In this document: in pieces, positions 1 through 64,000 of the stretch
Layout of the letters: each line of letters starts with the position of its first letter
Position numbering within the stretch: the stretch's first letter is position 1
NCBI GenBank assembly: GCA_902509965.1
Contig: CABWZP010000002.1
Coordinates: 23,652-87,651, forward strand
Reading direction: 5' to 3'
From: an uncultured SAR86 cluster bacterium
Lineage (GTDB): Bacteria; Pseudomonadota; Gammaproteobacteria; Magnimaribacterales; D2472
Length of the DNA: 64,000 nucleotides
The notes under the pieces: generated by a model
Told to the model about the DNA's origin: nothing
The model's input: the letters and a program-made list of their open reading frames with translations, nothing else
Database searches by the model: none
Made by a program: the position numbers and the translations under genes

Positions 1-427
1 AATTAAAGAAAAGTACTATCTTAATGATATGCAAAATTGGGCAAGTTGCAGAGAAATTGATATAAATTGGCCTAGCATTTTTCCCATTAATTCTGTGAAA
101 GCGATGCGTGGTTGCCTTTATGCAGAATTAAATAACAATTTACATGAATATGCGCTAAGTATTTTTAAAGCATACTGGACAGATGATCAAGATATAAGCT
201 CTGATAAGATTTTAGAAGATATATGCCTTAAAAATGGAATTGATTCAAAGAAGTTTTTTGAATTTATTGATATGCCATCTACAAAACAAAAACTTATAGA
301 TAATTCTAAAGATTTAATTGAAAAGGGTGGTTTTGGATCACCAACTTTTTTCTATAAAGATAAAATGTTTTTTGGTAATGATAGGCTAGATTTACTATCC
401 AGCCTATTACAAAAAGAATTAATTTAG
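1..427 (+). CDS. DsbA-fold 2-hydroxychromene-2-carboxylate isomerase / GST-kappa-like protein, 5' end outside window
   Basis: Frame is open from base 2 with no stop before the tracked ATG at 29, so the gene probably starts upstream of the window. The C-terminal 'GGFGSPTFFYKDKMFFGNDRLDLL' resembles the conserved tail of HCCA-isomerase/DsbA-like proteins. Confidence 0.6.
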   Translation, partial: IKEKYYLNDMQNWASCREIDINWPSIFPINSVKAMRGCLYAELNNNLHEYALSIFKAYWTDDQDISSDKILEDICLKNGIDSKKFFEFIDMPSTKQKLIDNSKDLIEKGGFGSPTFFYKDKMFFGNDRLDLLSSLLQKELI

Positions 428-1512
428 AATCCTTGAACCTTTGCAGCCTCTTTCCTTACTAATTCTGGTGAGCCGAGCAATTGTCGATTCATACCAATTC
501 TTTTAAACCAATAATGCAGTCCAAGAAGGTCTGTGAATCCCATTCCGCCATGAACCTCAGTCGATTTTTTTGCTACCATTTTGCTTACCTCAGATACATG
601 AGATTTTGATTGACAGGCCATCAATCTAGCTTCTTCTGGAACATTATCAAAACAATGGGATGCATGCCAAACAATTGCATAGCAAGGCTCTAACTCCGCT
701 GCCATTTCAGCACACATATGTTTTACAGCCTGGAAAGAGCCAATTACTCTACCAAATTGCTTTCTTTCTTTTGCATATTCAACTGCTCTGTCAATCATAA
801 CTTGAGAGGCTCCAATGCTATCTGCAGCCAACATAATCCTTCCAGCATCAATAGTTTTAGTAATAGCTTCTGCGCTTTGAGAAGAGTGTTCTAGAACATC
901 AATATCTGCATTATTAAGTACAATCTCAAAATAATCTCTAGTCTTATCAACAGAAGTTAATTTAACTACTTCAACTTCATTATCTTCAGCACAAACAATA
1001 CCCATAGTTCCATTTTTATTAGCTAAAATAAAATGAGATGCGCGATCTCCATCAATAACAAATAAAGCTCTTCCGCTTGCTTTGTTGTTATCAATTTCTA
1101 TACCTGCATCATCTCGAGCACCTATATATTCTGTTAAGCCCACACCAAAATTTATTTCATTTGATGCAATCTTACTTAGATAATTATCTTTTTGAGAGTT
1201 ATTCCCTCCATGCATAATTGCAAGAGGAGCCATTACATAAGATCCAATAAAAGGAATAGGTGCAACGCCTGATCCAAGACCCTCAGACACAGCTGCAGCA
1301 AAAAGTAAGTCTAATTCTAAACCTCCATATTCTTCAGGAATCAATAAAGCATTTAGACCTAGATTAATAAGACCTTGATGGATTTCTTTTTGAAGATCTT
1401 CGCCTTCACCACCTGTAATCTTTCTTATTACATCCAATGAGGATTGATCTTCAAGAAATTTTTTTACATTATCTTGAAAAAATACTTGTTCTTCAGATAG
1501 TCCAAAATACAT
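424..1512 (-). CDS. acyl-CoA dehydrogenase family protein, small and apparently non-catalytic partner of a tandem pair
   Basis: Tracked ORF 424-1599 trimmed to the ATG at 1512 (MYFGLSEEQVFF...), 1 nt after the stop of the upstream ACAD. The ACAD-like C-terminal half is present ('FGRVIGSFQAVKH', 'VHGGMGFT'), but the family signature is degenerate and both usual catalytic-Glu positions read Gly. Confidence 0.8.
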   Translation of the reverse strand: MYFGLSEEQVFFQDNVKKFLEDQSSLDVIRKITGGEGEDLQKEIHQGLINLGLNALLIPEEYGGLELDLLFAAAVSEGLGSGVAPIPFIGSYVMAPLAIMHGGNNSQKDNYLSKIASNEINFGVGLTEYIGARDDAGIEIDNNKASGRALFVIDGDRASHFILANKNGTMGIVCAEDNEVEVVKLTSVDKTRDYFEIVLNNADIDVLEHSSQSAEAITKTIDAGRIMLAADSIGASQVMIDRAVEYAKERKQFGRVIGSFQAVKHMCAEMAAELEPCYAIVWHASHCFDNVPEEARLMACQSKSHVSEVSKMVAKKSTEVHGGMGFTDLLGLHYWFKRIGMNRQLLGSPELVRKEAAKVQGF

Positions 1513-1513
1513 C

Positions 1514-2737
1514 TTAAACTCCTTGAACTTTTGGTTCTCTTGGGAGGCCCAAGCCTCTTTCAGAAATAATATTTTTTTGAATTTGGCTAGTCCCGCCACC
1601 TATTATTAAACCTAGAAAATACATATAAGTGAACTGCCAAGATCCGCCGTCTCTTAAGTGAGGACTATCTTCATATAAAGTTCCTAATTCACCCATAATA
1701 TCTATACCCAAGCCTTCAAGTTCGTGCCTTAACTCAGTCCCAATTAATTTTTGAATCATTTTGCCAACTTTTACATCCTGACCAGGATTTAATTTAGCAG
1801 ATAATACCCTTAAAGCATGAGATTGAAATGCCATGACTTTACCCTGCACCTGGAGCAACCTATCTCTGTAGATAGGGTTTTCGATTAAAGTTTCACCATT
1901 TATTGTTTCTTTTTTCATTCTGTCGATTAGCATATTTAATCTATTCATAGTTGCATTAGGGTTAGCCAGAGATCCTCTTTCATGGCCTAAAGTTGCATTT
2001 GCAACAGCCCAACCTTCACCTCTATTTCCTACTATATTATCTGCAGGAATAGTAACATCAGTAAAAAACACTTCATTAAAGCCTGCTTTAAGCGTCATAT
2101 CTACTAAGGGTCTTATTTCCAAACCAGGTGTATCCATTGGAACTAATAAATAACTAATTCCTGCATGTTTTGAAGCTTCTGGCTCTGTTCTTACAAGGCA
2201 AAACATCATTTGGGAATATTGAGCTGTACTGGTCCAAATCTTTTGCCCGTTAATAACCCATTGATCATCTATTAACTCACCTTTGGTTTGTAGGCTTGCC
2301 AAGTCACTACCAGCATTAGGTTCTGAATAGCCTTGGCACCAAATCATTTCTCCATAAAGCGTCGGCTTTATATATTTATTTTTTTGCTCTTCTGTTCCAA
2401 GTTCTAGCAATGTTGGCACAAGCATATCAATCCCTTGGCCACCCATTGGTCCTGGAATTCCTGCATTTGAAAATTCTGTAGCCGCAATCCTGCTCTTTAT
2501 TACATCTGACTCCCCACCAAATCCGCCATATTCTTTTGGAATTGATCGTGCAAAATAACCATTTTCAATTAGAGTCTTTTGCCAATCTGATCTAGACATT
2601 GAAGGACCACCAGATTTGTTGTTTGAAGTCAGAGGAGCTTTAGCTGTATCACTAAATTGAATACCTTTATATTTATCACAGAACGCTTGAACTTCTTTTT
2701 TATAGTCCTCGTATTGTGGTCCGTATTCTAAATCCAT
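1514..2737 (-). CDS. acyl-CoA dehydrogenase, large subunit of tandem pair
   Basis: 407 aa. ACAD signature 'CQGYSEPNAGSDLASL'. Glu in 'TLGHERGS' (IVD/LCAD-type position). C-terminal 'IGGGTSQIQKNIISE'. Confidence 0.9.
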   Translation of the reverse strand: MDLEYGPQYEDYKKEVQAFCDKYKGIQFSDTAKAPLTSNNKSGGPSMSRSDWQKTLIENGYFARSIPKEYGGFGGESDVIKSRIAATEFSNAGIPGPMGGQGIDMLVPTLLELGTEEQKNKYIKPTLYGEMIWCQGYSEPNAGSDLASLQTKGELIDDQWVINGQKIWTSTAQYSQMMFCLVRTEPEASKHAGISYLLVPMDTPGLEIRPLVDMTLKAGFNEVFFTDVTIPADNIVGNRGEGWAVANATLGHERGSLANPNATMNRLNMLIDRMKKETINGETLIENPIYRDRLLQVQGKVMAFQSHALRVLSAKLNPGQDVKVGKMIQKLIGTELRHELEGLGIDIMGELGTLYEDSPHLRDGGSWQFTYMYFLGLIIGGGTSQIQKNIISERGLGLPREPKVQGV

Positions 2738-2740
2738 AAT

Positions 2741-3544
2741 TTACTCCTTATTTACTTTATCCCAATCAGGCTCTCTTTTTTCTAAGAATGCGGAAATACC
2801 TTCTTTAGCATCCTCACCTTCAAAGCATTTAGAAATTTGTTCCTGAAGATAAGGAAGAGCTGAATCAAAACTCATAGCATCTTGTTTTTCAAAAGCTTCT
2901 AAACCAAACTGCATAGTACCAGGAGCTAAACTTGCCAGCTCAGTTGCAAGATTGTCGACTTTGTTATCTAAATCTTGGCTATTAACAGATTCATTAATTA
3001 GACCCCATTGCTCTGCTTTATCTGCGTCTATGGGCTGCCCCCTCATTATAAAATCTAGACCCGCTCTTTTAGGCATAACTCTAAATAAACCTGCCATGAC
3101 CATAAAAGGCCATAACCCGCGCTTAATCTCTGGAGCAGAAAATTTTGCTTCTTTGATAGCTATTGCATGAGTAGAATTAGTAACCATTAAAAGTGCACCA
3201 GCAAGAACTGAACCTTGGATTTTGCAAATGACAGGTTTGTAAAGATGCCTTAAAGCTAAACTTATATCATTAGCATCCTCTAACACAGGAACATTTGATT
3301 CTGATTTTTCTCTTCTTAAATCAGCCCCTGCACAAAAAATATCTCCCTCAGCAGCAATTACAACAACTCTTACATCTCTTTCTTGTTTTGCATAAGCTAG
3401 TGCATAATTTATTTCATTCATCATGACATTGTTTAATGCATTCTTTTTTTCGGGACGATTCAGAGTAAGAGTCAGTATGTTATTAGAAACATCTACTTTT
3501 GTAGCTTGAAAGATCAATCCTTCTAATGATAATTTATTTGGCAT
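2741..3544 (-). CDS. enoyl-CoA hydratase/isomerase (crotonase family; AtuE/LiuC-like)
   Basis: 267 aa. 'VVVIAAEGDIFCAGADLR' oxyanion-hole motif. Abuts the AtuA-like gene. Confidence 0.85.
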   Translation of the reverse strand: MPNKLSLEGLIFQATKVDVSNNILTLTLNRPEKKNALNNVMMNEINYALAYAKQERDVRVVVIAAEGDIFCAGADLRREKSESNVPVLEDANDISLALRHLYKPVICKIQGSVLAGALLMVTNSTHAIAIKEAKFSAPEIKRGLWPFMVMAGLFRVMPKRAGLDFIMRGQPIDADKAEQWGLINESVNSQDLDNKVDNLATELASLAPGTMQFGLEAFEKQDAMSFDSALPYLQEQISKCFEGEDAKEGISAFLEKREPDWDKVNKE

Positions 3545-5317
3545 TTAAGACTCCTTAAGAAGTGAACAGGGTATATCTACTATTTTAGCTCTCAAGTATT
3601 CACCTAATGATTTTGCTTGTCCATCTTTCCTGTTATTAGATGAAACACCATCCTCTAATATCCCATGAATATAAAAGTTTAAAGATTTAATGTTCGAAAG
3701 ATCATATCTATCAATTTCATATTCATGAAGATCAGGCATTAACTCTTTAAGCTTTTCAACTGTTAAAAAATTAAATAAGAAAGAATAGGCTACATCAGTT
3801 TTTGCCCAAACTCCTAAGTTAGCACAACCACCTTTATCACCTGACCTTGCGCCATATAAAGTTCCAAGAGGACTCTTTTGAGTTTCACCTTTAGGTGCTG
3901 GAGCAATTTCAACTAGATTTTTCTGATAAAAATTATCTTTAAAACCCATTTGGCTTGTTGGAATAATTTCAGTTGTTTCCCCATCTAGGTGCACATATTC
4001 TTTTATATATTTACTATCCACCAGAGCGGGCCAATAGACAATAACTGGTCCAGGTTTTTTCCCACCACCGCCAGAAAAGAAACCTGGATAATTAGCTAAA
4101 GATAGCTCAATTATTTTTGCACTAAATAATCTTCCAACCAGATCAGGATTCATAGATTTAACTACTATTGATAATGTTGCCATTGCCTCTTCATTAGAAT
4201 TTGGATTTTCTTTATCAGTTCTATGTAGATTTATTGAAACATCGTCAAATTGCTCTTTTCCGCCTACTGAATTAAATAAAGCATTAGTAAATGCCTCAGC
4301 CTTTTCTTCAATATCTAAACCTGTTAGGACAAGATCCATTCCATTTCTGTAACCACCTGCAAGATTAATACATGCTTTGTGGGTTGGAGGAGGACTACTG
4401 CCTCTGCAACCTGAGACAAAGACTCTATCATCACTTTCTTGCTCAATACTAAGAGTATCAAAGTGCCCAATAACATCAGGATTTAGATAAGCTGGAGAAC
4501 TAATTTCATAAAGAAGTTGCGCGGTAACTGTTCCGATTGAGACTAATCCACCAGTCCCAGGATGTTTGGTAATAGTAAAACTACCATCCTCTTCAATTTC
4601 AGCAATGGGATAACCAACATTATCAAAACTTGGCACCTCTTTAAAAAAAGAATAATTTCCTCCAGTAGCCTGACAGCCACATTCTATAATGTGACCAGCA
4701 GCAAGAGCACCCGCAAGAGCATCGTAATCTGTTCTTTTCCATCCGAACTTCCATGCAGCAGGACCAATAACAACAGCTGCATCTGTAACTCTTGGACATA
4801 CAACAATATCAGCACCTTTATCTAGAGCTTCTTTAATCCCCCAAGCTCCCAAATATGCGTTTGCAGTAAGGGTCTGACATCCAGAGTCAACAAGGGGTAT
4901 ATTTTTATCCATATTATTAAACAACTCACCCTCGTTATTTAATTCTGAAATTCTAGGCATAAGATCATCACCATCGATATATGCAACTTTAAGATTTATC
5001 GATAATTCCTTTAATATTTTTTCTATCTCCATAGCCATAGATGAGGGATTTAATCCTCCAGCATTAGTAACAATTTTTATGTTTTTCTCTTTACAAGATT
5101 GAGCAACGTCTTTTACTTGTTTTAAAAAAGTGCCAACATAACCCTTATCCTCTCCTCTTTGCATTTTTTGATTAAAAAGAATGGTCATAGTTAATTCAGC
5201 AAGATAGTCTCCTGTGAGCACGTCTATAGGCCCCCCATCAACCATGTCCTTAGCTGCAGATAGTTTATCGCCATAATATCCACTGCAATTGGCTATTTTT
5301 ATTACATCCTTACTCAT
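3545..5317 (-). CDS. acyclic terpene utilisation AtuA-like protein (DUF1446)
   Basis: Tracked ORF trimmed to the ATG at 5317 (MSKDVIKIANCSGYYGD...), preceded by GGAG and 1 nt after the TetR stop. The N-terminal 'CSGYYGDKLSAAKDMVDGGPIDVLTGDYLAELTM' is typical of DUF1446/AtuA. About 590 aa, like Pseudomonas AtuA. Confidence 0.75.
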   Translation of the reverse strand: MSKDVIKIANCSGYYGDKLSAAKDMVDGGPIDVLTGDYLAELTMTILFNQKMQRGEDKGYVGTFLKQVKDVAQSCKEKNIKIVTNAGGLNPSSMAMEIEKILKELSINLKVAYIDGDDLMPRISELNNEGELFNNMDKNIPLVDSGCQTLTANAYLGAWGIKEALDKGADIVVCPRVTDAAVVIGPAAWKFGWKRTDYDALAGALAAGHIIECGCQATGGNYSFFKEVPSFDNVGYPIAEIEEDGSFTITKHPGTGGLVSIGTVTAQLLYEISSPAYLNPDVIGHFDTLSIEQESDDRVFVSGCRGSSPPPTHKACINLAGGYRNGMDLVLTGLDIEEKAEAFTNALFNSVGGKEQFDDVSINLHRTDKENPNSNEEAMATLSIVVKSMNPDLVGRLFSAKIIELSLANYPGFFSGGGGKKPGPVIVYWPALVDSKYIKEYVHLDGETTEIIPTSQMGFKDNFYQKNLVEIAPAPKGETQKSPLGTLYGARSGDKGGCANLGVWAKTDVAYSFLFNFLTVEKLKELMPDLHEYEIDRYDLSNIKSLNFYIHGILEDGVSSNNRKDGQAKSLGEYLRAKIVDIPCSLLKES

Positions 5318-5318
5318 C

Positions 5319-5930
5319 TCATTTCTCCAACCTAATACCATTTAAAATTATTTCAGTAATAGAATTTGCTGATTTTTCAGGAGAATCTGATAGTTTCTCG
5401 ACATTAACATCTTTTGCGAAGTCTCTCCCTATGCCTCCTAAAAGCAATGCAAATGCCTGGGTATCAATTGTTTTAATCTCATTTTGAGCTATGGCATCAT
5501 CTAATAACTCTTTAGTATAAGAAGTAATGTAATCTTCATGATAGTCAATCATTTCTTTTGATTGAATATTGTTACCTAAATTTTGAAGATAGACTTTAAA
5601 TCTTGGGCCTACTGCTTGATTAGCATGCTGTAAATATTTCTTTAATTTCTCCAGGGGAGAATCGATTTCAGCAATTATATCTAGAGCCTCTTTACCTAAC
5701 TTCATTAAAATTCTATTAACTGTCATTCGTATTAAGTGATCTTTACTTGGAGCAATTTCATAGAGTGTCCTTAAAGATACTTTTAGCTTTGCTGCCAATT
5801 CAGACATAGTTAAATCAGGAATACCTTTTTCTAGCATTAACTCTAATTTATCAATTACTTGTTTATGTTTATTGGTAATAGGCTTTACTGATTTTCCTGA
5901 GATTACCTTAATTTTTTCAGTTACATGCAT
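5319..5930 (-). CDS. TetR family transcriptional regulator (AtuR-like by context)
   Basis: 203 aa. N-terminal HTH 'TMSELAAKLKVSLRTLYEIAPSKDHLI'. Embedded between the carboxylase alpha subunit and the AtuA-like gene. Confidence 0.8.
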   Translation of the reverse strand: MHVTEKIKVISGKSVKPITNKHKQVIDKLELMLEKGIPDLTMSELAAKLKVSLRTLYEIAPSKDHLIRMTVNRILMKLGKEALDIIAEIDSPLEKLKKYLQHANQAVGPRFKVYLQNLGNNIQSKEMIDYHEDYITSYTKELLDDAIAQNEIKTIDTQAFALLLGGIGRDFAKDVNVEKLSDSPEKSANSITEIILNGIRLEK

Positions 5931-5932
5931 TA

Positions 5933-7861
5933 TTAATGAGAATTAAGAACCATCAATAATGCTCCATTTTCAACTTGGTCATTATCGCTTATAAAAAGCT
6001 CACTAATAACTCCATCCTCAGAAGCTTTAATGGAGTGCTCCATCTTCATTGCTTCTAAAATAACTAAAGTATCTCCAGCTTTAACTTTAGAACCTTTTTT
6101 AACTTTTAAATCAATGACAGTACCTGGCATAGGGGCTACTAGACCACCAGCTTGCACCTCCAACCCGGGAACAATAAATCTAGGAAGAATCTCAAGCAGA
6201 ACATCACCAAAAGGCATATGAACAAGCACTTGATTTTTATTAATAGTTACTTTTGAGAAATGTCTTTTACCATCGAACTCAAGATCAATTCCATTTTCGT
6301 AACATTCATAAATAAATGCTACTGATGAATTATGAATTTTAAATGATCCATCTCTTCTAGCTCTATAAGTAACATTAATTTCATCGTCTTTATATTTAAA
6401 TTTAATATTTTGTTTTGGCGTTCTTCCATTTGTCCAACCTGAAGGCAAATGACCTAAAACATCATCATGCAACCTATTTAATTCCTGAATCCATAATGCA
6501 GCTATAGCAGTTACATGATCAAGTTGCTCTTCACTGAGGATCAATACTCTAGGCGGCTTTACTCTTTCAATGAAATCAGTAGTAGTATCTCCATCTAAAA
6601 ATTCCTGTGTTTTTAAAGTTGCAACTAGAAAGTCTCTATTTGTAGTTAATCCACCAATATGAGCTGCCTCTAATGCTCTAGCTAATTTGATTGCTGCATC
6701 AGTTCTTGTTGCACCATAAGAGATAACTTTTGCTAACATTGGATCAAAAGATGTACCAACTATCGATCCAGACTCTACACCAGAATCCCATCGAGCTTCA
6801 GCTTCATAATCCTCTTCAAATGCAATTAGTGTTCCTGTTTCAGGAAGAAAGTCATTATCAGGATCTTCAGCATATAATCTAGCCTCAATAGAGTGACCAC
6901 TCCAACTAATATCATATTGTTCATAGCCCAACTCTTCACCTCTTGCTATTCTTAGTTGCTCATATACAAGATCCATATCTGTAACTTCTTCAGTAACAGG
7001 ATGTTCTACTTGCAGTCTAGTGTTTACTTCAAGAAACCAAAATTCACCTGTTTTATCATCGAAAAGAAACTCCACAGTTCCTGCAGATTGATATTTAATT
7101 TTTTTTGCAAGTTGAACAGCTGCTGAACCCATAGCCTCTCTTATTTCTGGAGATATTCTTGGAGATGGAGATTCCTCGATAATTTTTTGATGTCTTCTTT
7201 GAATAGAACATTCTCTTTCACCAAGATGAACTACATTTCCATGAGAATCGCCTAGAATTTGTATCTCAATATGTCGAGATTTTTCTACATATCTTTCTAT
7301 AAATACTCTTTCATCTCCAAACCCAGACTTTGCCTCTCTTTGAGCACTTACAATAGCTTCTTTAAGATCTTTTTGAGATTGAACTATCCTCATGCCTTTT
7401 CCACCACCACCAGCAGCAGCTTTAATTAGAAGAGGATACCCAATATTTTTAGCTTCATTAGGTTTTGAGGTCATTGGAAGAGTAGGGACATTAGCTTTAA
7501 CAGCCAACTCTTTTGCTTTTAATTTATCTCCCATAACTGAAATCACATGCGCAGATGGACCAACCCAAATAATTTTTTCTTTGAGAACTTTTCTAGCAAA
7601 AGATGCATTTTCTGATAAAAAACCATAACCAGGATGTATAGCCTGAGCCCCAGTTTTTTTTGCAGCATCTAGAATAAGATTTCCATCAAGATAGCCTCCA
7701 TCAGGAAGACGAAAAGCTTCATCAGCTGCTCTTACAAAAGGCGCATCTGCATCTGCATCAACATACACAGCAATACATCTAATACCCATTTCATGAGCAG
7801 TTTCTATTATTCTTACAGCTATCTCACCTCTATTAGCGATTAGTAATGAATTAAAAATCAT
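5933..7861 (-). CDS. acyl-CoA carboxylase alpha subunit (biotin carboxylase + BCCP; AtuF/LiuD-like)
   Basis: 642 aa. ATP-grasp biotin carboxylase ('LLIANRGEIAVRII', 'GGGGKGMR'). C-terminal biotinyl motif 'LEAMKMEH'. Confidence 0.93.
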   Translation of the reverse strand: MIFNSLLIANRGEIAVRIIETAHEMGIRCIAVYVDADADAPFVRAADEAFRLPDGGYLDGNLILDAAKKTGAQAIHPGYGFLSENASFARKVLKEKIIWVGPSAHVISVMGDKLKAKELAVKANVPTLPMTSKPNEAKNIGYPLLIKAAAGGGGKGMRIVQSQKDLKEAIVSAQREAKSGFGDERVFIERYVEKSRHIEIQILGDSHGNVVHLGERECSIQRRHQKIIEESPSPRISPEIREAMGSAAVQLAKKIKYQSAGTVEFLFDDKTGEFWFLEVNTRLQVEHPVTEEVTDMDLVYEQLRIARGEELGYEQYDISWSGHSIEARLYAEDPDNDFLPETGTLIAFEEDYEAEARWDSGVESGSIVGTSFDPMLAKVISYGATRTDAAIKLARALEAAHIGGLTTNRDFLVATLKTQEFLDGDTTTDFIERVKPPRVLILSEEQLDHVTAIAALWIQELNRLHDDVLGHLPSGWTNGRTPKQNIKFKYKDDEINVTYRARRDGSFKIHNSSVAFIYECYENGIDLEFDGKRHFSKVTINKNQVLVHMPFGDVLLEILPRFIVPGLEVQAGGLVAPMPGTVIDLKVKKGSKVKAGDTLVILEAMKMEHSIKASEDGVISELFISDNDQVENGALLMVLNSH

Positions 7862-9516
7862 AATCTATAAACCCCATATTCATTTGCACCTTCAATCGGA
7901 ATATTGTTAACCACTGATAAGCAAAAGCCTAATATCGTTCTAGTATCTCTTGGATCAATAATTCCATCATCAGTTACCATACTGCTAGCAACAAGGCCAT
8001 GAGACATACCTTCAGCTGCAGCTTCGACCATTTTTCGTATTTGAGCATCAGCTTTTTCATCAAATTTTTCACCAGTCCTTTTTGCTTTGGCCTTTCTTAC
8101 TATAGACATTACTCGTGCAATCTGTTCCGGACCCATTACTGCTATTTTTGCGGTCGGCCACAAGAAAGTGAAACGATTATTGTAAGCTTGCCCAGACATT
8201 GCATAAGTTCCAGCTCCATATGACGCACCAATAATAATTGTGATATGCGGGACCATTGAATTAGAAACAGAATTAATTAGTTGAGAGCCTTTTTTAATAA
8301 TTGCCTGCCTTTCAAAATCTTTACCTACTAAAAATCCAGTAACATTCTGTAAAAAAATAAGCGGTATATTCCTTTTATTACATAATTGAATGAAGGTAGC
8401 AGCCTTTTCAGCACATTCTGGATAAATGGGGCCATTATTTCCAACTATTCCAACCTGGTAACCATGAACACTTGCCCAACCGCATATCATAGTTGGTCCA
8501 TATAAGGTTTTATATTCTTCAAATTGTGAACCATCTGTAAATCGTGCTATTACCTCTCTTATATCGACTGGAGATTTAAGATCTTCGCTAATTAAACCCA
8601 ATAAGTCTTCTTGATCAAATACAGGCTCAGAAGGTATTTTCTTGGGCAGATCACCACTTTTTTTCCAATTTAGATGCGATACAACTTCTCTACATATTCT
8701 TAAAGCATCCATTTCATCCTCAGCAAGATAATCTGATAAGCCAGAAATTTCAGAGTGCATTTGAGCTCCTCCTAGAGTTTCAGCATCAGATTCTTCTCCA
8801 GTAGCCGCTTTCACTAAAGGAGGTCCCGCTAGAAAAACTTGCGACTGATCTTTGATAAAGATATTGTAATCTGACATTCCGGGCTGATAGGCTCCTCCAG
8901 CTGTTGAAGATCCAAAAACTACAGAAATAACTGGAATTTTAAGTTTAGATAATTCAGTCATTTCATAAAAAAATCTACCTGTTGCTGCAAAATGAGTATT
9001 TTGAATAGTAGGTGAAATTGGCGCTTGACCGCTTTTGCTTCCAGTTCCCATACTTAAGTCACCACCTGCAGATTCAACAAAACTTATAAAGGGAATTTTA
9101 TTTTCTCGAGAGATTTCTATAGCTCTTTTCCATTTTTCTCCCACATAAACAGTCATAGCTCCCGCTTTTACGGAGGGATCATTACCAAAGATTACACATT
9201 CGACACCAGAAACCATGGCTATGCCAGAAACACAGCCACCTCCGACTGTGTAATTAGTTCCATATGCTGCAAAAGGACTTATTTCGAGAAAAGGACTATC
9301 GTCATCAATCACGTTCATTATCCTTTCACGAATAGGCATCTTGCCTCTCTTAGCCAATCTTTCGTGATGATAGGCGCCACCACCTAATTCGGCTTGATCC
9401 AAAAGATCATCTAAAAAATTAAGCTTTTCAAGCATACTTTGTTTATTTTTTTGATATTCTTCTGATTTTGTATCTAAATTACTTCGAAGTTGCGGGGCGA
9501 TATTTTTAGAATGCAT
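7858..9516 (-). CDS. acyl-CoA carboxylase carboxyltransferase beta subunit (AtuC/LiuB-like)
   Basis: 552 aa. Carboxyl-transferase domain throughout. 4-nt overlap with the alpha subunit gene. First gene of the minus-strand operon. Confidence 0.9.
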   Translation of the reverse strand: MHSKNIAPQLRSNLDTKSEEYQKNKQSMLEKLNFLDDLLDQAELGGGAYHHERLAKRGKMPIRERIMNVIDDDSPFLEISPFAAYGTNYTVGGGCVSGIAMVSGVECVIFGNDPSVKAGAMTVYVGEKWKRAIEISRENKIPFISFVESAGGDLSMGTGSKSGQAPISPTIQNTHFAATGRFFYEMTELSKLKIPVISVVFGSSTAGGAYQPGMSDYNIFIKDQSQVFLAGPPLVKAATGEESDAETLGGAQMHSEISGLSDYLAEDEMDALRICREVVSHLNWKKSGDLPKKIPSEPVFDQEDLLGLISEDLKSPVDIREVIARFTDGSQFEEYKTLYGPTMICGWASVHGYQVGIVGNNGPIYPECAEKAATFIQLCNKRNIPLIFLQNVTGFLVGKDFERQAIIKKGSQLINSVSNSMVPHITIIIGASYGAGTYAMSGQAYNNRFTFLWPTAKIAVMGPEQIARVMSIVRKAKAKRTGEKFDEKADAQIRKMVEAAAEGMSHGLVASSMVTDDGIIDPRDTRTILGFCLSVVNNIPIEGANEYGVYRL

Positions 9517-9545
9517 ATTTTAAAATTAATAAATAATGAGGCTTA

Positions 9546-9573
9546 TGGTAATATATTATTATTAATATTACCA
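9546..9573. promoter_or_regulatory. inverted repeat TGGTAATAT-N10-ATATTACCA, candidate operator in divergent promoter region
   Basis: Perfect 9-bp arms read directly from the sequence. It lies 30-57 bp upstream of the carboxylase operon start (9516) and 47-74 bp upstream of the GST start (9620). A TetR regulator is encoded in the operon. Confidence 0.4.
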
Positions 9574-9619
9574 CTTTAAAAGAGTACTATAAGGTCTTCT
9601 ATATACCCAAGGAGTTTTT

Positions 9620-10243
9620 ATGACAATTAAAATTTATAGTTGTGACGGTTCAAGAGGAATGCGTCCTATATGGACAGCAGAAGAAATGGGTTTAGATTAT
9701 GAAGTTGAGATGATGCCATTTCCTCCGCGTTTTCTTCATAAAGAGTTTATGGATATTAATATTTTGGGTACCATACCTTATATGATTGACGGCGATGTGC
9801 GCATGACCGAGTCAGTAGGGATGAGTCAGTACTTTGTGGATACTTATGGACCAACAGATCTCAAGGTAAATGTTGATGAGGCTGACTATGGTAATTATCT
9901 TAACTGGCTATCTCATGCAGACGCTACTTTAACTTTTCCACAAACTGTTGTCTTAAGATATACCCTGCAAGAGATTGGAGTTGCTGACAAAGCTGCTGAA
10001 GGTTACAGGCGTTGGTTTGTTGCAAGATTAAAGTTATTAGAACAAACTTTGGGAGATAGAGAATATCTTTGCTCAAACAGGTTCACCATTGCAGATATAT
10101 GCGTAAGTTATGCATTATTTTTAGCAAAATCTTTAGGTATAGATGAAGCTTATAAACCTAATATTACTCGATGGACCGATATGTTATTTGAAAGAGAAGC
10201 TTTTAAAAAAGCTAAAAGCTTTAAATGGGAGGCGAAAGAATAA
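9620..10243 (+). CDS. glutathione S-transferase family protein
   Basis: 207 aa. Thioredoxin-like N-domain ('GTIPYMIDGDVRMTESVGMSQYF') plus helical C-domain. AGGAG RBS upstream. Confidence 0.8.
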   Translation: MTIKIYSCDGSRGMRPIWTAEEMGLDYEVEMMPFPPRFLHKEFMDINILGTIPYMIDGDVRMTESVGMSQYFVDTYGPTDLKVNVDEADYGNYLNWLSHADATLTFPQTVVLRYTLQEIGVADKAAEGYRRWFVARLKLLEQTLGDREYLCSNRFTIADICVSYALFLAKSLGIDEAYKPNITRWTDMLFEREAFKKAKSFKWEAKE

Positions 10244-10244
10244 A

Positions 10245-11519
10245 TTGAAGAAACATTTTGTAAACAAAGCTATCTTTTTTACTCTTTTATGCTCGATTCA
10301 TTTGGGATTAGAAGCAAAAGAAGAAATTAATAGTACGAATCATATTCAATCTATAGTCTTAGGTTCTGGTTGTTTTTGGGGTGCTGAAAAGGGCTATGAA
10401 GCACTTCCAGGCGTTATTAGCGCAGTCTCGGGTTACGCAGATGGCTACGGTGTCAAACCAAACTATAGAGCTATTACTCAGTTAAAGAACAGGATGAACC
10501 CTAATAACCATGCCGAGGTAGTAAAAGTTATTTTTAATTCCCAGTTAATTAATGTTGAGGATTTATTGCAGCACTATTACGAAAGCCATGATCCAACTCA
10601 GCTTAATAGACAAGGAAATGATATAGGAACTCAATACAGATCTATTATTTTGTACGAAAATGAAGAGCAGAAAAAAATTGCAAACGAAGTTACAAATACT
10701 TTTCAAAAGTTATTAACTGATTCTGGTTATGGCGAGATCAAAACTCTGATCAAAGAGCTTCAAGAATTCTATGATGCAGAAGAATATCATCAAGACTATA
10801 TTGCTAAAAATCCTAATGGCTATTGCCCCGATCATTCAACGGGGATCAAATTTAATCCAAATGACCAAATTGCAAAACTTGATAACAGTAAGCTTAAAGA
10901 TGGTAAGCAGATAGTAATAATAGAACCAGAAGGTTTTTGCCCTTATTGTGAGAGTTTTAAAGAGAATGTTGTAAAAGATTACAAAGGTAGTATTAGTATA
11001 TCTTTCCGTCTAGCAAGCAATTTACAAGATCTTGAAATTAAAACACCAACATGGGCTACTCCAACAATTTTGTTTTTAGAGGACGGTATTGAGGTCTTTG
11101 GTTACCAAGGATACCTCGAGCCTAAAGAATTTTATAAATATTTTGGTGCTTTTAAGTTGGGTAGAAGTGAGGCCTATAACGTGGCTTTTAATGAGGGTAC
11201 AGATGCAAGATTTTGCAAAGAATATGAGATTTTTAAGAATACTCCTGATGGAATATTTATTGATAAATTAAGCGGAGCTGCCTTATTTGATACAAAAGAT
11301 AGATTCAATTCTTCATCTGGATGGCTTTCTTTTACTAGACCAGTCAAAGACTCTACGTATGAGCTTCCAGATAATAGCTATGGAATGAGAAGAACGGAGA
11401 TAAGATCTAAGAGTTCAGATATTCATCTCGGCCATGTTTTTCCTGACGGCCCAAATGGCATGCCACGATATTGCATTAATGCAACAGTATTAGAATTTGT
11501 ATTAAGAGAAAATATTTAA
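10245..11519 (+). CDS. msrAB: exported peptide-methionine sulfoxide reductase fusion MsrA - CPYC thioredoxin/glutaredoxin-fold domain - MsrB
   Basis: MsrA active site 'GSGCFWGAEKGY'. Central 'FCPYCESFKENV' CxxC domain. MsrB 'GWLSF...HLGHVFPDGP...RYCINA'. The tracked ORF starts at 10143 inside the GST gene. I prefer the TTG at 10245, which yields a signal-peptide-like 'KKHFVNKAIFFTLLCSIHLGLEA'. The start codon is uncertain. Confidence 0.85.
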   Translation: MKKHFVNKAIFFTLLCSIHLGLEAKEEINSTNHIQSIVLGSGCFWGAEKGYEALPGVISAVSGYADGYGVKPNYRAITQLKNRMNPNNHAEVVKVIFNSQLINVEDLLQHYYESHDPTQLNRQGNDIGTQYRSIILYENEEQKKIANEVTNTFQKLLTDSGYGEIKTLIKELQEFYDAEEYHQDYIAKNPNGYCPDHSTGIKFNPNDQIAKLDNSKLKDGKQIVIIEPEGFCPYCESFKENVVKDYKGSISISFRLASNLQDLEIKTPTWATPTILFLEDGIEVFGYQGYLEPKEFYKYFGAFKLGRSEAYNVAFNEGTDARFCKEYEIFKNTPDGIFIDKLSGAALFDTKDRFNSSSGWLSFTRPVKDSTYELPDNSYGMRRTEIRSKSSDIHLGHVFPDGPNGMPRYCINATVLEFVLRENI

Positions 11520-11551
11520 CGCTAAAAAATATATCTATATATAATTGTTGC

Positions 11552-12028
11552 ATGAATAAACAAGATAAATTTATTAAAGCACTTAGAAATTTAGCTTATC
11601 CTGTATGCATTATTTCTAATATTGAGAATGGTCATAAAAATGCTATTACAGTATCTTCTATGACTTCTCTTTCTATAGATCCAGCTTCTTTACTGGCATG
11701 TATAAATAAATCAGCCAGTATTCATAAAACCTTAAATGTAGGTAATTTAGTAAATGTAAATCTATTGAGCTCTTCACAACAAGAAATTTCAACAATTTGT
11801 AGTTCGAGCGATTTAGATGTGAGTAGGTTTGATAATGATTTTTGGTCATATAATGACAGTCAAATACCTTTTCTTGAAGATTCTCAGGCAATTATAGGAT
11901 GTAAAATTGAAGAGATAGTAGATTACGCTACTCATTCAATTTTAATTTTATCTATAGAAGATGTTATTTTAAATAACGAACAACCAGACCCTTTACTCTA
12001 TTGTAATGGAGATTATTTAAAGCTTTAA
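11552..12028 (+). CDS. flavin reductase-like FMN-binding split-barrel protein
   Basis: 158 aa. 'ALRNLAYPVCIIS...NAITVSSMTSLSIDPASLLACINKSASIH' matches the flavin reductase domain pattern. Confidence 0.7.
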   Translation: MNKQDKFIKALRNLAYPVCIISNIENGHKNAITVSSMTSLSIDPASLLACINKSASIHKTLNVGNLVNVNLLSSSQQEISTICSSSDLDVSRFDNDFWSYNDSQIPFLEDSQAIIGCKIEEIVDYATHSILILSIEDVILNNEQPDPLLYCNGDYLKL

Positions 12029-12037
12029 AGTTTATCT

Positions 12038-13195
12038 TTAGTCTAGTAATGAAACCACTCTTTCATATGCGACTGCAAATTCCTCTTTAAATTTTTGAAC
12101 TGTTTGTCCGGCAGTAATAGTCTCATCAACCAATCCAATACCTTGACCAACCCAATAGGTTGCAAGTTCTTTTGCACCTTCATGGCCAATTTCAGCTTGT
12201 TTATTTACAACTGCTAAAGCAGGCTCACTAATCATGGTTTGCAACGGCATTGGTAACGGCTCAGGAGCGTCTTTAGACTCCCATGCATCTGTCCAGGCAG
12301 ATTGGAGTTGTCTTGAATGTTTCCCTGTTCTGCTGCGAGATCTTACCGTTTGACTTGAAGAAGCATTCACCATTTTTTCTTTAATTACTTCTGATGTTTC
12401 AGCTTCTTTTGTAGGAAGAAATACTGAAGCGCACCAAACTCCATCAGCACCCATCGCCATAACTCCTGCCATTTGTTCACCGGTAGCTATTCCTCCTGCA
12501 GCAAGAATTGGTATATTGCCATGTTCTTGAATTGCTCTTTTAACTTCTGGTACCAGCACCATCGTAGAAACGCTCCCACAATGACCTCCGCCTTCTGTTC
12601 CAGAAACTACCAATATATCGACTCCAGCTTGAACCTGTTTTATTGCATGCTCTTTAGCACCTAGCAGCGCTGCAACCTTCACATTATTATCTTTACCCAT
12701 ATCAAGCATCCATTTTGGAGGCACTCCCAGAGCGTTAGCTATTAATTGGATAGGGTGCGAAAAGGCTACTTCTAAGAGTTTTTGAGCACCATCTTGCTTC
12801 AAATTTTTTCCAAATCTAGAGTCAGAGGCAAGTTCAATATTCTTAGCTTCACCACCACCTCTTAAAATTTCTCCATCAACATCATATTGCTTTAAGACAT
12901 CAGCTCTAAAATCTCTATACTCTTGCGGAATCATATTTCTCAAATCTTCAGAGGTCATATTTGAGCCTTTACCTTCAAATTTGTTTGGAACCAATAAGTC
13001 TACGCCATAAGGTTTCCCATCAATATGCTCATCAATCCATTTTAGATCTTGTTCAAGCATTTCAGGAGTATGCCCAACTGCACCCAAAACACCCATCCCC
13101 CCAGCTTTTGAAACCGCAACAACAACATCTCTACAATGGCTAAATGCAACCATTGGAAATTCAATATCGAACATTTCACAAATTGGTGATTTCAT
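12038..13195 (-). CDS. nitronate monooxygenase (2-nitropropane dioxygenase, NMO family)
   Basis: 385 aa. TIM-barrel FMN enzyme motifs 'VVSGTEGGGHCG' and 'ILAAGGIATGEQ'. Confidence 0.8.
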   Translation of the reverse strand: MKSPICEMFDIEFPMVAFSHCRDVVVAVSKAGGMGVLGAVGHTPEMLEQDLKWIDEHIDGKPYGVDLLVPNKFEGKGSNMTSEDLRNMIPQEYRDFRADVLKQYDVDGEILRGGGEAKNIELASDSRFGKNLKQDGAQKLLEVAFSHPIQLIANALGVPPKWMLDMGKDNNVKVAALLGAKEHAIKQVQAGVDILVVSGTEGGGHCGSVSTMVLVPEVKRAIQEHGNIPILAAGGIATGEQMAGVMAMGADGVWCASVFLPTKEAETSEVIKEKMVNASSSQTVRSRSRTGKHSRQLQSAWTDAWESKDAPEPLPMPLQTMISEPALAVVNKQAEIGHEGAKELATYWVGQGIGLVDETITAGQTVQKFKEEFAVAYERVVSLLD

Positions 13196-13335
13196 ACTTA
13201 CTACTCCTAAAAACTATTTTTTATTAATTCCCTATATATTTGTAAGATTTATTCTATCTTAGTTTAATTAACTTCTGTACTTTTGACTGAATGTGCACCT
13301 AAACAAATCTTTATAAATTGTATTAAAATTCAAGT

Positions 13336-13833
13336 ATGAACAATAATAGTACAATGTTTTCAGTCCCAGATATCTGTGATACCCATGCGGAGAACATTCA
13401 AATAGGCAGCCTATCTTTCAATTCTTATGGCGCTAAAGATATTATTTCGGGAGAAATTCAAACCATTTCATGTCCAGATGATAATTCTTTAGTCAAAGAA
13501 ATCTTAAATCAACCAGGAAATAATAAAGTTTTAATTATTGATGCCGAAGGTGTAAATCATGCATCTATGATAGGAGACCAGATAGCTAGCAAAGCATTAG
13601 AAAATAATTGGAATGGAATTATAGTAAATGGCTTTGTGAGAGATATTGAAATATTAAAGACTATTCCCATTGGGATATATGCAAAAGGCTCAATACCAAA
13701 AAAAACTCATAAAAAAGGTCTAGGATTTCTTGATGTTGATGTTTTTATAGGCGGAATTTTAATAAAAGCAGGTAACTGGGTATATCTTGACTGTAATGGC
13801 TGGGTGATATCCAAAAAAGAATTAGAACTTTAA
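13336..13833 (+). CDS. rraA: RraA family protein (RNase E regulator / 4-hydroxy-4-methyl-2-oxoglutarate aldolase family)
   Basis: 165 aa. 'DICDTH...', 'VLIIDAEG...ASMIGDQIASKALENNWNGIIVNGFVRD' aligns by eye with E. coli RraA. An alternative start at 13354 is possible. Confidence 0.85.
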   Translation: MNNNSTMFSVPDICDTHAENIQIGSLSFNSYGAKDIISGEIQTISCPDDNSLVKEILNQPGNNKVLIIDAEGVNHASMIGDQIASKALENNWNGIIVNGFVRDIEILKTIPIGIYAKGSIPKKTHKKGLGFLDVDVFIGGILIKAGNWVYLDCNGWVISKKELEL

Positions 13834-14709
13834 CTCTTCAAATTTTTTATCTTTCTCAAGCCACAATTCATCTATCCAGTTTTTAAAATTATTTCTATAA
13901 GTATTGTCATTTAAATAATCCTTATTTTTTAGCTCTTCAGGTATTTCATATTCCTTAATGTGAACTTTGACATCTCGCATCTCTCCCTTTAAAAATGCCC
14001 AAGAGCTTCTCTCTGAAGATTTGTAAATAATCGTACAGTCTATCAATTTATCTATTTGTGGAATTGCAGATAAAGCAGTGGCAATACCACCAACTTTAGG
14101 CTTAAGAAAATTTTTATAGGGCGAAGCTTGTTCAATATGTTTCTTATTTGTGTGTCTTGTGCCTTCTGCATAACTAAAGACTGTAGTTGGCGATCTATGA
14201 AAACGTTTACAAGACTGAATGGTATTTTCATAATCTTTAAGTCTCAGACTTGGATTCTTTTCTATTTCTAGCCTTGAATGTCTATGAACAAAAGGCATAT
14301 TTAGAGCTTTATTAGCAAGAAATACAAAGGGTATCCACCACAATTCTTTTTTCATAAATATTTTAAGAAGAGGCACTCTATAATTTGTAGCAACTAGAAT
14401 TACAAAAATATCTGCCCAAGAGCTATGATTTGAAATAGCTAAATACCAATTATCTACTGATAAATTTTTATCACTAATGATTTGAATTGAGTGTTTTCCA
14501 TGCATCAATTGCAAAATATACTTGAGCCCTAAAACAGTATATTCACCTATCTGATTTGATTTTCTGTAGAGAAAAACCTTAAAGCGTTGGGAGCGAATAA
14601 TGGATCTTGGTATATTTATTAATGCCAAAGTTCCAAAACCAATAATTAACTCTAAAAGAATGAGAGTTAGGGTGATAACACCAATTAGATTTGATTTTAG
14701 ATAATTCAT
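13822..14709 (-). CDS. lysophospholipid/glycerolipid acyltransferase (PlsC/LPLAT family, YihG-like)
   Basis: 295 aa. N-terminal TM segment. HX4D motif 'NHSSWADIF' and 'YAEGTR' block. Confidence 0.7.
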   Translation of the reverse strand: MNYLKSNLIGVITLTLILLELIIGFGTLALINIPRSIIRSQRFKVFLYRKSNQIGEYTVLGLKYILQLMHGKHSIQIISDKNLSVDNWYLAISNHSSWADIFVILVATNYRVPLLKIFMKKELWWIPFVFLANKALNMPFVHRHSRLEIEKNPSLRLKDYENTIQSCKRFHRSPTTVFSYAEGTRHTNKKHIEQASPYKNFLKPKVGGIATALSAIPQIDKLIDCTIIYKSSERSSWAFLKGEMRDVKVHIKEYEIPEELKNKDYLNDNTYRNNFKNWIDELWLEKDKKFEELKF

Positions 14710-14773
14710 ATAAATAACTCTCTTCTAAAAGAGCTAATTATTATAACAATTAGATAATTTGTTAGAAGAGTAT

Positions 14774-15913
14774 TTAAAAATTACTTAAATTTGCATATCT
14801 TTCTTGATGGAAATTAGCACCACCAAAAATAACTTCAGCAACCCTAGCTCTTTTCATGTAAAAACCAATATCATATTCATCGGTTACACCAATTCCTCCA
14901 TGCATTTGCACTGATTCATTTGAAACTAAATATAGAGTTTCACCTGCAATAGATTTAGCAAGGCTTGCCATTCTCTGTAAATCGTTATTATTTTCATCAG
15001 CCCCTTGCATTGCTGCCATTACGGCTGATTTAGTAAGCTCAATTTCACAAAACATTTCTGCAGCTCTATGCTGAAGAGCTTGAAAAGTTCCAATCAAAAC
15101 TCCAAATTGTTTTCTTTCTTTTAAATAGTTTAATGTCATTTCAAAGGCGGCTTCAGAATTACCAAGCATTTCAGCGGATAAAGCTATTCTTCCTTCATCT
15201 AAAATCTTATCTATAGCTTCACCACCAGATTCTTGGTCACCTAATAAAGCATCTTTAGATATTGTGACATTATCTAAGACTACGTTTGCATAGTTTCTGC
15301 AGTCGGCCATATCTGTTTTAATAATTTCTACACCAGTATGGCTAGCATCAACAATGAATAAGGTGAGACCTGCTTTATCACCTTTTATGCCTGAAGTCCT
15401 TGCTAGGATAATAAGAATATCAGCACTCGCACCATCTACTACAAATTTCTTTTTGCCATTTAACACCCACTCATCTCCAACGAGCTCTGCTTGAGCCATG
15501 CTATTAAAGGGCGCATGATGACTTTCCTCATCAATCGCAATAGCTGTAGTAATATTTCCAGCTGCAATTTTTGGTAAATACTCAGCTTTTTGTTCTTGTG
15601 TTCCAAAAGTATTAATTGCAGAAGCTCCCATTACCGCAGTTGCAAATAAAGGAGAGGGAGTTAGTGTTTTTCCTACCTCTTGCATGATAACGCTTATACC
15701 AGCAAGTCCAAAATCAGAACCTCCAAACTCTTGAGGAATTAAAATACCAGCCCATCCAAGATCTACCATTTCTTTCCAAACATCTTTGTCCCAATTTAAG
15801 GGATCATTATTATCTCTGAGAGATCTAAAGTGATTTACTGGAGTTCTGTTTGCCGCAAAATCTTTAGCAGAATCGCTAAGCATTTGCTGTTCTTCATTAA
15901 GTACTAATTTCAT
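14774..15913 (-). CDS. acyl-CoA dehydrogenase family protein, small and apparently non-catalytic partner of second tandem pair
   Basis: 379 aa. ACAD C-terminal domain ('FGVLIGTFQALQH', 'VQMHGGIGVT'). Degenerate signature ('AIAIDEESHHAPFNS'). Gly at both usual catalytic-Glu positions ('ILDEGRIAL', 'IFGGANFHQ'). Confidence 0.8.
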   Translation of the reverse strand: MKLVLNEEQQMLSDSAKDFAANRTPVNHFRSLRDNNDPLNWDKDVWKEMVDLGWAGILIPQEFGGSDFGLAGISVIMQEVGKTLTPSPLFATAVMGASAINTFGTQEQKAEYLPKIAAGNITTAIAIDEESHHAPFNSMAQAELVGDEWVLNGKKKFVVDGASADILIILARTSGIKGDKAGLTLFIVDASHTGVEIIKTDMADCRNYANVVLDNVTISKDALLGDQESGGEAIDKILDEGRIALSAEMLGNSEAAFEMTLNYLKERKQFGVLIGTFQALQHRAAEMFCEIELTKSAVMAAMQGADENNNDLQRMASLAKSIAGETLYLVSNESVQMHGGIGVTDEYDIGFYMKRARVAEVIFGGANFHQERYANLSNF

Positions 15914-15934
15914 AATTATCTTCCTATATAATTT

Positions 15935-17137
15935 TTAACTAGGAAGCCCTAGAACTCTTTTTGATATCACATTTAATTGAACTTCAGAAGTTCCACCTTC
16001 AATTGAGTTGCCTTTTGTTCTAAGCCAAGCTTTAGTAAGATTTTTTTCCTCTTTATCGAACTCATCACCATCCCAACCAACTCCATGAGATCCCATGGCA
16101 GCTACCATCATCTCATGTCTTTTTTTATTGTGCTCAGTTCCATAGTATTTAAACATTGAAGCAACTGCAGAAGCCTTGCCACCTTCATCTCCTGCTCTTT
16201 TTAGGGTTAATCCAAAAGCGTGCTCTTTCATCTTATGACTAGTTACATCAGCTCTAAATATTCCATTAGCAATCTTTCCATCCTCTTCACCAAAATGCTT
16301 CTTTGCAAGTGTTATTACATCATTACCTCCACCACTAGAAGCAGCGCCTGCAAGACCAAAATTAGAGATGAAATTTCTTTCATGTTGCAGTAATGCTTTT
16401 GCAATAGTCCAACCAGCATTTTCTTCACCAACTAAATTTTCTTTGGGAACCTTTACATTATCAAAGAAAGTTTCGCAAAAAGGTGATTTACCACTAATTA
16501 GAGTAATCGGCTTAGTGCTAACACCTTCAGTAGCCATATCTATTAACAAGAAGCTAATACCACTATGTTTTGGCTCTTGAGGCCCTGTTCTAACTAAAGC
16601 AAATATCCAGTCAGCTTGATCAGCATATGAAGTCCAGACTTTTTGACCGTTCACTAAATAGTGATCTCCCATATCTTCAGCTTTGGTAGATAAGCTTGCT
16701 AAATCGGATCCAGATCCTGGTTCTGAATAACCCTGACACCATCTAATCTCGCCTTTAATAATCCTCGGTATATGTAATCTTTTTTGCTCTTCGCTTGCAT
16801 ATTCCAACAGTGCTGGAGCAAGCATCCAAATACCAAAGCTTAATAATGCTTGTTTAGCACCTATAGCCCATAATTCTTCATTTAAAATTTTAGTTTCTTC
16901 TTTTGTTAGACCGCCACCACCATATTCTTTTGCAACTGTGGGCATGGTCCAACCTTTAGCACCCATTCTATCTAGCCATAGTTTGGATTCTGGATTTTTA
17001 TAAACGGCATTCCTTCCACCCCAGACTTCATCAGTTGCGGTACTAGCATCCACATTAGAACCAGTTCTCATTGATGGTGGACAGTTTTCTTCAAGCCACT
17101 CTTTTACTTCTGCTCTAAAAGCTTCTAAATGTTCCAT
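15935..17137 (-). CDS. acyl-CoA dehydrogenase, large subunit of second tandem pair
   Basis: 400 aa. 'CQGYSEPGSGSDLASL' signature. Glu in 'LLQHERNF'. C-terminal 'IEGGTSEVQLNVISK'. Confidence 0.9.
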   Translation of the reverse strand: MEHLEAFRAEVKEWLEENCPPSMRTGSNVDASTATDEVWGGRNAVYKNPESKLWLDRMGAKGWTMPTVAKEYGGGGLTKEETKILNEELWAIGAKQALLSFGIWMLAPALLEYASEEQKRLHIPRIIKGEIRWCQGYSEPGSGSDLASLSTKAEDMGDHYLVNGQKVWTSYADQADWIFALVRTGPQEPKHSGISFLLIDMATEGVSTKPITLISGKSPFCETFFDNVKVPKENLVGEENAGWTIAKALLQHERNFISNFGLAGAASSGGGNDVITLAKKHFGEEDGKIANGIFRADVTSHKMKEHAFGLTLKRAGDEGGKASAVASMFKYYGTEHNKKRHEMMVAAMGSHGVGWDGDEFDKEEKNLTKAWLRTKGNSIEGGTSEVQLNVISKRVLGLPS

Positions 17138-17308
17138 GGTGATTATTTTCCTGATTATTAAATTTCATAACCATTGTAAGGACAAATTTAATTTTTTCTA
17201 GTCTCTGTAATATTTTGGAATTCATACAAATCTTTATTTGCAAGATAAAATTTATGCTAAATTAGTACTAAGTAAATTTGCATATATACATTTAACAGAG
17301 GAGTTTAT

Positions 17309-18352
17309 ATGAAAGCGTACCAAGTAGTTGAACCAGGAAAACCATTAGAACTGAATGAATTTGATGCGCCTAAGCCTCAAGGTGAAGAAATTTTAATTAA
17401 AACAATTGCTTGCGGAGTGTGCCATTCTGACGTTCATATTCACGAAGGCGCCTTTGATCTTGGTGGTGGCAAAAAATTACCCCTACCGTTAGAAATGCCT
17501 TATACATTAGGTCATGAGATTTTCGGAGAGGTTATTGAGCTTGGGTCTGATGTTAAGGATGTAAACATTGGTGATAAGAGAGTTATTTATCCTTGGATTG
17601 GCTGTAATCAATGTGACGTATGCAGCTCTGGTGATGAGCACTTATGTTCTGGTGGCCCTGTTTTAGGTGTTCAAAAAGGCGGAGGTTTTGGCGATCATGT
17701 TTTAGTTCCTCATTCTCGATACTTAATGGATGCTGGCGACACTCCTGATCATTTAGCTGGTAGTTACGCTTGTTCAGGACTTACAGCATATACAGCATTA
17801 AAAAAAGCACAGATAAAAGATTCTAATAATTCATTAGTTATTGTAGGAGCTGGCGGGTTAGGGATGATGGGAATTCAGATTGCTAAAGCAGCTTTTAATG
17901 TTCAACCTATAGTCGTAGATGTTGATAACAAAAAATTAGAAATAGCGCTAAAAAGTGGCGCTTCTCATGCAATTAATTCAAAAGACGAAGATGCAGCTGA
18001 AAGAATTTTTTCACTTACCGGCGGAGCAGCTTCAGTAATTGATTTTGTTGGATCTGATCTATCGACTGGTTTTGCAACCAATCTTTTAAGAAAGGGTGGT
18101 AAATATATTATCGTTGGTTTGTATGGTGGTGAACTCAGTCACCCTTTACCAATGATGGTTTTGATGGAAAGAAATATTCAAGGATCTTATGTTGGAAGTT
18201 TATCAAATATGAAAGAATTAATGATTCTAGTTAAAGATGGTAAAATTGATCCCATACCTGTTGAAAAAAGGCACGCATCAGAAGCAAATCAAACCTTAAT
18301 AGATCTAAAAGAAGGCAAAATAGTTGGAAGAGCTGCTTTAATGCACGATTGA
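17309..18352 (+). CDS. zinc-dependent alcohol dehydrogenase (MDR family)
   Basis: 347 aa. 'CGVCHSDVH', 'GHEIFGEV', structural-Zn 'CNQCDVCSSGDEHLC', Rossmann 'VGAGGLG'. GAGGAG RBS. Confidence 0.9.
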   Translation: MKAYQVVEPGKPLELNEFDAPKPQGEEILIKTIACGVCHSDVHIHEGAFDLGGGKKLPLPLEMPYTLGHEIFGEVIELGSDVKDVNIGDKRVIYPWIGCNQCDVCSSGDEHLCSGGPVLGVQKGGGFGDHVLVPHSRYLMDAGDTPDHLAGSYACSGLTAYTALKKAQIKDSNNSLVIVGAGGLGMMGIQIAKAAFNVQPIVVDVDNKKLEIALKSGASHAINSKDEDAAERIFSLTGGAASVIDFVGSDLSTGFATNLLRKGGKYIIVGLYGGELSHPLPMMVLMERNIQGSYVGSLSNMKELMILVKDGKIDPIPVEKRHASEANQTLIDLKEGKIVGRAALMHD

Positions 18353-19105
18353 TAAATTTTCAGATATTTTTGAAAAAATATCTTTCAATTCGCCGTTTAA
18401 AACTAAATCAGCAAGATTATCTAATGGAGTTGCTTCCCTGTTAAGAATTATTAACTTTGATCCATTTTTCTTTGCTAGCTCTGGTAATTTAGCTACTGGT
18501 TGGACGCTTAATGATGTGCCTATAGCAATAAATAAATCTGATGCCTGAGTTAAGTACATTGCATCTGTATGATCTTTTTCGTTCATAGGCTGTCCAAAAG
18601 AAATTGTTGAAACCTTTACAAGTGATCCGCATTCATCACAATCTGGAATATCAATATCATTTAGGACAGAATCATGAAAAATGCTTGGATCAAATTCTTT
18701 ATAGCAATTCAAACAAGAAGCTTTGGTGGCATTGCCGTGAATTTCAATAATTTTTTTATCATCAAGACCCGCAACAGAGTGTAAGCCATCAATATTCTGA
18801 GTAATTAAATAATGCTCTAATGATGTATTAATTAGATCTCTTACAAATACATGACCACTATTAGGTTTAATTGATTTAAGTTTTTCTTTTAATTCAAAAT
18901 TTCTTTTCCAAGAAAGCTTTCTAGATTCTTCATCTTGCAGAAATTCCTTAAAAAAAATTGGTTTATTTTTGGTCCAAAAGCCATCATCACTTCTAAAATC
19001 AGGAAGACCTGACTCAGTGCTAATACCTGCTCCAGTTAAAATAACAATTTTTTTAGCTTTATTAATAAGGTTTAAAAACTCATTAATTTTATTTGTTAGT
19101 TGCAT
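18338..19105 (-). CDS. cobB: NAD-dependent protein deacylase (sirtuin, CobB-like)
   Basis: 'ILTGAGISTESGLPDFRS', 'TQNIDGLH', 'HGN', Zn ribbon 'CLNC...CDEC'. The ATG at 19105 is preferred over the tracked TTG at 19120. Confidence 0.85.
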   Translation of the reverse strand: MQLTNKINEFLNLINKAKKIVILTGAGISTESGLPDFRSDDGFWTKNKPIFFKEFLQDEESRKLSWKRNFELKEKLKSIKPNSGHVFVRDLINTSLEHYLITQNIDGLHSVAGLDDKKIIEIHGNATKASCLNCYKEFDPSIFHDSVLNDIDIPDCDECGSLVKVSTISFGQPMNEKDHTDAMYLTQASDLFIAIGTSLSVQPVAKLPELAKKNGSKLIILNREATPLDNLADLVLNGELKDIFSKISENLSIVH

Positions 19106-19146
19106 ATATTTATTTTCCAATCTATCAAGGAGTATAATGCCTCATT

Positions 19147-20019
19147 ATGTTTGAAAATATAGGAATTGTAGTTAAAAAAAATCAGGAAGATGGAGATGTT
19201 TTATTTCTCGATTCACTATTGCCTATTCTTTCAAAATATACTGATAAGATTTTTATCGAAGACGATGCTGAAGTTACTAATAGTCTTATAACAAAGCTTA
19301 AATCAGACGACTTTGTAACAAGAATTGATTTATTAATAGTATTTGGTGGAGATGGAACACTACTTGGTTCATCAAGAAAATTCTTAGAATATGAAACACC
19401 CATACTTGGCATCAATCTTGGTGCAGTTGGCTTCTTGACAGATGTAAATATAGATAATTTTGAATCTATTATTCAAGATATATTGCATGGCAATTATGAG
19501 ATTGAAGAAAGATCTCTAGTTTCAGCAAATTTTCTAGATAAAACATTATTTGGACTTAATGAAATAGTTATTCATTCAGGATCATACGCACAGTTGATGC
19601 GGTATCAGCTTAATGTTGATGGCAAGCCTGTTTATGAACAAAGATCAGATGGTCTTATCATTGCAACCCCAACTGGTTCAACCGCTTATGCTTTATCAGC
19701 TGGCGGTCCTATTATTCATCCAAGCTTAGATGTTTGGAGCATAATACCTATGATGCCCCAAAGCCTTTCTTCAAGACCTTTTATCATTTCCTCTGATCAA
19801 AAAATTGAAATTAAATTACTAAGCGGCCCACTTAATGAAGCTAAAATTTGTGCAGATGGCCAAGATGATATTTCGGCAGAATATCAAACAGTGGTAAATA
19901 TTCAAAAAATGCACAAAACATTAAAGTTAGTTCATCCAAAAAATAATGATTTTTTTGAAGCATGTAGAGAAAAACTTGGCTGGAGTTTAGACATCACAAA
20001 AAATAATTCAATTTCTTGA
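19147..20019 (+). CDS. nadK: NAD kinase
   Basis: 290 aa. 'VFGGDGTLL', 'GINLGAVGFLT', 'SDGLIIATPTGSTAYALSAGGPI' align with E. coli NadK. Confidence 0.93.
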   Translation: MFENIGIVVKKNQEDGDVLFLDSLLPILSKYTDKIFIEDDAEVTNSLITKLKSDDFVTRIDLLIVFGGDGTLLGSSRKFLEYETPILGINLGAVGFLTDVNIDNFESIIQDILHGNYEIEERSLVSANFLDKTLFGLNEIVIHSGSYAQLMRYQLNVDGKPVYEQRSDGLIIATPTGSTAYALSAGGPIIHPSLDVWSIIPMMPQSLSSRPFIISSDQKIEIKLLSGPLNEAKICADGQDDISAEYQTVVNIQKMHKTLKLVHPKNNDFFEACREKLGWSLDITKNNSIS

Positions 20020-20636
20020 ATATTAAAAATTTTCATATTCCTATAATTATTATTGCTACAGTGCTAACTGTAGTTTCAAATTTTGGAAGCAATTTTGAGA
20101 TTATTAGATATTTATCTTTTTTAGATTTTCAAAGATCAGGATCCTATTTAGAGTTTCTTTCTTTCAATCAAACATACATAGTTCAAAATGATTGGTGGAG
20201 ACTTTTAACTCCAATCTTTATTCACTTTTCATTTAGCCACTTAGCTTTTAATGCATTGTGGATATATATATTGGGATCAAAAATTGAAATACTGGATGGC
20301 AGGATACTTTTTCTTTGTTTAACTATCTTTACAGGAATTATAAGTAACTATATTGAATATCTATGGAGTGGAGTCTCTTTATTTGGAGGCTTATCAGGTG
20401 TTGTATATGGTCTTTTGGGTTATTGTTTTTTAATAGAATTAGATTCAAAAAAAGAACGCTATGATCTTCCTCCAGCATTATATATATTTATGATTGTTTG
20501 GTTATTATTCGGCTTTCTAGGAGTATTAGAAATTTTTGGCTTTGGATCAATTGCGAACTATGCCCATCTTGGGGGGCTTATATCTGGGTTAATCTTTGGT
20601 ATGCTTGTTAAAAATGTAGGAAAAACAGTAATTTAA
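20016..20636 (+). CDS. rhomboid family intramembrane serine protease
   Basis: 206 aa, six hydrophobic segments. 'WRLLTPIFIHFSFSHL', catalytic 'GGLSGVVYGL' and 'HLGGLISG'. Confidence 0.8.
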   Translation: MNIKNFHIPIIIIATVLTVVSNFGSNFEIIRYLSFLDFQRSGSYLEFLSFNQTYIVQNDWWRLLTPIFIHFSFSHLAFNALWIYILGSKIEILDGRILFLCLTIFTGIISNYIEYLWSGVSLFGGLSGVVYGLLGYCFLIELDSKKERYDLPPALYIFMIVWLLFGFLGVLEIFGFGSIANYAHLGGLISGLIFGMLVKNVGKTVI

Positions 20637-21514
20637 TGAAACCTGTCACTAAAGCCATTCTTCCAGTAGCCGGACTTGGGACTAGATTTTTACCAGCAAC
20701 AAAAGCTATCCCGAAAGAAATGCTGCCAATTATTGATAAACCCTTGCTGCAATATGCTGTTGAAGAGGCTTTAGAAATAGGTATTAAAGAGATTATATTT
20801 ATTACTAGCCATGCAAAAAAAGCAATTAAAAGACACTTTCTTCAGAATACAGATCTTGAAGATTCACTTGTTAAAAATGGTAAAGAAGATTTTATTGAGT
20901 CAATTAATCCTAAGAGATTTAAAGACATAAAATTTACATTTGTTGATCAGGATGAACAAAAAGGACTCGGTCATGCAATATCTCTTGCAGAACCTTTTCT
21001 TGATAAGGATGATGAGGCTGTAGCTATACTTCTTCCAGATGATCTGTTTATAGCCAACGGTAAGAGCTGCCTTCAGACCCTATACGATCTTTACAAAGAG
21101 ACATCAAACTCAGTAATAGCAATTAATGAAGTGGCAGAAAATAAGTTATCAAATTATGGCGTCATTGACGCCTCAAAAATTTCACGATCAACGTTTCAAA
21201 TACATGGGATTATAGAAAAACCAAAATTAAAAGATGCACCATCTAACATGGCTGTATGCGGAAGATATATTTTGTCTCGATCTATATTCAAGTCATTAAA
21301 TAATATTGAGCCTGGTGCAGGTGGAGAGCTTCAACTTACTGATGCAATTAAAGATCTATTAGTTTCTGAAAAAGTTATTGCCTCATCTTATAAGGGTCAA
21401 AAATTTGATTGTGGAAGTAAGCAAGGCTTTGTTGAGGCAACTATTTTTCTAGCTCTTGCCAATAAGGATATTAATAAGGATATTCTCAAATCAATACAAG
21501 AATTAATAAATTGA
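20636..21514 (+). CDS. galU: UTP--glucose-1-phosphate uridylyltransferase
   Basis: 292 aa. 'KAILPVAGLGTRFLPATKAIPKEMLPI', 'GLGHAI'. Confidence 0.93.
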   Translation: MKPVTKAILPVAGLGTRFLPATKAIPKEMLPIIDKPLLQYAVEEALEIGIKEIIFITSHAKKAIKRHFLQNTDLEDSLVKNGKEDFIESINPKRFKDIKFTFVDQDEQKGLGHAISLAEPFLDKDDEAVAILLPDDLFIANGKSCLQTLYDLYKETSNSVIAINEVAENKLSNYGVIDASKISRSTFQIHGIIEKPKLKDAPSNMAVCGRYILSRSIFKSLNNIEPGAGGELQLTDAIKDLLVSEKVIASSYKGQKFDCGSKQGFVEATIFLALANKDINKDILKSIQELIN

Positions 21515-22500
21515 AATTTTTATTTATAATTTTAAGACTATTATCACCTGAAGTAGCTCACTCAATCTCTCTGAACTCTTTAAAGTTAATTCATAGATTA
21601 GGTCTAATTCGAATTATTGCAAGCAAGAACCTCGGCTCCCCAGATCAATATAGACTTGATGATCTCGTTTTTAAAAACAGACTAGGTATAGCTGCAGGCT
21701 TAGATAAAAATGGAGATTTTATAGACTCATTAGGAGCATTAGGATTTGGTTTTATTGAGGTTGGAACTATTACACCTTTAGCACAAGTAGGAAATCCAAA
21801 GCCAAGAATATTTAGAGTCTTTAAAGAAAATGCCATTATTAATCGCCTGGGTTTTAATAATAAAGGCATAGATTATTTAGTTAATAAATTAAAAACTAGA
21901 AACTATAAAGGAGTTGTTGGCGTTAATATCGGAGCTAACAAAGAATCAAAAGGTAACAAAAGAATCGCTGACTATGTTAAATGTTTTAACAAGGTCTATG
22001 AATTTTCTGATTACATTACTATTAATATTTCATCTCCTAATACTCCAGATTTAAGAGATTTACATAATAAAGAAAATATTTCTGAATTATTAAGATCAAT
22101 AGACAATCAAAAGAAGTTATTTAATGAGGATAAACCAGTATTTCTTAAGATATCTCCTGACGAATCATCTGAGACGTTAAAAACAATAATTGATGCTGTT
22201 CAAGAATTTAGTATTTCAGGATTAATTGTATCTAATACAACAATTGATAAATCTCTTCTTAAAGATACTTCATTTATTAATGAATCCGGAGGTCTATCTG
22301 GAGAACCTATTTTTCATAAATCTACTCAATTAATACATTCAATAAAAAAAATTGATCCAAGCATACCTATTATTGGTGTTGGAGGTGTAATTGATAAGAA
22401 TGGCTTTATAAAAAAACTAGATGCGGGTGCTGATCTTGTTCAGATATATACTGGCTTTATTTTAAGAGGCCCAAATATTATTTCAGAATTATTAGATTAA
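21511..22500 (+). CDS. pyrD: dihydroorotate dehydrogenase (quinone), class 2
   Basis: 329 aa. 'GIAAGLDKNG', 'GFIEVGTITP', 'NISSPNTPDLR', 'GGLSG', 'GVGGV'. Confidence 0.92.
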   Translation: MKFLFIILRLLSPEVAHSISLNSLKLIHRLGLIRIIASKNLGSPDQYRLDDLVFKNRLGIAAGLDKNGDFIDSLGALGFGFIEVGTITPLAQVGNPKPRIFRVFKENAIINRLGFNNKGIDYLVNKLKTRNYKGVVGVNIGANKESKGNKRIADYVKCFNKVYEFSDYITINISSPNTPDLRDLHNKENISELLRSIDNQKKLFNEDKPVFLKISPDESSETLKTIIDAVQEFSISGLIVSNTTIDKSLLKDTSFINESGGLSGEPIFHKSTQLIHSIKKIDPSIPIIGVGGVIDKNGFIKKLDAGADLVQIYTGFILRGPNIISELLD

Positions 22501-22525
22501 TAGCAACCAACAAAATGGAGTATTA

Positions 22526-22960
22526 ATGGAATACATCGTAATTATCCTCGTTATAGTATTCTTTATTGGCTCTGTTAGCTTTTCAATTCCGTCAAAACGT
22601 AGCAAGCAAATTGCGCAACTCAGATTAGATGCAATTAAACTTGGATTTAAGATTTCTTCCTTAGCATATTCTAATATTTCATTTAAAAGTGATGACAAGA
22701 GCTTGGCAAGTTATCAAATAAAAAACTTATCAAATATAAAAGAAGCTCATTTTATTAAAGACAAAAACGAATTTATTTTGTATTCTCCTTCCAAGCTTAA
22801 ATATTCCAATGAATATGAATCCTTATTATTGACTATAAGGTCTCTTCCAGAATCTATTATAGAAATAATATTTTCTGAAGCATTAATAGTATTTCTTTGG
22901 AATGAAAATTTAGGCATAGATGAATTAAAAAGAATTGATAGTGATTTAAAAAAATTATAA
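22526..22960 (+). CDS. hypothetical membrane-anchored protein
   Basis: 144 aa. GGAG RBS 7 nt upstream. A single N-terminal TM segment (YIVIILVIVFFIGSVSF) followed by a basic stretch. I do not recognise a family. Confidence 0.5.
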   Translation: MEYIVIILVIVFFIGSVSFSIPSKRSKQIAQLRLDAIKLGFKISSLAYSNISFKSDDKSLASYQIKNLSNIKEAHFIKDKNEFILYSPSKLKYSNEYESLLLTIRSLPESIIEIIFSEALIVFLWNENLGIDELKRIDSDLKKL

Positions 22961-23021
22961 ATATCTCTTGCCAAAATAAGCATACAGATGTTATTTATAA
23001 AAAAAGGAATTTATTTTTATT

Positions 23022-25649
23022 ATGGCTAAATCTCTCGTAATTGTTGAATCACCTGCAAAAGCTAAAACAATATCTAAGTATTTAGGATCAGAATATATAG
23101 TTAAATCTAGTGTAGGACACATTCGAGATTTACCTAAAGGAAAATCAAAGACGCCTGCAAAGAGAAACGTTTTACCAAAGGATATCTCAGCTGAAGAAAA
23201 AGAGATTCTTAAAAAAATTAACAAAAGAAAAGCTGATGTTAAGCGCTGGGGTATAGATCCTGAGGATGGATGGAAAGGTATTTACGAGATAATACCGGGT
23301 AAAGAGAAGGTTGTTAAAGAACTGCGAGCCGCTGCAAAAACTGTCGATCATATTTATCTTGCAACTGATCTTGATAGAGAGGGTGAAGCTATTGCATGGC
23401 ATTTAAAAGAAGCTTTGGGTCCGAAGAAATATGAATTTTCAAGAGTTCGTTTTAACCAAATTACAAAAACTTCCATTCTTGAATCTTTTGCTGATCCAAA
23501 AGAGATTGATCAAGATCTTGTTGATGCTCAACAAGCTAGAAGATTTTTAGATAGAGTAGTTGGATTTGAGTTATCTCCACTATTGTGGGAAAAGATTGCA
23601 AGAAATCTTTCTGCAGGCAGAGTGCAATCTGTTGCCTTAAGACTTCTTGTTGAAAGAGAGCATTTAATTCAAGCTTTTGTTCCTGAAGAGTTTTGGGAAG
23701 TAAGTATGTTAGCCGCAAATTCTACAAATCAAGATATTAAATTTTCTTTAAATAGAAAAAAATCAGATCCTCTTTTAAAACATGATGAAGCGAAACGTAT
23801 TGAGGGTATTGTTAGGTCTTCAGACCTTCTTATTCATGATGTATCAAAAAAACCTGTAAAAGTTAAACCTAAGGCACCTTTTATAACATCAACATTACAA
23901 CAAGCTGCAAGTACTAGGCTAAGCTTTAATGTTAAAAGAACAATGAGAGTTGCACAAAAATTATATGAAGCAGGGCTCATTACCTATATGCGTACTGACG
24001 CCCCAAGTTTAAGCAAAGATTCAATTCTAGATGCTAGAAATTATATTGGTGAAAAGTTGGGTGAGAAATATCTTACAAACGCACCTAGAATATATTCCAG
24101 TACAGAAAATGCACAGGAAGCTCATGAAGCTATTCGTCCAACTAATGCATTTATGACAGGCAATCAACTATTGAATCACAGTGAAGAGGAAACTAGACTT
24201 TATGAGCTTATATGGCAGCAATTTATAGCCTCGCAAATGCCAGATGCCGAATATCTTTCAACATCTGTAAAAATTAATTTGGAGGAATATATTTTTTCTG
24301 CAAGAGGAAGAGAAATTGTTTTTGATGGCTATACTAAAATTTCAGGAACCGCATCCAAAGATCCTGATGAGGCAATTTTACCTCCATTAGCTGAAGGAGA
24401 TAATTTAACTCTTGAACAATTAAATTTAGATCAAAAATATACCAAACCTCCTGCAAGATTTTCGGAGGCAGCACTTGTTAAAGAGCTTGAAAAAAAGGGG
24501 ATTGGTAGACCTTCAACATATGCTTCTATAATTTCTACAATTCAAGATCGTGGCTATGTAGACGTTGAAAACCGAAGATTTTTTGTAAAGAAAATTGGTT
24601 TAATTGTTGCTGATAGATTGTTGGAAAGCTTTAGCGATATTATGGACTACGGCTTCACTGCTAATTTTGAAGATCAATTAGATAAAGTAGCAGAGGGCGA
24701 ATTGGAATGGAAGTCTGTATTGGATAGTTTTTACTCAGCATTTAAAAAAGATTTAACTCTTGCTTTTACAGACGAGGGTATGAGAAAAAATACACCTACA
24801 CAAACTGATATTACTTGTTCATTATGTTCATCAAATACAATGGTTATTAGGAATTCTGGAACAGGAGTTTTCTTAGGGTGTAACGGTTATAACAATGAAG
24901 GTGAGGATAAATGTAAAGGAACATTAAATCTTATATCCGGAGATGAAGCGATAAGTCTTGACGATCAAGACGAAGCATCAAATCTCATGAAAAGAGAGCG
25001 TTGCCATTTATGTGGAACCAGCATGGATAACTTTCTTATGGATGAAACACGCAAATTGCATGTCTGTGGAAATAATCCAGATTGTTCAGGTTATAAAATC
25101 GAAGAAGGTGCATTCAAACTCAAAGGCTATGATGGGCCATTGCTGGAATGTCATAAATGCGGTGCTGAAATGCAACTCAATACAGGCAAATTTGGAAAAT
25201 ACTTCCTATGTTTAAATGATAACTGTAAAACGACAAGAAATTTACAGAGAAATGGAGAGCCAAAGCCGATTGTAATGGAGCCTATTTTATCTGAATTAGC
25301 ATGTGAAAAATTTGAAGATCATTATTTGCTTAGAGATAGCATGAAAGGTCTTTTTTTAGCAGCAAGCAAGTATCCAAAGAATAGAGAGACAAGAGCTCCA
25401 AAATTAGAAGAATTTATATCTATAGTCACTGAAGACACCTTAATGGAAGCATGCAGATATTTAAAAGATCCTAAAAAACACTTCTATCTTTTAAGCGGGC
25501 CTCTTGTAGATAAAGATAAGAACCCATATGTGATTAGATATAACAAAGCTGAAGATACTCACTACTTAGCATCAGAGAAAGATGGAAAGAAAACTAAATG
25601 GACCGCTATTTTTGATAATAATGAATGGAGAGAGCAATTAAAGAAATAG
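23022..25649 (+). CDS. topA: DNA topoisomerase I
   Basis: 875 aa. Toprim 'LVIVESPAKAKTISKYLG', 'LATDLDREGEAIAWH', active-site region 'GLITYMRTD', C-terminal Cys4 zinc ribbons. Confidence 0.97.
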   Translation: MAKSLVIVESPAKAKTISKYLGSEYIVKSSVGHIRDLPKGKSKTPAKRNVLPKDISAEEKEILKKINKRKADVKRWGIDPEDGWKGIYEIIPGKEKVVKELRAAAKTVDHIYLATDLDREGEAIAWHLKEALGPKKYEFSRVRFNQITKTSILESFADPKEIDQDLVDAQQARRFLDRVVGFELSPLLWEKIARNLSAGRVQSVALRLLVEREHLIQAFVPEEFWEVSMLAANSTNQDIKFSLNRKKSDPLLKHDEAKRIEGIVRSSDLLIHDVSKKPVKVKPKAPFITSTLQQAASTRLSFNVKRTMRVAQKLYEAGLITYMRTDAPSLSKDSILDARNYIGEKLGEKYLTNAPRIYSSTENAQEAHEAIRPTNAFMTGNQLLNHSEEETRLYELIWQQFIASQMPDAEYLSTSVKINLEEYIFSARGREIVFDGYTKISGTASKDPDEAILPPLAEGDNLTLEQLNLDQKYTKPPARFSEAALVKELEKKGIGRPSTYASIISTIQDRGYVDVENRRFFVKKIGLIVADRLLESFSDIMDYGFTANFEDQLDKVAEGELEWKSVLDSFYSAFKKDLTLAFTDEGMRKNTPTQTDITCSLCSSNTMVIRNSGTGVFLGCNGYNNEGEDKCKGTLNLISGDEAISLDDQDEASNLMKRERCHLCGTSMDNFLMDETRKLHVCGNNPDCSGYKIEEGAFKLKGYDGPLLECHKCGAEMQLNTGKFGKYFLCLNDNCKTTRNLQRNGEPKPIVMEPILSELACEKFEDHYLLRDSMKGLFLAASKYPKNRETRAPKLEEFISIVTEDTLMEACRYLKDPKKHFYLLSGPLVDKDKNPYVIRYNKAEDTHYLASEKDGKKTKWTAIFDNNEWREQLKK

Positions 25650-26071
25650 CTTCCTCAAGTGAACTTGCTAACCTATATCAAGACATAGCTAAAAATTTAT
25701 TAGAACAAACTAATCTTAATAATCAAAATTATCTTTTTTTAATCTCGCTTGAAAAAAGTCTAAGTTACTTTGCAGATGAAGTCTTTGAAAAAGTTCAATC
25801 AGGTGATCATGAAGCCATCACTAATTTTTCATGTAAAGTAAAATGGAAAAGCCTTGCAAATAACCCTGCAATTCAAAATATCATTATTCCAGAAATAACT
25901 CATGGAGGAGTTATAGACTGCATACATTCTTATCAAATGTTGCTTATTGCTCCAAAAAGGGATGATTTAATTTCATCTGATAGCTCAATTGACTTGAAAA
26001 AATTAAATGAGTTATTAGATAGATCTTATAGATGGATAAGCTTACTTCGCAAAAACTTAGATGAATGTTAA
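25625..26071 (+). CDS. hypothetical protein (topA-downstream, helical)
   Basis: 148 aa. Start overlaps the topA 3' end by 25 nt. No recognisable motif. From memory, Pseudomonas has unannotated ORFs at the same position between topA and lexA. Confidence 0.5.
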   Translation: MERAIKEIASSSELANLYQDIAKNLLEQTNLNNQNYLFLISLEKSLSYFADEVFEKVQSGDHEAITNFSCKVKWKSLANNPAIQNIIIPEITHGGVIDCIHSYQMLLIAPKRDDLISSDSSIDLKKLNELLDRSYRWISLLRKNLDEC

Positions 26072-26093
26072 GCTATCTAAATCAGGAGAATAA

Positions 26094-26351
26094 ATGTCAA
26101 ATTACTTAGAACTTGCTCAACTACCAGATGGAACTATCGTCCTTAGGCGATCAGATGATCATGAAAACCCAATAGTAAAAATAGAGTTTTCGGGTGAATC
26201 AAAAGATTTTCTTCAGGGGCAAGAATTAAATGTTGCTAAAGAAATGATTAGGGCTGGTATTGAGAGTGTTAGTGGTAATGTTACAGATTTTGATGAGTTT
26301 TTAGAATCACAGAAAGGCAACCTTGTTAAGAAACCAGTAATTCTTCACTAA
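26094..26351 (+). CDS. hypothetical small acidic protein
   Basis: 85 aa. AGGAG RBS ('atcaggagaataaATG'). Its stop overlaps the lexA stop (CTAA). I do not recognise a family. Confidence 0.5.
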   Translation: MSNYLELAQLPDGTIVLRRSDDHENPIVKIEFSGESKDFLQGQELNVAKEMIRAGIESVSGNVTDFDEFLESQKGNLVKKPVILH

Positions 26352-26959
26352 TTTTCTCGAATAAGACCTACGCTTTTTCCCTCTATATGAATTTCAGTTT
26401 CTCTTAGATCAATTTCAATATTTTTAAAATCTTCATTTGCTGGTATTAGGTGAACAACTTCTGGTGACTTTCTTTCAAAATATTTAACGGTTACTTCATC
26501 TTCTATTCTTGCAACTACAATATCTCCATTTCTTATATCTTGAGTTTTTTTCACTGCAATAAGATCATCCTCCATGATCCCAGCATCTTTCATGCTAAGT
26601 CCTCTAACTCTTAAGAAATAATCAAAACCACTTCCAAAAAAAGTTGGAGGGCAATTAACCGTCTTTTCAATATTTTCAGAAGCAAGAGTTGGAGATCCTG
26701 CAGCAACTAAACCAATAATTGGAAACCCATCTTCTTCAATCTCAACTGGATTTACCAAAGAAATACCCCTCGAAGTACCGCTTTCAATATTAATAAAACC
26801 TTTTTTTTCTAATGCTCTCAAATGAGTTTCAGCTGAATTAGGGGATTTAAATCCTAATTCTTTGCAAATATTAGCCCTAGTTGGAGGAAATCCTGTCTTA
26901 TTAATGTATTCTTGAATACAATCAAGTACTTTATTTTGTTGGATTGTTATTTCTTTCAT
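26348..26959 (-). CDS. lexA: LexA repressor
   Basis: 203 aa. Winged-HTH N-domain. Ala-Gly cleavage site 'GLVAAGSP', catalytic 'GLSMKDAG' Ser and 'VTVKYF' Lys. SOS box 15 nt upstream. Confidence 0.96.
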   Translation of the reverse strand: MKEITIQQNKVLDCIQEYINKTGFPPTRANICKELGFKSPNSAETHLRALEKKGFINIESGTSRGISLVNPVEIEEDGFPIIGLVAAGSPTLASENIEKTVNCPPTFFGSGFDYFLRVRGLSMKDAGIMEDDLIAVKKTQDIRNGDIVVARIEDEVTVKYFERKSPEVVHLIPANEDFKNIEIDLRETEIHIEGKSVGLIREN

Positions 26960-26974
26960 AATATTATTAAATTA

Positions 26975-26994
26975 TACTGAATATATATACAGTA
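26975..26994. promoter_or_regulatory. LexA (SOS) box TACTGAATATATATACAGTA
   Basis: CTG-N10-CAG with TA-rich core, one deviation from the gammaproteobacterial TACTG(TA)5CAGTA consensus. It sits in the 72-bp divergent region between lexA (start 26959) and the 5'-nucleotidase gene (start 27032). Confidence 0.9.
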
Positions 26995-27031
26995 TATTAC
27001 GTTAATCATTCATATAGCAAGAATTATTTAA

Positions 27032-27934
27032 ATGGAAAATTCAAAGTTAATTATTGGCATATCCTCAAGAGCATTGTTTAATCTTGATGATAGTCATGAG
27101 ATTTATCTTAAAGATGGCCTTGAAGCATACCAAAAATATCAAATTGATAACGAAGATAAAACACTTGAGCCTGGTGAGGCTTTCCCACTTGTAAAGAAAA
27201 TATTAAATATTAATTCACATTATCCAGATGGAGATCGAATAGAAGTTATTCTTCTTTCACGAAATACTTCTGATACAGGTCTTAGGATTAGAAATTCAAT
27301 TGAAGCTCATGATCTCAATATAAGTAGAGCGGCTTTTTGCGGGGGTGAGAGCCCACATAAATATGTAAAAGATTTTGGTGTCCATCTTTTTTTATCAAGC
27401 AGCTTAGAAGATGTAAAGCTTGCTATAGAAAGCCAAGTTGCCGCAGCAACAATTATCTCCAAAGCAAGTTCTCCTAAAACAAAAAATAATGATGGCTTGT
27501 TAAGAATTGCTTTTGACGGTGATGCAGTCATTTTTTCTGACGAATCTGAGCAAATTTATCATGACAAGGGTCTTGAAGCCTTTATTGATAATGAAAAAAA
27601 GGCCACTAGCATCTTAAAAGCTGGACCCTTTAAAAATTTCATTGTTGAATTAAATAAAATTCAAAGCGAATTTAAAATCAATGAATGCCCCATTAGGACT
27701 GCTCTAGTTACTGCAAGGTCAGCACCCTCTGACAAAAGAGTTATAAAAACTTTAAGAGAATGGGGAGTAAGAATAGATGAATCATTATTCTTGGGTGGAA
27801 TGTCAAAACAAGAATTTTTAAAGTCATTTCAAGCAGATATTTTTTTTGATGATCAAGAAATCAACGTTAAAGAGGCTTCGAATGCTACAGCTTCTGGTCA
27901 TGTGCCATATGGTGTTAAAAACAATAAAGGATAG
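27032..27934 (+). CDS. 5'-nucleotidase, cytosolic 5'-nucleotidase IA (NT5C1A)-like family
   Basis: 300 aa. 'IGISSRALFNLDD', 'LRIAFDGDAVIFSDESEQIY', 'CPIRTALVTARSAPS', 'DIFFDDQ', 'HVPYGV' align block by block with my recollection of human NT5C1A. Confidence 0.85.
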   Translation: MENSKLIIGISSRALFNLDDSHEIYLKDGLEAYQKYQIDNEDKTLEPGEAFPLVKKILNINSHYPDGDRIEVILLSRNTSDTGLRIRNSIEAHDLNISRAAFCGGESPHKYVKDFGVHLFLSSSLEDVKLAIESQVAAATIISKASSPKTKNNDGLLRIAFDGDAVIFSDESEQIYHDKGLEAFIDNEKKATSILKAGPFKNFIVELNKIQSEFKINECPIRTALVTARSAPSDKRVIKTLREWGVRIDESLFLGGMSKQEFLKSFQADIFFDDQEINVKEASNATASGHVPYGVKNNKG

Positions 27935-27936
27935 AC

Positions 27937-28548
27937 ATGGAAATTGTATGTTTTGATATGGAAGGAACGCTTACTCCAGAAATTTGGGAGAAGGTTGCTT
28001 CTAATACCCAAATATCAGGTTTTAATAAGACAACAAGAGATATTCCTAACTATGCTGATCTGATGGATTATCGTATTAAGCTCATGCAAGAAAATGGGTT
28101 AAAGCTAATCGATATTCAGCTTGCTGCAAGTCAATTAGAATTACTTCCGGGCGCTTTAGATTTTTTAAATAGAGTTCGCACAAACTTTCAAGTTGTTATT
28201 CTCTCAGATACCTTCCATGAGATAGCAAGTCCTCTTATGCAAAAGCTAGGCAATCCATTATTGTTATGCCATAACTTATCCATAGCAGATGATGGAAGTA
28301 TTTTGGAATATCATTTGCGTCATGAAAAAGCTAAACAGCAAGCCATTCTTGGCTTTCAGTCTATGGGCTATCGATGTCTTGCAGCTGGAGACTCATATAA
28401 TGATATACAGATGTTTGAAGTGGCTGATAAAGGCTTTTTCATTAATGCTCCTGTAAAAATATCATCTGAATATCCTGAAATACCTTCATATAATAGTTAT
28501 GATGATTTAGAAATTGCATTTAAAGAAAACTCACACTTTATAAAATGA
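27937..28548 (+). CDS. thrH: phosphoserine phosphatase / homoserine phosphotransferase ThrH (HAD family)
   Basis: 203 aa. '[17 protein letters not shown]', '[12 protein letters not shown]', '[10 protein letters not shown]', 'AAGDSYND' closely parallel P. aeruginosa ThrH as I recall it. Confidence 0.85.
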
Positions 28549-29207
28549 GCGAAGACTTAAAACTAAATAACTATACAAGGCCCAAATTAGATTTGCCTGG
28601 AGAGGATAATAACTTACTTCTTCATAGCTGTTGCGCCCCATGCGCAGGCGAGATTATGGAAGCTGTAGCAGCATCAGACATTAAAACTACAGTATATTTT
28701 TATAATCCAAATATTCACCCTCTAGCTGAATATGAAATAAGAAAAGATGAAAATAAAAGATTCTGTGACAAACTAGGTTTTGAATTTATTGATGCTGATT
28801 ACGATAAAGATAACTGGTTTGAGAGAATTAAGGGGCTTGAGAATGAACCGGAAAGAGGTAAAAGATGTACAGAGTGTTTTGACATGAGGTTTGAACGCTC
28901 AGCCTTATATGCTTATGAAAATAACTTTGGTGTTTATGCGACAACTTTAGGGATATCTCGTTGGAAAGATATGGATCAAATTAATACCTCAGGTAATAAA
29001 GCAGCTGAAAGATACGAAGAAGTTACCTATTGGGATTTTAATTGGAGAAAGCAAGGTGGATCATCAAGAATGATTGAAATATCCAAAGAAGAAAATTTTT
29101 ATCAACAAGAATATTGTGGATGTGTATACAGCCTAAGAGATACTAATAAATGGCGTATGAAAAATAATAAAGACAGAATTATAAGAGGTGTAAAGTTTTA
29201 TTCATAA
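28545..29207 (+). CDS. queH: epoxyqueuosine reductase QueH (DUF208)
   Basis: 220 aa. '[12 protein letters not shown]', 'FYNPNIHP', '[12 protein letters not shown]', 'QEYCGCVYS' Cys motifs typical of QueH. Confidence 0.85.
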
Positions 29208-29258
29208 GTCTTTATTTGGGAAACAACCATCTGATCTTGTACAATAGCTTCACTTTTT

Positions 29259-30137
29259 ATGACAGCTGGAAATAAATTTAGACAAGCAATTAAGGATAAC
29301 AATCCTCTTATGATTGTGGGTGCTATAAATGCATATTCTGCAATCCTTGCTGAGAGGCAAAATCACAAAGCAATCTACTTATCAGGTGGTGGTGTTGCTG
29401 CTGCTTCGCATGGAATTCCAGATCTTGGAATTACTACCATGGAAGATGTTTTGGCAGATGCAAAAAGGATTACAGCTGCAAGCTCATTACCCTTATTAGT
29501 TGATATAGACACTGGATGGGGCGGTGCTTTCAACATTGCACGAACCATTAAAGAGATGACAAAGGCAGGCGTTGCTGCTGTTCATATGGAAGATCAAGTT
29601 TCACAAAAAAGATGTGGCCATAGACCTAATAAAAGCCTCGTTACTTGTGAGGAAATGGTAGATAGAATTAAAGCTGCGGTTGACGCTAAAGATGATGATT
29701 CTTTTTTTATTATGGCTAGAACTGATGCTTTTGCATCAGAGGGTATGCAAGCTGCAATAGACAGATCATCAAAATATCTTGAGGCTGGTGCTGATGGAAT
29801 TTTTTTGGAAGCCGTAACTGATTTAGATGATTATAAAGAATTTAAATCACAAGTAGACGCGCTTTTGCTAGCAAATATTACTGAGTTTGGAAAAACCCCA
29901 CTTTTTACTAATGCTGAGTTAGCATCAGTTGGAGTTGATATGAGTTTATATCCACTATCAGCATTTAGAGCAATGAGCTTGGCAGCTGAAAAAGTCTATG
30001 AATCTCTATTAAAAGAAGGGACTCAAAGAAATGTTTTAGATATAATGCAGACACGCGAAGAATTATACGAGCGTCTAAATTATCACGAGTTCGAACAAAA
30101 ATTAGATAAATTATTTTCTGAAGAAGGGGACAAATAA
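29259..30137 (+). CDS. prpB: methylisocitrate lyase
   Basis: 292 aa. 'DIDTGWGG', '[16 protein letters not shown]' (KRCGH active-site loop). Followed by prpC and prpD. Confidence 0.93.
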
Positions 30138-31258
30138 TGGTTAAAAAATTAGAAGGTGCTGGCCTTAGAGGTCAAGTAGCTGGTGAAACTTCATTATCGA
30201 CCGTAGGTCAAATTGAAGGTCTTGCTTATAGAGGGCATAAAATTGAAACCTTAGCTGAAAAAGCAACTTTTGAGGAAGTGGCTTACCTACTTTTATATAA
30301 AAAGCTACCCAATCAAACTGAGCTAAATGAATACAAATCTTTATTGAAAAGTCAAAGAGATTTACCGCAAGCTTTAAAAGAAGTTTTACAAAAAATTCCT
30401 GCAAATGCTCATCCAATGGATGTTATGCGAACAGGTACTTCAATGCTTGGAAATCTAGAGCCTGAAGGTGATTTTGAAAATCAACTTAATTCAATTAATA
30501 GAATGATTGCTACCATGCCTTCAATTGTTACTTATTGGTATAAATTTTCTCACGATGGAGAAGATATAGACTTGGTTAATGATGAAGATTCTATGGCAGG
30601 TCATTTTTTGCATATTCTTCATGGTAAAGCTCCAACAGATCTGCATAAAAGAGTCATGGATGTATCTTTAGTCCTTTACGCTGAGCATGAGTTTAATGCT
30701 TCAACTTTTACAGGAAGAGTTTGTGCTTCAACTATGTCAGATATTCACTCTTGTGTAGTTGCAGCCATAGGATCATTGAGAGGCCCATTGCATGGTGGAG
30801 CAAATGAAAAGGCTATGGAACTTATTGAAAATTGGACTTCAAGAGACGAAGCTAAAACTAATATTCTAGAGATGTTAGCAAATAAAGAAAAAATTATGGG
30901 CTTTGGCCATGCTGTTTATTCCATTCGTGATCCTAGAAATGCAGTTATTAAAGAATATGCTAAAGAGCTCTCTTTATTGCATGAAAATGATGATTTATAT
31001 CAGGTGGCCGAAGAGGTAGAAAAAGTTATGGCTGATGAAAAGAAAATGTTTGCAAATGCTGACTTCTTCCATGCACCAGCATATTTCTATATGGGCATTC
31101 CCACAAAACTTTTTACCCCTATTTTTGTAATGTCTCGTGTATCAGGCTGGACAGCACATTGTATGGAGCAAAGAGCTAATAATAGAATTATTAGACCAAG
31201 CGCAGATTACATTGGAGTTGAAAGCTCTGAATGGATTGATATACAAGATAGGTCTTAA
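30137..31258 (+). CDS. prpC: 2-methylcitrate synthase
   Basis: 373 aa. Citrate-synthase family ('LYAEHEFNAST', 'GPLHGGANE', 'GFGHAVY'). prp context. Confidence 0.92.
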   Translation: MVKKLEGAGLRGQVAGETSLSTVGQIEGLAYRGHKIETLAEKATFEEVAYLLLYKKLPNQTELNEYKSLLKSQRDLPQALKEVLQKIPANAHPMDVMRTGTSMLGNLEPEGDFENQLNSINRMIATMPSIVTYWYKFSHDGEDIDLVNDEDSMAGHFLHILHGKAPTDLHKRVMDVSLVLYAEHEFNASTFTGRVCASTMSDIHSCVVAAIGSLRGPLHGGANEKAMELIENWTSRDEAKTNILEMLANKEKIMGFGHAVYSIRDPRNAVIKEYAKELSLLHENDDLYQVAEEVEKVMADEKKMFANADFFHAPAYFYMGIPTKLFTPIFVMSRVSGWTAHCMEQRANNRIIRPSADYIGVESSEWIDIQDRS

Positions 31259-31261
31259 GTT

Positions 31262-32722
31262 ATGTCATCTAATGTCGATTTAAATATCAGACCTGGCTAT
31301 GACGCTGTTATCTCAGAGATAGCCAGTTATGTTACTAATTTTGAAATAGAATCAGATCTTGCCCTTGATACTGCACGAAACTGTCTTATAGATACCATTG
31401 GCTGTGGTTTGTTAGCCCTAAAATTTCCTGCTTGCACCAAAATGCTAGGCCCAGTTGTCGAGGGAACATCAGTTCCTTATGGTGTAAGAGTTCCAGGTAC
31501 TAATTTTAAATTAGATCCAATCAAAGGTGCGTTTGATATTGGTTGTATTATCAGATGGCTTGATTATAACGATACTTGGCTTGCTGCTGAGTGGGGACAT
31601 CCTTCAGATAATCTTGGAGCAATCCTGGCTGTTACTGATTTTATTTCACAGCAAAATATAGCTGAAGGTAAAGAACCTCTTACTATGAAAACTGTTCTAG
31701 AATCTATGATCATGGCCCATGAAATCCAAGGAATACTGGCTCTTAAAAATAGTTTTAATAAAGTTGGACTAGATCATGTTGTTTTAGTAAAAGTTGCTTC
31801 TACAGCAGTTGTTACCAAACTAATGGGTGGTACAAAAGATCAAATTAAGGATGCTGTTAGCCAGGCTTGGGTAGATGGACAAAGTTTAAGAACCTACCGT
31901 CATGCTCCTAATGCTGGCTCAAGAAAAAGCTGGGCAGCAGGCGATGCAACTAGCAGAGCAGTTAGATTGGCTATGATTACTCTTTCTGGTGAAATGGGTT
32001 ATCCAGGAGTTTTATCAGCACCAGTATGGGGTTTTGAGGATGTATCTTTTGGTGGCGAGCAATTATCATTACCACAAGAATTTGCAAGCTATGTTATGGA
32101 GAATGTTTTATTTAAAATTAGTTTCCCAGCAGAGTTCCATGCTCAAACTGCAGTTGAAGCTGCTGTAACTTTACATCCACAAATAAAAGATAGATTGGAT
32201 GAAATTAAAGCAGTTGAAATAACTACCCATGAATCAGCAATTAGAATTATTTCTAAGGTGGGGCAATTAAATAATCCAGCTGATAGAGATCATTGCTTGC
32301 AGTATATGGTTGCTATTGGGCTCCTTAAGGGTGATTTAATAGCTGAAGACTATGAAGACGATGTAGCAGCCGATCCTAGAGTTGATGAGCTTAGAGAAAA
32401 AATGATTATTAATGAAGATAAAAGATACTCTACTGAATATCATGAGGCTGATAAGCGTTCTATAGCAAATAAGATTCAAATCCACTTTAACGATGGCTCA
32501 TCAACTGAAGCTATTGAAGTTGAATATCCAATAGGGCATAAACGTAGAAGAGAAGAAGGTATTCCGGTACTTGAACAAAAGTTTATGAGTAATTTAAAGA
32601 TTACTTTTGATGCCACTAGATGTGATGAAATATATTCACTTTGCACTGATCAAGAGGCACTAGAAAATACTACTGTTACAGATTTCCAAGAATTATTTAC
32701 TTTACAAAACAACAATTTTTAA
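31262..32722 (+). CDS. prpD: 2-methylcitrate dehydratase
   Basis: 486 aa MmgE/PrpD family protein, immediately after prpC. Confidence 0.9.
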
Positions 32723-32725
32723 ACT

Positions 32726-33418
32726 ATGACTAAAAATATTCTTATCATTGGTGGAAATTCAGATATTGGACTAGAGATAAACAATCTTGCCAAAGCAGAA
32801 GGGCATAGTGTTTATGGAACTTCTCGAGATGAAACCACTTCTGGTAATTATGATAATTTTATTTATCTAGATCCTAACAAAAGTCTAGATGCATTGGACA
32901 ATATTCCTGAGGATATTCATGGATTGGTGTATTGCCCAGGTACTATTAATCTAAAATCATTGCAAAGACTCACTTTAGAAGATGTGAAAGCTGAGATGGA
33001 AGTAAACTTTTATGGGGCGTTTAATGTCATCAAAAAAGTCCTCCCCAACTTAAAAAAGAATGATGGTGCATCAGTAGTTTTATTTTCAACTGTAGCAGCT
33101 AATACAGGTATGCCAATGCACTCATCGATAGCAGCTTCAAAAAGTGCGCTAGAAGGATTTGCAATTAGTTTAGCGGCAGAACTTGCACCAAGAGTAGCTA
33201 TTAATTGTGTTGCTCCATCGATTGTTGATACTAAATTAGCATCACATATTTTATCTACCGATGAGCGCAAAGAGGCATCAGCTCAAAGACATCCCTTAAA
33301 ATCAATTGGGACTTCTAAATCAATCGCAACTTCAGCTTATTTCCTTCTTAGTGCAAAAGAGAACTGGATAACAGGTCAAGTAATTAGCGCAGATGGAGGG
33401 TTATCAACCCTAAAATAA
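32726..33418 (+). CDS. short-chain dehydrogenase/reductase-fold protein with atypical active site
   Basis: 230 aa. Rossmann 'LIIGGNSDIGLE', 'NFYGAF', 'LFSTVAA'. The YxxxK position reads 'SIAASK' (Ile instead of Tyr). 3 nt after prpD. Confidence 0.7.
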   Translation: MTKNILIIGGNSDIGLEINNLAKAEGHSVYGTSRDETTSGNYDNFIYLDPNKSLDALDNIPEDIHGLVYCPGTINLKSLQRLTLEDVKAEMEVNFYGAFNVIKKVLPNLKKNDGASVVLFSTVAANTGMPMHSSIAASKSALEGFAISLAAELAPRVAINCVAPSIVDTKLASHILSTDERKEASAQRHPLKSIGTSKSIATSAYFLLSAKENWITGQVISADGGLSTLK

Positions 33419-33452
33419 GGCTTTATAGCATTTTTGGACTATAATCATTGCC

Positions 33453-34538
33453 ATGTCAGGCAATACATTTGGAGAATTGTTTAAAGTTACGACCTTTGGC
33501 GAGAGCCACGGGAAGGCTTTGGGCTGCATAATTGATGGGTGTCCTCCGCAAATTGAGCTTTGCGAAGCTGATATCCAAAGTGAACTAAACCGCAGAAAAC
33601 CAGGCCAATCTGACGTTACTACCCAAAGAAAAGAAGATGATGCTGTAGAGATACTTTCAGGTGTATTTGAGGGAAAAACTACCGGAACGCCTATTAGTTT
33701 GATTATTTACAACCAAGATCAAAGGTCAAAAGACTATTCAGATATAAAAGATACTTTTAGACCGAATCACGCAGATATCACTTATCAAGCTAAATATGGT
33801 CATAGAGATTATCGAGGTGGCGGCAGATCAAGCGCAAGGGAAACTGCAATGAGAGTTGCAGCTGGCGCTATTGCTAAAAAATATCTTGAAAGCCTTGGGG
33901 TAAAAACTACAGGCTATGTAAGTCAAATTGGAAGCATTAAATGTGAGACAATCAATCCTAGCGATGCGAATACTAATAAATATTTCTTTGCCGATACATC
34001 TAAATTAGGTGATTTAGATACTTTGTTTGCTGAGCTTATTGAAGAAGGTAATTCAGTGGGTGCTAAATTAGGCGTTGCTATAGAAAATTGTCCTGTAGGC
34101 CTTGGAGCTCCTGTTTTTGATAAGTTAGATGCAGATTTAGCTAAAGCTATGATGAGTATTAATGCTGTCAAATCAGTATCCATAGGCAATACCGATGATA
34201 TTTTAAATTTAAAAGGCTCTGAGGTTAGAGATGAAATGCGAGCAGATGGCTTTACTTCAAATAACGCCGGCGGAATTCTTGGCGGTATCTCTAATGGTGA
34301 TGTTATTAATATCGATTTTATAATTAAACCTACCTCTAGCATTAAATCAAAAGGTAAAAGCGTTGATACTGATGGCAAAGAAGTTGATATTGAAGTTACC
34401 GGTAGACATGATCCTTGTGTTGGCATTCGAGCAGTACCTATTGCTGAAGCCATGGCTAATTTAGTGATCATGGATCACTTATTACGCAACCGAGCTCAAT
34501 GTGGAGACATTAAGCAAGAACTCCCATTTACTAAGTAA
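33453..34538 (+). CDS. aroC: chorismate synthase
   Basis: 361 aa. '[18 protein letters not shown]', '[11 protein letters not shown]', 'GRHDPCVG'. Confidence 0.96.
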
Positions 34539-34539
34539 C

Positions 34540-35940
34540 ATGCCAAAGACTTTATACGACAAGCTTTGGAACGAGCACCATATCACTACTCTTAATTCTG
34601 GCGAATCATTGCTTTATATTGACAGACATTATTTGCATGAAGTCACTTCACCGCAAGCCTTTGAAGGTTTAGCTAAAAAGCATTTAGTGCCATGGAGACT
34701 TAACGCTAACATTGCAACACCTGACCACAATGTACCTACTGAAAGGGGCGGTGCTTTTAATATGGAATCTATTGAAGATGAAATTTCAAAAATTCAGGTT
34801 GTTGAGCTTGATAAAAACTGCAATAGATTTGGAATCAAACAATTTGATATCACTTCTGAGAATCAAGGCATAGTGCATGTTATTGGCCCAGAATTAGGGT
34901 ATACGCTTCCTGGTATGACTATTGTTTGTGGTGATTCTCATACCTCTACGCATGGCGCTTTTGGGTGTTTAGCTATGGGTATAGGAACTTCTGAGGTTGA
35001 ACATGTATTGGCAACTCAAAGTTTAAAAGTATCAAAATTAAAAAATATGCATGTTCGTTTTGATGGTAAGCCTCAAACTGGAGTTACTTCAAAAGATATT
35101 GTTTTATATTTAATTGGAAAAATTGGCACAGCAGGTGGCAATGGTCATGCAATAGAATTTTCAGGCTCATATATTGAGAGTATTTCAATGGAAGCAAGGA
35201 TGACTATTTGCAATATGGCAATTGAAGCTGGAGCTAAAGTAGGCTTAATAGCTCCTGATGCAACAACAATTGACTATGTAAGGAAGCATAGTGACTTAGA
35301 TTCAAATTTACTCGAGCAAGCAGAAGCACATTGGGATACATTGAAAACAGATCAGATGGCAGTTTTTAATAAAGAAATTATTATTGATATTTCTTCGATT
35401 AAGTCTCAAGTTACTTGGGGAACTTCCCCTGAAATGGTGGTTGATTTTGATGGCAATATTCCAGATCCAGAACTTGTTTCAGAAGATAAAAAGAAAAATA
35501 TTCAACTTGCTAAGCAATATATGGGTATTGAGGCAGATGAGAAGTTAACCGATCTCAAATTTGATAAAGTTTTTATAGGTTCTTGCACCAATTCACGGAT
35601 AGAAGATCTTCGAGAGGCAGCAAGTATTGTAGAGGGTAAGCAAGTAGCTGATACTATCATTGAGGCTATTGTTGTCCCAGGATCAGGGATGGTAAAACTG
35701 CAAGCCGAAGCCGAAGGACTTGATAAAATATTTGAGGATGCCGGTTTTGTCTGGAGAGACCCTGGATGCTCTATGTGTTTGGGTATGAATCCAGATCAAT
35801 TAAAGCCTTATGAAAGATGCGCCTCTACTTCAAATAGAAATTTTGAGGGCAGACAAGGTAATTTAGGCAGAACTCATTTAATGAGTCCTATGATGGCAGC
35901 CTTAACTGCTATTAATGGCACTGTGAGCAACCCATCATGA
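34540..35940 (+). CDS. leuC: 3-isopropylmalate dehydratase large subunit
   Basis: Tracked ORF trimmed to the ATG at 34540 ([10 protein letters not shown]...), 1 nt after the aroC stop, giving 466 aa. Aconitase-family Cys ligands 'GSCTNSR', 'PGCSMCLG'. Confidence 0.96.
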
Positions 35941-36584
35941 AAATGCAAGGTAATGAATTACAGATTCATGGCTTAGTTGCATGTATTGATAGAGATAATA
36001 TTGATACAGACCAAATTATTCCAACCGAATATTTAAAGTCTATTAAAAAATTTGGTTTTGAAGATTATCTATTTGATGGATGGAGATATCTGGATGATGG
36101 CAAGCTAGGCATCACCAAAGAACAAAGACAAATAAATGAAGACTTTATCTTAAATAATGCGCCTTATGATCAGGCAAGCATCCTTCTAACTAGAGATAAT
36201 TTTGGTTGCGGCTCATCAAGAGAACATGCTGTATGGGCGTTAAGAGATTTTGGAATAAAAACTGTCATCGCTTCTTCTTTTGGTGATATTTTTTATAATA
36301 ATTGCTTTAAAAATGGCGTTTTACCTATAAAGCTATCTAAAGAGCAGATAGAAGAATTATTTTCTCAAACTCAAGATACAAGCAATGAGATTACAGTGAG
36401 TTTAGATGCTAAAAAGCTCACTATAGCTTCAGTTGAATATTCATTTGAGGTTGAGGATAATTTATTAGAAAGAATTATTTATGGTCTCGATGATGTTGAT
36501 ATAACATTACAAGATAAAGATGTAATTAAAGAATTTGAAGATAGCAGAATGAAAAGTAAACCTTGGATATATGCAAATGACTAA
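35937..36584 (+). CDS. leuD: 3-isopropylmalate dehydratase small subunit
   Basis: 215 aa. '[10 protein letters not shown]', '[11 protein letters not shown]'. Confidence 0.95.
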
Positions 36585-37662
36585 AAAGATTTTAATCTTA
36601 CCAGGAGATGGAATAGGGCAAGAAGTTACTGCTTCTGCACAAGAAGTTCTTGATTACTTAATGGTTGAAAATGCTTTAGATTTTTCAATCACCCATATGG
36701 ATGTTGGTGGCACTGCTTATGAAAAGCATGGCTCACCTTTGCCTGCTGATGTTCTTGCTGAAGCTAAGGCATCAGATGCTATTTTGTTTGGTGCAGTTGG
36801 AGCACCTCAATGGGATGATTTAGATTGGGATCATAGGCCTGAGCAAGCATTATTAGGCTTGAGAAAAGAATTAGAATTATTTGCTAACTTAAGACCAGCA
36901 TTTTTATTCAATGAATTAGCTTCAGCTTCTCCTATTAAAAATCATATTATTGAAAATTTAGATATTCTTATTGTCAGAGAGTTAACTGGCGGAGTTTATT
37001 TTGGCGAACCAAGGGGCTTAGTAACCTCAGAATCACCTCATTATGCGTTTAATACTATGATTTATAACGAAGATGAGATCAGACGTATTGCCAAAGTTGC
37101 ATTTGAAGCTGCTCAAAAGAGAAATGGCAAACTATGTTCGGTTGAAAAGGCCAACGTGCTTGAAGTTTCTAAGTTCTGGCGCGCTATAGTAAGTGATATG
37201 GCAAAAGACTATCCAGATGTCGAGCTATCACATCAACTTGCAGATAATACTGCTATGCAGCTTGTACTTAATCCTAATCAATACGATGTCATTGTTGCTA
37301 GTAACCTTTTTGGTGACATCCTCTCTGATATTGCTGCAACCTTGTCTGGTTCTATTGGAATGCTGCCTTCAGCATCCTTAAATAGCACCTCTCAAGGAAT
37401 GTATGAGCCATGTCACGGCAGTGCTCCAGATATTGCAGGTCAAAATATAGCCAATCCAATTGCAATGATTGCATCATTAGCTATGGCATTAAAGTACTCA
37501 CTACATGAAGTAAAACTTGCAGAGCGAATAGATAATGCGATTAAAACCTTTATTGCTAACGGTCATAGAACCAAAGATATCAGTACTGACAATAATTCTT
37601 TGAATACCAGTGAAGTTGCACCTTTAATTATTGAGATATTACAAAATGACTCAGCCAATTAA
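36571..37662 (+). CDS. leuB: 3-isopropylmalate dehydrogenase
   Basis: 363 aa. 'ILILPGDGIGQEV', 'NLFGDILSD', 'GSAPDIAGQNIANP'. The start could be the second Met at 36577. Confidence 0.95.
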   Translation: MQMTKKILILPGDGIGQEVTASAQEVLDYLMVENALDFSITHMDVGGTAYEKHGSPLPADVLAEAKASDAILFGAVGAPQWDDLDWDHRPEQALLGLRKELELFANLRPAFLFNELASASPIKNHIIENLDILIVRELTGGVYFGEPRGLVTSESPHYAFNTMIYNEDEIRRIAKVAFEAAQKRNGKLCSVEKANVLEVSKFWRAIVSDMAKDYPDVELSHQLADNTAMQLVLNPNQYDVIVASNLFGDILSDIAATLSGSIGMLPSASLNSTSQGMYEPCHGSAPDIAGQNIANPIAMIASLAMALKYSLHEVKLAERIDNAIKTFIANGHRTKDISTDNNSLNTSEVAPLIIEILQNDSAN

Positions 37663-38668
37663 TATTGCACTTGTCGGAGCATCTGGTGTCGTTGGCACTA
37701 AGATCATGCAATTACTTGAAAAAAAAGCATTTCCTATTAATCATTTTTATCCACTTGGCAGCTCGTCTGTTGGCCAAGTAGTTACCTTGAATGGAGCAGA
37801 GTATTCGATAAAAGATACAAGTACTTTTGATGCAAGTTTAGCTGATTTAACTATTGTTTCAGCAGGCTCAAGTGTTGCTGAAAGCTATGCAAAAGATTTT
37901 GTTGCAGCTGGCTCTTATGTAATTGATCTATCATCTCACTTTAGATATGAAGAAGATGTGCCTTTAATTATTCCAGAAATAAATGGTACTTTAGTTGAGG
38001 CCCTCGAGAATCCAACTTTAATTGCCAACCCGAATTGTTCTACTTCTCAGCTTCTTATGGCCTTAAAGCCGATTCATGATGAACTCACTATTGAATTTAT
38101 CAATATAGCCACTTATCAAGCAGTCTCTGGGACTGGCAAGGCCGCAGTGGAAGAATTAAATAATCAAACATATTTCTCTGAATCCAATCATGAACCTTCA
38201 GTTTATCCAAAACCCATTGCATTTAATGCCATTCCTCAATGTGATGTCTTTATGGACAATAACTTTACTAAAGAAGAAATGAAGTTGGTATGGGAGACTC
38301 ATAAAATACTAGATCCAAATATAGCGGTGCAAGCTACTTGTGTAAGAGTGCCAGTTTTTAATGGTCATTCTGAAGCTGTCTTTTTTAAAACTTCAAGCCC
38401 ATCTTCAAGAGAGGCCTTAATTGAATTGCTTGCAAATGCCCCTGGAATTAAAGTATTAGATAATCCTGATAAACTTGAATATCCAACACCAGTTGAGCAT
38501 GCTAATGATACTGAAGAGGTTTATGTGGGCAGAGTTAGAGTACAAGAGTTAGCTGGTGATACTTGGGTTTCACTCTGGGTAGTAGCCGATAATGTCTATG
38601 GCAAAGGAGCTGCTCTTAACGCTGTGCAAATTGCGCAAACTTTACTTAATACAAATAAATTTAAATGA
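37646..38668 (+). CDS. asd: aspartate-semialdehyde dehydrogenase (short Asd/USG-1-type)
   Basis: About 340 aa from the ATG at 37646 (MTQPINIALVGASGVVG). Active-site 'NPNCSTSQ' Cys and 'FNGHSEAV' His. leuB-asd-fimV-truA synteny. Confidence 0.85.
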   Translation: MTQPINIALVGASGVVGTKIMQLLEKKAFPINHFYPLGSSSVGQVVTLNGAEYSIKDTSTFDASLADLTIVSAGSSVAESYAKDFVAAGSYVIDLSSHFRYEEDVPLIIPEINGTLVEALENPTLIANPNCSTSQLLMALKPIHDELTIEFINIATYQAVSGTGKAAVEELNNQTYFSESNHEPSVYPKPIAFNAIPQCDVFMDNNFTKEEMKLVWETHKILDPNIAVQATCVRVPVFNGHSEAVFFKTSSPSSREALIELLANAPGIKVLDNPDKLEYPTPVEHANDTEEVYVGRVRVQELAGDTWVSLWVVADNVYGKGAALNAVQIAQTLLNTNKFK

Positions 38669-40029
38669 AAAAAATTCTTGCATTCCTCTTTATTGTTAGT
38701 AGCAGCATCCAAGCAGATTTGGCTTTATCTTCTCCTAAGGTAAGTGTTAATGAACAAGGTCAGTTTTTAATTCAATTTACTGTTAATTCAGATTCTAGAA
38801 TTCGAAGTAAAGATTTTGTGATAAATGAATATCAGTCAGACATTCCTTTAGCCGAAGATGTTGTAGCTTTTACCTTATTTGAAGAAGAAGGTGATTTTGA
38901 TAAATTTACTATTGCACTTGGTAATAGCTATCCTGATGATTATTTTAGTTTTCAGTTAGTCATCAAAGATGAGCTTGCGAAGAATGTTTTTATCTTTCTA
39001 CCAAGCCGTTATAAAGCCTTTTCAAGTCAGCCTGAATATATCGCACCTAAAAAACCTATTAATAAAGAAATATCCGCCCTTGAATCAGACTTATTAATTG
39101 AAGAAAGTGTTCAAGATTCCCTTAATCTCATCGAGGATACTGGCACAGAGACTCAAAGTAAAAAAGTAGCTGAAGTTGAAGAGGTTATTGTAGATAGCGC
39201 AGAAATAACAACAATATGGAGTCTTGCATCCTCAATTGCAAAAGAATCAGATGCTGATATTTATCAAATTATGTGGGCAATCTTTTTAGCAAATGAAGCT
39301 GCTTTTATCGATAATAATATTAATCTTGTAAGAGCTGATATTGATTTAGTCATTCCCACTAATGAAGTTTTATCAAATATTTCAAGTGAGTATGCTAAAT
39401 ATAGTATTCAACAAATGAATACTACCACTCAATCTCTTAGTGTAAGTGAGAATATTAAATCTATATTAACTCTCACTGCTCCTAAAGATGATAGAGAGAT
39501 ACTACCAACGTCAGTTGCTGTTAAAGAGGAGATCCTTGCAGAAGAAGTTATGCCATTAATAACCAATCAAAATCAAAGTAATATGAGCCCTGATGATTTA
39601 ATTAAAGCTAATTCAAAAACTATAGAATTAGGTGTTGAAAATGATCCGATCGAAGCACTGCAAGAACAAGCTGATGAAGTTCTAGAATCTGGATCAATAG
39701 GAATCCTTGATCTACTCTTAGTTGGACTTGCAGCCTTGTTAGCTGGATTTGTAATAGCGTTCTTTTACATAAGAAAGAATTCTAAGAAGGTTTCAGACGA
39801 TGATATATATGGTTTTGATAATCCTGCTGATGAAGGCGGAATTGAAGGCTTGCCTAAAGGCTTAAGCGTTAAAAATGATGCTGATACCCAACAACTAGAT
39901 TTAGCTGCAACTTATATCGAGATGGGTAATACAACCGATGCTAAACAAATACTTACAGCCCTAGTCAAATCTACAGATAGTGATTCAGTTAAGGAAGAGG
40001 CAGAAACTTTACTTTTAAAAACTTTATAA
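38665..40029 (+). CDS. fimV: FimV-like protein (signal peptide, LysM-like segment, acidic linker, TM, FimV C-terminal motif)
   Basis: 454 aa. N-terminal signal 'MKKILAFLFIVSSSIQA'. TM 'ILDLLLVGLAALLAGFVIAFFYI'. C-terminal 'LDLAATYIEMGNTTDAKQILTALV' resembles the FimV C-terminal repeat. Position between asd and truA as in Pseudomonas. Confidence 0.6.
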   Translation: MKKILAFLFIVSSSIQADLALSSPKVSVNEQGQFLIQFTVNSDSRIRSKDFVINEYQSDIPLAEDVVAFTLFEEEGDFDKFTIALGNSYPDDYFSFQLVIKDELAKNVFIFLPSRYKAFSSQPEYIAPKKPINKEISALESDLLIEESVQDSLNLIEDTGTETQSKKVAEVEEVIVDSAEITTIWSLASSIAKESDADIYQIMWAIFLANEAAFIDNNINLVRADIDLVIPTNEVLSNISSEYAKYSIQQMNTTTQSLSVSENIKSILTLTAPKDDREILPTSVAVKEEILAEEVMPLITNQNQSNMSPDDLIKANSKTIELGVENDPIEALQEQADEVLESGSIGILDLLLVGLAALLAGFVIAFFYIRKNSKKVSDDDIYGFDNPADEGGIEGLPKGLSVKNDADTQQLDLAATYIEMGNTTDAKQILTALVKSTDSDSVKEEAETLLLKTL

Positions 40030-40031
40030 AA

Positions 40032-40817
40032 GTGAGACTTGCTTGCACGGTTGAATATGAAGGAACTATGTATCATGGTTTTCAAAATCAAACCAATCTT
40101 CCCACTGTGCAAGGCCAGATTGATAAAGCTTTAGAAAACATTTCAGCTGACGCATCATCATTTAATTATTCAGGGCGAACTGATGCAGGCGTTCATGCGC
40201 TAACCCAAGTATTTGATTTTCAAACACAAGTGCAAAGAAGTGACGAAGAGTGGTTGAGGGGTTTAAATTCTAATTTACCTAAAACAATATCTATTAAAAG
40301 CATTAGTGAAGTAGATGATGATTTTCATTCAAGATTTTCAGCTAAGGAAAGATTTTATTCGTATGTTATTTATAACACCCCAAACAAGCCAACTTTTTTT
40401 GACAATTTTGTATATTGGGACAATATGCCCTTGAATATTAAGAAAATGTCGGATTGTGCGCATGATTTATTAGGAAAACATGATTTTTCATCATTTAGAA
40501 GTTCCAGTTGTGGATCAAAAAATCCTATTAAAGAAATTAAGTCTATATCGCTTGAACAAAAAGGATCTTTTATTATTTTGAATATTTCTGCAACAGCTTT
40601 CTTGCACAATATGGTCAGAATAATTGCAGGAACACTGGTAGGTATTTCAAAAGGTGAACTAGATATTTCAATTCACGAACTTCTGGAGGCAAAAGATAGG
40701 ACTTTAGCTGGCAAAACATTAACTGCAAAAGGTTTATTTTTTTTAGGACCACGCTATGATTCTAAAATACCAATTAGTAGTCCTTTTAAAGATATTATCT
40801 CTAGATTTGATATATGA
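40032..40817 (+). CDS. truA: tRNA pseudouridine(38-40) synthase
   Basis: 261 aa, GTG start. 'GFQNQ', catalytic 'GRTDAGVHA'. Confidence 0.94.
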   Translation: MRLACTVEYEGTMYHGFQNQTNLPTVQGQIDKALENISADASSFNYSGRTDAGVHALTQVFDFQTQVQRSDEEWLRGLNSNLPKTISIKSISEVDDDFHSRFSAKERFYSYVIYNTPNKPTFFDNFVYWDNMPLNIKKMSDCAHDLLGKHDFSSFRSSSCGSKNPIKEIKSISLEQKGSFIILNISATAFLHNMVRIIAGTLVGISKGELDISIHELLEAKDRTLAGKTLTAKGLFFLGPRYDSKIPISSPFKDIISRFDI

Positions 40818-41431
40818 ATAGAACAAATATAAAAATTTGTGGAATAGCAGATGCTCAAACGCTTAATGCTATTTGTGAGCATCATATTAATTATGTAGGT
40901 TTTATCTTTTATGATAAAAGCATTCGAAATGTTACTGCGAAGTTTCTCCTTGAGCTTGAAGGGATTGACTTTAAATCTTCGAGACCTGTTTGTGTATTTG
41001 TAAATCCAGATGAGGAAGAGGTTTATAGAGCAATTTCTTTTTTTGATAATCCAATCTTACAATTTCATGGAGACGAATCTTGTGATTTTTGTGAATCTTT
41101 TGGTATGGATTACTGGAAGACAATTCATATGCAATCTGCAGCATCTATAAATGCTATTGAAAATTATTCTTCAGCTGATGCATTTTTGCTTGAGACATAT
41201 AAAAAAGATCTTTATGGGGGCACAGGTGAGAGCTTTAATTGGGATATTGTTAGTGACGAAGTCCTAGCTAATTCAAATATCATACTTTCTGGTGGCATTA
41301 ATCTTGAAAACGTCGATAATGCACTAAGTGTTAAACCTTGGTGTCTTGATATCAATTCAGGTGTAGAGTCAGAGCCTGGTATTAAAGATACCCTTTTAAT
41401 CGATAGAATGATTAACAAAATAAAATCATGA
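40814..41431 (+). CDS. trpF: phosphoribosylanthranilate isomerase
   Basis: 205 aa. 'IKICGI', 'LSGGIN'. Precedes trpBA. Confidence 0.9.
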
Positions 41432-42630
41432 GCAATAAAGAAAATTTTCCAGATGTTAATGGATTTTTTGGTGAGTATGGCGGGAAGTTTGTACCAGAAA
41501 CACTTATGTGTGCGCTTGATGAGCTTGAAACTACCTACAACAACTTAAAAGATGACCCCACATTTATAAAAGAATTCTATAAAGATTTATCACATTTTGT
41601 TGGAAGACCATCACCTTTATATTTTGCTCAGAGACTCACCGAACATTATGGGGGTGGGAACATTTGGTTGAAAAGAGAAGATCTAAATCATACTGGTGCT
41701 CATAAAATTAACAATACAGTAGGCCAGATTCTACTTGCCAAGCACATGGGCAAAAAAAGAATTATTGCAGAAACTGGAGCAGGTCAGCATGGTGTAGCTA
41801 CCGCAACAGTAGCAGCAAGATTAGGTCTTGAGTGTCACATATATATGGGCGCTGAAGATGTTAGAAGACAATCTTTAAATGTTTATAGAATCAAATTACT
41901 CGGTGCTCATGTCCATCCTGTAGATTCTGGCTCAGCAACGTTAAAAGATGCATTAAACGAAGCTTTAAGAGACTGGGTTACTAATGTTGATGATACTTAT
42001 TACATCATTGGAAGTGTTACCGGGCCTCATCCTTATCCAATGATTGTTAGGGATTTCAATTCTGTAGTAGGTCAAGAACTTATTACCCAATCAAATGAAC
42101 TCTTTAATAAATTACCAGATGCTGTGGTTGCATGTGTTGGCGGTGGTTCAAACGCAATGGGAGCTTTTTATCCTTTCATCAAAGAAGATGATGTTAGGTT
42201 AATTGGTGTTGAGGCTGGTGGAGAAGGTGTTGAAACAGGTGAGCATGCAGCTCCACTTAATGATGGAACTCCTGGGGTCTTGCATGGTGCTAGAAGTTAC
42301 CTTATGCAAGATGAAGCTGGTCAAGTCAAAGATACTAAGTCAGTTTCAGCAGGTTTGGATTATCCTGGTGTAGGCCCAGAACATTCTTGGTTAAAGGACA
42401 TTGGCAGAGCAGAATATGTTGCTGTGAGTGATGATGAGGCGCTAAAAGCTTTTCATGAGGTAACAGAGCTTGAAGGTATCATGCCTGCGCTTGAAACAGC
42501 TCATGCATTTGCTTATCTTCCAATCTTGATGAAAGAACTTGGCCCAGAAGCTAACGTTGTGGTCAATGTGTCAGGAAGAGGTGATAAGGATATTAATACA
42601 GTTGCACAAATAGATGGTATTGAGTTTTGA
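41428..42630 (+). CDS. trpB: tryptophan synthase beta chain
   Basis: 400 aa. '[13 protein letters not shown]', PLP-Lys motif '[11 protein letters not shown]', 'GGGSNAMG'. Confidence 0.97.
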
Positions 42631-43412
42631 ATAAACTTCAAATCAAACTGGAAGATTTAAAAGATAAGAATAAAAAAGCTTTAGTTGCATATCTGGTTGC
42701 TGGCGATCCTGATTTAGATACCACTCTTGAATTGATGCATTTATTTGTTAATTCTGGCGTTGATGTAATAGAAATAGGAGTGCCTTTTACAGATCCTATT
42801 GCAGAAGGACCAATTATTCAAAAAGCCCATGACAGAGCGTTAAAAAAAGATATTTCACTTAAAAATATTGTCGATATGGTAATTAAGTTTCGACAAACCA
42901 ATACCGATACCCCAATTGTTCTTATGGGTTATCTCAATACTTTTATTTCACATTCTGATTTAATTGAAGAGTCTGATAAGTTAGGAATAGATGCTCTTTT
43001 AGTTGTAGATATTCCAGGTGAACTTAAGCTAGATAGTTACGGTATTTCTAATCCAAATATTGATACTATTTCATTAATATCGCCAACAACAGCTGATACT
43101 AGAATCAAACAAATCACCGAAAATAGCTCTGGATTCATTTATTACGTAAATTTAAGAGGAGTAACAGGCTCATCAAACTTAGATATGACTGAGATAGAAC
43201 AAAATATTAGCAAAATTCGTCAATACACCTCAATTCCTACCCTTGCAGGCTTTGGAATTAAGACTCCTAGTGATGCTAAGATTCTTGCAAAGTGTGCTGA
43301 TGGTGTTATCGTTGGTTCATCAATTGTAGAGATGATTGATGCGGTAAAAGAGACAAAAGACTTTAGTAAAATAGAAGAATACTTAAAGGATCTAAATAGG
43401 GCAATTAATTAA
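42627..43412 (+). CDS. trpA: tryptophan synthase alpha chain
   Basis: 261 aa. '[11 protein letters not shown]', '[18 protein letters not shown]', 'GFGI'. Confidence 0.95.
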
Positions 43413-44264
43413 ATGAACTGGTTAACAAGACTTATTCCATCTATTGGAATAGACACTTCAACCACTAAGAGCAAAGTTCCAGACGGACTTTGGGTTTCAT
43501 GCCCATCATGTGAATCAACTTTATACAAACCAGAGTTAGAAAAATTACTTCATGTTTGTCCTAAATGTGATCATCATCTAAGAATTGGAGCTAGAACTAG
43601 ATTAGAACAATTTTTAGATAACTCAGTTTTTAAAGAGATAGCTGCTGATATAAAAAGCAAAGACCCTCTTAAATTTAAAGATACTAAATATTATTCAACA
43701 AGAATCAAAGAGGCTATGAAAGCTACTGGTGAAAATGATGCTATTGTTATAGGACAAGGTCATCTTAAAGATATTCCGGTTGTAATTGCTGCTTTTGAAT
43801 TCAGGTTTATGGGTGGATCTATGGGCGGTGTTGTTGGGGAAAAATTTGTAGCAGGTATTAATCAAGCCATAGAGGATGAGATTCCTTTTATATGTTTCTC
43901 AACTAGTGGAGGTGCAAGGATGCAAGAATCAATGATTTCATTAATGCAAATGGCAAAAACCTCAGCAGCTATTCAAAAATTGAAAGCTAAAAAGTTACCC
44001 TATATTTCTATTATGGTAGATCCCATCTTTGGAGGAGTGTCTGCAAGTTTAGCTATGTTGGGAGATATTAATATTGCAGAACCTAAAGCTTTTGTTGGAT
44101 TTGCTGGCAGACGAGTTATTGAAGATACAGTTAGAGTTGAATTACCTGATGACTTCCAAAAAGCAGAATTTTTACTGGATCATGGCGCTATTGATATGAT
44201 AGTGCATAGAAAAGATCTAAGAGATAAAGTGGCTGGATTATTAAATAAAATATACAACAAATAA
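43413..44264 (+). CDS. accD: acetyl-CoA carboxylase carboxyltransferase beta subunit
   Basis: 283 aa. N-terminal zinc ribbon 'CPSCESTLYK...CPKCDHH', 'FRFMGGSMG'. Confidence 0.95.
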   Translation: MNWLTRLIPSIGIDTSTTKSKVPDGLWVSCPSCESTLYKPELEKLLHVCPKCDHHLRIGARTRLEQFLDNSVFKEIAADIKSKDPLKFKDTKYYSTRIKEAMKATGENDAIVIGQGHLKDIPVVIAAFEFRFMGGSMGGVVGEKFVAGINQAIEDEIPFICFSTSGGARMQESMISLMQMAKTSAAIQKLKAKKLPYISIMVDPIFGGVSASLAMLGDINIAEPKAFVGFAGRRVIEDTVRVELPDDFQKAEFLLDHGAIDMIVHRKDLRDKVAGLLNKIYNK

Positions 44265-44746
44265 TGACTTACGAAAGAGTAACAGGTATTTTATTTTCGG
44301 TAGCTTTGCTGCTATTTGTTGTGCTTTATGTATTGTCACCGCAGCCTAAATATAGCAAACCGCTAGTGGTGGAAATTCCTGATATCGAGAAACCTGTTTT
44401 TAATACATCGCTCATATCTGAGCCAGTCAAAGACATAGATTCGAGCTTTGAATCTTTAGAAATGCCAAAAGACATGGGTGAAACCGCAGCCAAGATTAGT
44501 AAAGAAGATTTCAAGATGTATTTATATAGAATTGGTATTTTTTCATCTTTTGACAAAGCTTCTGAATTATTGACCAAAATTAATAATAGTGGCTATATGG
44601 GTGAAGTTAAGTCATTACCTAATGATAAAAACAAACATGCAGTTTATGTTATTTTTTTTACAGAGGAAGAAATTAAAAATAATAAGAGTAAAATTAATAC
44701 AATTGCTGGAATTGAAACAGGGGTTATAACACCGTGGATGCCATAG
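44264..44746 (+). CDS. SPOR domain cell-division protein (DedD-like)
   Basis: 160 aa. N-terminal TM 'ILFSVALLLFVVLYVL'. C-terminal SPOR-like 'YRIGIFSSFDKASELLTKINNSGY...AVYVIFF'. accD/cvpA/purF context. Confidence 0.6.
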   Translation: MTYERVTGILFSVALLLFVVLYVLSPQPKYSKPLVVEIPDIEKPVFNTSLISEPVKDIDSSFESLEMPKDMGETAAKISKEDFKMYLYRIGIFSSFDKASELLTKINNSGYMGEVKSLPNDKNKHAVYVIFFTEEEIKNNKSKINTIAGIETGVITPWMP

Positions 44747-45279
44747 GTTTAAATATTACAGATTGGATCATTTTAGGTGTAGTAATAGCCTCAGGTATTA
44801 TTTCGCTATTCCGAGGGTTTACAAAAGAATTCTTATCACTATTTCTGTGGGTATTTTCATTCATTGCAGCAATCAGCTTAGAGTATTTAGTTTCCCCATT
44901 TATTACCGGCTATATAGGTAACCCTGAAATTTCAAAAATTGGTGCCTACGTTGTAATTTTTGTTGCTTGCATTTTTATTGGCGGCATTGTTATTAATATG
45001 ATTAGCAAGCTCATCAAATGGTCTGGTGTATCTGGCTTTGATAAGTTTCTTGGTGTACTTTTTGGCATGGCGCGGGGCTTAATTGTTATTTTTATTATCT
45101 TCTTGCTCATGCCTGCAGGTTTAAAAAACTCAGAGCTCATGGGCAATTCAAAAATTTCTCCTTTTATTGAACAAATTGCACCTGAAATAGAAGCATATAT
45201 TCGTGACTTGATAGATAATGATGCTTTAATTGAAGCTAAAGAATTAATTCAACCTGACTCTCCTGAAGAGGAAACATAA
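44734..45279 (+). CDS. cvpA: colicin V production membrane protein CvpA
   Basis: 181 aa, GTG start, four TM segments. 'DWIILGVVIASGIISLFRGFTKE' is a typical CvpA N-terminus. Immediately upstream of purF. Confidence 0.88.
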   Translation: MDAIGLNITDWIILGVVIASGIISLFRGFTKEFLSLFLWVFSFIAAISLEYLVSPFITGYIGNPEISKIGAYVVIFVACIFIGGIVINMISKLIKWSGVSGFDKFLGVLFGMARGLIVIFIIFLLMPAGLKNSELMGNSKISPFIEQIAPEIEAYIRDLIDNDALIEAKELIQPDSPEEET

Positions 45280-46760
45280 TGTGTGGAATAGTTGGTATAT
45301 CAGCAGAAAATAATGTCGTAGGAGATCTCTATGACTCTTTATTGATGCTCCAACATCGAGGCCAAGACTCAGCTGGAATGGTTGTCTGTGATTCTGAGGA
45401 CAAATTAAATTCAAGAAAGTCTATGGGTTATGTTCGAGATACTTTTTTACAAAGACATATGGACAAACTTGTTGGAAACTATGGAATTGGCCACGTCAGA
45501 TACCCAACAGCTGGTGGTGATGGTAAAGAGTTTGCTCAACCTATGTATGTAAATTCACCTTATGGCATTAGTCTTGCTCACAATGGCAATCTAACTAATT
45601 CTGAATCACTTGCCAATGAACTATTTCATGCAGAAATGCGTCATCTAAATACAGATTCTGATTCCGAGGTTTTATTAAACATTTTTGCACATGAATTAGG
45701 TAAGCAAAGAGAGATCTATCCTGAGGCAAAACATATCTTTAAAGCAGTCGCAAAAACTCATAGGCGATGTGACGGAGCTTATGCAGTTATAGCTTTAATT
45801 ACTGGATTTGGCTTGTTGGCTTTTAGAGATAACAATGGAATACGTCCATTGGTCATAGGAATAAGAAAGGGTAAGAATAGAGATGAGTATATGATTTCTT
45901 CGGAAAATGCTGCTTTTGCATCACTTGGGTTTGAAACTTTAAGAGATGTAGAGCCAGGTGAGGCGGTATTTATTGACAATAAAGGAACACTCCATACACA
46001 ACAATGTGCAGAAGTTTACCAAGAAAGACCTTGTATTTTTGAGTATGTTTATTTTGCAAGACCAGACTCAACTATTGATCAAATCTCAGTTTATAAATCA
46101 AGAATGCGCATGGGAAAAAGGCTAGCTAATAAAATAACTAGAATAAACCCAGACCATGATATTGATGTAGTTATTCCTATTCCTGATAGTTCTACAACTG
46201 CAGCACTTCAATTGGCTGACGAGCTTAAAATCCCATACAGAGAAGGTTTTGTTAAAAATAGATATATCGGCAGAACCTTTATTATGCCGCATCAAGAAGA
46301 GCGCAAGAAATCTGTTCGAAGAAAGCTAAATATTCTCGATCTAGAGTTTAAAGATAAAAATGTCCTTTTGGTTGATGATTCAATTGTAAGAGGAACAACA
46401 AGTAGAAAAATTATTGAAATGGCAAAAGAAGCGGGTGCTAAAAAAGTCTATTTTGCATCAGCGGCTCCTCCTGTTAAATATCAAAACTTGTATGGAATTG
46501 ATATGCCTGCAACTAAAGAGCTTGTAGCATCCAAAAAAACCGATGAAGAAATTTGCGCTGAGATTGGAGCAGATTGGTTAATCTATCAAGACCTAAATGA
46601 TCTTGTTGCCTCTGTTCAAGAAGGTAATCCTAATATTAAAGAATTTGAGTGTTCAGTTTTCACTGGCCAATACATTACACCTCTCAATGATGGTTATTTA
46701 GAAAATTTAGAGAATACACGAGATAACATCTCAAAAGTTACTCGACTCAAAGCTAATTAA
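45279..46760 (+). CDS. purF: amidophosphoribosyltransferase
   Basis: 493 aa. 'MCGIVGI' Ntn-Cys. PRPP motif 'VLLVDDSIVRGTT'. Confidence 0.97.
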   Translation: MCGIVGISAENNVVGDLYDSLLMLQHRGQDSAGMVVCDSEDKLNSRKSMGYVRDTFLQRHMDKLVGNYGIGHVRYPTAGGDGKEFAQPMYVNSPYGISLAHNGNLTNSESLANELFHAEMRHLNTDSDSEVLLNIFAHELGKQREIYPEAKHIFKAVAKTHRRCDGAYAVIALITGFGLLAFRDNNGIRPLVIGIRKGKNRDEYMISSENAAFASLGFETLRDVEPGEAVFIDNKGTLHTQQCAEVYQERPCIFEYVYFARPDSTIDQISVYKSRMRMGKRLANKITRINPDHDIDVVIPIPDSSTTAALQLADELKIPYREGFVKNRYIGRTFIMPHQEERKKSVRRKLNILDLEFKDKNVLLVDDSIVRGTTSRKIIEMAKEAGAKKVYFASAAPPVKYQNLYGIDMPATKELVASKKTDEEICAEIGADWLIYQDLNDLVASVQEGNPNIKEFECSVFTGQYITPLNDGYLENLENTRDNISKVTRLKAN

Positions 46761-47640
46761 TATATCTTGAAAAAAAGTTCCAAATCTCCGAGCTAGTATC
46801 TAGTTCTTTAAGTGACCAATCATGCTCACCTGTGTGAACATAAAGCCACACTTCTTGATTTGAAGTTGTACTTAAATATCTATCAAAACTCAGTGCTTCA
46901 TTAGAGGCTAGAAATTTGGTTATATTTTCAGAACTTACTTGAGAAATTTCTAGAGCATTTAGATCAACCCAATGCTGAATAACAGCTGGGATGCCAGGAT
47001 AAGGGCCCCATTTATCTCGATTTGCCATATCACCATCAAAATAAGTAACATCATCTGCCTTTCCATGCACAGCAAAAATTGGCATACCTTTTTTAGGCTT
47101 ACAGGTTTCAATAGTTGTTTGCATCATAGTTCCAGCAATAGGGGCGACTGCTTGAAAAATATCAGACGCGTAACAAGCTAGAAAGTAACTGAGATCTCCC
47201 CCATTAGACATGCCTGTAGCAAAAATATGGTTTGGGTTAATTTGGTATTCATCAGCAACCTTTGTTACTAAAGTTTTAATAAAACCTATATCATCTACCT
47301 TTGATGATGCATGAAATTCATACCCAACATTAAAAAAATTATTACCTCTTAAATCTTTTGTACCTTGAGGATAAACAACTAAGAATTTTTCTGCGTCAGC
47401 AACTTTATTCATGCCTGAATAAGCCATCATGGTTTTTGCGCTAGAAGTATAACCATGAGATACAACCACTAATGGAGCATTTGTTGGTAAGTTTTCAGGA
47501 ACATAGAGGATGTAATCTCTTGAAATCCCATTATGAAGAATTGATTGTTTTAAACCTACATCATCATTTGAATTAGAATTTGTGAACCATGCAACTATAA
47601 GAAAAGTTGTTACAAATGCAATAATAAATGCTCGTTTCAT
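46753..47640 (-). CDS. secreted alpha/beta-hydrolase esterase (PHB-depolymerase/LpqC-like family)
   Basis: 295 aa. Signal-anchor 'MKRAFIIAFVTTFLIVAW'. 'LVVVSHGY', nucleophile elbow 'GMSNGG', 'VHGKADD'. Confidence 0.65.
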   Translation of the reverse strand: MKRAFIIAFVTTFLIVAWFTNSNSNDDVGLKQSILHNGISRDYILYVPENLPTNAPLVVVSHGYTSSAKTMMAYSGMNKVADAEKFLVVYPQGTKDLRGNNFFNVGYEFHASSKVDDIGFIKTLVTKVADEYQINPNHIFATGMSNGGDLSYFLACYASDIFQAVAPIAGTMMQTTIETCKPKKGMPIFAVHGKADDVTYFDGDMANRDKWGPYPGIPAVIQHWVDLNALEISQVSSENITKFLASNEALSFDRYLSTTSNQEVWLYVHTGEHDWSLKELDTSSEIWNFFSRYIN

Positions 47641-47644
47641 AGAG

Positions 47645-50227
47645 TTATGATGGATTAACTATGTTAACAGCAGGTATATCTGCTGATTCTGCGCTGGCAA
47701 CATAAGTATCTATTTCATTAAAGTTTAAATACTTATAAAGATCATCAGCAACTGGATTAATTTCTTCCATATACTCCTGATACTCTTGAGGAGTTGGCAA
47801 TCTGCCTATAATAGCTGCGATAGCTGACAGTTCAGCAGATGCTAAGTAAACATTTGCTCCATCACCTAATCGATTTGGAAAGTTTCTGGTCGAAGTTGAA
47901 ACTACAGTTGAATTAGCTAATACTCTTGCTTGGTTACCCATACAGAGTGAACATCCAGGGATTTCAGTTCTAGCACCAGAGGTGCCAAATACATTATAGA
48001 TACCTTCTTCCATTAACTGTTTCTCATCCATCTTGGTAGGAGGGACAACCCAAAGTCTTGCTTTGGTTCCGTTATATTTCTTTAAAAGATGGCCGGCTGC
48101 TCTAAAGTGACCAATATTTGTCATACAAGATCCAATAAAAACTTCTTGAATTTCAGTATTACAAACTTCTGATAAAGGTTTTACATCATCAGGATCATTT
48201 GGGCAGGCGAGTAGGGGTTCTTTAATCTCATTAAGATCAATCTCTATAACTTCTGCATATTCAGCATCAGCGTCAGGCTCTAGTAACTCTGGATTTTCAA
48301 TCCATTCTTCCATAGCTTGAGCTCGCCTCTCTAAAGTTTTTGGATCACCATAACCGCTAGCAATCATCCAACGTAGCATGACTATATTGGATTTTAGATA
48401 TTCAATAATAGGCTCTTTATTAAGTCTTACTGTGCAACCTGATGCTGATCTTTCAGCAGATGCATCTGATAATTCAAAAGCCTGTTCAACTTTCATATCT
48501 GGAAGGCCTTCAATTTCAAGACATTTACCTGAAAATACATTCTTTTTACCTTCTTTAGCAACGGTTAAAGAGCCACTTTGGATAGCAGCATATGGAATAG
48601 CATTTACCAAATCTCTCAAAGTAATTCCTGGTTGCATTTCACCTTTAAATCTAACCAAAACAGATTCAGGCATATCAAGCGGCATAACTCCAAGTGTTGC
48701 TGCAAAAGCAACTAAGCCAGACCCTGCAGGGAAGCTAATACCAAGTGGGAATCTGGTATGACTATCTCCACCTGTTCCAACACCATCTGGTAAGAGCATT
48801 CTATTTAGCCAGGAATGAATAATTCCATCGCCTGGTTTTAAAGATACTCCACCTCTATTCATAATAAAGTCAGGTAAATTATGTTGTGTTTCTATGTCTA
48901 CTGGTTTTGGATAAGCAGCTGTATGACAGAAGGACTGCATAACCAAGTCAGCTGAGAAACCTAAACAAGCCAGCTCTTTAAGTTCATCTCTTGTCATGGG
49001 ACCCGTTGTATCTTGCGATCCAACAGTTGTCATTCTAGGCTCGCAATAAGTACCAGGTCTTACTCCAGCAACTCCACAAGCTTTGCCAACCATTTTTTGA
49101 GCTAAGGTGTAACCTTTATTAGAATCATCTGTATCATCAGGTCTTTTAAAAACTTTAGTAGGCTCTAAATCTAAAGCTTCCCTTGTTTTATCTGTTAACT
49201 GCCTGCCTATGATTAATGGAATTCGACCATTTGCTCGAACTTCATCAAGTAAAACATCAGTTTTTAATTCAAAAGTAGTTACAACTTCACCAGTATTAGC
49301 ATCGGTAATTTTTCCAGCAAAGGGCTCTAAAATAATTTCTTGACCCATTGAAAGTTTTGAGACATCACACTCAACTGGAAAGGCACCTGAATCCTCTAGT
49401 GTGTTAAAGAAAATAGGCGCTATTTTGCCACCAAAGCAAAATCCACCTTCTTTTTTATTAGGTATTGCAGGAATATCATCACCCATATGCCATAAAACTG
49501 AATTTGTAGCTGACTTTCTAGAAGAACCCGTTCCAACAACATCACCAACAAAAGCTAAAGGGTTACCTTTTGCTTTGAGCTCATCAATAGTTTCAAGAGG
49601 CTTATCCAAACCTTCTCGTGGCATTTTAAACATAGCTAAAGCATGTAACGGTATGTCCGGCCTTGACCAAGCGTCAGTAGCAGGAGAGAGGTCATCTGTA
49701 TTAATTTCACCAGTAACTTTATAGACTGTTAATTTTATCTGTTCTGGAATTTGAGGCTTATTAGTAAACCATTCCCCTTCAGCCCAAGAATCTATAACTT
49801 TTTTAGCATGAGGATTAGTTTTTGATAATTCAAAAATTTCATTAAAAGCATCAAAGATTAATAATGTTTTACTTAATGCTATTGCAGCCTCATCACCAAG
49901 ACCATCTATAGACAAGCAAGCTATGAGAGGTTGAATATTATATCCACCAAGCATAGTGCCTAATATTTTTACCGCAGCAACTTTATCGATATAAGGACTT
50001 TGCGCTTTATCAGTTGTTATATCTGCTAAAAAACCAGCTTTCACGTAAGCCGACTGATCAACTCCTGCTGGAACTCTTTCTTTTAAAAGGTCTAATAAAA
50101 ACTCTGATTCTTCATTATCTTGCTTTAAAAGATCAACTAAAGCAGCAGTTTGTTCTGCATCTAAGGGCAGTGGAGGTATGTTTTGTTCTGCGCGCTCTTG
50201 TGCATGCAGTCTATATTCATTAATCAT
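47645..50227 (-). CDS. acnB: aconitate hydratase B / 2-methylisocitrate dehydratase
   Basis: 860 aa, collinear with E. coli AcnB from 'EYR.H..ERA' through '[14 protein letters not shown]' and '[13 protein letters not shown]'. Confidence 0.97.
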
Positions 50228-50322
50228 AATTGTTTCCCACGCTATTTTACTTCTCTTACGTCTCAGTAGCCACTAAATCACTGATAATATTTTTAAAAAT
50301 AAGGTATTATTTTACAAATACT

Positions 50323-50760
50323 ATGGCCATGACTCGATCCACAACTCCTTGCTTAGGAATCTGCTCAACCACCTACGGTGATAACGTTTGTAAGGGCTGT
50401 AAACGTTACGTACATGAGGTAATCGATTGGAATAAATTTAATACCCAAGAGAAAGAGCTCGTAAATATTCGTTTAGAGAAATTTAAGAAAATTGTGCTAA
50501 AAAGTCGCTTTTCTATTAACGATGAGTCTGTATTGGCGCAAAAACTTAAGGATAATGCTATACGTTTTAATAATAGCTTAGATCCTTTAACTTGGATTTT
50601 TGATTTATTAAGAGCCTCTGGAACTCAAGAGCTTGATTTAAATGAATTTGGTATTACTAGTCTTATCAATGAGCCTTTATCTGTTACTAGAGAGGCTATC
50701 AATAAAGAGTTTTTAGAACTATCTGAAGCTCATCACGAAAGATACTTTAAAGCGCTATAA
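50323..50760 (+). CDS. DUF1289-like Cys-motif protein with C-terminal extension
   Basis: Tracked TTG ORF (50230) trimmed to the ATG at 50323 (MAMTRSTTPCLGICS...). 'PCLGICSTTYGDNVCKGCKRYVHEVIDWN' gives C-x3-C-x8-C-x2-C, reminiscent of DUF1289/YdhL. The remaining ~100 aa are unassigned. Confidence 0.45.
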   Translation: MAMTRSTTPCLGICSTTYGDNVCKGCKRYVHEVIDWNKFNTQEKELVNIRLEKFKKIVLKSRFSINDESVLAQKLKDNAIRFNNSLDPLTWIFDLLRASGTQELDLNEFGITSLINEPLSVTREAINKEFLELSEAHHERYFKAL

Positions 50761-51636
50761 TTATTTGGCCGGTGGCCATAAAAATAACTGAGAAGTTTTC
50801 TGCATATATTCGTTGTAGTCTGGCCTTCTTTCTAGACTTCGATTATCCATCATCTTGCAAGTCACCAATGCAAACATGAGATACATACTCAATGGACAAA
50901 TGAATAACCAGACAGGATAATTTTCTGCCGTTAATGCCATTAAGAACAAACCAAACCAAAAAGATACTTCACCTAGATAATTTGGATGTCTGGAAAACTT
51001 CCAAAATCCAGTGCGCATAGTTGCTCGATGATTCGAAGGAATACTCGCAAATTCTCGCATTTGCCTATCTGCAATTGTTTCTAAAGATACTGCAAGTATA
51101 GTAAAGATACTTGCGCAATATAAAAGCCAGCTTACATCGCCGGTATCTTTTGAGAGGATGTAATAAATAGGCAGCAAGGATAAATTAACTTGAAAAGTAG
51201 GGAACATATGAATCCCAAAAAAATCAACAAAATTAATCCAAAGTTTTGAACCCTTTTTAAGCTTAACGTAGCGAAAATCTTCCTCTATCAATCCTGGCCA
51301 TTTTCTTAACCAGTTTAAATTTAATCTAAATGACCAAAAAATTACTGGAATAAGAACTAAGAAAATTTTTTCATAATTCAGCACTCCTGATTCAGGCCAA
51401 AAAGCTACATAAACAGCAATAGGTGCTGGAGCAAAGGACCAAAAAGGATCATACAAACTAGAGTTTTTATAAATAAAACTCCCAATATATACAATGCAAG
51501 TTGCAACAAAATGCGCAAAAGAAACAACCACCCATTGATGAGCTCCTATTATTTGATTAGCGCAATATATTGCAACAACAAAGGCTATTAAATATACCCA
51601 AAAGCAAATAAATAAACCTTTTTGTCGCTCGTTCAT
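50761..51636 (-). CDS. DUF1295 / steroid-5-alpha-reductase-like polytopic membrane protein
   Basis: Trimmed to the ATG at 51636 (MNERQKGLF...), 5 nt after the MAPEG stop. Multiple TM segments. C-terminal 'GFWKFSRHPNYLGEVSFWFGLFL' is the DUF1295/ICMT-like motif. Confidence 0.7.
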   Translation of the reverse strand: MNERQKGLFICFWVYLIAFVVAIYCANQIIGAHQWVVVSFAHFVATCIVYIGSFIYKNSSLYDPFWSFAPAPIAVYVAFWPESGVLNYEKIFLVLIPVIFWSFRLNLNWLRKWPGLIEEDFRYVKLKKGSKLWINFVDFFGIHMFPTFQVNLSLLPIYYILSKDTGDVSWLLYCASIFTILAVSLETIADRQMREFASIPSNHRATMRTGFWKFSRHPNYLGEVSFWFGLFLMALTAENYPVWLFICPLSMYLMFALVTCKMMDNRSLERRPDYNEYMQKTSQLFLWPPAK

Positions 51637-51641
51637 ATTTG

Positions 51642-52004
51642 TTAGATAAGATTTAATCCCATTTTTATGAGCAAGAAGATTGAGATAGCCCAAGCTAGAC
51701 CTCTTAAAGGTTGAGGTTCATAGGTTGATCCTTCCGCAGCTGGTCTTAAACTTAAACCTGAAATATAGACAAGAGCAAAAATAACTCTAGCTAACAACCA
51801 ATAGGCTGCAAGTTGAGTGTTGGCTTCAATTTCAAAATAGATCGAAAGAATCGCTAATGTAAAGAATACTGGCAGAGACTCTCTTAAATTATGAACAGCT
51901 TTATTTGTTCTCTCAGAGACATCTCCAGCTGAACGTCTCAACCAGGATTGAAGCACGAGCTGAATTAGGTACAGCAATGCTGTACTTAGTATTATTGTAA
52001 CCAC
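51642..52004 (-). CDS. MAPEG family membrane protein (glutathione-transferase-like)
   Basis: 120 aa, GTG start overlapping the upstream stop by 1 nt, 3-4 TM segments. 'HNLRESLPVFFTLAIL' resembles the MAPEG N-x-x-E motif. Confidence 0.6.
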   Translation of the reverse strand: MVTIILSTALLYLIQLVLQSWLRRSAGDVSERTNKAVHNLRESLPVFFTLAILSIYFEIEANTQLAAYWLLARVIFALVYISGLSLRPAAEGSTYEPQPLRGLAWAISIFLLIKMGLNLI

Positions 52005-52570
52005 TATTGATTAGGGTTAACTGTGACCTCTAATGGGACCATAACATGAACAAAGTCATTACCTTCCCACATTACGTAAGGTCCACCCGCATACGGATCT
52101 CTTGGCATATCTTTCATTAGACTTGCTGGCATTAACATCATTAAATGTGGGCCTTCTTGAATCCATACGCCTTTAGATTTATCTGTATTAAAGGGGTCAT
52201 CATTGTCTACTGCTGTATCACCTTGCAGCATGTACGACATACCAAAACCTTCTTCTTCAGAATTATATTCACCTTGCGCCATATAAGCTGCAAGCCATTT
52301 CTGCCATGCTTTATCAACACACATTGGATTTACATTTTCATTCGGCGGAGTGCCTGGCATACAAGTCCAACCATTAGTTCCTTCAACTAAAATAGTGCCA
52401 TCTGAACTCATAATAGTTGCATCACCACTAATATTAGCTGGCGCTGCAGATTTAGCTATTTTAATAACCTCTGCTTCTGATATTTTATGTCCCGAAGCTT
52501 CATGATGCATTGCAGAAGCGAATGGAATTAACATTAAGCAACTCAAAATAGTAAACATTGTTTTTTTCAT
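52004..52570 (-). CDS. secreted hypothetical protein, His-rich N-terminus and Met-rich C-terminal segment
   Basis: 188 aa. Signal peptide 'MKKTMFTILSCLMLIPFASA' with an AxA site. The predicted mature N-terminus is 'MHHEASGH'. 'PHLMMLMPASLMKDMP' patch. Two Cys. I do not recognise a family. Confidence 0.55.
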   Translation of the reverse strand: MKKTMFTILSCLMLIPFASAMHHEASGHKISEAEVIKIAKSAAPANISGDATIMSSDGTILVEGTNGWTCMPGTPPNENVNPMCVDKAWQKWLAAYMAQGEYNSEEEGFGMSYMLQGDTAVDNDDPFNTDKSKGVWIQEGPHLMMLMPASLMKDMPRDPYAGGPYVMWEGNDFVHVMVPLEVTVNPNQ

Positions 52571-52645
52571 TTTTTATCCCCTAAAAAATTAACTAGATAT
52601 TAAATGTAGATGAATATGCAATTAAATCAAGTATATTTTATATAA

Positions 52646-53908
52646 CTAATCAACCAAAGGTATCTCATACCAATTGGTAGTATATTTTGGTGAAACCATG
52701 TTTTGTCGCATGGGAGAGTAAAGAGATGTGTTTTGTGATGCGAAATAAATTTGTGTTTTATAGATGTTCATAGCATCTATATAACGCATTAAATAAGAAT
52801 TATCTTTAGGTGCATTAGCATCTTGAAACAATGAGTATTGTTTTATGCCTTCGTTTGAAAATAAACTTAATAAAACTCCAGCCTTCGCATAGGAATAATT
52901 AGGTTTGAAAATAGGTTTTAGCGCAATTTTAGCGCCATGTAATATATCTCTAGTGTCATTAGTGGGACTATGAAATTGAAAACTATTAAAGCCCCTATGC
53001 TGAGGTTTTTTATCGTTAAATGGACTTGTTCTGACAAAGACAGAAACCTGTGAACATTTTTGTTTTTCATGTCGTAATTTCTCAGTGGCTCTTACTACAA
53101 AATTACTCACAATAGGTTCAAGTGTAGATAAATGATCTACTCTTTGACCAAAACTTCGACTGACAACAATCTGTTTCTTTGCTGCTACATTATGTTCTAT
53201 CTCTAGACATCTTTCCCCACGTAACTCTCTAACAGTCCGCTCTAAGACTATGCTAAATTTTTCTCTAATATGAGCAGGATCACATTGAGCTAAATCTAAG
53301 GCTGTAAGGATACCCATGCGTTGTAAGTGTTGATTTAGTCTCCTACCCACACCCCAAACTTCACCTACAGGAGTTAGTGATAAAGCTTCTGCAATTTCTT
53401 TTGGTGTAATGAGTCGTACAACTCTTGTGGCTATATTTTTCTTCTTAACTTGATGGATAGCTATTTTTGTTAAAGTTTTAGTTGGAGCTATACCAACACG
53501 AACCGGTACTCCAGTCCACTGTTTAATAACACCTCTTACATAGCATCCAAACTTATAGAGATTATAGTTTTTATCTAATCTATCTAAATCTAAAAAGGCT
53601 TCATCAATACTATAGACTTCTACACTTGGAGAGACTGACTCTAATATATTCATCACTCGTGCAGACATATCGCCATAGAGAGCAAAATTAGAAGAAAAAA
53701 CATAACCACCATTTTTTAAATAATGATCTTTAACTTTAAACCAAGGTACTCCCATGCCAACTCCTAAAGCTTTGGCTTCTTTACTCCTAGCAATAACACA
53801 TCCATCATTATTAGATAAGACAACAATAGGTTTATTGTTTAAATCAGGACGGAAGATTCTTTCACAAGACGCATAAAAACTATCGCAATCTACCAGAGCT
53901 AGTGGCAT
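52646..53908 (-). CDS. umuC: translesion DNA polymerase V catalytic subunit UmuC (Y-family)
   Basis: 420 aa. 'ALVDCDSFYASCERIFRP', 'VVLSNNDGCVIA', 'YSIDEAFLD'. Directly after umuD with a 1-nt overlap. Confidence 0.93.
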   Translation of the reverse strand: MPLALVDCDSFYASCERIFRPDLNNKPIVVLSNNDGCVIARSKEAKALGVGMGVPWFKVKDHYLKNGGYVFSSNFALYGDMSARVMNILESVSPSVEVYSIDEAFLDLDRLDKNYNLYKFGCYVRGVIKQWTGVPVRVGIAPTKTLTKIAIHQVKKKNIATRVVRLITPKEIAEALSLTPVGEVWGVGRRLNQHLQRMGILTALDLAQCDPAHIREKFSIVLERTVRELRGERCLEIEHNVAAKKQIVVSRSFGQRVDHLSTLEPIVSNFVVRATEKLRHEKQKCSQVSVFVRTSPFNDKKPQHRGFNSFQFHSPTNDTRDILHGAKIALKPIFKPNYSYAKAGVLLSLFSNEGIKQYSLFQDANAPKDNSYLMRYIDAMNIYKTQIYFASQNTSLYSPMRQNMVSPKYTTNWYEIPLVD

Positions 53909-54336
53909 TAAAATTTATTAATGGCTGCTGTGACCGTTCCTAGTATTTCTAATTCTTGTCCATGATTAATAAAGATGGGAGGGTAACTTGGATTATCTGG
54001 CATTAAACACATTTTTGGTTTTAACTTAAGACGCTTGCAAACAAACTCACCGTCGATAGAAGCAACGACTATGCTGTCATGTGATGGCTTGATGCTTCGA
54101 TCAACTACAAGTACAGCTTGATCTGTAATACCTGATCCAAGCATTGATTGTCCTTGAGCACGAACTAGAAAAGTTGCAGCACCATTTTTAATAAGATGTT
54201 TATTGAGGTCTATAGGGCTTTCCATATAATCACTAGCAGGACTAGGGAAGCCTGCATGCACCGATTCAAGGAAATAAGGCACAAATATTGCCGGCAGATT
54301 CTCTTCAGAAATTTTTCCGATGTAGTCAACTTTCAT
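53908..54336 (-). CDS. umuD: translesion polymerase accessory protein UmuD (LexA-like S24 peptidase)
   Basis: 142 aa. Cleavage-site region 'VHAGFPSPA', 'GQSM' Ser and 'FVCKRL' Lys. SOS box 18 nt upstream. Confidence 0.92.
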   Translation of the reverse strand: MKVDYIGKISEENLPAIFVPYFLESVHAGFPSPASDYMESPIDLNKHLIKNGAATFLVRAQGQSMLGSGITDQAVLVVDRSIKPSHDSIVVASIDGEFVCKRLKLKPKMCLMPDNPSYPPIFINHGQELEILGTVTAAINKF

Positions 54337-54354
54337 AAGGATATTGTTTTAATT

Positions 54355-54374
54355 TACTGTATAAATATACAGTA
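54355..54374. promoter_or_regulatory. LexA (SOS) box TACTGTATAAATATACAGTA upstream of umuDC
   Basis: CTGT-N8-ACAG with TACTG/CAGTA ends, read directly. It lies in the 62-bp gap between the lpxH stop (54399) and the umuD start (54336). Confidence 0.92.
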
Positions 54375-54398
54375 GTATTTCAATTAGAACAATAGGAT

Positions 54399-55121
54399 TT
54401 ATATATTAAATTCTTGTAGATCGATATTATTTAAATTGAGTGCAAGGTACCAACCAGTTGCACCCCAGTCGCCTAAAACGATGCGTTTAGCAACAAGATT
54501 CTCTGACTCGATGTTATGAATATTAGGTCTGTGAGTATGCCCATGTATAAATAAATCTGGTGTATGTTCAAGCAAGAAGTCGCTTACTGCAGCAGCATTA
54601 ACATCAGTGATGATATTAGACTTTTCAGCGGTAGCTTCTTGGCTTTCATCTCTCATTGATTTTGCGATCTCTTCACGTTCAGCAATGGGTTTATTTAGAA
54701 ATTCAGATTGCCATTCATTGCTACGAACTTGGTTTCTAAATGTAATGTAATCAACATCATCAGTACAAAGAAAATCTCCGTGACTAATTACAACCTTTTG
54801 ATCATTAATAGTTAGTGTATAAGGATCTGGCAAAATGGTTATACCTGTTTCTTCAGCAAATGACTCTCCGATTAGAAAATCTCTATTGCCGTGTATGAAA
54901 AAAGTTGCAGGACCATTATCGGTAAATGCACGTAAAGCATTTTTTACTTCTTGTGCAAGAGGAGTGGCATCATCATCTCCAATCCAGGCCTCAAAGAGAT
55001 CACCAAGAATATAAAGATGAGTGCAAGCCTCTTTTGATTCGTTTAAAAATGTAAAAAAGGCTTGAGTAAGTTCAGGATGTTTATCGCTTAGATGTATGTC
55101 TGAGATAAACCTAGGCTTCAT
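54399..55121 (-). CDS. lpxH: UDP-2,3-diacylglucosamine diphosphatase
   Basis: 240 aa. Calcineurin-like motifs 'FISDIHL', 'GDLFEAWIGDD', 'GNRDF', 'HGHTH'. ppi-lpxH arrangement as in E. coli. Confidence 0.92.
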   Translation of the reverse strand: MKPRFISDIHLSDKHPELTQAFFTFLNESKEACTHLYILGDLFEAWIGDDDATPLAQEVKNALRAFTDNGPATFFIHGNRDFLIGESFAEETGITILPDPYTLTINDQKVVISHGDFLCTDDVDYITFRNQVRSNEWQSEFLNKPIAEREEIAKSMRDESQEATAEKSNIITDVNAAAVSDFLLEHTPDLFIHGHTHRPNIHNIESENLVAKRIVLGDWGATGWYLALNLNNIDLQEFNI

Positions 55122-55711
55122 TCAGATACAGTAACCGATTCAATAGTTACAGGCTCAAGTGGCGCATCTTGATAACCACCAACCATACCAGTAGGACTTT
55201 CAGCCAACTGATCAACAACATCCATACCATCGGTAACTTTACCAAAGACTGCATAACCCCAACCTTGTGCAGTTTCAGCAGTATGATTTAAGAAGCCATT
55301 GTCTTTGTGATTAACAAAAAACTGTCCTGTAGCTGAGTGTGGATCCATAGTTCTAGCCATAGCAATACTTCCACGATCATTTGCAAGACCATTGTTAGCT
55401 TCATTTTGTATAGGATCAGTGCCACTAGATTTATTTTGCATATCTTCAGTTAGGCCACCACCTTGAACCATGAAACCTGGAATAATTCTGTGGAATATAG
55501 TGCCTTCATAGTAACCAGCATTAGCTAGAGCTACAAAGTTTGCTACTGTAATAGGAGCTTTGTCTTGATCTAACTCTAAATGAATAGCGCCGATAGTGGT
55601 ATTAATAGTTACAGATGTCATAGCAGTCTCCTTGCTTTGAGATGAAGCCTCGATTGATGATGAGAATACAAGGCCACATATAAGGATGCTTAATAATTGT
55701 ATTTTCTTCAT
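55118..55711 (-). CDS. ppiA: periplasmic peptidyl-prolyl cis-trans isomerase (cyclophilin type)
   Basis: 197 aa. Signal peptide 'MKKIQLLSILICGLVFSSSIEA'. 'FHRIIPGFMVQGG', 'SIAMART'. Confidence 0.9.
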   Translation of the reverse strand: MKKIQLLSILICGLVFSSSIEASSQSKETAMTSVTINTTIGAIHLELDQDKAPITVANFVALANAGYYEGTIFHRIIPGFMVQGGGLTEDMQNKSSGTDPIQNEANNGLANDRGSIAMARTMDPHSATGQFFVNHKDNGFLNHTAETAQGWGYAVFGKVTDGMDVVDQLAESPTGMVGGYQDAPLEPVTIESVTVSE

Positions 55712-55753
55712 GGTATAGCTTTATAGGTTTTTAATAGTTGAGGTATTTTATCA

Positions 55754-56878
55754 TCAAAAGTTATGGATGCGGTTGTAGTTTGAAAAAGCTTCTTGAACTT
55801 TATCTTCATCTAAACCGAAATCTTCTAAAGCATAATGATGAGGTTTATAACCTTCTTTAGATTGGTTATCTATATAAACTTGCATCTGATCAAGAGTTGA
55901 TTGAGATAATTCAAAATTAAAATGCTGATAAATCTGTTTAATTTGTTCTAGAGGATTTTTAATAAAATCACGATAATCAATATCTATAATTTGTTCAGAA
56001 GTAAGGTGCTCAGATCTATCACTAATACTTTTTTCTATTGCATATTGCCAAAAATCTAAAACAGCTGCACCAATTTCATGAGGATCGGCATGATTTGAAA
56101 GTCCAGAGCGCACACTCATGGTTAAGCTTGATAAAGACCCAATGGATTTGACTGGGTTTCTGTGAATATGAATAAATTTAGCTCCAGGGTAGGTGGAGAC
56201 CAGCTCGGGAGTATGACTAATATGACTTGGGTCTTTTAACAGCCATTTTTCGGGCTTTTCTTGCGTTTCTAAGGCTTGAAGAAAACGTTTATGCCACATA
56301 AAAGTGTCTGAAAAATCACAGGTCTTTAAAAACTTTTCATAGCTAGGAGAATTAGCCATACACATAAAGATAAAACTTCTAACATTCATGGTATTAATCA
56401 AAGAGCATTCTTCAGGCATCTCGGCATGAATATGATGCATCCCTAAAAGATTTGGAATAAATTTTCTTGCCAAGCTCAACTCTCTATTGGTCTGTTTAAT
56501 ACGTTTTTTAGCTTCTTTGCTACCTTTTTCTACCAAAGGAAAAGGGCGAGTTATTTCCCAAAATAAGGGCGACCGATATTGCTCATCACAGCTTAATAAA
56601 TCAAATAAAAATGTTGTACCTGAGCGAGGTAGGCCCATAACAAAGATTGGATTTGCAGGCTCTGGTAAGTTTTTATCATCGATAAAATCATGTAATTGAG
56701 CTCTAACTTTAAGTCGATTTATAAGCTGATGACGCACACCAAGATTCCCAGCTAAATTAAGCCGAGATTCATTTTTAAATGATTCTATTAGGTGTTCTAA
56801 GGGTTCTAAATAGTCATTCTCTCCAAGGCGACCTTCAAGACCTTTGAGGATAGATTTTTTAGACAAACGAAATTTCAC
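55754..56878 (-). CDS. sulfotransferase family protein
   Basis: 374 aa. PAPS 5'-phosphosulfate-binding loop 'GLPRSGTTFLFDLL'. A later 'R...S' block is consistent with bacterial Sulfotransfer_3-type proteins. Confidence 0.6.
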   Translation of the reverse strand: MKFRLSKKSILKGLEGRLGENDYLEPLEHLIESFKNESRLNLAGNLGVRHQLINRLKVRAQLHDFIDDKNLPEPANPIFVMGLPRSGTTFLFDLLSCDEQYRSPLFWEITRPFPLVEKGSKEAKKRIKQTNRELSLARKFIPNLLGMHHIHAEMPEECSLINTMNVRSFIFMCMANSPSYEKFLKTCDFSDTFMWHKRFLQALETQEKPEKWLLKDPSHISHTPELVSTYPGAKFIHIHRNPVKSIGSLSSLTMSVRSGLSNHADPHEIGAAVLDFWQYAIEKSISDRSEHLTSEQIIDIDYRDFIKNPLEQIKQIYQHFNFELSQSTLDQMQVYIDNQSKEGYKPHHYALEDFGLDEDKVQEAFSNYNRIHNF

Positions 56879-56938
56879 TGTATTATTTCCTTATTAAATA
56901 TAAGATACTCTGAAATAGTAGAATCTTCAATTTACTTT

Positions 56939-57355
56939 ATGAATATACTTTTTATGTGCGTTGGTAATTCAGCAAGAAGCCAAATAGCAGAGGGCTTAGC
57001 TAAAGCTATGCTCAGTAAAGAGCATCAAATACAAAGTGCAGGATCTATACCTTCAGGTAAGGTTCATTCAGGTGCTATTTCCTGCATGAAATCCATAGGG
57101 ATAGATATTTCAAATCATTATTCAAAATCAATTGATGATCTTGAATCTAATTTTATAGATAATCTAGATTACGTTATTACTTTGTGTGGAGAGGAGGTTT
57201 GCCCAGTGCTTCCAACTTCAGCCACTTCTTTGCATTGGGTGCATCCAGATCCAGTAAATATTAATTTTGATAAAGCTCAAGAAGCCGAAGCTTTTGAGCA
57301 TACTAGAGAAAGTATTTTTAAATTATTAAAAAAATTTTTGATTCTTAATACTTAA
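56939..57355 (+). CDS. arsC: arsenate reductase / low-molecular-weight phosphotyrosine phosphatase family (thioredoxin-coupled ArsC type)
   Basis: 138 aa. P-loop 'MCVGNSARSQIAEG' and second Cys pair 'TLCGEEVCP' parallel B. subtilis/S. aureus ArsC. No arsB/acr3/arsR nearby. Confidence 0.65.
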   Translation: MNILFMCVGNSARSQIAEGLAKAMLSKEHQIQSAGSIPSGKVHSGAISCMKSIGIDISNHYSKSIDDLESNFIDNLDYVITLCGEEVCPVLPTSATSLHWVHPDPVNINFDKAQEAEAFEHTRESIFKLLKKFLILNT

Positions 57356-59076
57356 AAATTAAACCAGCCAATTGCATCGTACTCGATGCCTGTAGTTACA
57401 AAGCCTTGAACAGCAAGCAAGCATCCAGTAATAATCAACCCTAATATAGAACCAATAACACCATTATTTGCAGCTATGCCAACAATAGTAGTAGGTTTGT
57501 ATATAAGTTCCTTGTAATTAATAGATTCATCAACTTGTTGAAGTAACGCCTTTGCACTTTCGAGGTCGGTAATTCTATCTGGTGATGCATTGGCTAACTT
57601 TAATTCCCAAATCTCTTCTTCAATAATAAAAAGCTCATTTCGAACAAAGTCTCTATGCTCGGCACTTAAAGATTGCAGTCTAATAGCCATATACATAGCA
57701 AGAAGACTTATCCCTGAAATAATTGCAATGATGGCTACTATGACAAAAATAGTCGAAATATGATGGCGCATTTCTGTCCATATAATAAGATTTAACAAAC
57801 CAACACAAAATAAAGAGTAAAAAATAAGGATCGACGTATAACCTTCAATTCTAAGATAAAAAGCTTCTCCAAAAGATCGCAAAACTTTTCTCATATTCAT
57901 CCAAGCAAAGACATTGACTCTTTTTTGCAGATCTAAATAAATTGGTTCTTTACTATCATTATTAGCTTCATCGCTTGAAAATAATTCAGAAAATCTAAGT
58001 CCTGGATACTTAACTAAATCACCTATTTTTTTAGCAGTCTCATAACGCCTCTCAAAATCTATTGAACATACAAGCCCAAAGAAGAGGAGCTGAAATCCCA
58101 AGAAAAATCCTAAAATAGAAGCCACTGAAATCATTTGCTCTAATCCAGACACCCCAAAGAGACTTGCTCCATAGACATATCTAACCATAAATGGCGTAGC
58201 GGGAATTAATAGCATGGATGGATACAAAATAAGTCTATATTTTTTAACAAAGTCTTTTTTATAGACAGACATAATAATGTTAAACAAGAATGAACCTGAA
58301 GCAACTTCATTTTCTTTTGTTGCACTGGTCTTATTAGGGAATAGGGGACTTGATTCTTCATTAAGCAAATCTTTAATATTTGTGTCACTTAAATCCATAG
58401 GTATACCTTGAAGACAGATGTCATTTTCATCCATAGCACAGGTAAGCTCATCTTCAATTAAGCCAGGATTGTCAGTAGGCTTACTCCAGCCTGGACCTAT
58501 TAATCTTCTTTGAGTTTTTTGATCATCCCAATCTGGTGCTGGTAAGCACATTCTCTCTAAATCTTCTTCTCTAAAGTAAGCGTACTTAACAGAAATGATG
58601 AGCCTGCGAACAAATAGCAATAAGTAGGCCAAGATAATTTGAAAAGTATCAATGTTTTGAGTTAAAGCACTATCGCTAAATAAAGCTAAAAGAAGTGCTG
58701 CAGTTAGAAGCCATGAGGCCGGATAGGTAATTAACCAAGAGCCAATAATAAAGGCTAATGAGTGATGTTTAGTTGAGGTTGCGCATAAACCTCTATTTTG
58801 AATTACATGCCAAGCTCTATTAGGGCTTGATTCTAAAACTAATGCGGCAAGAGGGGACACAAAGACAGGGGGTAGATTTTCATATATAAAAGTTTTCCAA
58901 AACGCATTCCAAGAAAACTTAACAGGGTTGTGAAAAGTATCACCTTTATTTTTTGAGGCACTTCTTAATTTAGCCGCTTGATACGAAGAATTGATGCCTG
59001 AGATAAAATTTTCATCGTGTTCTACTGATGGCTGTCGAAGACTCAAGTAGGATTCTGGAATATCTTTTGAACTCAT
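57352..59076 (-). CDS. orphan polytopic membrane protein, unknown function
   Basis: 574 aa. About 8-9 hydrophobic segments, a ~95-aa hydrophilic Cys-containing insert, and a predicted coiled coil before the last TM. I do not recognise a family. Confidence 0.6.
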   Translation of the reverse strand: MSSKDIPESYLSLRQPSVEHDENFISGINSSYQAAKLRSASKNKGDTFHNPVKFSWNAFWKTFIYENLPPVFVSPLAALVLESSPNRAWHVIQNRGLCATSTKHHSLAFIIGSWLITYPASWLLTAALLLALFSDSALTQNIDTFQIILAYLLLFVRRLIISVKYAYFREEDLERMCLPAPDWDDQKTQRRLIGPGWSKPTDNPGLIEDELTCAMDENDICLQGIPMDLSDTNIKDLLNEESSPLFPNKTSATKENEVASGSFLFNIIMSVYKKDFVKKYRLILYPSMLLIPATPFMVRYVYGASLFGVSGLEQMISVASILGFFLGFQLLFFGLVCSIDFERRYETAKKIGDLVKYPGLRFSELFSSDEANNDSKEPIYLDLQKRVNVFAWMNMRKVLRSFGEAFYLRIEGYTSILIFYSLFCVGLLNLIIWTEMRHHISTIFVIVAIIAIISGISLLAMYMAIRLQSLSAEHRDFVRNELFIIEEEIWELKLANASPDRITDLESAKALLQQVDESINYKELIYKPTTIVGIAANNGVIGSILGLIITGCLLAVQGFVTTGIEYDAIGWFNF

Positions 59077-59110
59077 TTTTAATCCATTAATTATTAGTTG
59101 ATACGAATGA

Positions 59111-59407
59111 TTAATTCCACTCTAAAACAATGTTTCCTGATCTTGGGTCTGTTACACCTAGCTCTGGAGATATCTCTTCCAGTAAATCTCTCATTTTATC
59201 AAGGTTGCCTATCATTGCAGGTCTTGCACTAACCATTGCATCTTCTGATTCCCATGCTCCAACAGCTACATACTCTCTTTCACCTGTATGAACAAGCGTG
59301 GAATAAGTTTCACCTTCTTGCATAACAAAAGTATTAAAAACTTCTAAGAATTTTTCTTCATTTCCTTCTTTTACAATAAATCTCACGATATTCGAATAAG
59401 CGCTCAT
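59111..59407 (-). CDS. ABM (antibiotic-biosynthesis-monooxygenase-like) ferredoxin-fold protein
   Basis: 98 aa. 'VRFIVKEGNEEKFLEVF...' and 'VGAWESEDAMVSA' fit the ABM/dimeric alpha-beta-barrel pattern. 34 bp upstream of the 574-aa gene on the same strand. Confidence 0.6.
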   Translation of the reverse strand: MSAYSNIVRFIVKEGNEEKFLEVFNTFVMQEGETYSTLVHTGEREYVAVGAWESEDAMVSARPAMIGNLDKMRDLLEEISPELGVTDPRSGNIVLEWN

Positions 59408-59530
59408 ATGTTTTTCCTTATAAAATATTTACTTTGTAATAATGCCATAGAGGTTTGTATTAATAAAATACATTCATTTATTTTGTAGGACAAAAAATTG
59501 AAGTTACTAGAAATATTTAGATTCTAAAAA

Positions 59531-60151
59531 CTATGTCTTTAAAGCCGAACCCCAATAATTGTAACCAGCAAAACTTGGAGTGCTTGGTAGGTACATCTGC
59601 TCCATATTTTCTATTTCAAAACCTGCTGAGGTAATAAGTTGCGGGATATTTCTATTTAGATGACAGCCACCTGCAATTTTTCCCCATATTGGATCAATTC
59701 TACTTTGCCATTTAGCAACTTTTGGATCAGGAGCAAGTCCATGCTCACAAAAGATCAATCTTCCATCTGGTTTTAGCACTCGAAGCATTTCTTTATTTGC
59801 TTCAATAACTTCTGGAATAGTGCACATAGTATAAGTAATTAAAACTGTATCCACGTGATTATCAGGCAAAGGAATATCTTCAGCACCACAAAGCATAAAG
59901 TCGACATCAATTTTATTTTCCTCTGCAACACCTATTGCAAGGTTATTAAGTTCTTCTGATGGATCAAGGCCGATGACCTTATCGATTTTTGTCATATCGT
60001 AAAATGGAATATTTAGCCCTGAGCCAATTCCTACATCCAATACAAGTCCTTTAGCTAAAGGTACAACTTTCTTTCTTTGATAATTAATGGGCTTAGAGCC
60101 GCAAGTGCAGTTTAAAACTTTTGGCAATACATATTTATTATAAAGACCCAT
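59531..60151 (-). CDS. class I SAM-dependent methyltransferase (type 11)
   Basis: 206 aa. Motif I 'VLDVGIGSGLN', 'LKPDGRLIF'. Confidence 0.8.
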   Translation of the reverse strand: MGLYNKYVLPKVLNCTCGSKPINYQRKKVVPLAKGLVLDVGIGSGLNIPFYDMTKIDKVIGLDPSEELNNLAIGVAEENKIDVDFMLCGAEDIPLPDNHVDTVLITYTMCTIPEVIEANKEMLRVLKPDGRLIFCEHGLAPDPKVAKWQSRIDPIWGKIAGGCHLNRNIPQLITSAGFEIENMEQMYLPSTPSFAGYNYWGSALKT

Positions 60152-60153
60152 AA

Positions 60154-61035
60154 CTAATCCTCAATTTCTCTTAAAGTCTCCTCAATACCTGTTGAACCCA
60201 TAGACATTCCACTAATTCGCATATCACCCAACTCTTCTTGAGCAGCCTCACGCATACCTTTAATTAAACCGGTTCTATCTACCGTTAAACCTCCATCTAC
60301 ACATAGGTTGTGTCCAGTGACAAATCTAGATTCATCTGAAGCTAAAAACAAAGCTGCATAAGCTATATCTAATGGTTGACCAAGTTCCTCAATTGGCTGA
60401 AGTCCTTTAATACGCTCATCCCAATCATCAGAAAGACCATTAAGAAGAGGGGTACTAATAGCGCCTGGAGAAATACTATTTACCCGTATTTTAAATTCAC
60501 CTAGCTCTAATGCAGTAGTTTGAGATAAATTTATAACTGCAGCTTTTGCAGCTGAGTAGGCTTGTGGACCGCCTCCTCCTGACATACCAGCAATTGATGC
60601 TGTATTAATAATGGAGGCACCATTAGCATTCTTTTTCATTTCGACCGAGGCATGCTTAATACCCATGAAAACTGATTTTAGAAGTATTGCCATAGATTGA
60701 TCCCATTCATCTGCATCAATATCACTTATAGATCCAAATGCTCCACCAAGTCCAGCATTGTTAAATAAAATATCTAATTGGCCAAATTCATCCATAGCAC
60801 TTTTAACCATGGACTCTATAGCAGCTTCTCTAGATACATCAGCAATTACACTGATAGCATTATCTTTAAAGCCTTTCTGCGAAACTAAATTCATAGTTTC
60901 TTCTAATGTAGTTTGATTGATATCAGCAAGGACAACCTGAGCACCTTCTTCTAAAAATAACAAAGAGGTTTCTCGACCAATGCCACTCCCAGCACCAGTA
61001 ATTATTGCAACTTTACTATTTAATCTTTCGCCCAT
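60154..61035 (-). CDS. short-chain dehydrogenase/reductase (classical SDR)
   Basis: 293 aa. 'AIITGAGSGIGRE', 'NNAG', 'YSAAKAAV', 'PGAIST'. Confidence 0.88.
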   Translation of the reverse strand: MGERLNSKVAIITGAGSGIGRETSLLFLEEGAQVVLADINQTTLEETMNLVSQKGFKDNAISVIADVSREAAIESMVKSAMDEFGQLDILFNNAGLGGAFGSISDIDADEWDQSMAILLKSVFMGIKHASVEMKKNANGASIINTASIAGMSGGGGPQAYSAAKAAVINLSQTTALELGEFKIRVNSISPGAISTPLLNGLSDDWDERIKGLQPIEELGQPLDIAYAALFLASDESRFVTGHNLCVDGGLTVDRTGLIKGMREAAQEELGDMRISGMSMGSTGIEETLREIED

Positions 61036-61118
61036 ATTTTTTATACCTCTTACTAGATTCTATAGAATAAATCGGTACCAAACCATATACTTAATATATA
61101 TTTTTTGGAGATTTTATA

Positions 61119-62117
61119 ATGGAAAAAGTTTTAGTTTCAGGTGTATCAGGTTTTATTGGCATGCATTGTGCAAAACAGCTTTTAGATAAAGGTTACCAAG
61201 TCGTGGGAACAACACGATCTTCAAGCAAGCATGATGAGGTGATGGGTGCGATAGGTCATGAAAATTTAAGTTTAGTAAACGCTGATCTTTTATCAGATGA
61301 AAATTGGGACAGTGCTATTGAGGGTTGTGACTATGTATTGCATGTCGCATCTCCAGTTATGATGGGCGAACCAGATCATGAAGATGTTTTAGTTAAACCT
61401 GCTAAAGAAGGAACTATGAGAGTAGTTCAATTAGCTGCAAAACATAAAGTGAAAAGGGTGGTAATTACATCATCAGTTGCAGCAGTATCATATGGTCCGC
61501 ATCATCATAAAGATCATTTTGATGATACAGACTGGTCAGATATAAATGATCCAGGAATTCCTTCATATAATAAAAGTAAAACAGTTGCTGAAAAAGCTGC
61601 AAGAGAATATGTAGCAGGATTAAGTGGAGAGGATAAATTAGAAATCTGTACTATGCATCCAGCTTTAGTTGTAGGACCATCACTTTCAAGTGATATTGGT
61701 GAATCTAATACCGTAGTAAAAAGAATGCTTGATGGTTCAACCCCAGGCACTCCGAAGCTTCATATGGGATTTGTGGATGTTAGAGATGTGGCTGCAATGC
61801 ATGTAGCAGCAATGACAGCAGAAGGTGCAGCAGGGCAAAGATTTATATTATCTGAAAGCTCATTATGGTTAGCAGAAATGGCAACTATTCTGAGAAATGC
61901 TGGATTTAATAAAGCGCCCAAAAGAAATATTCCAAACTTTGTGTTAAAAATTATTGCATTACGTGATAAAGACTTAGCTGGAACTATTCCTTTACTTGGA
62001 AGAGTCGGCACTTATGATATTTCAAAAACAAAAGATATTTTAGGATGGCAACCAACCAAAGCTGCTGATGCAATTGTAGATACTGCTGAGCATTTAAAGG
62101 CCAAAGGTTTGATTTAA
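61119..62117 (+). CDS. NAD(P)-dependent epimerase/dehydratase-family aldehyde/ketone reductase (dihydroflavonol-reductase-like extended SDR)
   Basis: 332 aa. 'VLVSGVSGFIGMH', 'YNKSK', 'VDVRDVAAMH'. Confidence 0.8.
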   Translation: MEKVLVSGVSGFIGMHCAKQLLDKGYQVVGTTRSSSKHDEVMGAIGHENLSLVNADLLSDENWDSAIEGCDYVLHVASPVMMGEPDHEDVLVKPAKEGTMRVVQLAAKHKVKRVVITSSVAAVSYGPHHHKDHFDDTDWSDINDPGIPSYNKSKTVAEKAAREYVAGLSGEDKLEICTMHPALVVGPSLSSDIGESNTVVKRMLDGSTPGTPKLHMGFVDVRDVAAMHVAAMTAEGAAGQRFILSESSLWLAEMATILRNAGFNKAPKRNIPNFVLKIIALRDKDLAGTIPLLGRVGTYDISKTKDILGWQPTKAADAIVDTAEHLKAKGLI

Positions 62118-62131
62118 TATAAAAAGAGAAG

Positions 62132-62207
62132 TGGCTCCCCGAGCAAGGCTCGAACTTGCGACAAATTGATTAACAGTCAACTGCTCTACCAACTGAGCTA
62201 TCGGGGA
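62132..62207 (-). tRNA. tRNA-Asn (anticodon GTT), CCA encoded
   Basis: The reverse complement folds by hand into a 76-nt cloverleaf: acceptor TCCCCGA/TCGGGGA, D-arm GCTC-AGTTGGTA-GAGC, anticodon stem GTTGA/TCAAT with loop CTGTTAA, T-arm GCAAG-TTCGAGC-CTTGC, discriminator G, CCA. Confidence 0.95.
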
Positions 62208-62218
62208 ACGCGTTGAGC

Positions 62219-62226
62219 ATTATAAT
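62219..62226. promoter_or_regulatory. palindromic ATTATAAT, possible back-to-back -10 elements for tRNA-Asn (minus) and uvrB (plus)
   Basis: The octamer reads TATAAT on both strands (62221-62226 plus; 62224-62219 minus). It sits in the only 49 bp available between the tRNA 5' end (62207) and the uvrB ATG (62257). Confidence 0.3.
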
Positions 62227-62256
62227 TAATTTTTTAAGAAATAAGTACAAATATTT

Positions 62257-64000
62257 ATGACAAAAACATTAAAGGTTGTTTCTGACTTTGAACCAGCAGG
62301 CAGTCAACCAGAAGCTATATCCAGTTTAGTAGGAGGCCTAAATGATGGATTATTGCATCAGGTGCTGCTTGGAGTAACCGGTGCTGGTAAAACTTATACT
62401 ATGGCTAAGGTTATTGAAGAAACCCAAAGACCTGCAATTGTCATGGTGCACAACAAAACTCTAGCAGCACAGTTATATGGTGAATTTAGAGATTTCTTTC
62501 CAAATAATTCAGTTGAGTATTTTGTTTCTTACTATGATTACTACCAGCCAGAAGCCTACGTACCAACATCAGATACTTACATAGCTAAGGATGCTTCTAT
62601 CAATGAGCATATTGAGCAAATGCGCCTTTCTGCAACCAAAGCTCTCTTAGAAAGAAAAGACACCATAGTTATAGCAACTGTCTCATCTATCTATGGTTTA
62701 GGTGCTCCGGAGTCTTATTTAAAAATGGTTATGCACCTAGACAGAGGTGACATTGTTGATCAAAGAGACCTTTTAAGGCGATTGTCTACACTGCAATATA
62801 CCCGTAATGATCTTGATTTTAGGCGGGCTACATTTAGAGTAAGAGGCGATACTATTGATGTTTATCCTGCTGATTCAGACAGCGAAGCTTTGCGCATAGA
62901 ATTATTTGGAGATGAAATAGAAAAGTTATCTTGGTTTGATCCTTTAACAGGAAGTATTATCAATGAAACACCAAGAGCGACTATTTTTCCTAAAACTCAT
63001 TATGTAACTCCTAAAGCAACCGTGCTCGGATGTATTGATGACATCAAAATTGAGCTTAAAGAGCGGTTAGATTATTTAAGGTCTATTAATAAATTGGTTG
63101 AAGCGCAAAGATTAGAGGAGCGGACCCGTTATGACATTGAGATGATGCAAGAACTTGGATATTGTCAGGGCGTTGAAAATTATTCACGTTACTTATCAGG
63201 TAGAGAGCCAGGTCAATCGCCACCGTGTTTATTTGACTACATTCCAAAAGATGCAATTGTTTTTATTGACGAATCACACGTATCTGTTCCACAAATAGGC
63301 GCTATGTATAAGGGCGATAGATCTAGAAAAGAGACTTTGGTTGAATATGGATTCCGATTGCCATCAGCAATGGATAATCGTCCCTTAAAATTTGATGAAT
63401 GGGAGGAGTTAGCTCCGCAAAGAGTTTATGTTTCAGCAACTCCTAATAAGTACGAGATGGAGCGCAAAGATAATTTAGTTGAATTACTTGTCAGGCCAAC
63501 TGGTTTAACTGATCCTGATGTAGAAATCCGACCAGCCGGTACACAGGTTGACGATGTTATTGGTGAATGCAATGAGCGAGTTAAGTTAAAAGAAAAAGTA
63601 TTAATAACAACTTTAACTAAAAGAATGGCGGAGGATTTAACTGATTATCTTAATGAGAATGGTATCAAATCAAGATATATGCATTCAGATATTGATACGG
63701 TTGAAAGGGTAGAGATAATTAGAGATCTACGATTAGGAGCTTTTGATGTTTTAGTGGGGATCAATTTATTAAGAGAGGGCTTGGATATTCCCGAGGTTAG
63801 CCTTGTTGCAATATTAGATGCAGATAAAGAAGGTTTCTTAAGATCAGAAACAACCATGATTCAAACGATAGGAAGGGCTGCAAGAAATATTAGAGGCAAA
63901 GCTATTTTATATGCAGATAAAATCACAGGTTCTATGCAAAGAGCTATTGATGAGACAGATCGAAGGAGAGATATTCAAGAGATTTTTAACAAAGAAAATA
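62257..64000 (+). CDS. uvrB: excinuclease ABC subunit B, 3' end outside window
   Basis: Absent from the ORF track because it has no stop inside the window. ATG at 62257, and the frame stays open to the last base. The translation '[21 protein letters not shown]...[14 protein letters not shown]...[10 protein letters not shown]...' is unmistakably UvrB. Confidence 0.96.

Follow-up and report, generated by a model that had tools for sequence, protein, structure and literature searches.

Which acyl-CoA is processed by an operon that couples a biotin-dependent carboxylase to an AtuA-family protein in an uncultured SAR86 cluster bacterium, a gammaproteobacterium? In the 64,000-nucleotide stretch of DNA that was analysed (the window), positions 424-9516 of the minus strand carry seven co-directional, abutting genes. 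These encode, in order, a carboxyltransferase (CT) beta subunit of 552 aa (7858..9516; Pfam Carboxyl_trans, 405.8 bits), a biotin carboxylase (BC)-BT-BCCP alpha subunit of 642 aa (5933..7861; Biotin_carb_N, CPSase_L_D2, Biotin_carb_C and Biotin_lipoyl), a TetR-family regulator of 203 aa (5319..5930; TetR_N, 26.2 bits at a Pfam cut-off of 24), an AtuA-family protein of 590 aa (3545..5317), a putative enoyl-CoA hydratase of the crotonase fold (267 aa, 2741..3544; ECH_1, 147 bits), and the large, predicted catalytic (407 aa, 1514..2737; three ACAD domains) and small, predicted non-catalytic subunit (362 aa, 424..1512; ACAD N- and C-terminal domains) of a dehydrogenase (ACAD). The reading that we favour, with a probability of about 0.65, is that the operon is a complete TetR-repressed module for bypassing the beta-methyl (3-methyl) branch of acyl-CoAs, of which isoprenoid-derived ones are the likeliest. 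Such a branch blocks ordinary beta-oxidation.

The gene junctions, read off the sequence in the same order, are -4 (an ATGA overlap joining the CT and BC genes), +2, +1, 0, +3 and +1 nt. ORF, Pfam and NCBIfam calls together with the sequence thus bear out the seven abutting genes and their products as given in the preliminary description. Two start codons were chosen over those of longer ORFs: AtuA starts at 5317 (MSKDVIKIANCSG), with GGAG 8 nt upstream, rather than at the longest-ORF start 5341, and the small ACAD subunit starts at 1512, with AAGGAG 7 nt upstream, rather than at 1599. Promoter-like sites internal to the operon showed no excess over chance, which together with junctions between -4 and +3 nt supports a single operon. 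An identical seven-gene order was found in approximately 20 related SAR86 loci (AtuA identity 65-81%), as had been asked of relatives beforehand, so the arrangement is not due to chance. Among 41 genomes of the SAR86 order, AtuA and CT were both present in 34 and both absent in four, while two further genomes were discordant, with their loci at contig ends; the operon as such was counted in 36.

The N-terminal extension that MCC and GCC beta subunits possess and PCC beta subunits lack is a criterion for membership of the former group (PMC4673880). CT residues 8-552 align over the full length, including this extension, with the betas of PaMCC, human MCC and GCC at 430-487 bits, whereas PCC-type betas score only about 210 bits. 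In addition to BC, BT and BCCP domains, the alpha subunit has the AMKM biotin motif (within EAMKME); its BT_MCC_alpha match is weak (22.1 bits, cut-off 31), and its full-length PDB matches are MCC alpha subunits. The raw CT scores lie nearer to MCC beta (487 bits for PaMCC, 484 for human MCC) than to GCC beta (432 bits), which counts against the favoured reading. Best PDB matches to MCC for both subunits are what one would expect of a variant leucine/isovalerate (Liu-type) route, in which the carboxylase is a methylcrotonyl-CoA carboxylase (MCC), the ACAD pair replaces isovaleryl-CoA dehydrogenase (IVD) and AtuA replaces HMG-CoA lyase. This route is also in line with the presence of a single MCC/GCC-lineage carboxylase per SAR86 genome and with a gene logic (ACAD, CT, ECH, BC, lyase) that parallels liuABCDE, the system of the MCC with PDB entries 3U9R/3U9S; the two share enzyme superfamilies and holoenzyme type.

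The phylogenies point elsewhere. In the CT tree, the SAR86 enzymes fall in an AtuA-linked clade, the sister group of the geranyl-CoA carboxylase (GCC) type, and outside the liu-context CTs, with a support of 99; the sister clade, that of the atuCDEF-order carboxylases, contains L105, L102 and the Cellvibrionales enzymes. The BC tree agrees, setting the AtuA-linked clade apart from the liu-context sequences with a support of 100. Both trees come from a quick search with SH-aLRT support only, and since similarity to AtuA was the criterion by which most loci were gathered, the association of the CT clade with AtuA is in part circular. The active-site pocket was compared with published markers, according to which MCC has Phe191 and a 3-residue insert that block large substrates, while GCC has Gly162 at this position (PMC4673880). 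The SAR86 CT reads HFAA---TGR, with Thr at the Phe191/Gly162 position and no 3-residue insert, as opposed to DREHF-GR in liu-context CTs; its relatives have Ser or Gly. The Thr or Ser in place of the GCC Gly counts against the favoured reading, and so does an additional insertion of 12-16 aa upstream of the site, which may alter the pocket. A position inside the LiuB/LiuD clade, named beforehand as grounds for refutation, is not what either tree shows, and Phe191 and the insert are missing. The same trees also place the enzyme outside the AtuC/AtuF clade, so that the assignment of an AtuC/AtuF-type carboxylase in the preliminary description holds as regards kinship to the GCC type but not as regards membership. 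From its sequence, the carboxylase is best described as a third lineage of the gamma-carboxylating type, sister to the geranyl-CoA carboxylase AtuC/AtuF.

The remaining leucine-pathway genes were searched for in the SAR86 genomes. No IVD ortholog was found in the 41 genomes, where the best IVD-like match had at most 35% identity compared with 59-74% among liu loci. HMG-CoA lyase scored above its cut-off in six of the 41, and was not found in the genome of the window (G000, 82% complete). A small, BCKDH-type E1 of the branched-chain ketoacid dehydrogenase was present in two of 25 genomes; the other 23 had only SucA-sized E1_dh proteins, so that a path from leucine to isovaleryl-CoA was not apparent in them. 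Together with the placement of both carboxylase subunits outside the liu-context clade and a dehydrogenase of the heteromeric, large-substrate type, these results make the Liu-type route unlikely.

The dehydrogenase genes resemble known heteromeric ACADs (4X28, 6WY8, PimC/PimD and IpdE1/IpdE2) in that large and small subunits are encoded side by side. The best PDB matches of the large subunit are 4x28_A (168.5 bits), which we take to be ChsE4-ChsE5, and 6wy8_B. Pfam recognises no middle domain in the small subunit, and its PDB match, 6wy8_A, is the chain that pairs with 6wy8_B. The NCBIfam matches are far below equivalog level: the large subunit reaches 212 bits with the PimC large-subunit model (cut-off 624), and the small one 117.7 bits with IpdE2 (cut-off 450) and 98 bits with the PimD small-subunit model. 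In the large subunit the catalytic Glu occupies the IVD/LCAD-type position (GHERG), and the position of MCAD Glu376 is taken by Gly (IIGGGTSQ). In isovaleryl-CoA dehydrogenase, an IVD-type base combined with Gly at the latter position leaves room for the 3-methyl branch. In the small subunit, Gly stands where the IVD-type base would be (DAGRI), and there is no YEG-type or C-terminal Glu. The pair thus fits, by its sequence features, the heteromeric alpha2beta2 type, in which as in the known examples the catalytic base resides in the large subunit only. Unlike those examples, it sits in a carboxylase operon and not among genes for steroid or pimelate degradation.

The hydratase matched PRK08139 best among NCBIfam models (194.6 bits), followed by EchA19 (167 bits). 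It had been described as AtuE-type, which we could not uphold: its score with the AtuE model, 121 bits, is far short of the cut-off (426), so it is not an AtuE equivalog, and this counts against the favoured reading. Of the two catalytic Glu residues only the second (APE) is retained, a single-Glu pattern shared by all aligned hydratases from liu and atu contexts.

The matches to 4x28_A and EchA19, together with a weak match of the TetR protein to KstR, raise the question whether the operon could remove the alkyl branch at C24 of algal sterol side chains by C24-C25 desaturation, C28 carboxylation, hydration and aldol cleavage. A review describes an identical series of four reactions for sitosterol and campesterol, naming no carboxylase gene (PMC6678751), and a comparative study reported steroid ring-cleavage genes in the SAR86 order (PMC11582366). 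Their distribution does not follow that of the operon, however: KshA_C was found in seven of the 41 genomes and in none of the nine from the genus of the window, against 36 of 41 for the operon, and genus g10 has KshA but no operon. Since the steroid-family matches are also all far under their equivalog cut-offs, we regard a role in sterol degradation as decidedly improbable.

The AtuA-family protein is the candidate for the cleaving enzyme. A failure of the 590-aa ORF to match the AtuA/DUF1446 profile had been set beforehand as grounds for refutation, but PF07287 covers profile positions 1-437 of 437 at 529.1 bits, with AtuA_ferredoxin PF23544 (54.1 bits) also present. An AF2 model (pLDDT 87.8, pTM 0.88) retrieved 9evf_A in Foldseek (E 1.2e-20), and VIA-align superimposed the two over 408 residues with Z 29.8 and an rmsd of 3.9 A, the next best match having Z 9.1. 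A profile search labelled 9erq/9evf as 'AtuA family protein | Citramalate lyase, subunit A'. AtuA consists of an N-terminal domain resembling the CmlA lyase and a C-terminal ferredoxin-like domain, and an alignment of 25 homologs contains more than 100 invariant columns, including H210, E213 and C214. Because the model matches this solved citramalate lyase (CmlA, PDB 9ERQ/9EVF), AtuA is probably an acetate-releasing 3-hydroxy-3-(carboxymethyl)acyl-CoA lyase. The two share a Pfam family, but the identity of only 18% and the action of CmlA on a free acid instead of a CoA ester, the presumed substrate in SAR86, count against transferring the lyase function. They differ further in that CmlA is deposited as 'subunit A' with 456 aa, whereas in SAR86 the ferredoxin-like domain is fused into one chain of 590 aa.

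AtuA of the Pseudomonas atu system has tentatively been named an acetate lyase (PMC4847356). Likewise, ThnQ/ThnS of anaerobic naphthalene degradation are listed as AtuA-like lyases cleaving a ring tertiary 3-hydroxyacyl-CoA to a 3-oxoacyl-CoA, a result quoted as unpublished in the review concerned (PMC12016498). The view that the biochemistry of AtuA is unassigned is, with these lyases and CmlA, out of date. By analogy, CmlA, ThnQ/ThnS and the SAR86 protein would all cleave at a tertiary hydroxylated carbon beside a carboxymethyl group to give a keto compound. The activity reported for ThnQS would equally suit a lyase that opens an alicyclic or other tertiary-alcohol CoA ester, as in the degradation of cyclic naphthenic-type acids, with the carboxylase catalysing an unrelated step. 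Another study reports an atuA promoter that is responsive to naphthenic acids (PMC11495318), and in loci such as L108 AtuA is accompanied by an SDR and an ACAD pair while a carboxylase is missing. In SAR86, by contrast, the lyase, hydratase and carboxylase genes form one linked set that is kept or lost as a whole, and the lineage of the carboxylase acts on the gamma carbon of 3-methyl-2-enoyl-CoAs. This makes the opening of cyclic substrates highly improbable here.

An operator-like inverted repeat (TGGTAATAT-N10-ATATTACCA, with perfect 9-bp arms; 9546..9573) lies 29 nt upstream of the CT ATG, within the 103 bp that separate the CT gene from a divergent glutathione S-transferase (GST) gene (207 aa, 9620..10243, plus strand; GST_N and GST_C). 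Across related loci the arms TGGTAAT-N14-ATTACCA are conserved while the spacer sequence varies. The repeat was found upstream of CT in all 17 related loci that carry the TetR gene and in none of the four that lack it (L005, L025, L027 and L037). This co-occurrence, combined with the HTH of the regulator, predicts that TetR is a repressor binding its own palindromic operator.

The GST was absent from the preliminary description of the cluster. Its orthologs (48-91% identity) adjoin the cluster in 29 loci of four architectures, including loci without a carboxylase, and one of these orthologs is a called gene in Maricurvus as well (L107). A search for a close characterised relative found none, the best PDB match scoring 48 bits. 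As a conserved companion, the GST makes an eighth component of the cluster, with which it is probably co-regulated.

A module of this kind would work as follows, the activities, the order of steps, the part of the GST and the substrate being proposed from sequence, a structural model and analogy. The heteromeric dehydrogenase would yield a 3-methyl-2-enoyl-CoA, to whose gamma carbon, the methyl branch, the alpha and beta subunits of the biotin carboxylase would add a carboxyl group. By hydration, the crotonase would then turn the 3-(carboxymethyl)enoyl-CoA into a tertiary 3-hydroxy compound, and retro-aldol cleavage by the AtuA-family enzyme would release acetate and a 3-oxoacyl-CoA that re-enters beta-oxidation. 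HMG-CoA lyase would not be needed because AtuA would perform the cleavage. As SAR86 has only one carboxylase of this type, the same module is probably used in every round, down to 3-methylcrotonyl-CoA. Binding of TetR to the operator common to the operon and the divergent GST gene would couple their expression, and the GST may provide the cis-enoyl isomer required by carboxylases of this type. Isoprenoid-derived acids are the likeliest substrates, for example products of chlorophyll phytol or other acyclic terpenoid acids. The operon contains no isoprenoid-specific acyl-CoA ligase, alcohol/aldehyde dehydrogenase or transporter, which counts against isoprenoids.

The closest known counterpart is the Pseudomonas atuR-atuABCDEFGH system, with the same logic of dehydrogenase, gamma-carboxylase, hydratase and AtuA-family protein, a TetR-type repressor with an inverted-repeat operator, and an open carboxylase pocket without the MCC Phe and insert. 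All four differences from it that had been noted earlier are real: the SAR86 operon has no AtuB/AtuG SDRs and neither an AtuH ligase nor an HMG-CoA lyase (none was detected in the operon by ORF and Pfam survey), its dehydrogenase is a two-gene heteromer and not the single AtuD, and its regulator is embedded and not divergent like atuR. Further differences are the sister-lineage carboxylase with its Thr and 12-16 aa insertion, a hydratase from another subfamily, the GST partner, and an AtuA that is just 34% identical to that of an atuCDEF-order cluster, with a different invariant N-terminal motif; this distance between the AtuA proteins counts against the favoured reading. In addition, a separate Liu pathway or HMG-CoA lyase was not found in most SAR86 genomes.

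A more far-reaching, and at present rather doubtful, version of the favoured reading is that SAR86 uses this single module in repeated rounds to degrade isoprenoid acids, among them those derived from chlorophyll. The third-lineage gamma-carboxylase, the GST as a glutathione-dependent E/Z enoyl-CoA isomerase, the heteromeric dehydrogenase and the AtuA lyase would then replace both Atu and Liu and make HMG-CoA lyase unnecessary. If true, AtuA and a new class of GST would each gain a biochemical function. SAR86 bacteria are among the most abundant heterotrophs of the surface ocean, and a major marine sink for isoprenoid carbon would thereby be identified.

The preliminary description of this stretch had reported seven abutting, co-directional genes with junctions from -4 to +3 nt, and this was confirmed since the ORFs, the profile names and the junctions agree. 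The operon, on the minus strand at 424-9516, encodes a carboxyltransferase (CT; 552 aa), a biotin carboxylase with BCCP (642 aa, EAMKME motif), a TetR regulator (203 aa), an AtuA-family protein (590 aa), a crotonase (267 aa), a large acyl-CoA dehydrogenase (ACAD) that resembles those of heteromeric enzymes, and a small ACAD (362 aa); all seven were named by profile search. The junctions between these head-to-tail ORFs, read directly from the sequence, are -4, +2, +1, 0, +3 and +1 nt. The starts of the AtuA and small ACAD genes were revised to 5317 and 1512, respectively, each with a GGAG-type ribosome site ahead of it. Also as described, the ORF of ~590 aa matched the DUF1446/AtuA profile (PF07287, 529 bits), together with PF23544. 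When 250-9750 was scanned for promoters and terminators, their counts did not exceed those expected from shuffled sequence, so that a single transcript is neither backed nor contradicted.

Upstream of the CT gene is a 103-bp gap with an inverted repeat, TGGTAATAT-N10-ATATTACCA (9546-9573), located 29 nt before the start codon. Its arms were conserved in 17 of 17 related loci with a TetR gene, with a variable spacer sequence, and were absent from all four loci without one. This co-occurrence of repeat arms and TetR gene is good evidence that the operon is autoregulated by its internal TetR through this candidate operator.

The source genome (1.08 Mb in 48 contigs, the window lying on contig C2) is an estimated 82% complete. 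Among named genomes, those closest to it are the single cells SCGC AAA168-P09 and AAA076-P13, along with many marine MAGs labelled uncultured Gammaproteobacteria, a group that corresponds to SAR86. AtuA relatives were sought in one genome per species, which yielded more than 500. Among the best 80 of these, whose loci were compared, the seven-gene order proved to be conserved in about 20 SAR86-type loci, with AtuA identities of 65-81%. AtuA protein clusters were also very common in marine metagenomes, where one 90%-identity cluster occurred on 135 contigs and another had 327 members. Of 41 SAR86-order genomes, 36 had CT and 36 had AtuA; the two occurred together in 34, always on one contig and a few kb apart, and neither was found in four. 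In the two discordant genomes, the gene sits at a contig end. Each genome has a single carboxylase of the lineage of methylcrotonyl-CoA (MCC) and geranyl-CoA (GCC) carboxylases, the remaining matches in the 41 genomes being PCC-type at ~30% identity. Within the window's genus, one genome (G004, 59% complete) carries at C2:399010-404479 a CT with seven in-frame stops and an AtuA with one, owing either to decay of the copy or to poor assembly. In family f3 (G026, G029, G032, G035 and G038), CT and AtuA lie on opposite strands ~4 kb apart, so that the operon consists of two separate units there. Genus g10 (G017 and G024) shows the reverse of the window's genus, lacking CT and AtuA while having HMG-CoA lyase and KshA-type genes.

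To place the carboxylase, we searched 150 gammaproteobacterial genomes for CT and sorted 20 regions by gene context. This separated canonical liu clusters (isovaleryl-CoA dehydrogenase [IVD], CT, hydratase and BC, often with HMG-CoA lyase) from clusters in atuCDEF order, one of which has an AtuA gene upstream. In a CT tree rooted on a PCC-type enzyme, whose clades are named by these contexts and not by PDB or Pseudomonas reference sequences, which the trees do not include, liu-context CTs formed a basal grade and all AtuA-linked CTs a single clade (support 99). One half of that clade is of GCC type and comprises the atuCDEF-order genes and those of Cellvibrionales. The other half (support 99) joins the SAR86 operon with actinobacterial and proteobacterial CT-BC-ECH-AtuA clusters, although its linkage to AtuA is partly built in because most loci were gathered through AtuA. 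The SAR86 CT therefore falls outside the liu-context CTs with a support of 99, and the alpha subunit tree agrees (support 100).

The pocket points in the same direction. In MCC, Phe191 of the beta subunit follows a 3-residue insert and obstructs geranyl-CoA, while GCC has Gly162 and no insert (PMC4673880). In our multiple alignment, liu CTs read DREHF-GR, GCC-type CTs IP---GGK and the SAR86 CT HFAA---TGR. The SAR86 CT thus lacks both the Phe191 and the insert of LiuB/LiuD; it shares the absence of the insert with GCC, but has Thr where GCC has Gly162 (Ser or Gly in its relatives). Just ahead of this site, the proteobacterial subclade has an additional insertion of 12-16 residues. Because of tree placement and pocket sequence, the SAR86 carboxylase is neither LiuB/LiuD nor strictly AtuC/AtuF, representing instead a third lineage beside MCC and GCC with a predicted GCC-like, unobstructed pocket. 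The earlier label 'AtuC/AtuF-type' is to be narrowed, the carboxylase being sister to that lineage and not a member of it.

The operon could also, though less probably, be a variant of the leucine/isovalerate (Liu) pathway, a view favoured by the CT pairwise scores, which are highest to the MCCs of Pseudomonas (487 bits) and human (484) and lower to GCC (432). It is opposed by the placement of both carboxylase subunits outside the liu context and by the lack of IVD: with a genuine gene from a liu locus as query (identity 59-74% among liu loci), the best match was at most 35% identical in any of the 41 SAR86-order genomes. Members of the E1_dh family were matched in 21 of 25 genomes searched, large in 19 (nearly all SucA-sized) and small and BCKDH-like in two. 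HMG-CoA lyase exceeded its cut-off in six of 41 genomes, two of which (genus g10) lack the operon. Several of the genomes without leucine-pathway genes are single contigs with 92-97% completeness, compared to 82% for the window's genome.

The other operon enzymes fit a reading in which the pathway would clear the 3-methyl branch of acyl-CoAs. The solved chains most similar to the large ACAD, 4x28_A and 6wy8_B, come from heteromeric ACADs, and the partner chain of the latter, 6wy8_A, matches the small ACAD; NCBIfam matches for the pair, to PimC/PimD and IpdE2, were far under the family cut-offs. The catalytic Glu is retained in the large subunit only, at the IVD position (GHERG), with Gly replacing Glu376 of the medium-chain enzyme (MCAD). 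In IVD, this arrangement makes space for a 3-methyl group. Of the two catalytic Glu residues, the crotonase retains only the second, as does every liu- or atu-context hydratase aligned, and it forms its own subfamily together with hydratases of the Cellvibrionales clusters.

Another pair of large and small ACADs (400 and 379 aa), with an acyltransferase after it, lies at 13822-17137 on the minus strand. In several SAR86 loci this pair is retained ~5.8 kb from the carboxylase, and an IVD-type as well as an MCAD-type Glu is present in its large subunit. Locus L108, from an Azotimanducaceae MAG, has at 9279-14967 a divergent TetR followed by AtuA, large ACAD, small ACAD and an SDR. Carboxylase and hydratase were not seen near this cluster, which puts the sub-module of AtuA and ACAD pair to a different use.

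AtuA has more than 100 invariant columns across 25 homologs, including H210, E213 and C214 in the GHIIECGCQATGGNY motif and an N-terminal NCSG. An AlphaFold model built from that alignment (pLDDT 87.8, pTM 0.88) gave one strong Foldseek match, 9evf_A, a 'Citramalate lyase - ADP - pyruvate complex' (E 1.2e-20), and a second aligner matched 408 residues (model residues 3-447) at Z 29.8, the runner-up reaching Z 9.1. Profile search led to the same entries, 9ERQ/9EVF, deposited as 'Acyclic terpene utilization AtuA family protein | Citramalate lyase, subunit A (cmlA)', a lyase identity taken from the PDB titles; for the C-terminal domain of AtuA the sequence-profile search gave no solved relative. 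The products of citramalate lyase are acetate and a keto acid, released from a tertiary hydroxy acid. The anaerobic naphthalene operon encodes two proteins classed as AtuA-like lyases, ThnQ and ThnS (PMC12016498, a 2025 review), which are reported to convert a tertiary 3-hydroxyacyl-CoA into a 3-oxoacyl-CoA, a result cited there as unpublished. The regiochemistry of these reactions is the same as that long proposed for AtuA, namely cleavage of 3-hydroxy-3-isohexenylglutaryl-CoA into acetate and a 3-oxoacyl-CoA (PMC4847356). Since HMG-CoA lyase was found neither in the window's genome nor in 34 of 40 relatives searched, AtuA would have to carry out the cleavage in SAR86 in its place. The SAR86 protein is of a subfamily that differs from AtuA of an atuCDEF-order cluster, with only 34% identity and an N-terminal motif NCSGYYGD versus GGGAAMWGD.

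Divergent from the operon, and sharing its control region, is a GST gene (9620-10243, plus strand). Its orthologs (48-91% identity) adjoin the cluster in 29 loci of four architectures, some without carboxylase. The gene is divergent in SAR86 loci and in locus L046, co-directional and directly upstream of CT in L027 and six Cellvibrionales loci, and also upstream of AtuA in loci having the ACAD pair without carboxylase. The active site of GCC has been argued to fit only the cis isomer (PMC4673880), which makes a glutathione-dependent E/Z enoyl-CoA isomerase an attractive, possible role. This role is speculative because no close characterised or solved relative was found (best PDB match 48 bits). 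An NMO-family FMN flavoprotein gene (12038-13195, minus strand) is also kept near the operon in SAR86 loci and directly follows the hydratase in L027 (12656) and L037 (6345), both without the ACAD pair. MsrA, a thioredoxin-like segment and MsrB are joined in a single ORF at 10143-11519 (plus strand).

Our reading is weakest on the substrate. In the 20 kb that precede the window on its contig, we found a TonB receptor, an AMP-binding ligase, a crotonase and an OYE flavoprotein, and nothing that pins the substrate down. Sterol side chains with a C24 branch are broken down by the same four-step chemistry (PMC6678751), and some operon proteins give matches reminiscent of enzymes for cholesterol side chains. 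On the other hand, KshA_C occurred in only seven of 41 genomes, in none of nine of the window's genus, and in genus g10, which lacks the operon. An open pocket, a dehydrogenase of heteromeric type and the lack of a leucine pathway favour longer methyl-branched chains, with isoprenoid acids as the most economical guess. PhyH-type alpha-oxidation genes were patchy (21 of 41 genomes), so that the operon is the sole evident route past a beta-methyl branch in many SAR86 genomes. Five genomes of family f2 (G028, G031, G034, G037 and G040) each have two PhyH-family genes ~25 kb from the carboxylase cluster.

The pathway logic was already known from Pseudomonas. New relative to it are a further lineage of carboxylase, a dehydrogenase of heteromeric type, a regulator inside the operon with its candidate operator, and the GST partner; apparently new is that one module in a streamlined genome replaces the Atu and Liu functions and HMG-CoA lyase. 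SAR86 is among the most abundant surface-ocean bacterial groups, and its main isolate-anchored comparative paper does not mention the operon, the words 'carboxylase' and 'terpen' being absent (PMC11582366). Nearly all genomes of the order carry the operon (36 of 41). With it, a third lineage of carboxylase joins MCC and GCC, and AtuA function gains a compact natural test case. If our reading is true, SAR86 gains a route past the methyl branches of isoprenoid lipids, such as phytol products, which would bear on the turnover of a large algal carbon pool.

Follow-up and report, generated by a model that had tools for sequence, protein, structure and literature searches.

A PHTF-like 7TMIC-fold membrane protein, probably a ligand-gated cation channel, encoded in SAR86 and other marine bacteria

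The 574-aa membrane protein described here is encoded in a stretch of DNA syntenic with SAR86 genomes (the window, which denotes the whole 64 kb analysed) and is best read as a bacterial PHTF-like ('Class-B') 7TMIC member that, by analogy with solved channels of this fold, probably forms a tetrameric ligand-gated cation channel. The best-studied 7TMICs are the insect odorant and gustatory receptors (Or and Gr); SAR86 are among the most abundant ocean bacteria, and PHTF proteins have been conserved in organisms as distant as oomycetes and humans. PHTF1, PHTF2 and Phtf, whose name ('putative homeodomain transcription factor') is a misnomer, are Class-B eukaryotic 7TMICs (PMC9998090; bioRxiv 10.1101/2023.08.30.555482), and no function has been established for them in any organism (PMC9998090). 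An earlier, sequence-only reading had been unable to assign the 574-aa protein to any known family, understandably so because searches against Pfam, NCBIfam and PDB sequences gave no match, but the protein does belong to a described superfamily, in its PHTF-like branch. Its billing as a candidate for an undescribed function has accordingly given way to a confident profile or structure match, which that reading had itself named as the evidence that would count against it.

The ORFs of the window around the gene are listed with its parts in the table. The convergent LMW-phosphatase/ArsC-type ORF overlaps the 574-aa ORF by 4 bp (bases 57352-57355, TTAA), and the methyltransferase ORF ends at 59531. 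The ORFs, the TTAA overlap at the 3' end, the 34-bp gap to a 98-aa, weakly ABM-like ORF and the 123-bp region upstream of the pair were all reproduced from sequence as first described.

Table. The 574-aa gene, the parts of its product and neighbouring elements, in positions of the window.
Feature	Position	Strand	Basis
CDS (incl. stop codon), 574-aa PHTF-like (Class-B) 7TMIC-fold membrane protein	57352..59076	-	ORF list of window, family, dN/dS, AF2, Foldseek, hhalign
Residues 1-55, hydrophilic cytoplasmic N-terminus, poorly ordered	58912..59076	-	pLDDT 40-48; 7 K+R
Residues 56-94, three short helices, invariant YENLPPV..SP, candidate TM0 re-entrant element	58795..58911	-	DSSP, conservation
Residues 107-133, TM1	58678..58758	-	AF2 helix 107-133, hydropathy
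Residues 144-166, TM2, ends in K164-Y165	58579..58647	-	AF2; alignment A2
Residues 167-276, long intracellular loop 1 (IL1), Class-B/PHTF hallmark	58249..58578	-	AF2, conservation
Residues 277-301, TM3, start of PHTF-alignable core	58174..58248	-	AF2
Residues 311-353, TM4 and cytoplasmic helical extension	58018..58146	-	AF2 helices 311-326 and 328-353
Residues 386-433, cytoplasmic extension and TM5	57778..57921	-	AF2 helices 386-401 and 404-433
Residues 440-494, TM6 and long cytoplasmic extension (anchor-domain helix)	57595..57759	-	Single 55-residue helix, AF2
Residues 499-520, TM7a, cytoplasmic half of split TM7	57517..57582	-	AF2; the earlier 'heptad-like' helix
Residues 538-562, TM7b, glycine-rich last TM, predicted pore-lining helix	57391..57465	-	AF2; pore role from Or/Gr structures
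Residues 563-574, short extracellular C-terminal tail, conserved YD..GWF	57355..57390	-	Conservation; 0 K+R
LMW-phosphatase/ArsC-type ORF	56939..57355	+	
34-bp gap	59077..59110		
98-aa ORF	59111..59407	-	
123-bp upstream region	59408..59530		
Lineage-specific 482-bp segment: 98-aa ORF, 123-bp upstream region and 34-bp spacer	59062..59543	-	Alignments to relatives

The AF2 model of the protein (pLDDT 78, pTM 0.76), whose helices from 107-133 to 538-562 are those of the table, has the seven TM helices with Or-like packing that characterise the 7TMIC (Or/Gr) fold. Eight hydrophobic or helical membrane segments were counted, in line with the 8-9 first claimed, and are read as TM0 plus seven TMs; the TM0 stretch (56-94) is hydrophobic, has a mean column identity of 0.81 and consists of three DSSP helices (56-67, 71-81 and 85-94). 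Loop charges indicate an N-in/C-out topology, with one K+R in 37 outside-loop residues versus 39 in 313 inside-loop residues, consistently in 33 homologues, and the outer loops are shorter than the inner ones (EL1, EL2 and EL3 of 10, 9 and 6 aa; IL1, IL2 and IL3 of 110, ~75 and ~73 aa). TM4 (43 aa), TM5 (48 aa) and TM6 (55 aa) are modelled as long continuous helices that reach into the cytoplasm, and TM7 is split by a non-helical linker (521-537), as it also is in a model of the isolated C-terminal part. Other elements picked out in the sequence-only reading find their place in this architecture: the hydrophilic N-terminus, at ~55 aa (claimed ~60) and modelled at low confidence; the 'heptad-like' helical stretch, at residues 470-520; and the glycine-rich final TM. 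The hydrophilic insert with three Cys likewise is real and corresponds to the 110-aa IL1, but its cysteines (C177, C213 and C221) are not conserved in the family.

In the broad alignment A2, which takes in bacteria as well as protists, K164 and Y165 do not vary, nor does W197 in IL1, where P200 is at least 90% conserved. IL1 is acidic and partly folded and carries the motif PAP.W..KT.R...G.GW..P...PGLIEDE.T.AMDEND..L., and TM3 is the least conserved TM (column identity 0.49). In the TM4 extension D340..R343 is invariant and R344 at least 90% conserved ('FERRYE'), H438-H439 is invariant in the extracellular loop (434-439) that precedes TM6, and TM7b, which has no K/R, is preceded by P528....G533..A536.

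Modelling followed by a Foldseek search of the PDB, a check that had been called for, gave insect Or/Gr channels as the only specific matches. Among 350,542 PDB chains, ranks 1-16 were all insect Or/Gr/Orco channels (8z9a, 8uvu, 8jm9, 8v3c, 6c70, 8ze0, 8v00 and others), with probability 0.94-1.00 and TM-score up to 0.52, and probability was at most 0.23 from rank 17 onward; the E-values were modest (best 4.5e-3, typically about 1e-2). These Class-A 7TMICs (Orco 6C70, MhOr5, BmGr9 8UVU/8VC1, DmGr43a 8JM9, AgamOR28, AaegOR10 and Gr64a) resemble the 574-aa protein in overall fold, in N-in/C-out topology, in having loops that are short outside and long inside, in the anchor helices on the cytoplasmic side and in a TM7 that is split and supplies a pore-type helix at the C-terminus, but have no significant sequence similarity to it, and it carries an additional 110-aa IL1 and a 55-aa N-terminal extension. 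Thus, the Class-A Pfam profiles 7tm_6, 7tm_7 and DUF3537 gave no match to the protein at E <= 1, and hhalign of the family against 14 D. melanogaster Grs was not significant (E = 0.095, reversed control 0.09), the best local alignment, also not significant, placing TM7b on TM7b. Ligand gating and cation conduction have been demonstrated for the insect channels but are ascribed to the 574-aa protein by analogy.

Homology was detected with PHTF. The sequence-only reading had ventured, as a hunch, that 'FERRYE...LDLQKRVNVFAWMNMRKVLRSFG' and the helices that follow recall the PHTF membrane core, and profile comparison substantiates it: hhalign of a 25-sequence family alignment against seven authentic PHTFs (sequences from PMC9998090 source data) gave a probability of 98.0 and E = 3e-13 over 283 colinear columns, from TM3 to TM7b (residues 254-560 of the window protein against PHTF1 480-781), with clean controls (reversed, E = 0.15; column shuffles, E at least 0.35; block shuffles, E at least 0.003). 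A SAR86-only profile also matched PHTF (E = 5.8e-6), and the family matched a single PHTF1 sequence (E = 1.9e-5). In the alignment, the 'FERRYE' stretch lies on PHTF 'AERTYKQRF', TM7a on 'LVNNVLKLSTKLLKEL' and TM7b on 'PFRLYGLTMNP...', and the motifs common to both (D..RR, N...W...R......G and P....G..(A/M)N) occupy equivalent helix positions, after TM4 (as D/E..R), before TM5 and before TM7b (as P....G..[AM]N), the second of them reading N388..W392...R396......G403.....R409 in the TM5 region. Also alike are the long hydrophilic N-terminus, the long TM4-TM6 helices, the split TM7 and the long IL1 between TM2 and TM3 (helices 144-166 and 277-301).

There are also differences from PHTF. IL1 is conserved and partly folded here, whereas in human and other vertebrate PHTFs it has ~300 aa and is mostly disordered (PMC9998090); the extracellular HH438-439 and the C-terminal YD..GWF tail are features of the family's own; and the family is encoded in bacteria, PHTFs in eukaryotes. 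Moreover, the N-terminal third has no detectable homology to the PHTF N-terminal domain by hhalign (E = 0.05-0.23), and Pfam PHTF1-2_N (PF12129) matched neither the window protein nor any of 10 distant homologues, while in the positive control it scored 219 bits with turtle PHTF1 and 55 bits with Saprolegnia PHTF, though Guillardia was missed. With neither PHTF1-2_N nor N-terminal homology detected, the protein is filed as PHTF-like and not as a PHTF orthologue.

It is improbable, and already disfavoured by these data, that the likeness to PHTF and Or/Gr arose by convergence, in an unrelated seven-helix protein that packs similarly. In its favour can be cited the insignificant pairwise BLASTP to PHTF1 (best E = 0.028, over 50 residues), the modest Foldseek E-values, the lack of homology in the N-terminal third, the unspecific helical-bundle matches returned by a model of the C-terminal half alone, and the debate in the literature on homology versus convergence of 7TMICs (PMC9998090). 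Against it stand the 283 colinear columns, with an E-value far from those of the reversed and shuffled controls, the shared motifs, and protist intermediates that bridge the groups, these being found from the window protein by phmmer at E = 1e-9 to 1e-79 and matching PHTF, as protist profile A3, at E = 1.8e-13.

The typical prokaryotic 7TMICs (Bac7TMIC/Arch7TMIC) share the superfamily fold and a prokaryotic host, but their TM4 and TM5 are shorter and a long IL1 is lacking (bioRxiv 10.1101/2023.08.30.555482), a published description that sets the 574-aa protein apart; with its eukaryote-type long TM4, TM5 and TM6 and long IL1, it therefore matches the rare 'HGT-type' bacterial Class-B examples (Fig. 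2F, bioRxiv 10.1101/2023.08.30.555482), a few bacterial and archaeal sequences having been placed in the PHTF-like cluster in that study. Kinetoplastid 7TMICs (Trypanosoma/Leishmania GRL1) are similar to the family (profile A2 against four sequences, E = 5e-6; protist-only profile, E = 2.9e-9), but more weakly than PHTF, and have N-terminal repeat domains that are absent in the 574-aa protein.

If solved Or/Gr channels and the tetramer models published for other 7TMICs are a guide, four subunits would assemble with the glycine-rich TM7b lining the pore at their centre, and an anchor domain made up of the TM4-6 extensions and TM7a would keep them in place. The cation path would open on a stimulus, either a small molecule or ions, that might be detected in the outer halves of TM2-4/6, which vary, or in the acidic IL1 domain, which is conserved. 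For a planktonic cell that is not motile, the result may be an altered membrane potential or ion content. The parts that form pore and anchor in Or/Gr are among the best conserved in the family (column identity 0.78 for TM7b, 0.81 for TM5 and 0.74 for TM6ext/TM7a), a superfamily-wide pattern (bioRxiv 10.1101/2023.08.30.555482), and AlphaFold-Multimer gave Or-like tetramers for 83 of 85 diverse 7TMICs (bioRxiv 10.1101/2023.08.30.555482). Both points argue against a protein with the PHTF-like 7TMIC fold that is no ion channel, as does the failure to find a conserved partner gene in any lineage. Such a protein, which we consider a good deal less probable than a channel though worth retaining, could be a receptor or scaffold whose acidic IL1 binds a cytoplasmic partner (cf. 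the PHTF1 N-terminus recruiting FEM1B), or else the fold could have been put to use in transport or in the handling of lipids. A non-channel protein would better account for an IL1 that is partly folded and well conserved (column identity 0.68, PGLIEDE.T.AMDEND), a domain without counterpart in Or/Gr, and for the lack of a significant sequence link to the Gr pore motif. We retain the cation channel as the preferred reading, for whose ligand the genomic context, with no conserved neighbour gene found across lineages, gives no pointer.

Although first described as an orphan, the protein belongs to a family with hundreds of representatives, spread over four or more lineages of marine bacteria, besides protist relatives. 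Full-length homologues (>200) occur in SAR86, Porticoccaceae/SAR92, Marinimicrobia and SAR324, and the gene was found in 65 GTDB species representatives and in single-cell genomes, on contigs as long as 1.19 Mb. It has no introns, and dN/dS between bacterial lineages is 0.03-0.055, by which measure it is evolving under strong purifying selection. The closest non-bacterial relatives are marine protists, and the few bacterial and archaeal Class-B-like sequences previously reported were metagenomic, lacked closed-genome support and were possibly misassigned (bioRxiv 10.1101/2023.08.30.555482), which would suit eukaryotic DNA misassembled or misbinned into a bacterial genome. The likelihood of this is negligible: the gene is embedded among typical bacterial genes, whose ORFs overlap it or nearly abut it, GC is uniform over the 64-kb window, and synteny is identical in independent SAR86 assemblies and single-cell genomes. 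For the family as a whole, contamination is ruled out by synteny, by the spread over species, by the GC of the loci (gene and flanks), which varies with the host lineage between 0.30 and 0.64, and by dN/dS. Judged by these genomic comparisons, the gene is truly bacterial and widespread. In the tree, the bacteria form one clade nested among eukaryotic relatives, which include P0242, from EukProt, and P0229, whose contig also carries a mitochondrial carrier and a V-ATPase. Most likely, bacteria acquired the gene once, from a marine protist, after which SAR86 inherited it vertically and it spread to other marine lineages, Marinimicrobia among them.

The published caveat on bacterial Class-B sequences, metagenomic and of uncertain origin, is thereby answered by conserved bacterial synteny, megabase single-cell-genome contigs and 65 species representatives; gene sharing is documented between protists, SAR86 and Marinimicrobia, and the label of PHTF-like 7TMIC-fold protein can now be given to hundreds of 'hypothetical proteins'. 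More speculatively, and with the odds rather against so specific a proposal, a dissolved compound, perhaps derived from phytoplankton, might be what SAR86, SAR92/Porticoccaceae, Marinimicrobia and SAR324 sense through a tetrameric ligand-gated cation channel that is of odorant-receptor type and belongs to the PHTF lineage. In that case the protein would be the first PHTF homologue from a prokaryote to lend itself to experiments and a route to the function of human PHTF1/2, and a 'eukaryotic' Class-B lineage would have been long maintained by selection in bacteria, possibly predating or seeding some eukaryotic copies, as opposed to a recent one-way import. Independently of that proposal, streamlined, non-chemotactic plankton gain a candidate sensory or ion-flux protein. 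Predicted structures alone have led to the idea that PHTFs, as kin of insect odorant receptors, are ion channels, and a compact, intron-free bacterial homologue with dN/dS of about 0.04 and an IL1 of 110 aa, compared with ~300 aa of disorder in vertebrate PHTFs, would be a practical study target.

The 98-aa ORF had been proposed to form with the 574-aa gene a two-gene module with its own promoter region, given that both lie on one strand, 34 bp apart, behind a 123-bp upstream region; furthermore, the arrangement recurs in the same population on contigs of 1.1-1.29 Mb. The ABM assignment itself falls below threshold (Pfam PF03992, residues 5-58, E = 0.0025, 18.4 bits against a 23.1-bit cut-off), the ORF had no match among PDB sequences, and a scan of the 123-bp region turned up no minus-strand promoter of sigma-70 type. 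Whether the ABM gene is always adjacent was checked, and it is not: no ABM homologue was found near the gene in 70 other loci (L001-L070), even at E <= 10, and it is missing from syntenic relatives with 89-97% identity in the 7TM protein, where 1-32 bp separate the 7TM start from the methyltransferase stop. ORF, upstream region and spacer all came with a 482-bp segment, absent in L007, L008 and L071-L073, that has a lower GC than the 574-aa gene (0.305 versus 0.351) and replaced 38 bp of relatives, overwriting the ends of both neighbouring genes. A conserved module is thus very improbable and effectively refuted by its absence in relatives; as far as these alignments tell, the segment is not part of the 7TMIC unit, and the ABM gene is a strain-specific insertion and not a partner. 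The 38 bp replaced included the methyltransferase stop and the 7TM start codon, and the N-terminus of the window protein differs from those of its relatives, its first ~5 codons in this strain coming from the insertion.

The sequence-only reading had given the ORFs and their spacings exactly as we read them, and its description of the 574-aa protein was confirmed by hydropathy and a structure model: a hydrophilic N-terminus (~55 aa), eight hydrophobic/helical segments, a hydrophilic insert of 110 aa (167-276), a long helix (470-520) and a glycine-rich last transmembrane (TM) segment. It could assign the protein to no family, and Pfam, NCBIfam and PDB sequence searches were likewise empty. As modelled with AlphaFold2 from 33 family members (pLDDT 78, pTM 0.76), the elements of the protein correspond to the diagnostic features of the seven-transmembrane ion channel (7TMIC) superfamily, together with the long intracellular loop IL1 that marks its PHTF-like Class-B. 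The content of K+R, 1 in 37 'outside' loop residues vs 39 in 313 'inside', supports an N-in/C-out topology.

Features of the 7TM locus, with window coordinates and residues of the 574-aa protein
Feature	Window	Residues	Strand	Basis or remark
574-aa 7TM ORF	57352..59076		minus	ORF reading
98-aa weakly ABM-like ORF	59111..59407		minus	34 bp upstream of 7TM ORF
Upstream region, 123 bp				between 98-aa ORF and methyltransferase ORF (ends at 59531)
LMW-phosphatase/ArsC-type ORF			convergent	4-base overlap (TTAA) with 7TM 3' end
482-bp insertion	59062-59543			carries 98-aa ORF; replaces 38 bp of relative (alignment)
Candidate TM0, three short helices		56-94		AlphaFold2 model
TM1		107-133		AlphaFold2 model
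TM2		144-166		AlphaFold2 model
IL1, partly folded loop		167-276		AlphaFold2 model
TM3		277-301		AlphaFold2 model
TM4 + extension		311-353		AlphaFold2 model
Extension + TM5		386-433		AlphaFold2 model
TM6 + extension		440-494		AlphaFold2 model
TM7a		499-520		AlphaFold2 model
Non-helical linker		521-537		AlphaFold2 model
TM7b		538-562		AlphaFold2 model
TM5-TM6 loop with invariant H438-H439 pair	57760-57777	434-439		extracellular loop
YD..GWF tail, conserved, C-terminal	57355-57390	563-574

In a Foldseek search of the whole PDB, ranks 1-16 were all insect Or/Gr/Orco channels (probability 0.94-1.00; best target-normalised TM-score 0.52), with modest E-values (4.5e-3 to 0.15), and from rank 17 the probability was at most 0.23. 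A mild caveat on the fold assignment is that the C-terminal half modelled alone (TM3-TM7b) matched unspecific long-helix bundles (ClyA, designed bundles), with BmGr9 at rank 5 only (E = 0.35).

Predicted structures have led to the proposal that PHTF proteins are remote homologues of the insect odorant/gustatory receptor channels (PMC9998090), and the hunch that the 574-aa protein resembles them was borne out by local profile comparisons with authentic vertebrate, flatworm, priapulid, oomycete, cryptophyte and kinetoplastid PHTF sequences taken from the source data in eLife. A profile of 25 SAR86 and protist sequences (A2) matched a seven-sequence PHTF alignment with 98.0% probability and E = 3e-13 over 283 colinear columns, from TM3 to TM7b (window residues 254-560 vs PHTF1 480-781), compared to E = 0.15 for the reversed PHTF alignment, E ≥ 0.35 for ten column shuffles and E ≥ 0.003 for ten shuffles of 22-column blocks. 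The SAR86-only profile (A1) gave E = 5.8e-6 against the same alignment, and A2 against one PHTF1 sequence 1.9e-5. Of the segments behind the hunch, 'DFERRYETAKKIG' pairs with PHTF 'AERTYKQRFLFAKLF', 'LDLQKRVNVFAWMNMRKVLRSFG' with a 23-letter PHTF segment, and 'KPTTIVGIAANN' with 'TPFRLYGLTMNP'. Comparison with the PHTF N-domain gave nothing significant, the N-terminal third of A1 and A2 scoring E = 0.05-0.23, and Pfam PHTF1-2_N matches true PHTFs but not the family of the 574-aa protein. A profile link to Class-A was dropped as well, since A2 scored against 14 Drosophila Grs (E = 0.095) no better than against their reversed control (0.09); the PHTF alignment itself also fails this test (E = 0.23). 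In the best local A2-Gr alignment, which is not significant, TM7b lies over its Gr counterpart, and T550 and Q557 coincide with the T and Q in the pore motif 'TY.....QF' of the Grs, where the SAR86 family has tG...a.qGF. Because its N-terminal third shows no significant similarity, PHTF1-2_N is absent and Gr profile similarity is not significant, we class the protein as a PHTF-like (Class-B) 7TMIC, and as neither a PHTF orthologue nor a Class-A receptor.

The protein is no orphan, contrary to the sequence-only reading, as homologues occur in several marine bacterial lineages. A search of 5.8 billion proteins returned 230 matches in SAR86 genomes and marine metagenomes, of which nearly all span the full length with 49-97% identity, and an exhaustive search of representatives gave 264 clusters, some of them of longer proteins, with 560-790 aa and an identity of 22-33%. 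A further large search with A2 saturated with close SAR86 relatives and added nothing, and one with a protist-only profile (A3) returned the query alone, but showed that this query stems from EukProt. Scanning one genome per GTDB species, we found 65 loci with the 7TM gene: in SAR86, with many single-cell genomes and contigs up to 1.19 Mb; in Porticoccaceae, SAR92 and Cellvibrionales; in 12 Marinimicrobia genomes (65-67% identity, contigs up to 729 kb); in SAR324 (43-50%); and in one high-GC lineage. Locus GC, taken over the gene and as much as 6 kb of flank at either end, spans 0.30-0.64 among the host lineages. Comparison with close relatives gives a dN/dS of 0.03-0.055 (for instance, dN = 0.021 and dS = 0.53 for the window vs the 96%-identical locus L071); the gene is functional and long resident in bacteria. 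The PHTF-like cluster was described as including 'a small number' of sequences from bacterial and archaeal metagenomic data, presumed horizontal transfers, with a warning of possible misassignment (bioRxiv 10.1101/2023.08.30.555482), a caveat on bacterial provenance that the present finding answers. Our literature search found no paper connecting SAR86 with PHTF.

Eukaryotes account for some, at least, of the relatives at 22-33% identity: P0242 stems from EukProt, and P0229 adjoins mitochondrial-carrier, V-ATPase and RING/WD40 genes. A rough neighbour-joining distance tree groups the bacterial sequences as a single clade within these eukaryote-type sequences. This agrees with a single transfer from a protist to a bacterium and later spread among marine bacteria, the direction being tentative in a tree of this kind. 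Marinimicrobia (SAR406; L017-L031, L067) nest inside SAR86 diversity with a conserved neighbourhood of their own in the 12 genomes, and their copies look like an inter-phylum transfer among surface-ocean bacteria. Bearing on direction is the tree's sister of the bacterial clade, a 790-aa protein (P0130) with lysine-rich low-complexity inserts, encoded on a gene-dense 9.9-kb contig (L075; NCBI GCA_977009655.1) beside Pyridox_oxase_2 and Zn-phospholipase C/FG-GAP genes. Viral carriage was discarded, IMG/VR viral contigs containing no relatives of the 7TM protein. In BFVD, the sole specific viral fold match was Mimivirus LCMiAC02 A0A4D5XEV6 (449 aa; probability 1.00, E = 0.03, 374 aligned columns), possibly a viral protein of 7TMIC fold and a conceivable transfer vector.

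The 98-aa neighbour scored 18.4 bits against Pfam ABM, below the threshold of 23.1. It had been paired with the 7TM gene behind an upstream region of their own, an arrangement we recognise as an insertion scar rather than operon design, because the ABM gene is absent from fully syntenic relatives with 89-97% identical 7TM proteins, 482 bp replace 38 bp, and no neighbour is conserved; an ABM partnership is thus rejected. In those relatives 1-32 bp separate the stop of the methyltransferase gene from the 7TM start, and none of the 70 other loci compared has an ABM homologue near the 7TM gene. The inserted segment (GC 0.305 vs 0.351 for the 7TM gene), with no obvious terminal repeats at its borders, overwrote the final methyltransferase codons (...GSALKT* vs ...GSARMK* in a relative) and the initial 7TM codons (MSSKDIPESY vs MTNEINSKIPESY). 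The exact ABM protein adjoins the 574-aa gene on 1.1-1.29-Mb contigs of the window's population, where the insertion is fixed. A promoter and terminator scan was uninformative, with fewer sites than expected from shuffled sequence. No neighbouring gene family is conserved between lineages, and neighbourhood was discarded as a functional clue, synteny being lineage-specific: the window's subclade has the order SDR-methyltransferase-7TM, and most other SAR86 have SDR/MBL-7TM-folE-maf-cysS, with an unrelated upstream SDR (~25% identical). In the window (59531-61035) and in L071-L073, SDR, class-I methyltransferase and 7TM genes run head-to-tail with gaps of 1-5 bp where the insertion is lacking, which suggests co-transcription.

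Conservation is maximal in TM0, TM2, TM5, the extracellular loop EL3, TM7b and the C-tail and minimal in TM3, TM4 and EL1, echoing the conserved pore and anchor and variable outer pocket of the superfamily. By analogy, subunits would assemble as a tetramer via cytoplasmic anchor helices, with TM7b lining a cation pore gated by some ligand. Family-specific features that may be relevant are the acidic IL1 motif PGLIEDE.T.AMDEND, H438-H439 and the YD..GWF tail; the last two, absent from PHTF, may build an outer vestibule or a site that senses metals or protons. We rejected the idea that the three cysteines of the insert make a disulfide or a metal site, because 8-19 of 33 homologues have other residues in their place. 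The fold and homology are very probably as assigned; that the protein is a channel falls slightly short of an even chance, and the combination of PHTF-like 7TMIC fold/homology with channel function is somewhat favoured. With good support, the protein joins a recently described superfamily as a new bacterial member and is no new kind of system; this exceeds in interest the reading as an anonymous membrane protein, yet stays within a known superfamily.

Two loci depart locally from this organisation. On a 206-kb contig of the window's population (L076, 6530-7656), the LMW phosphatase is 5 aa shorter and the sulfotransferase downstream of it is split into two ORFs (214 and 121 aa), possibly through pseudogenisation or a sequencing error. 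In the SAR86 MAG FRAM_RAS_F4 (L006, a 97% relative; ~5990-6010), the methyltransferase (...YWGSA) continues straight into 7TM residue ~75 (...PLAALVLESSP), reflecting either an assembly artefact or a deletion that took the N-terminus of the 7TM protein and the start of TM0, and could be a pseudogene or a fusion within one lineage.
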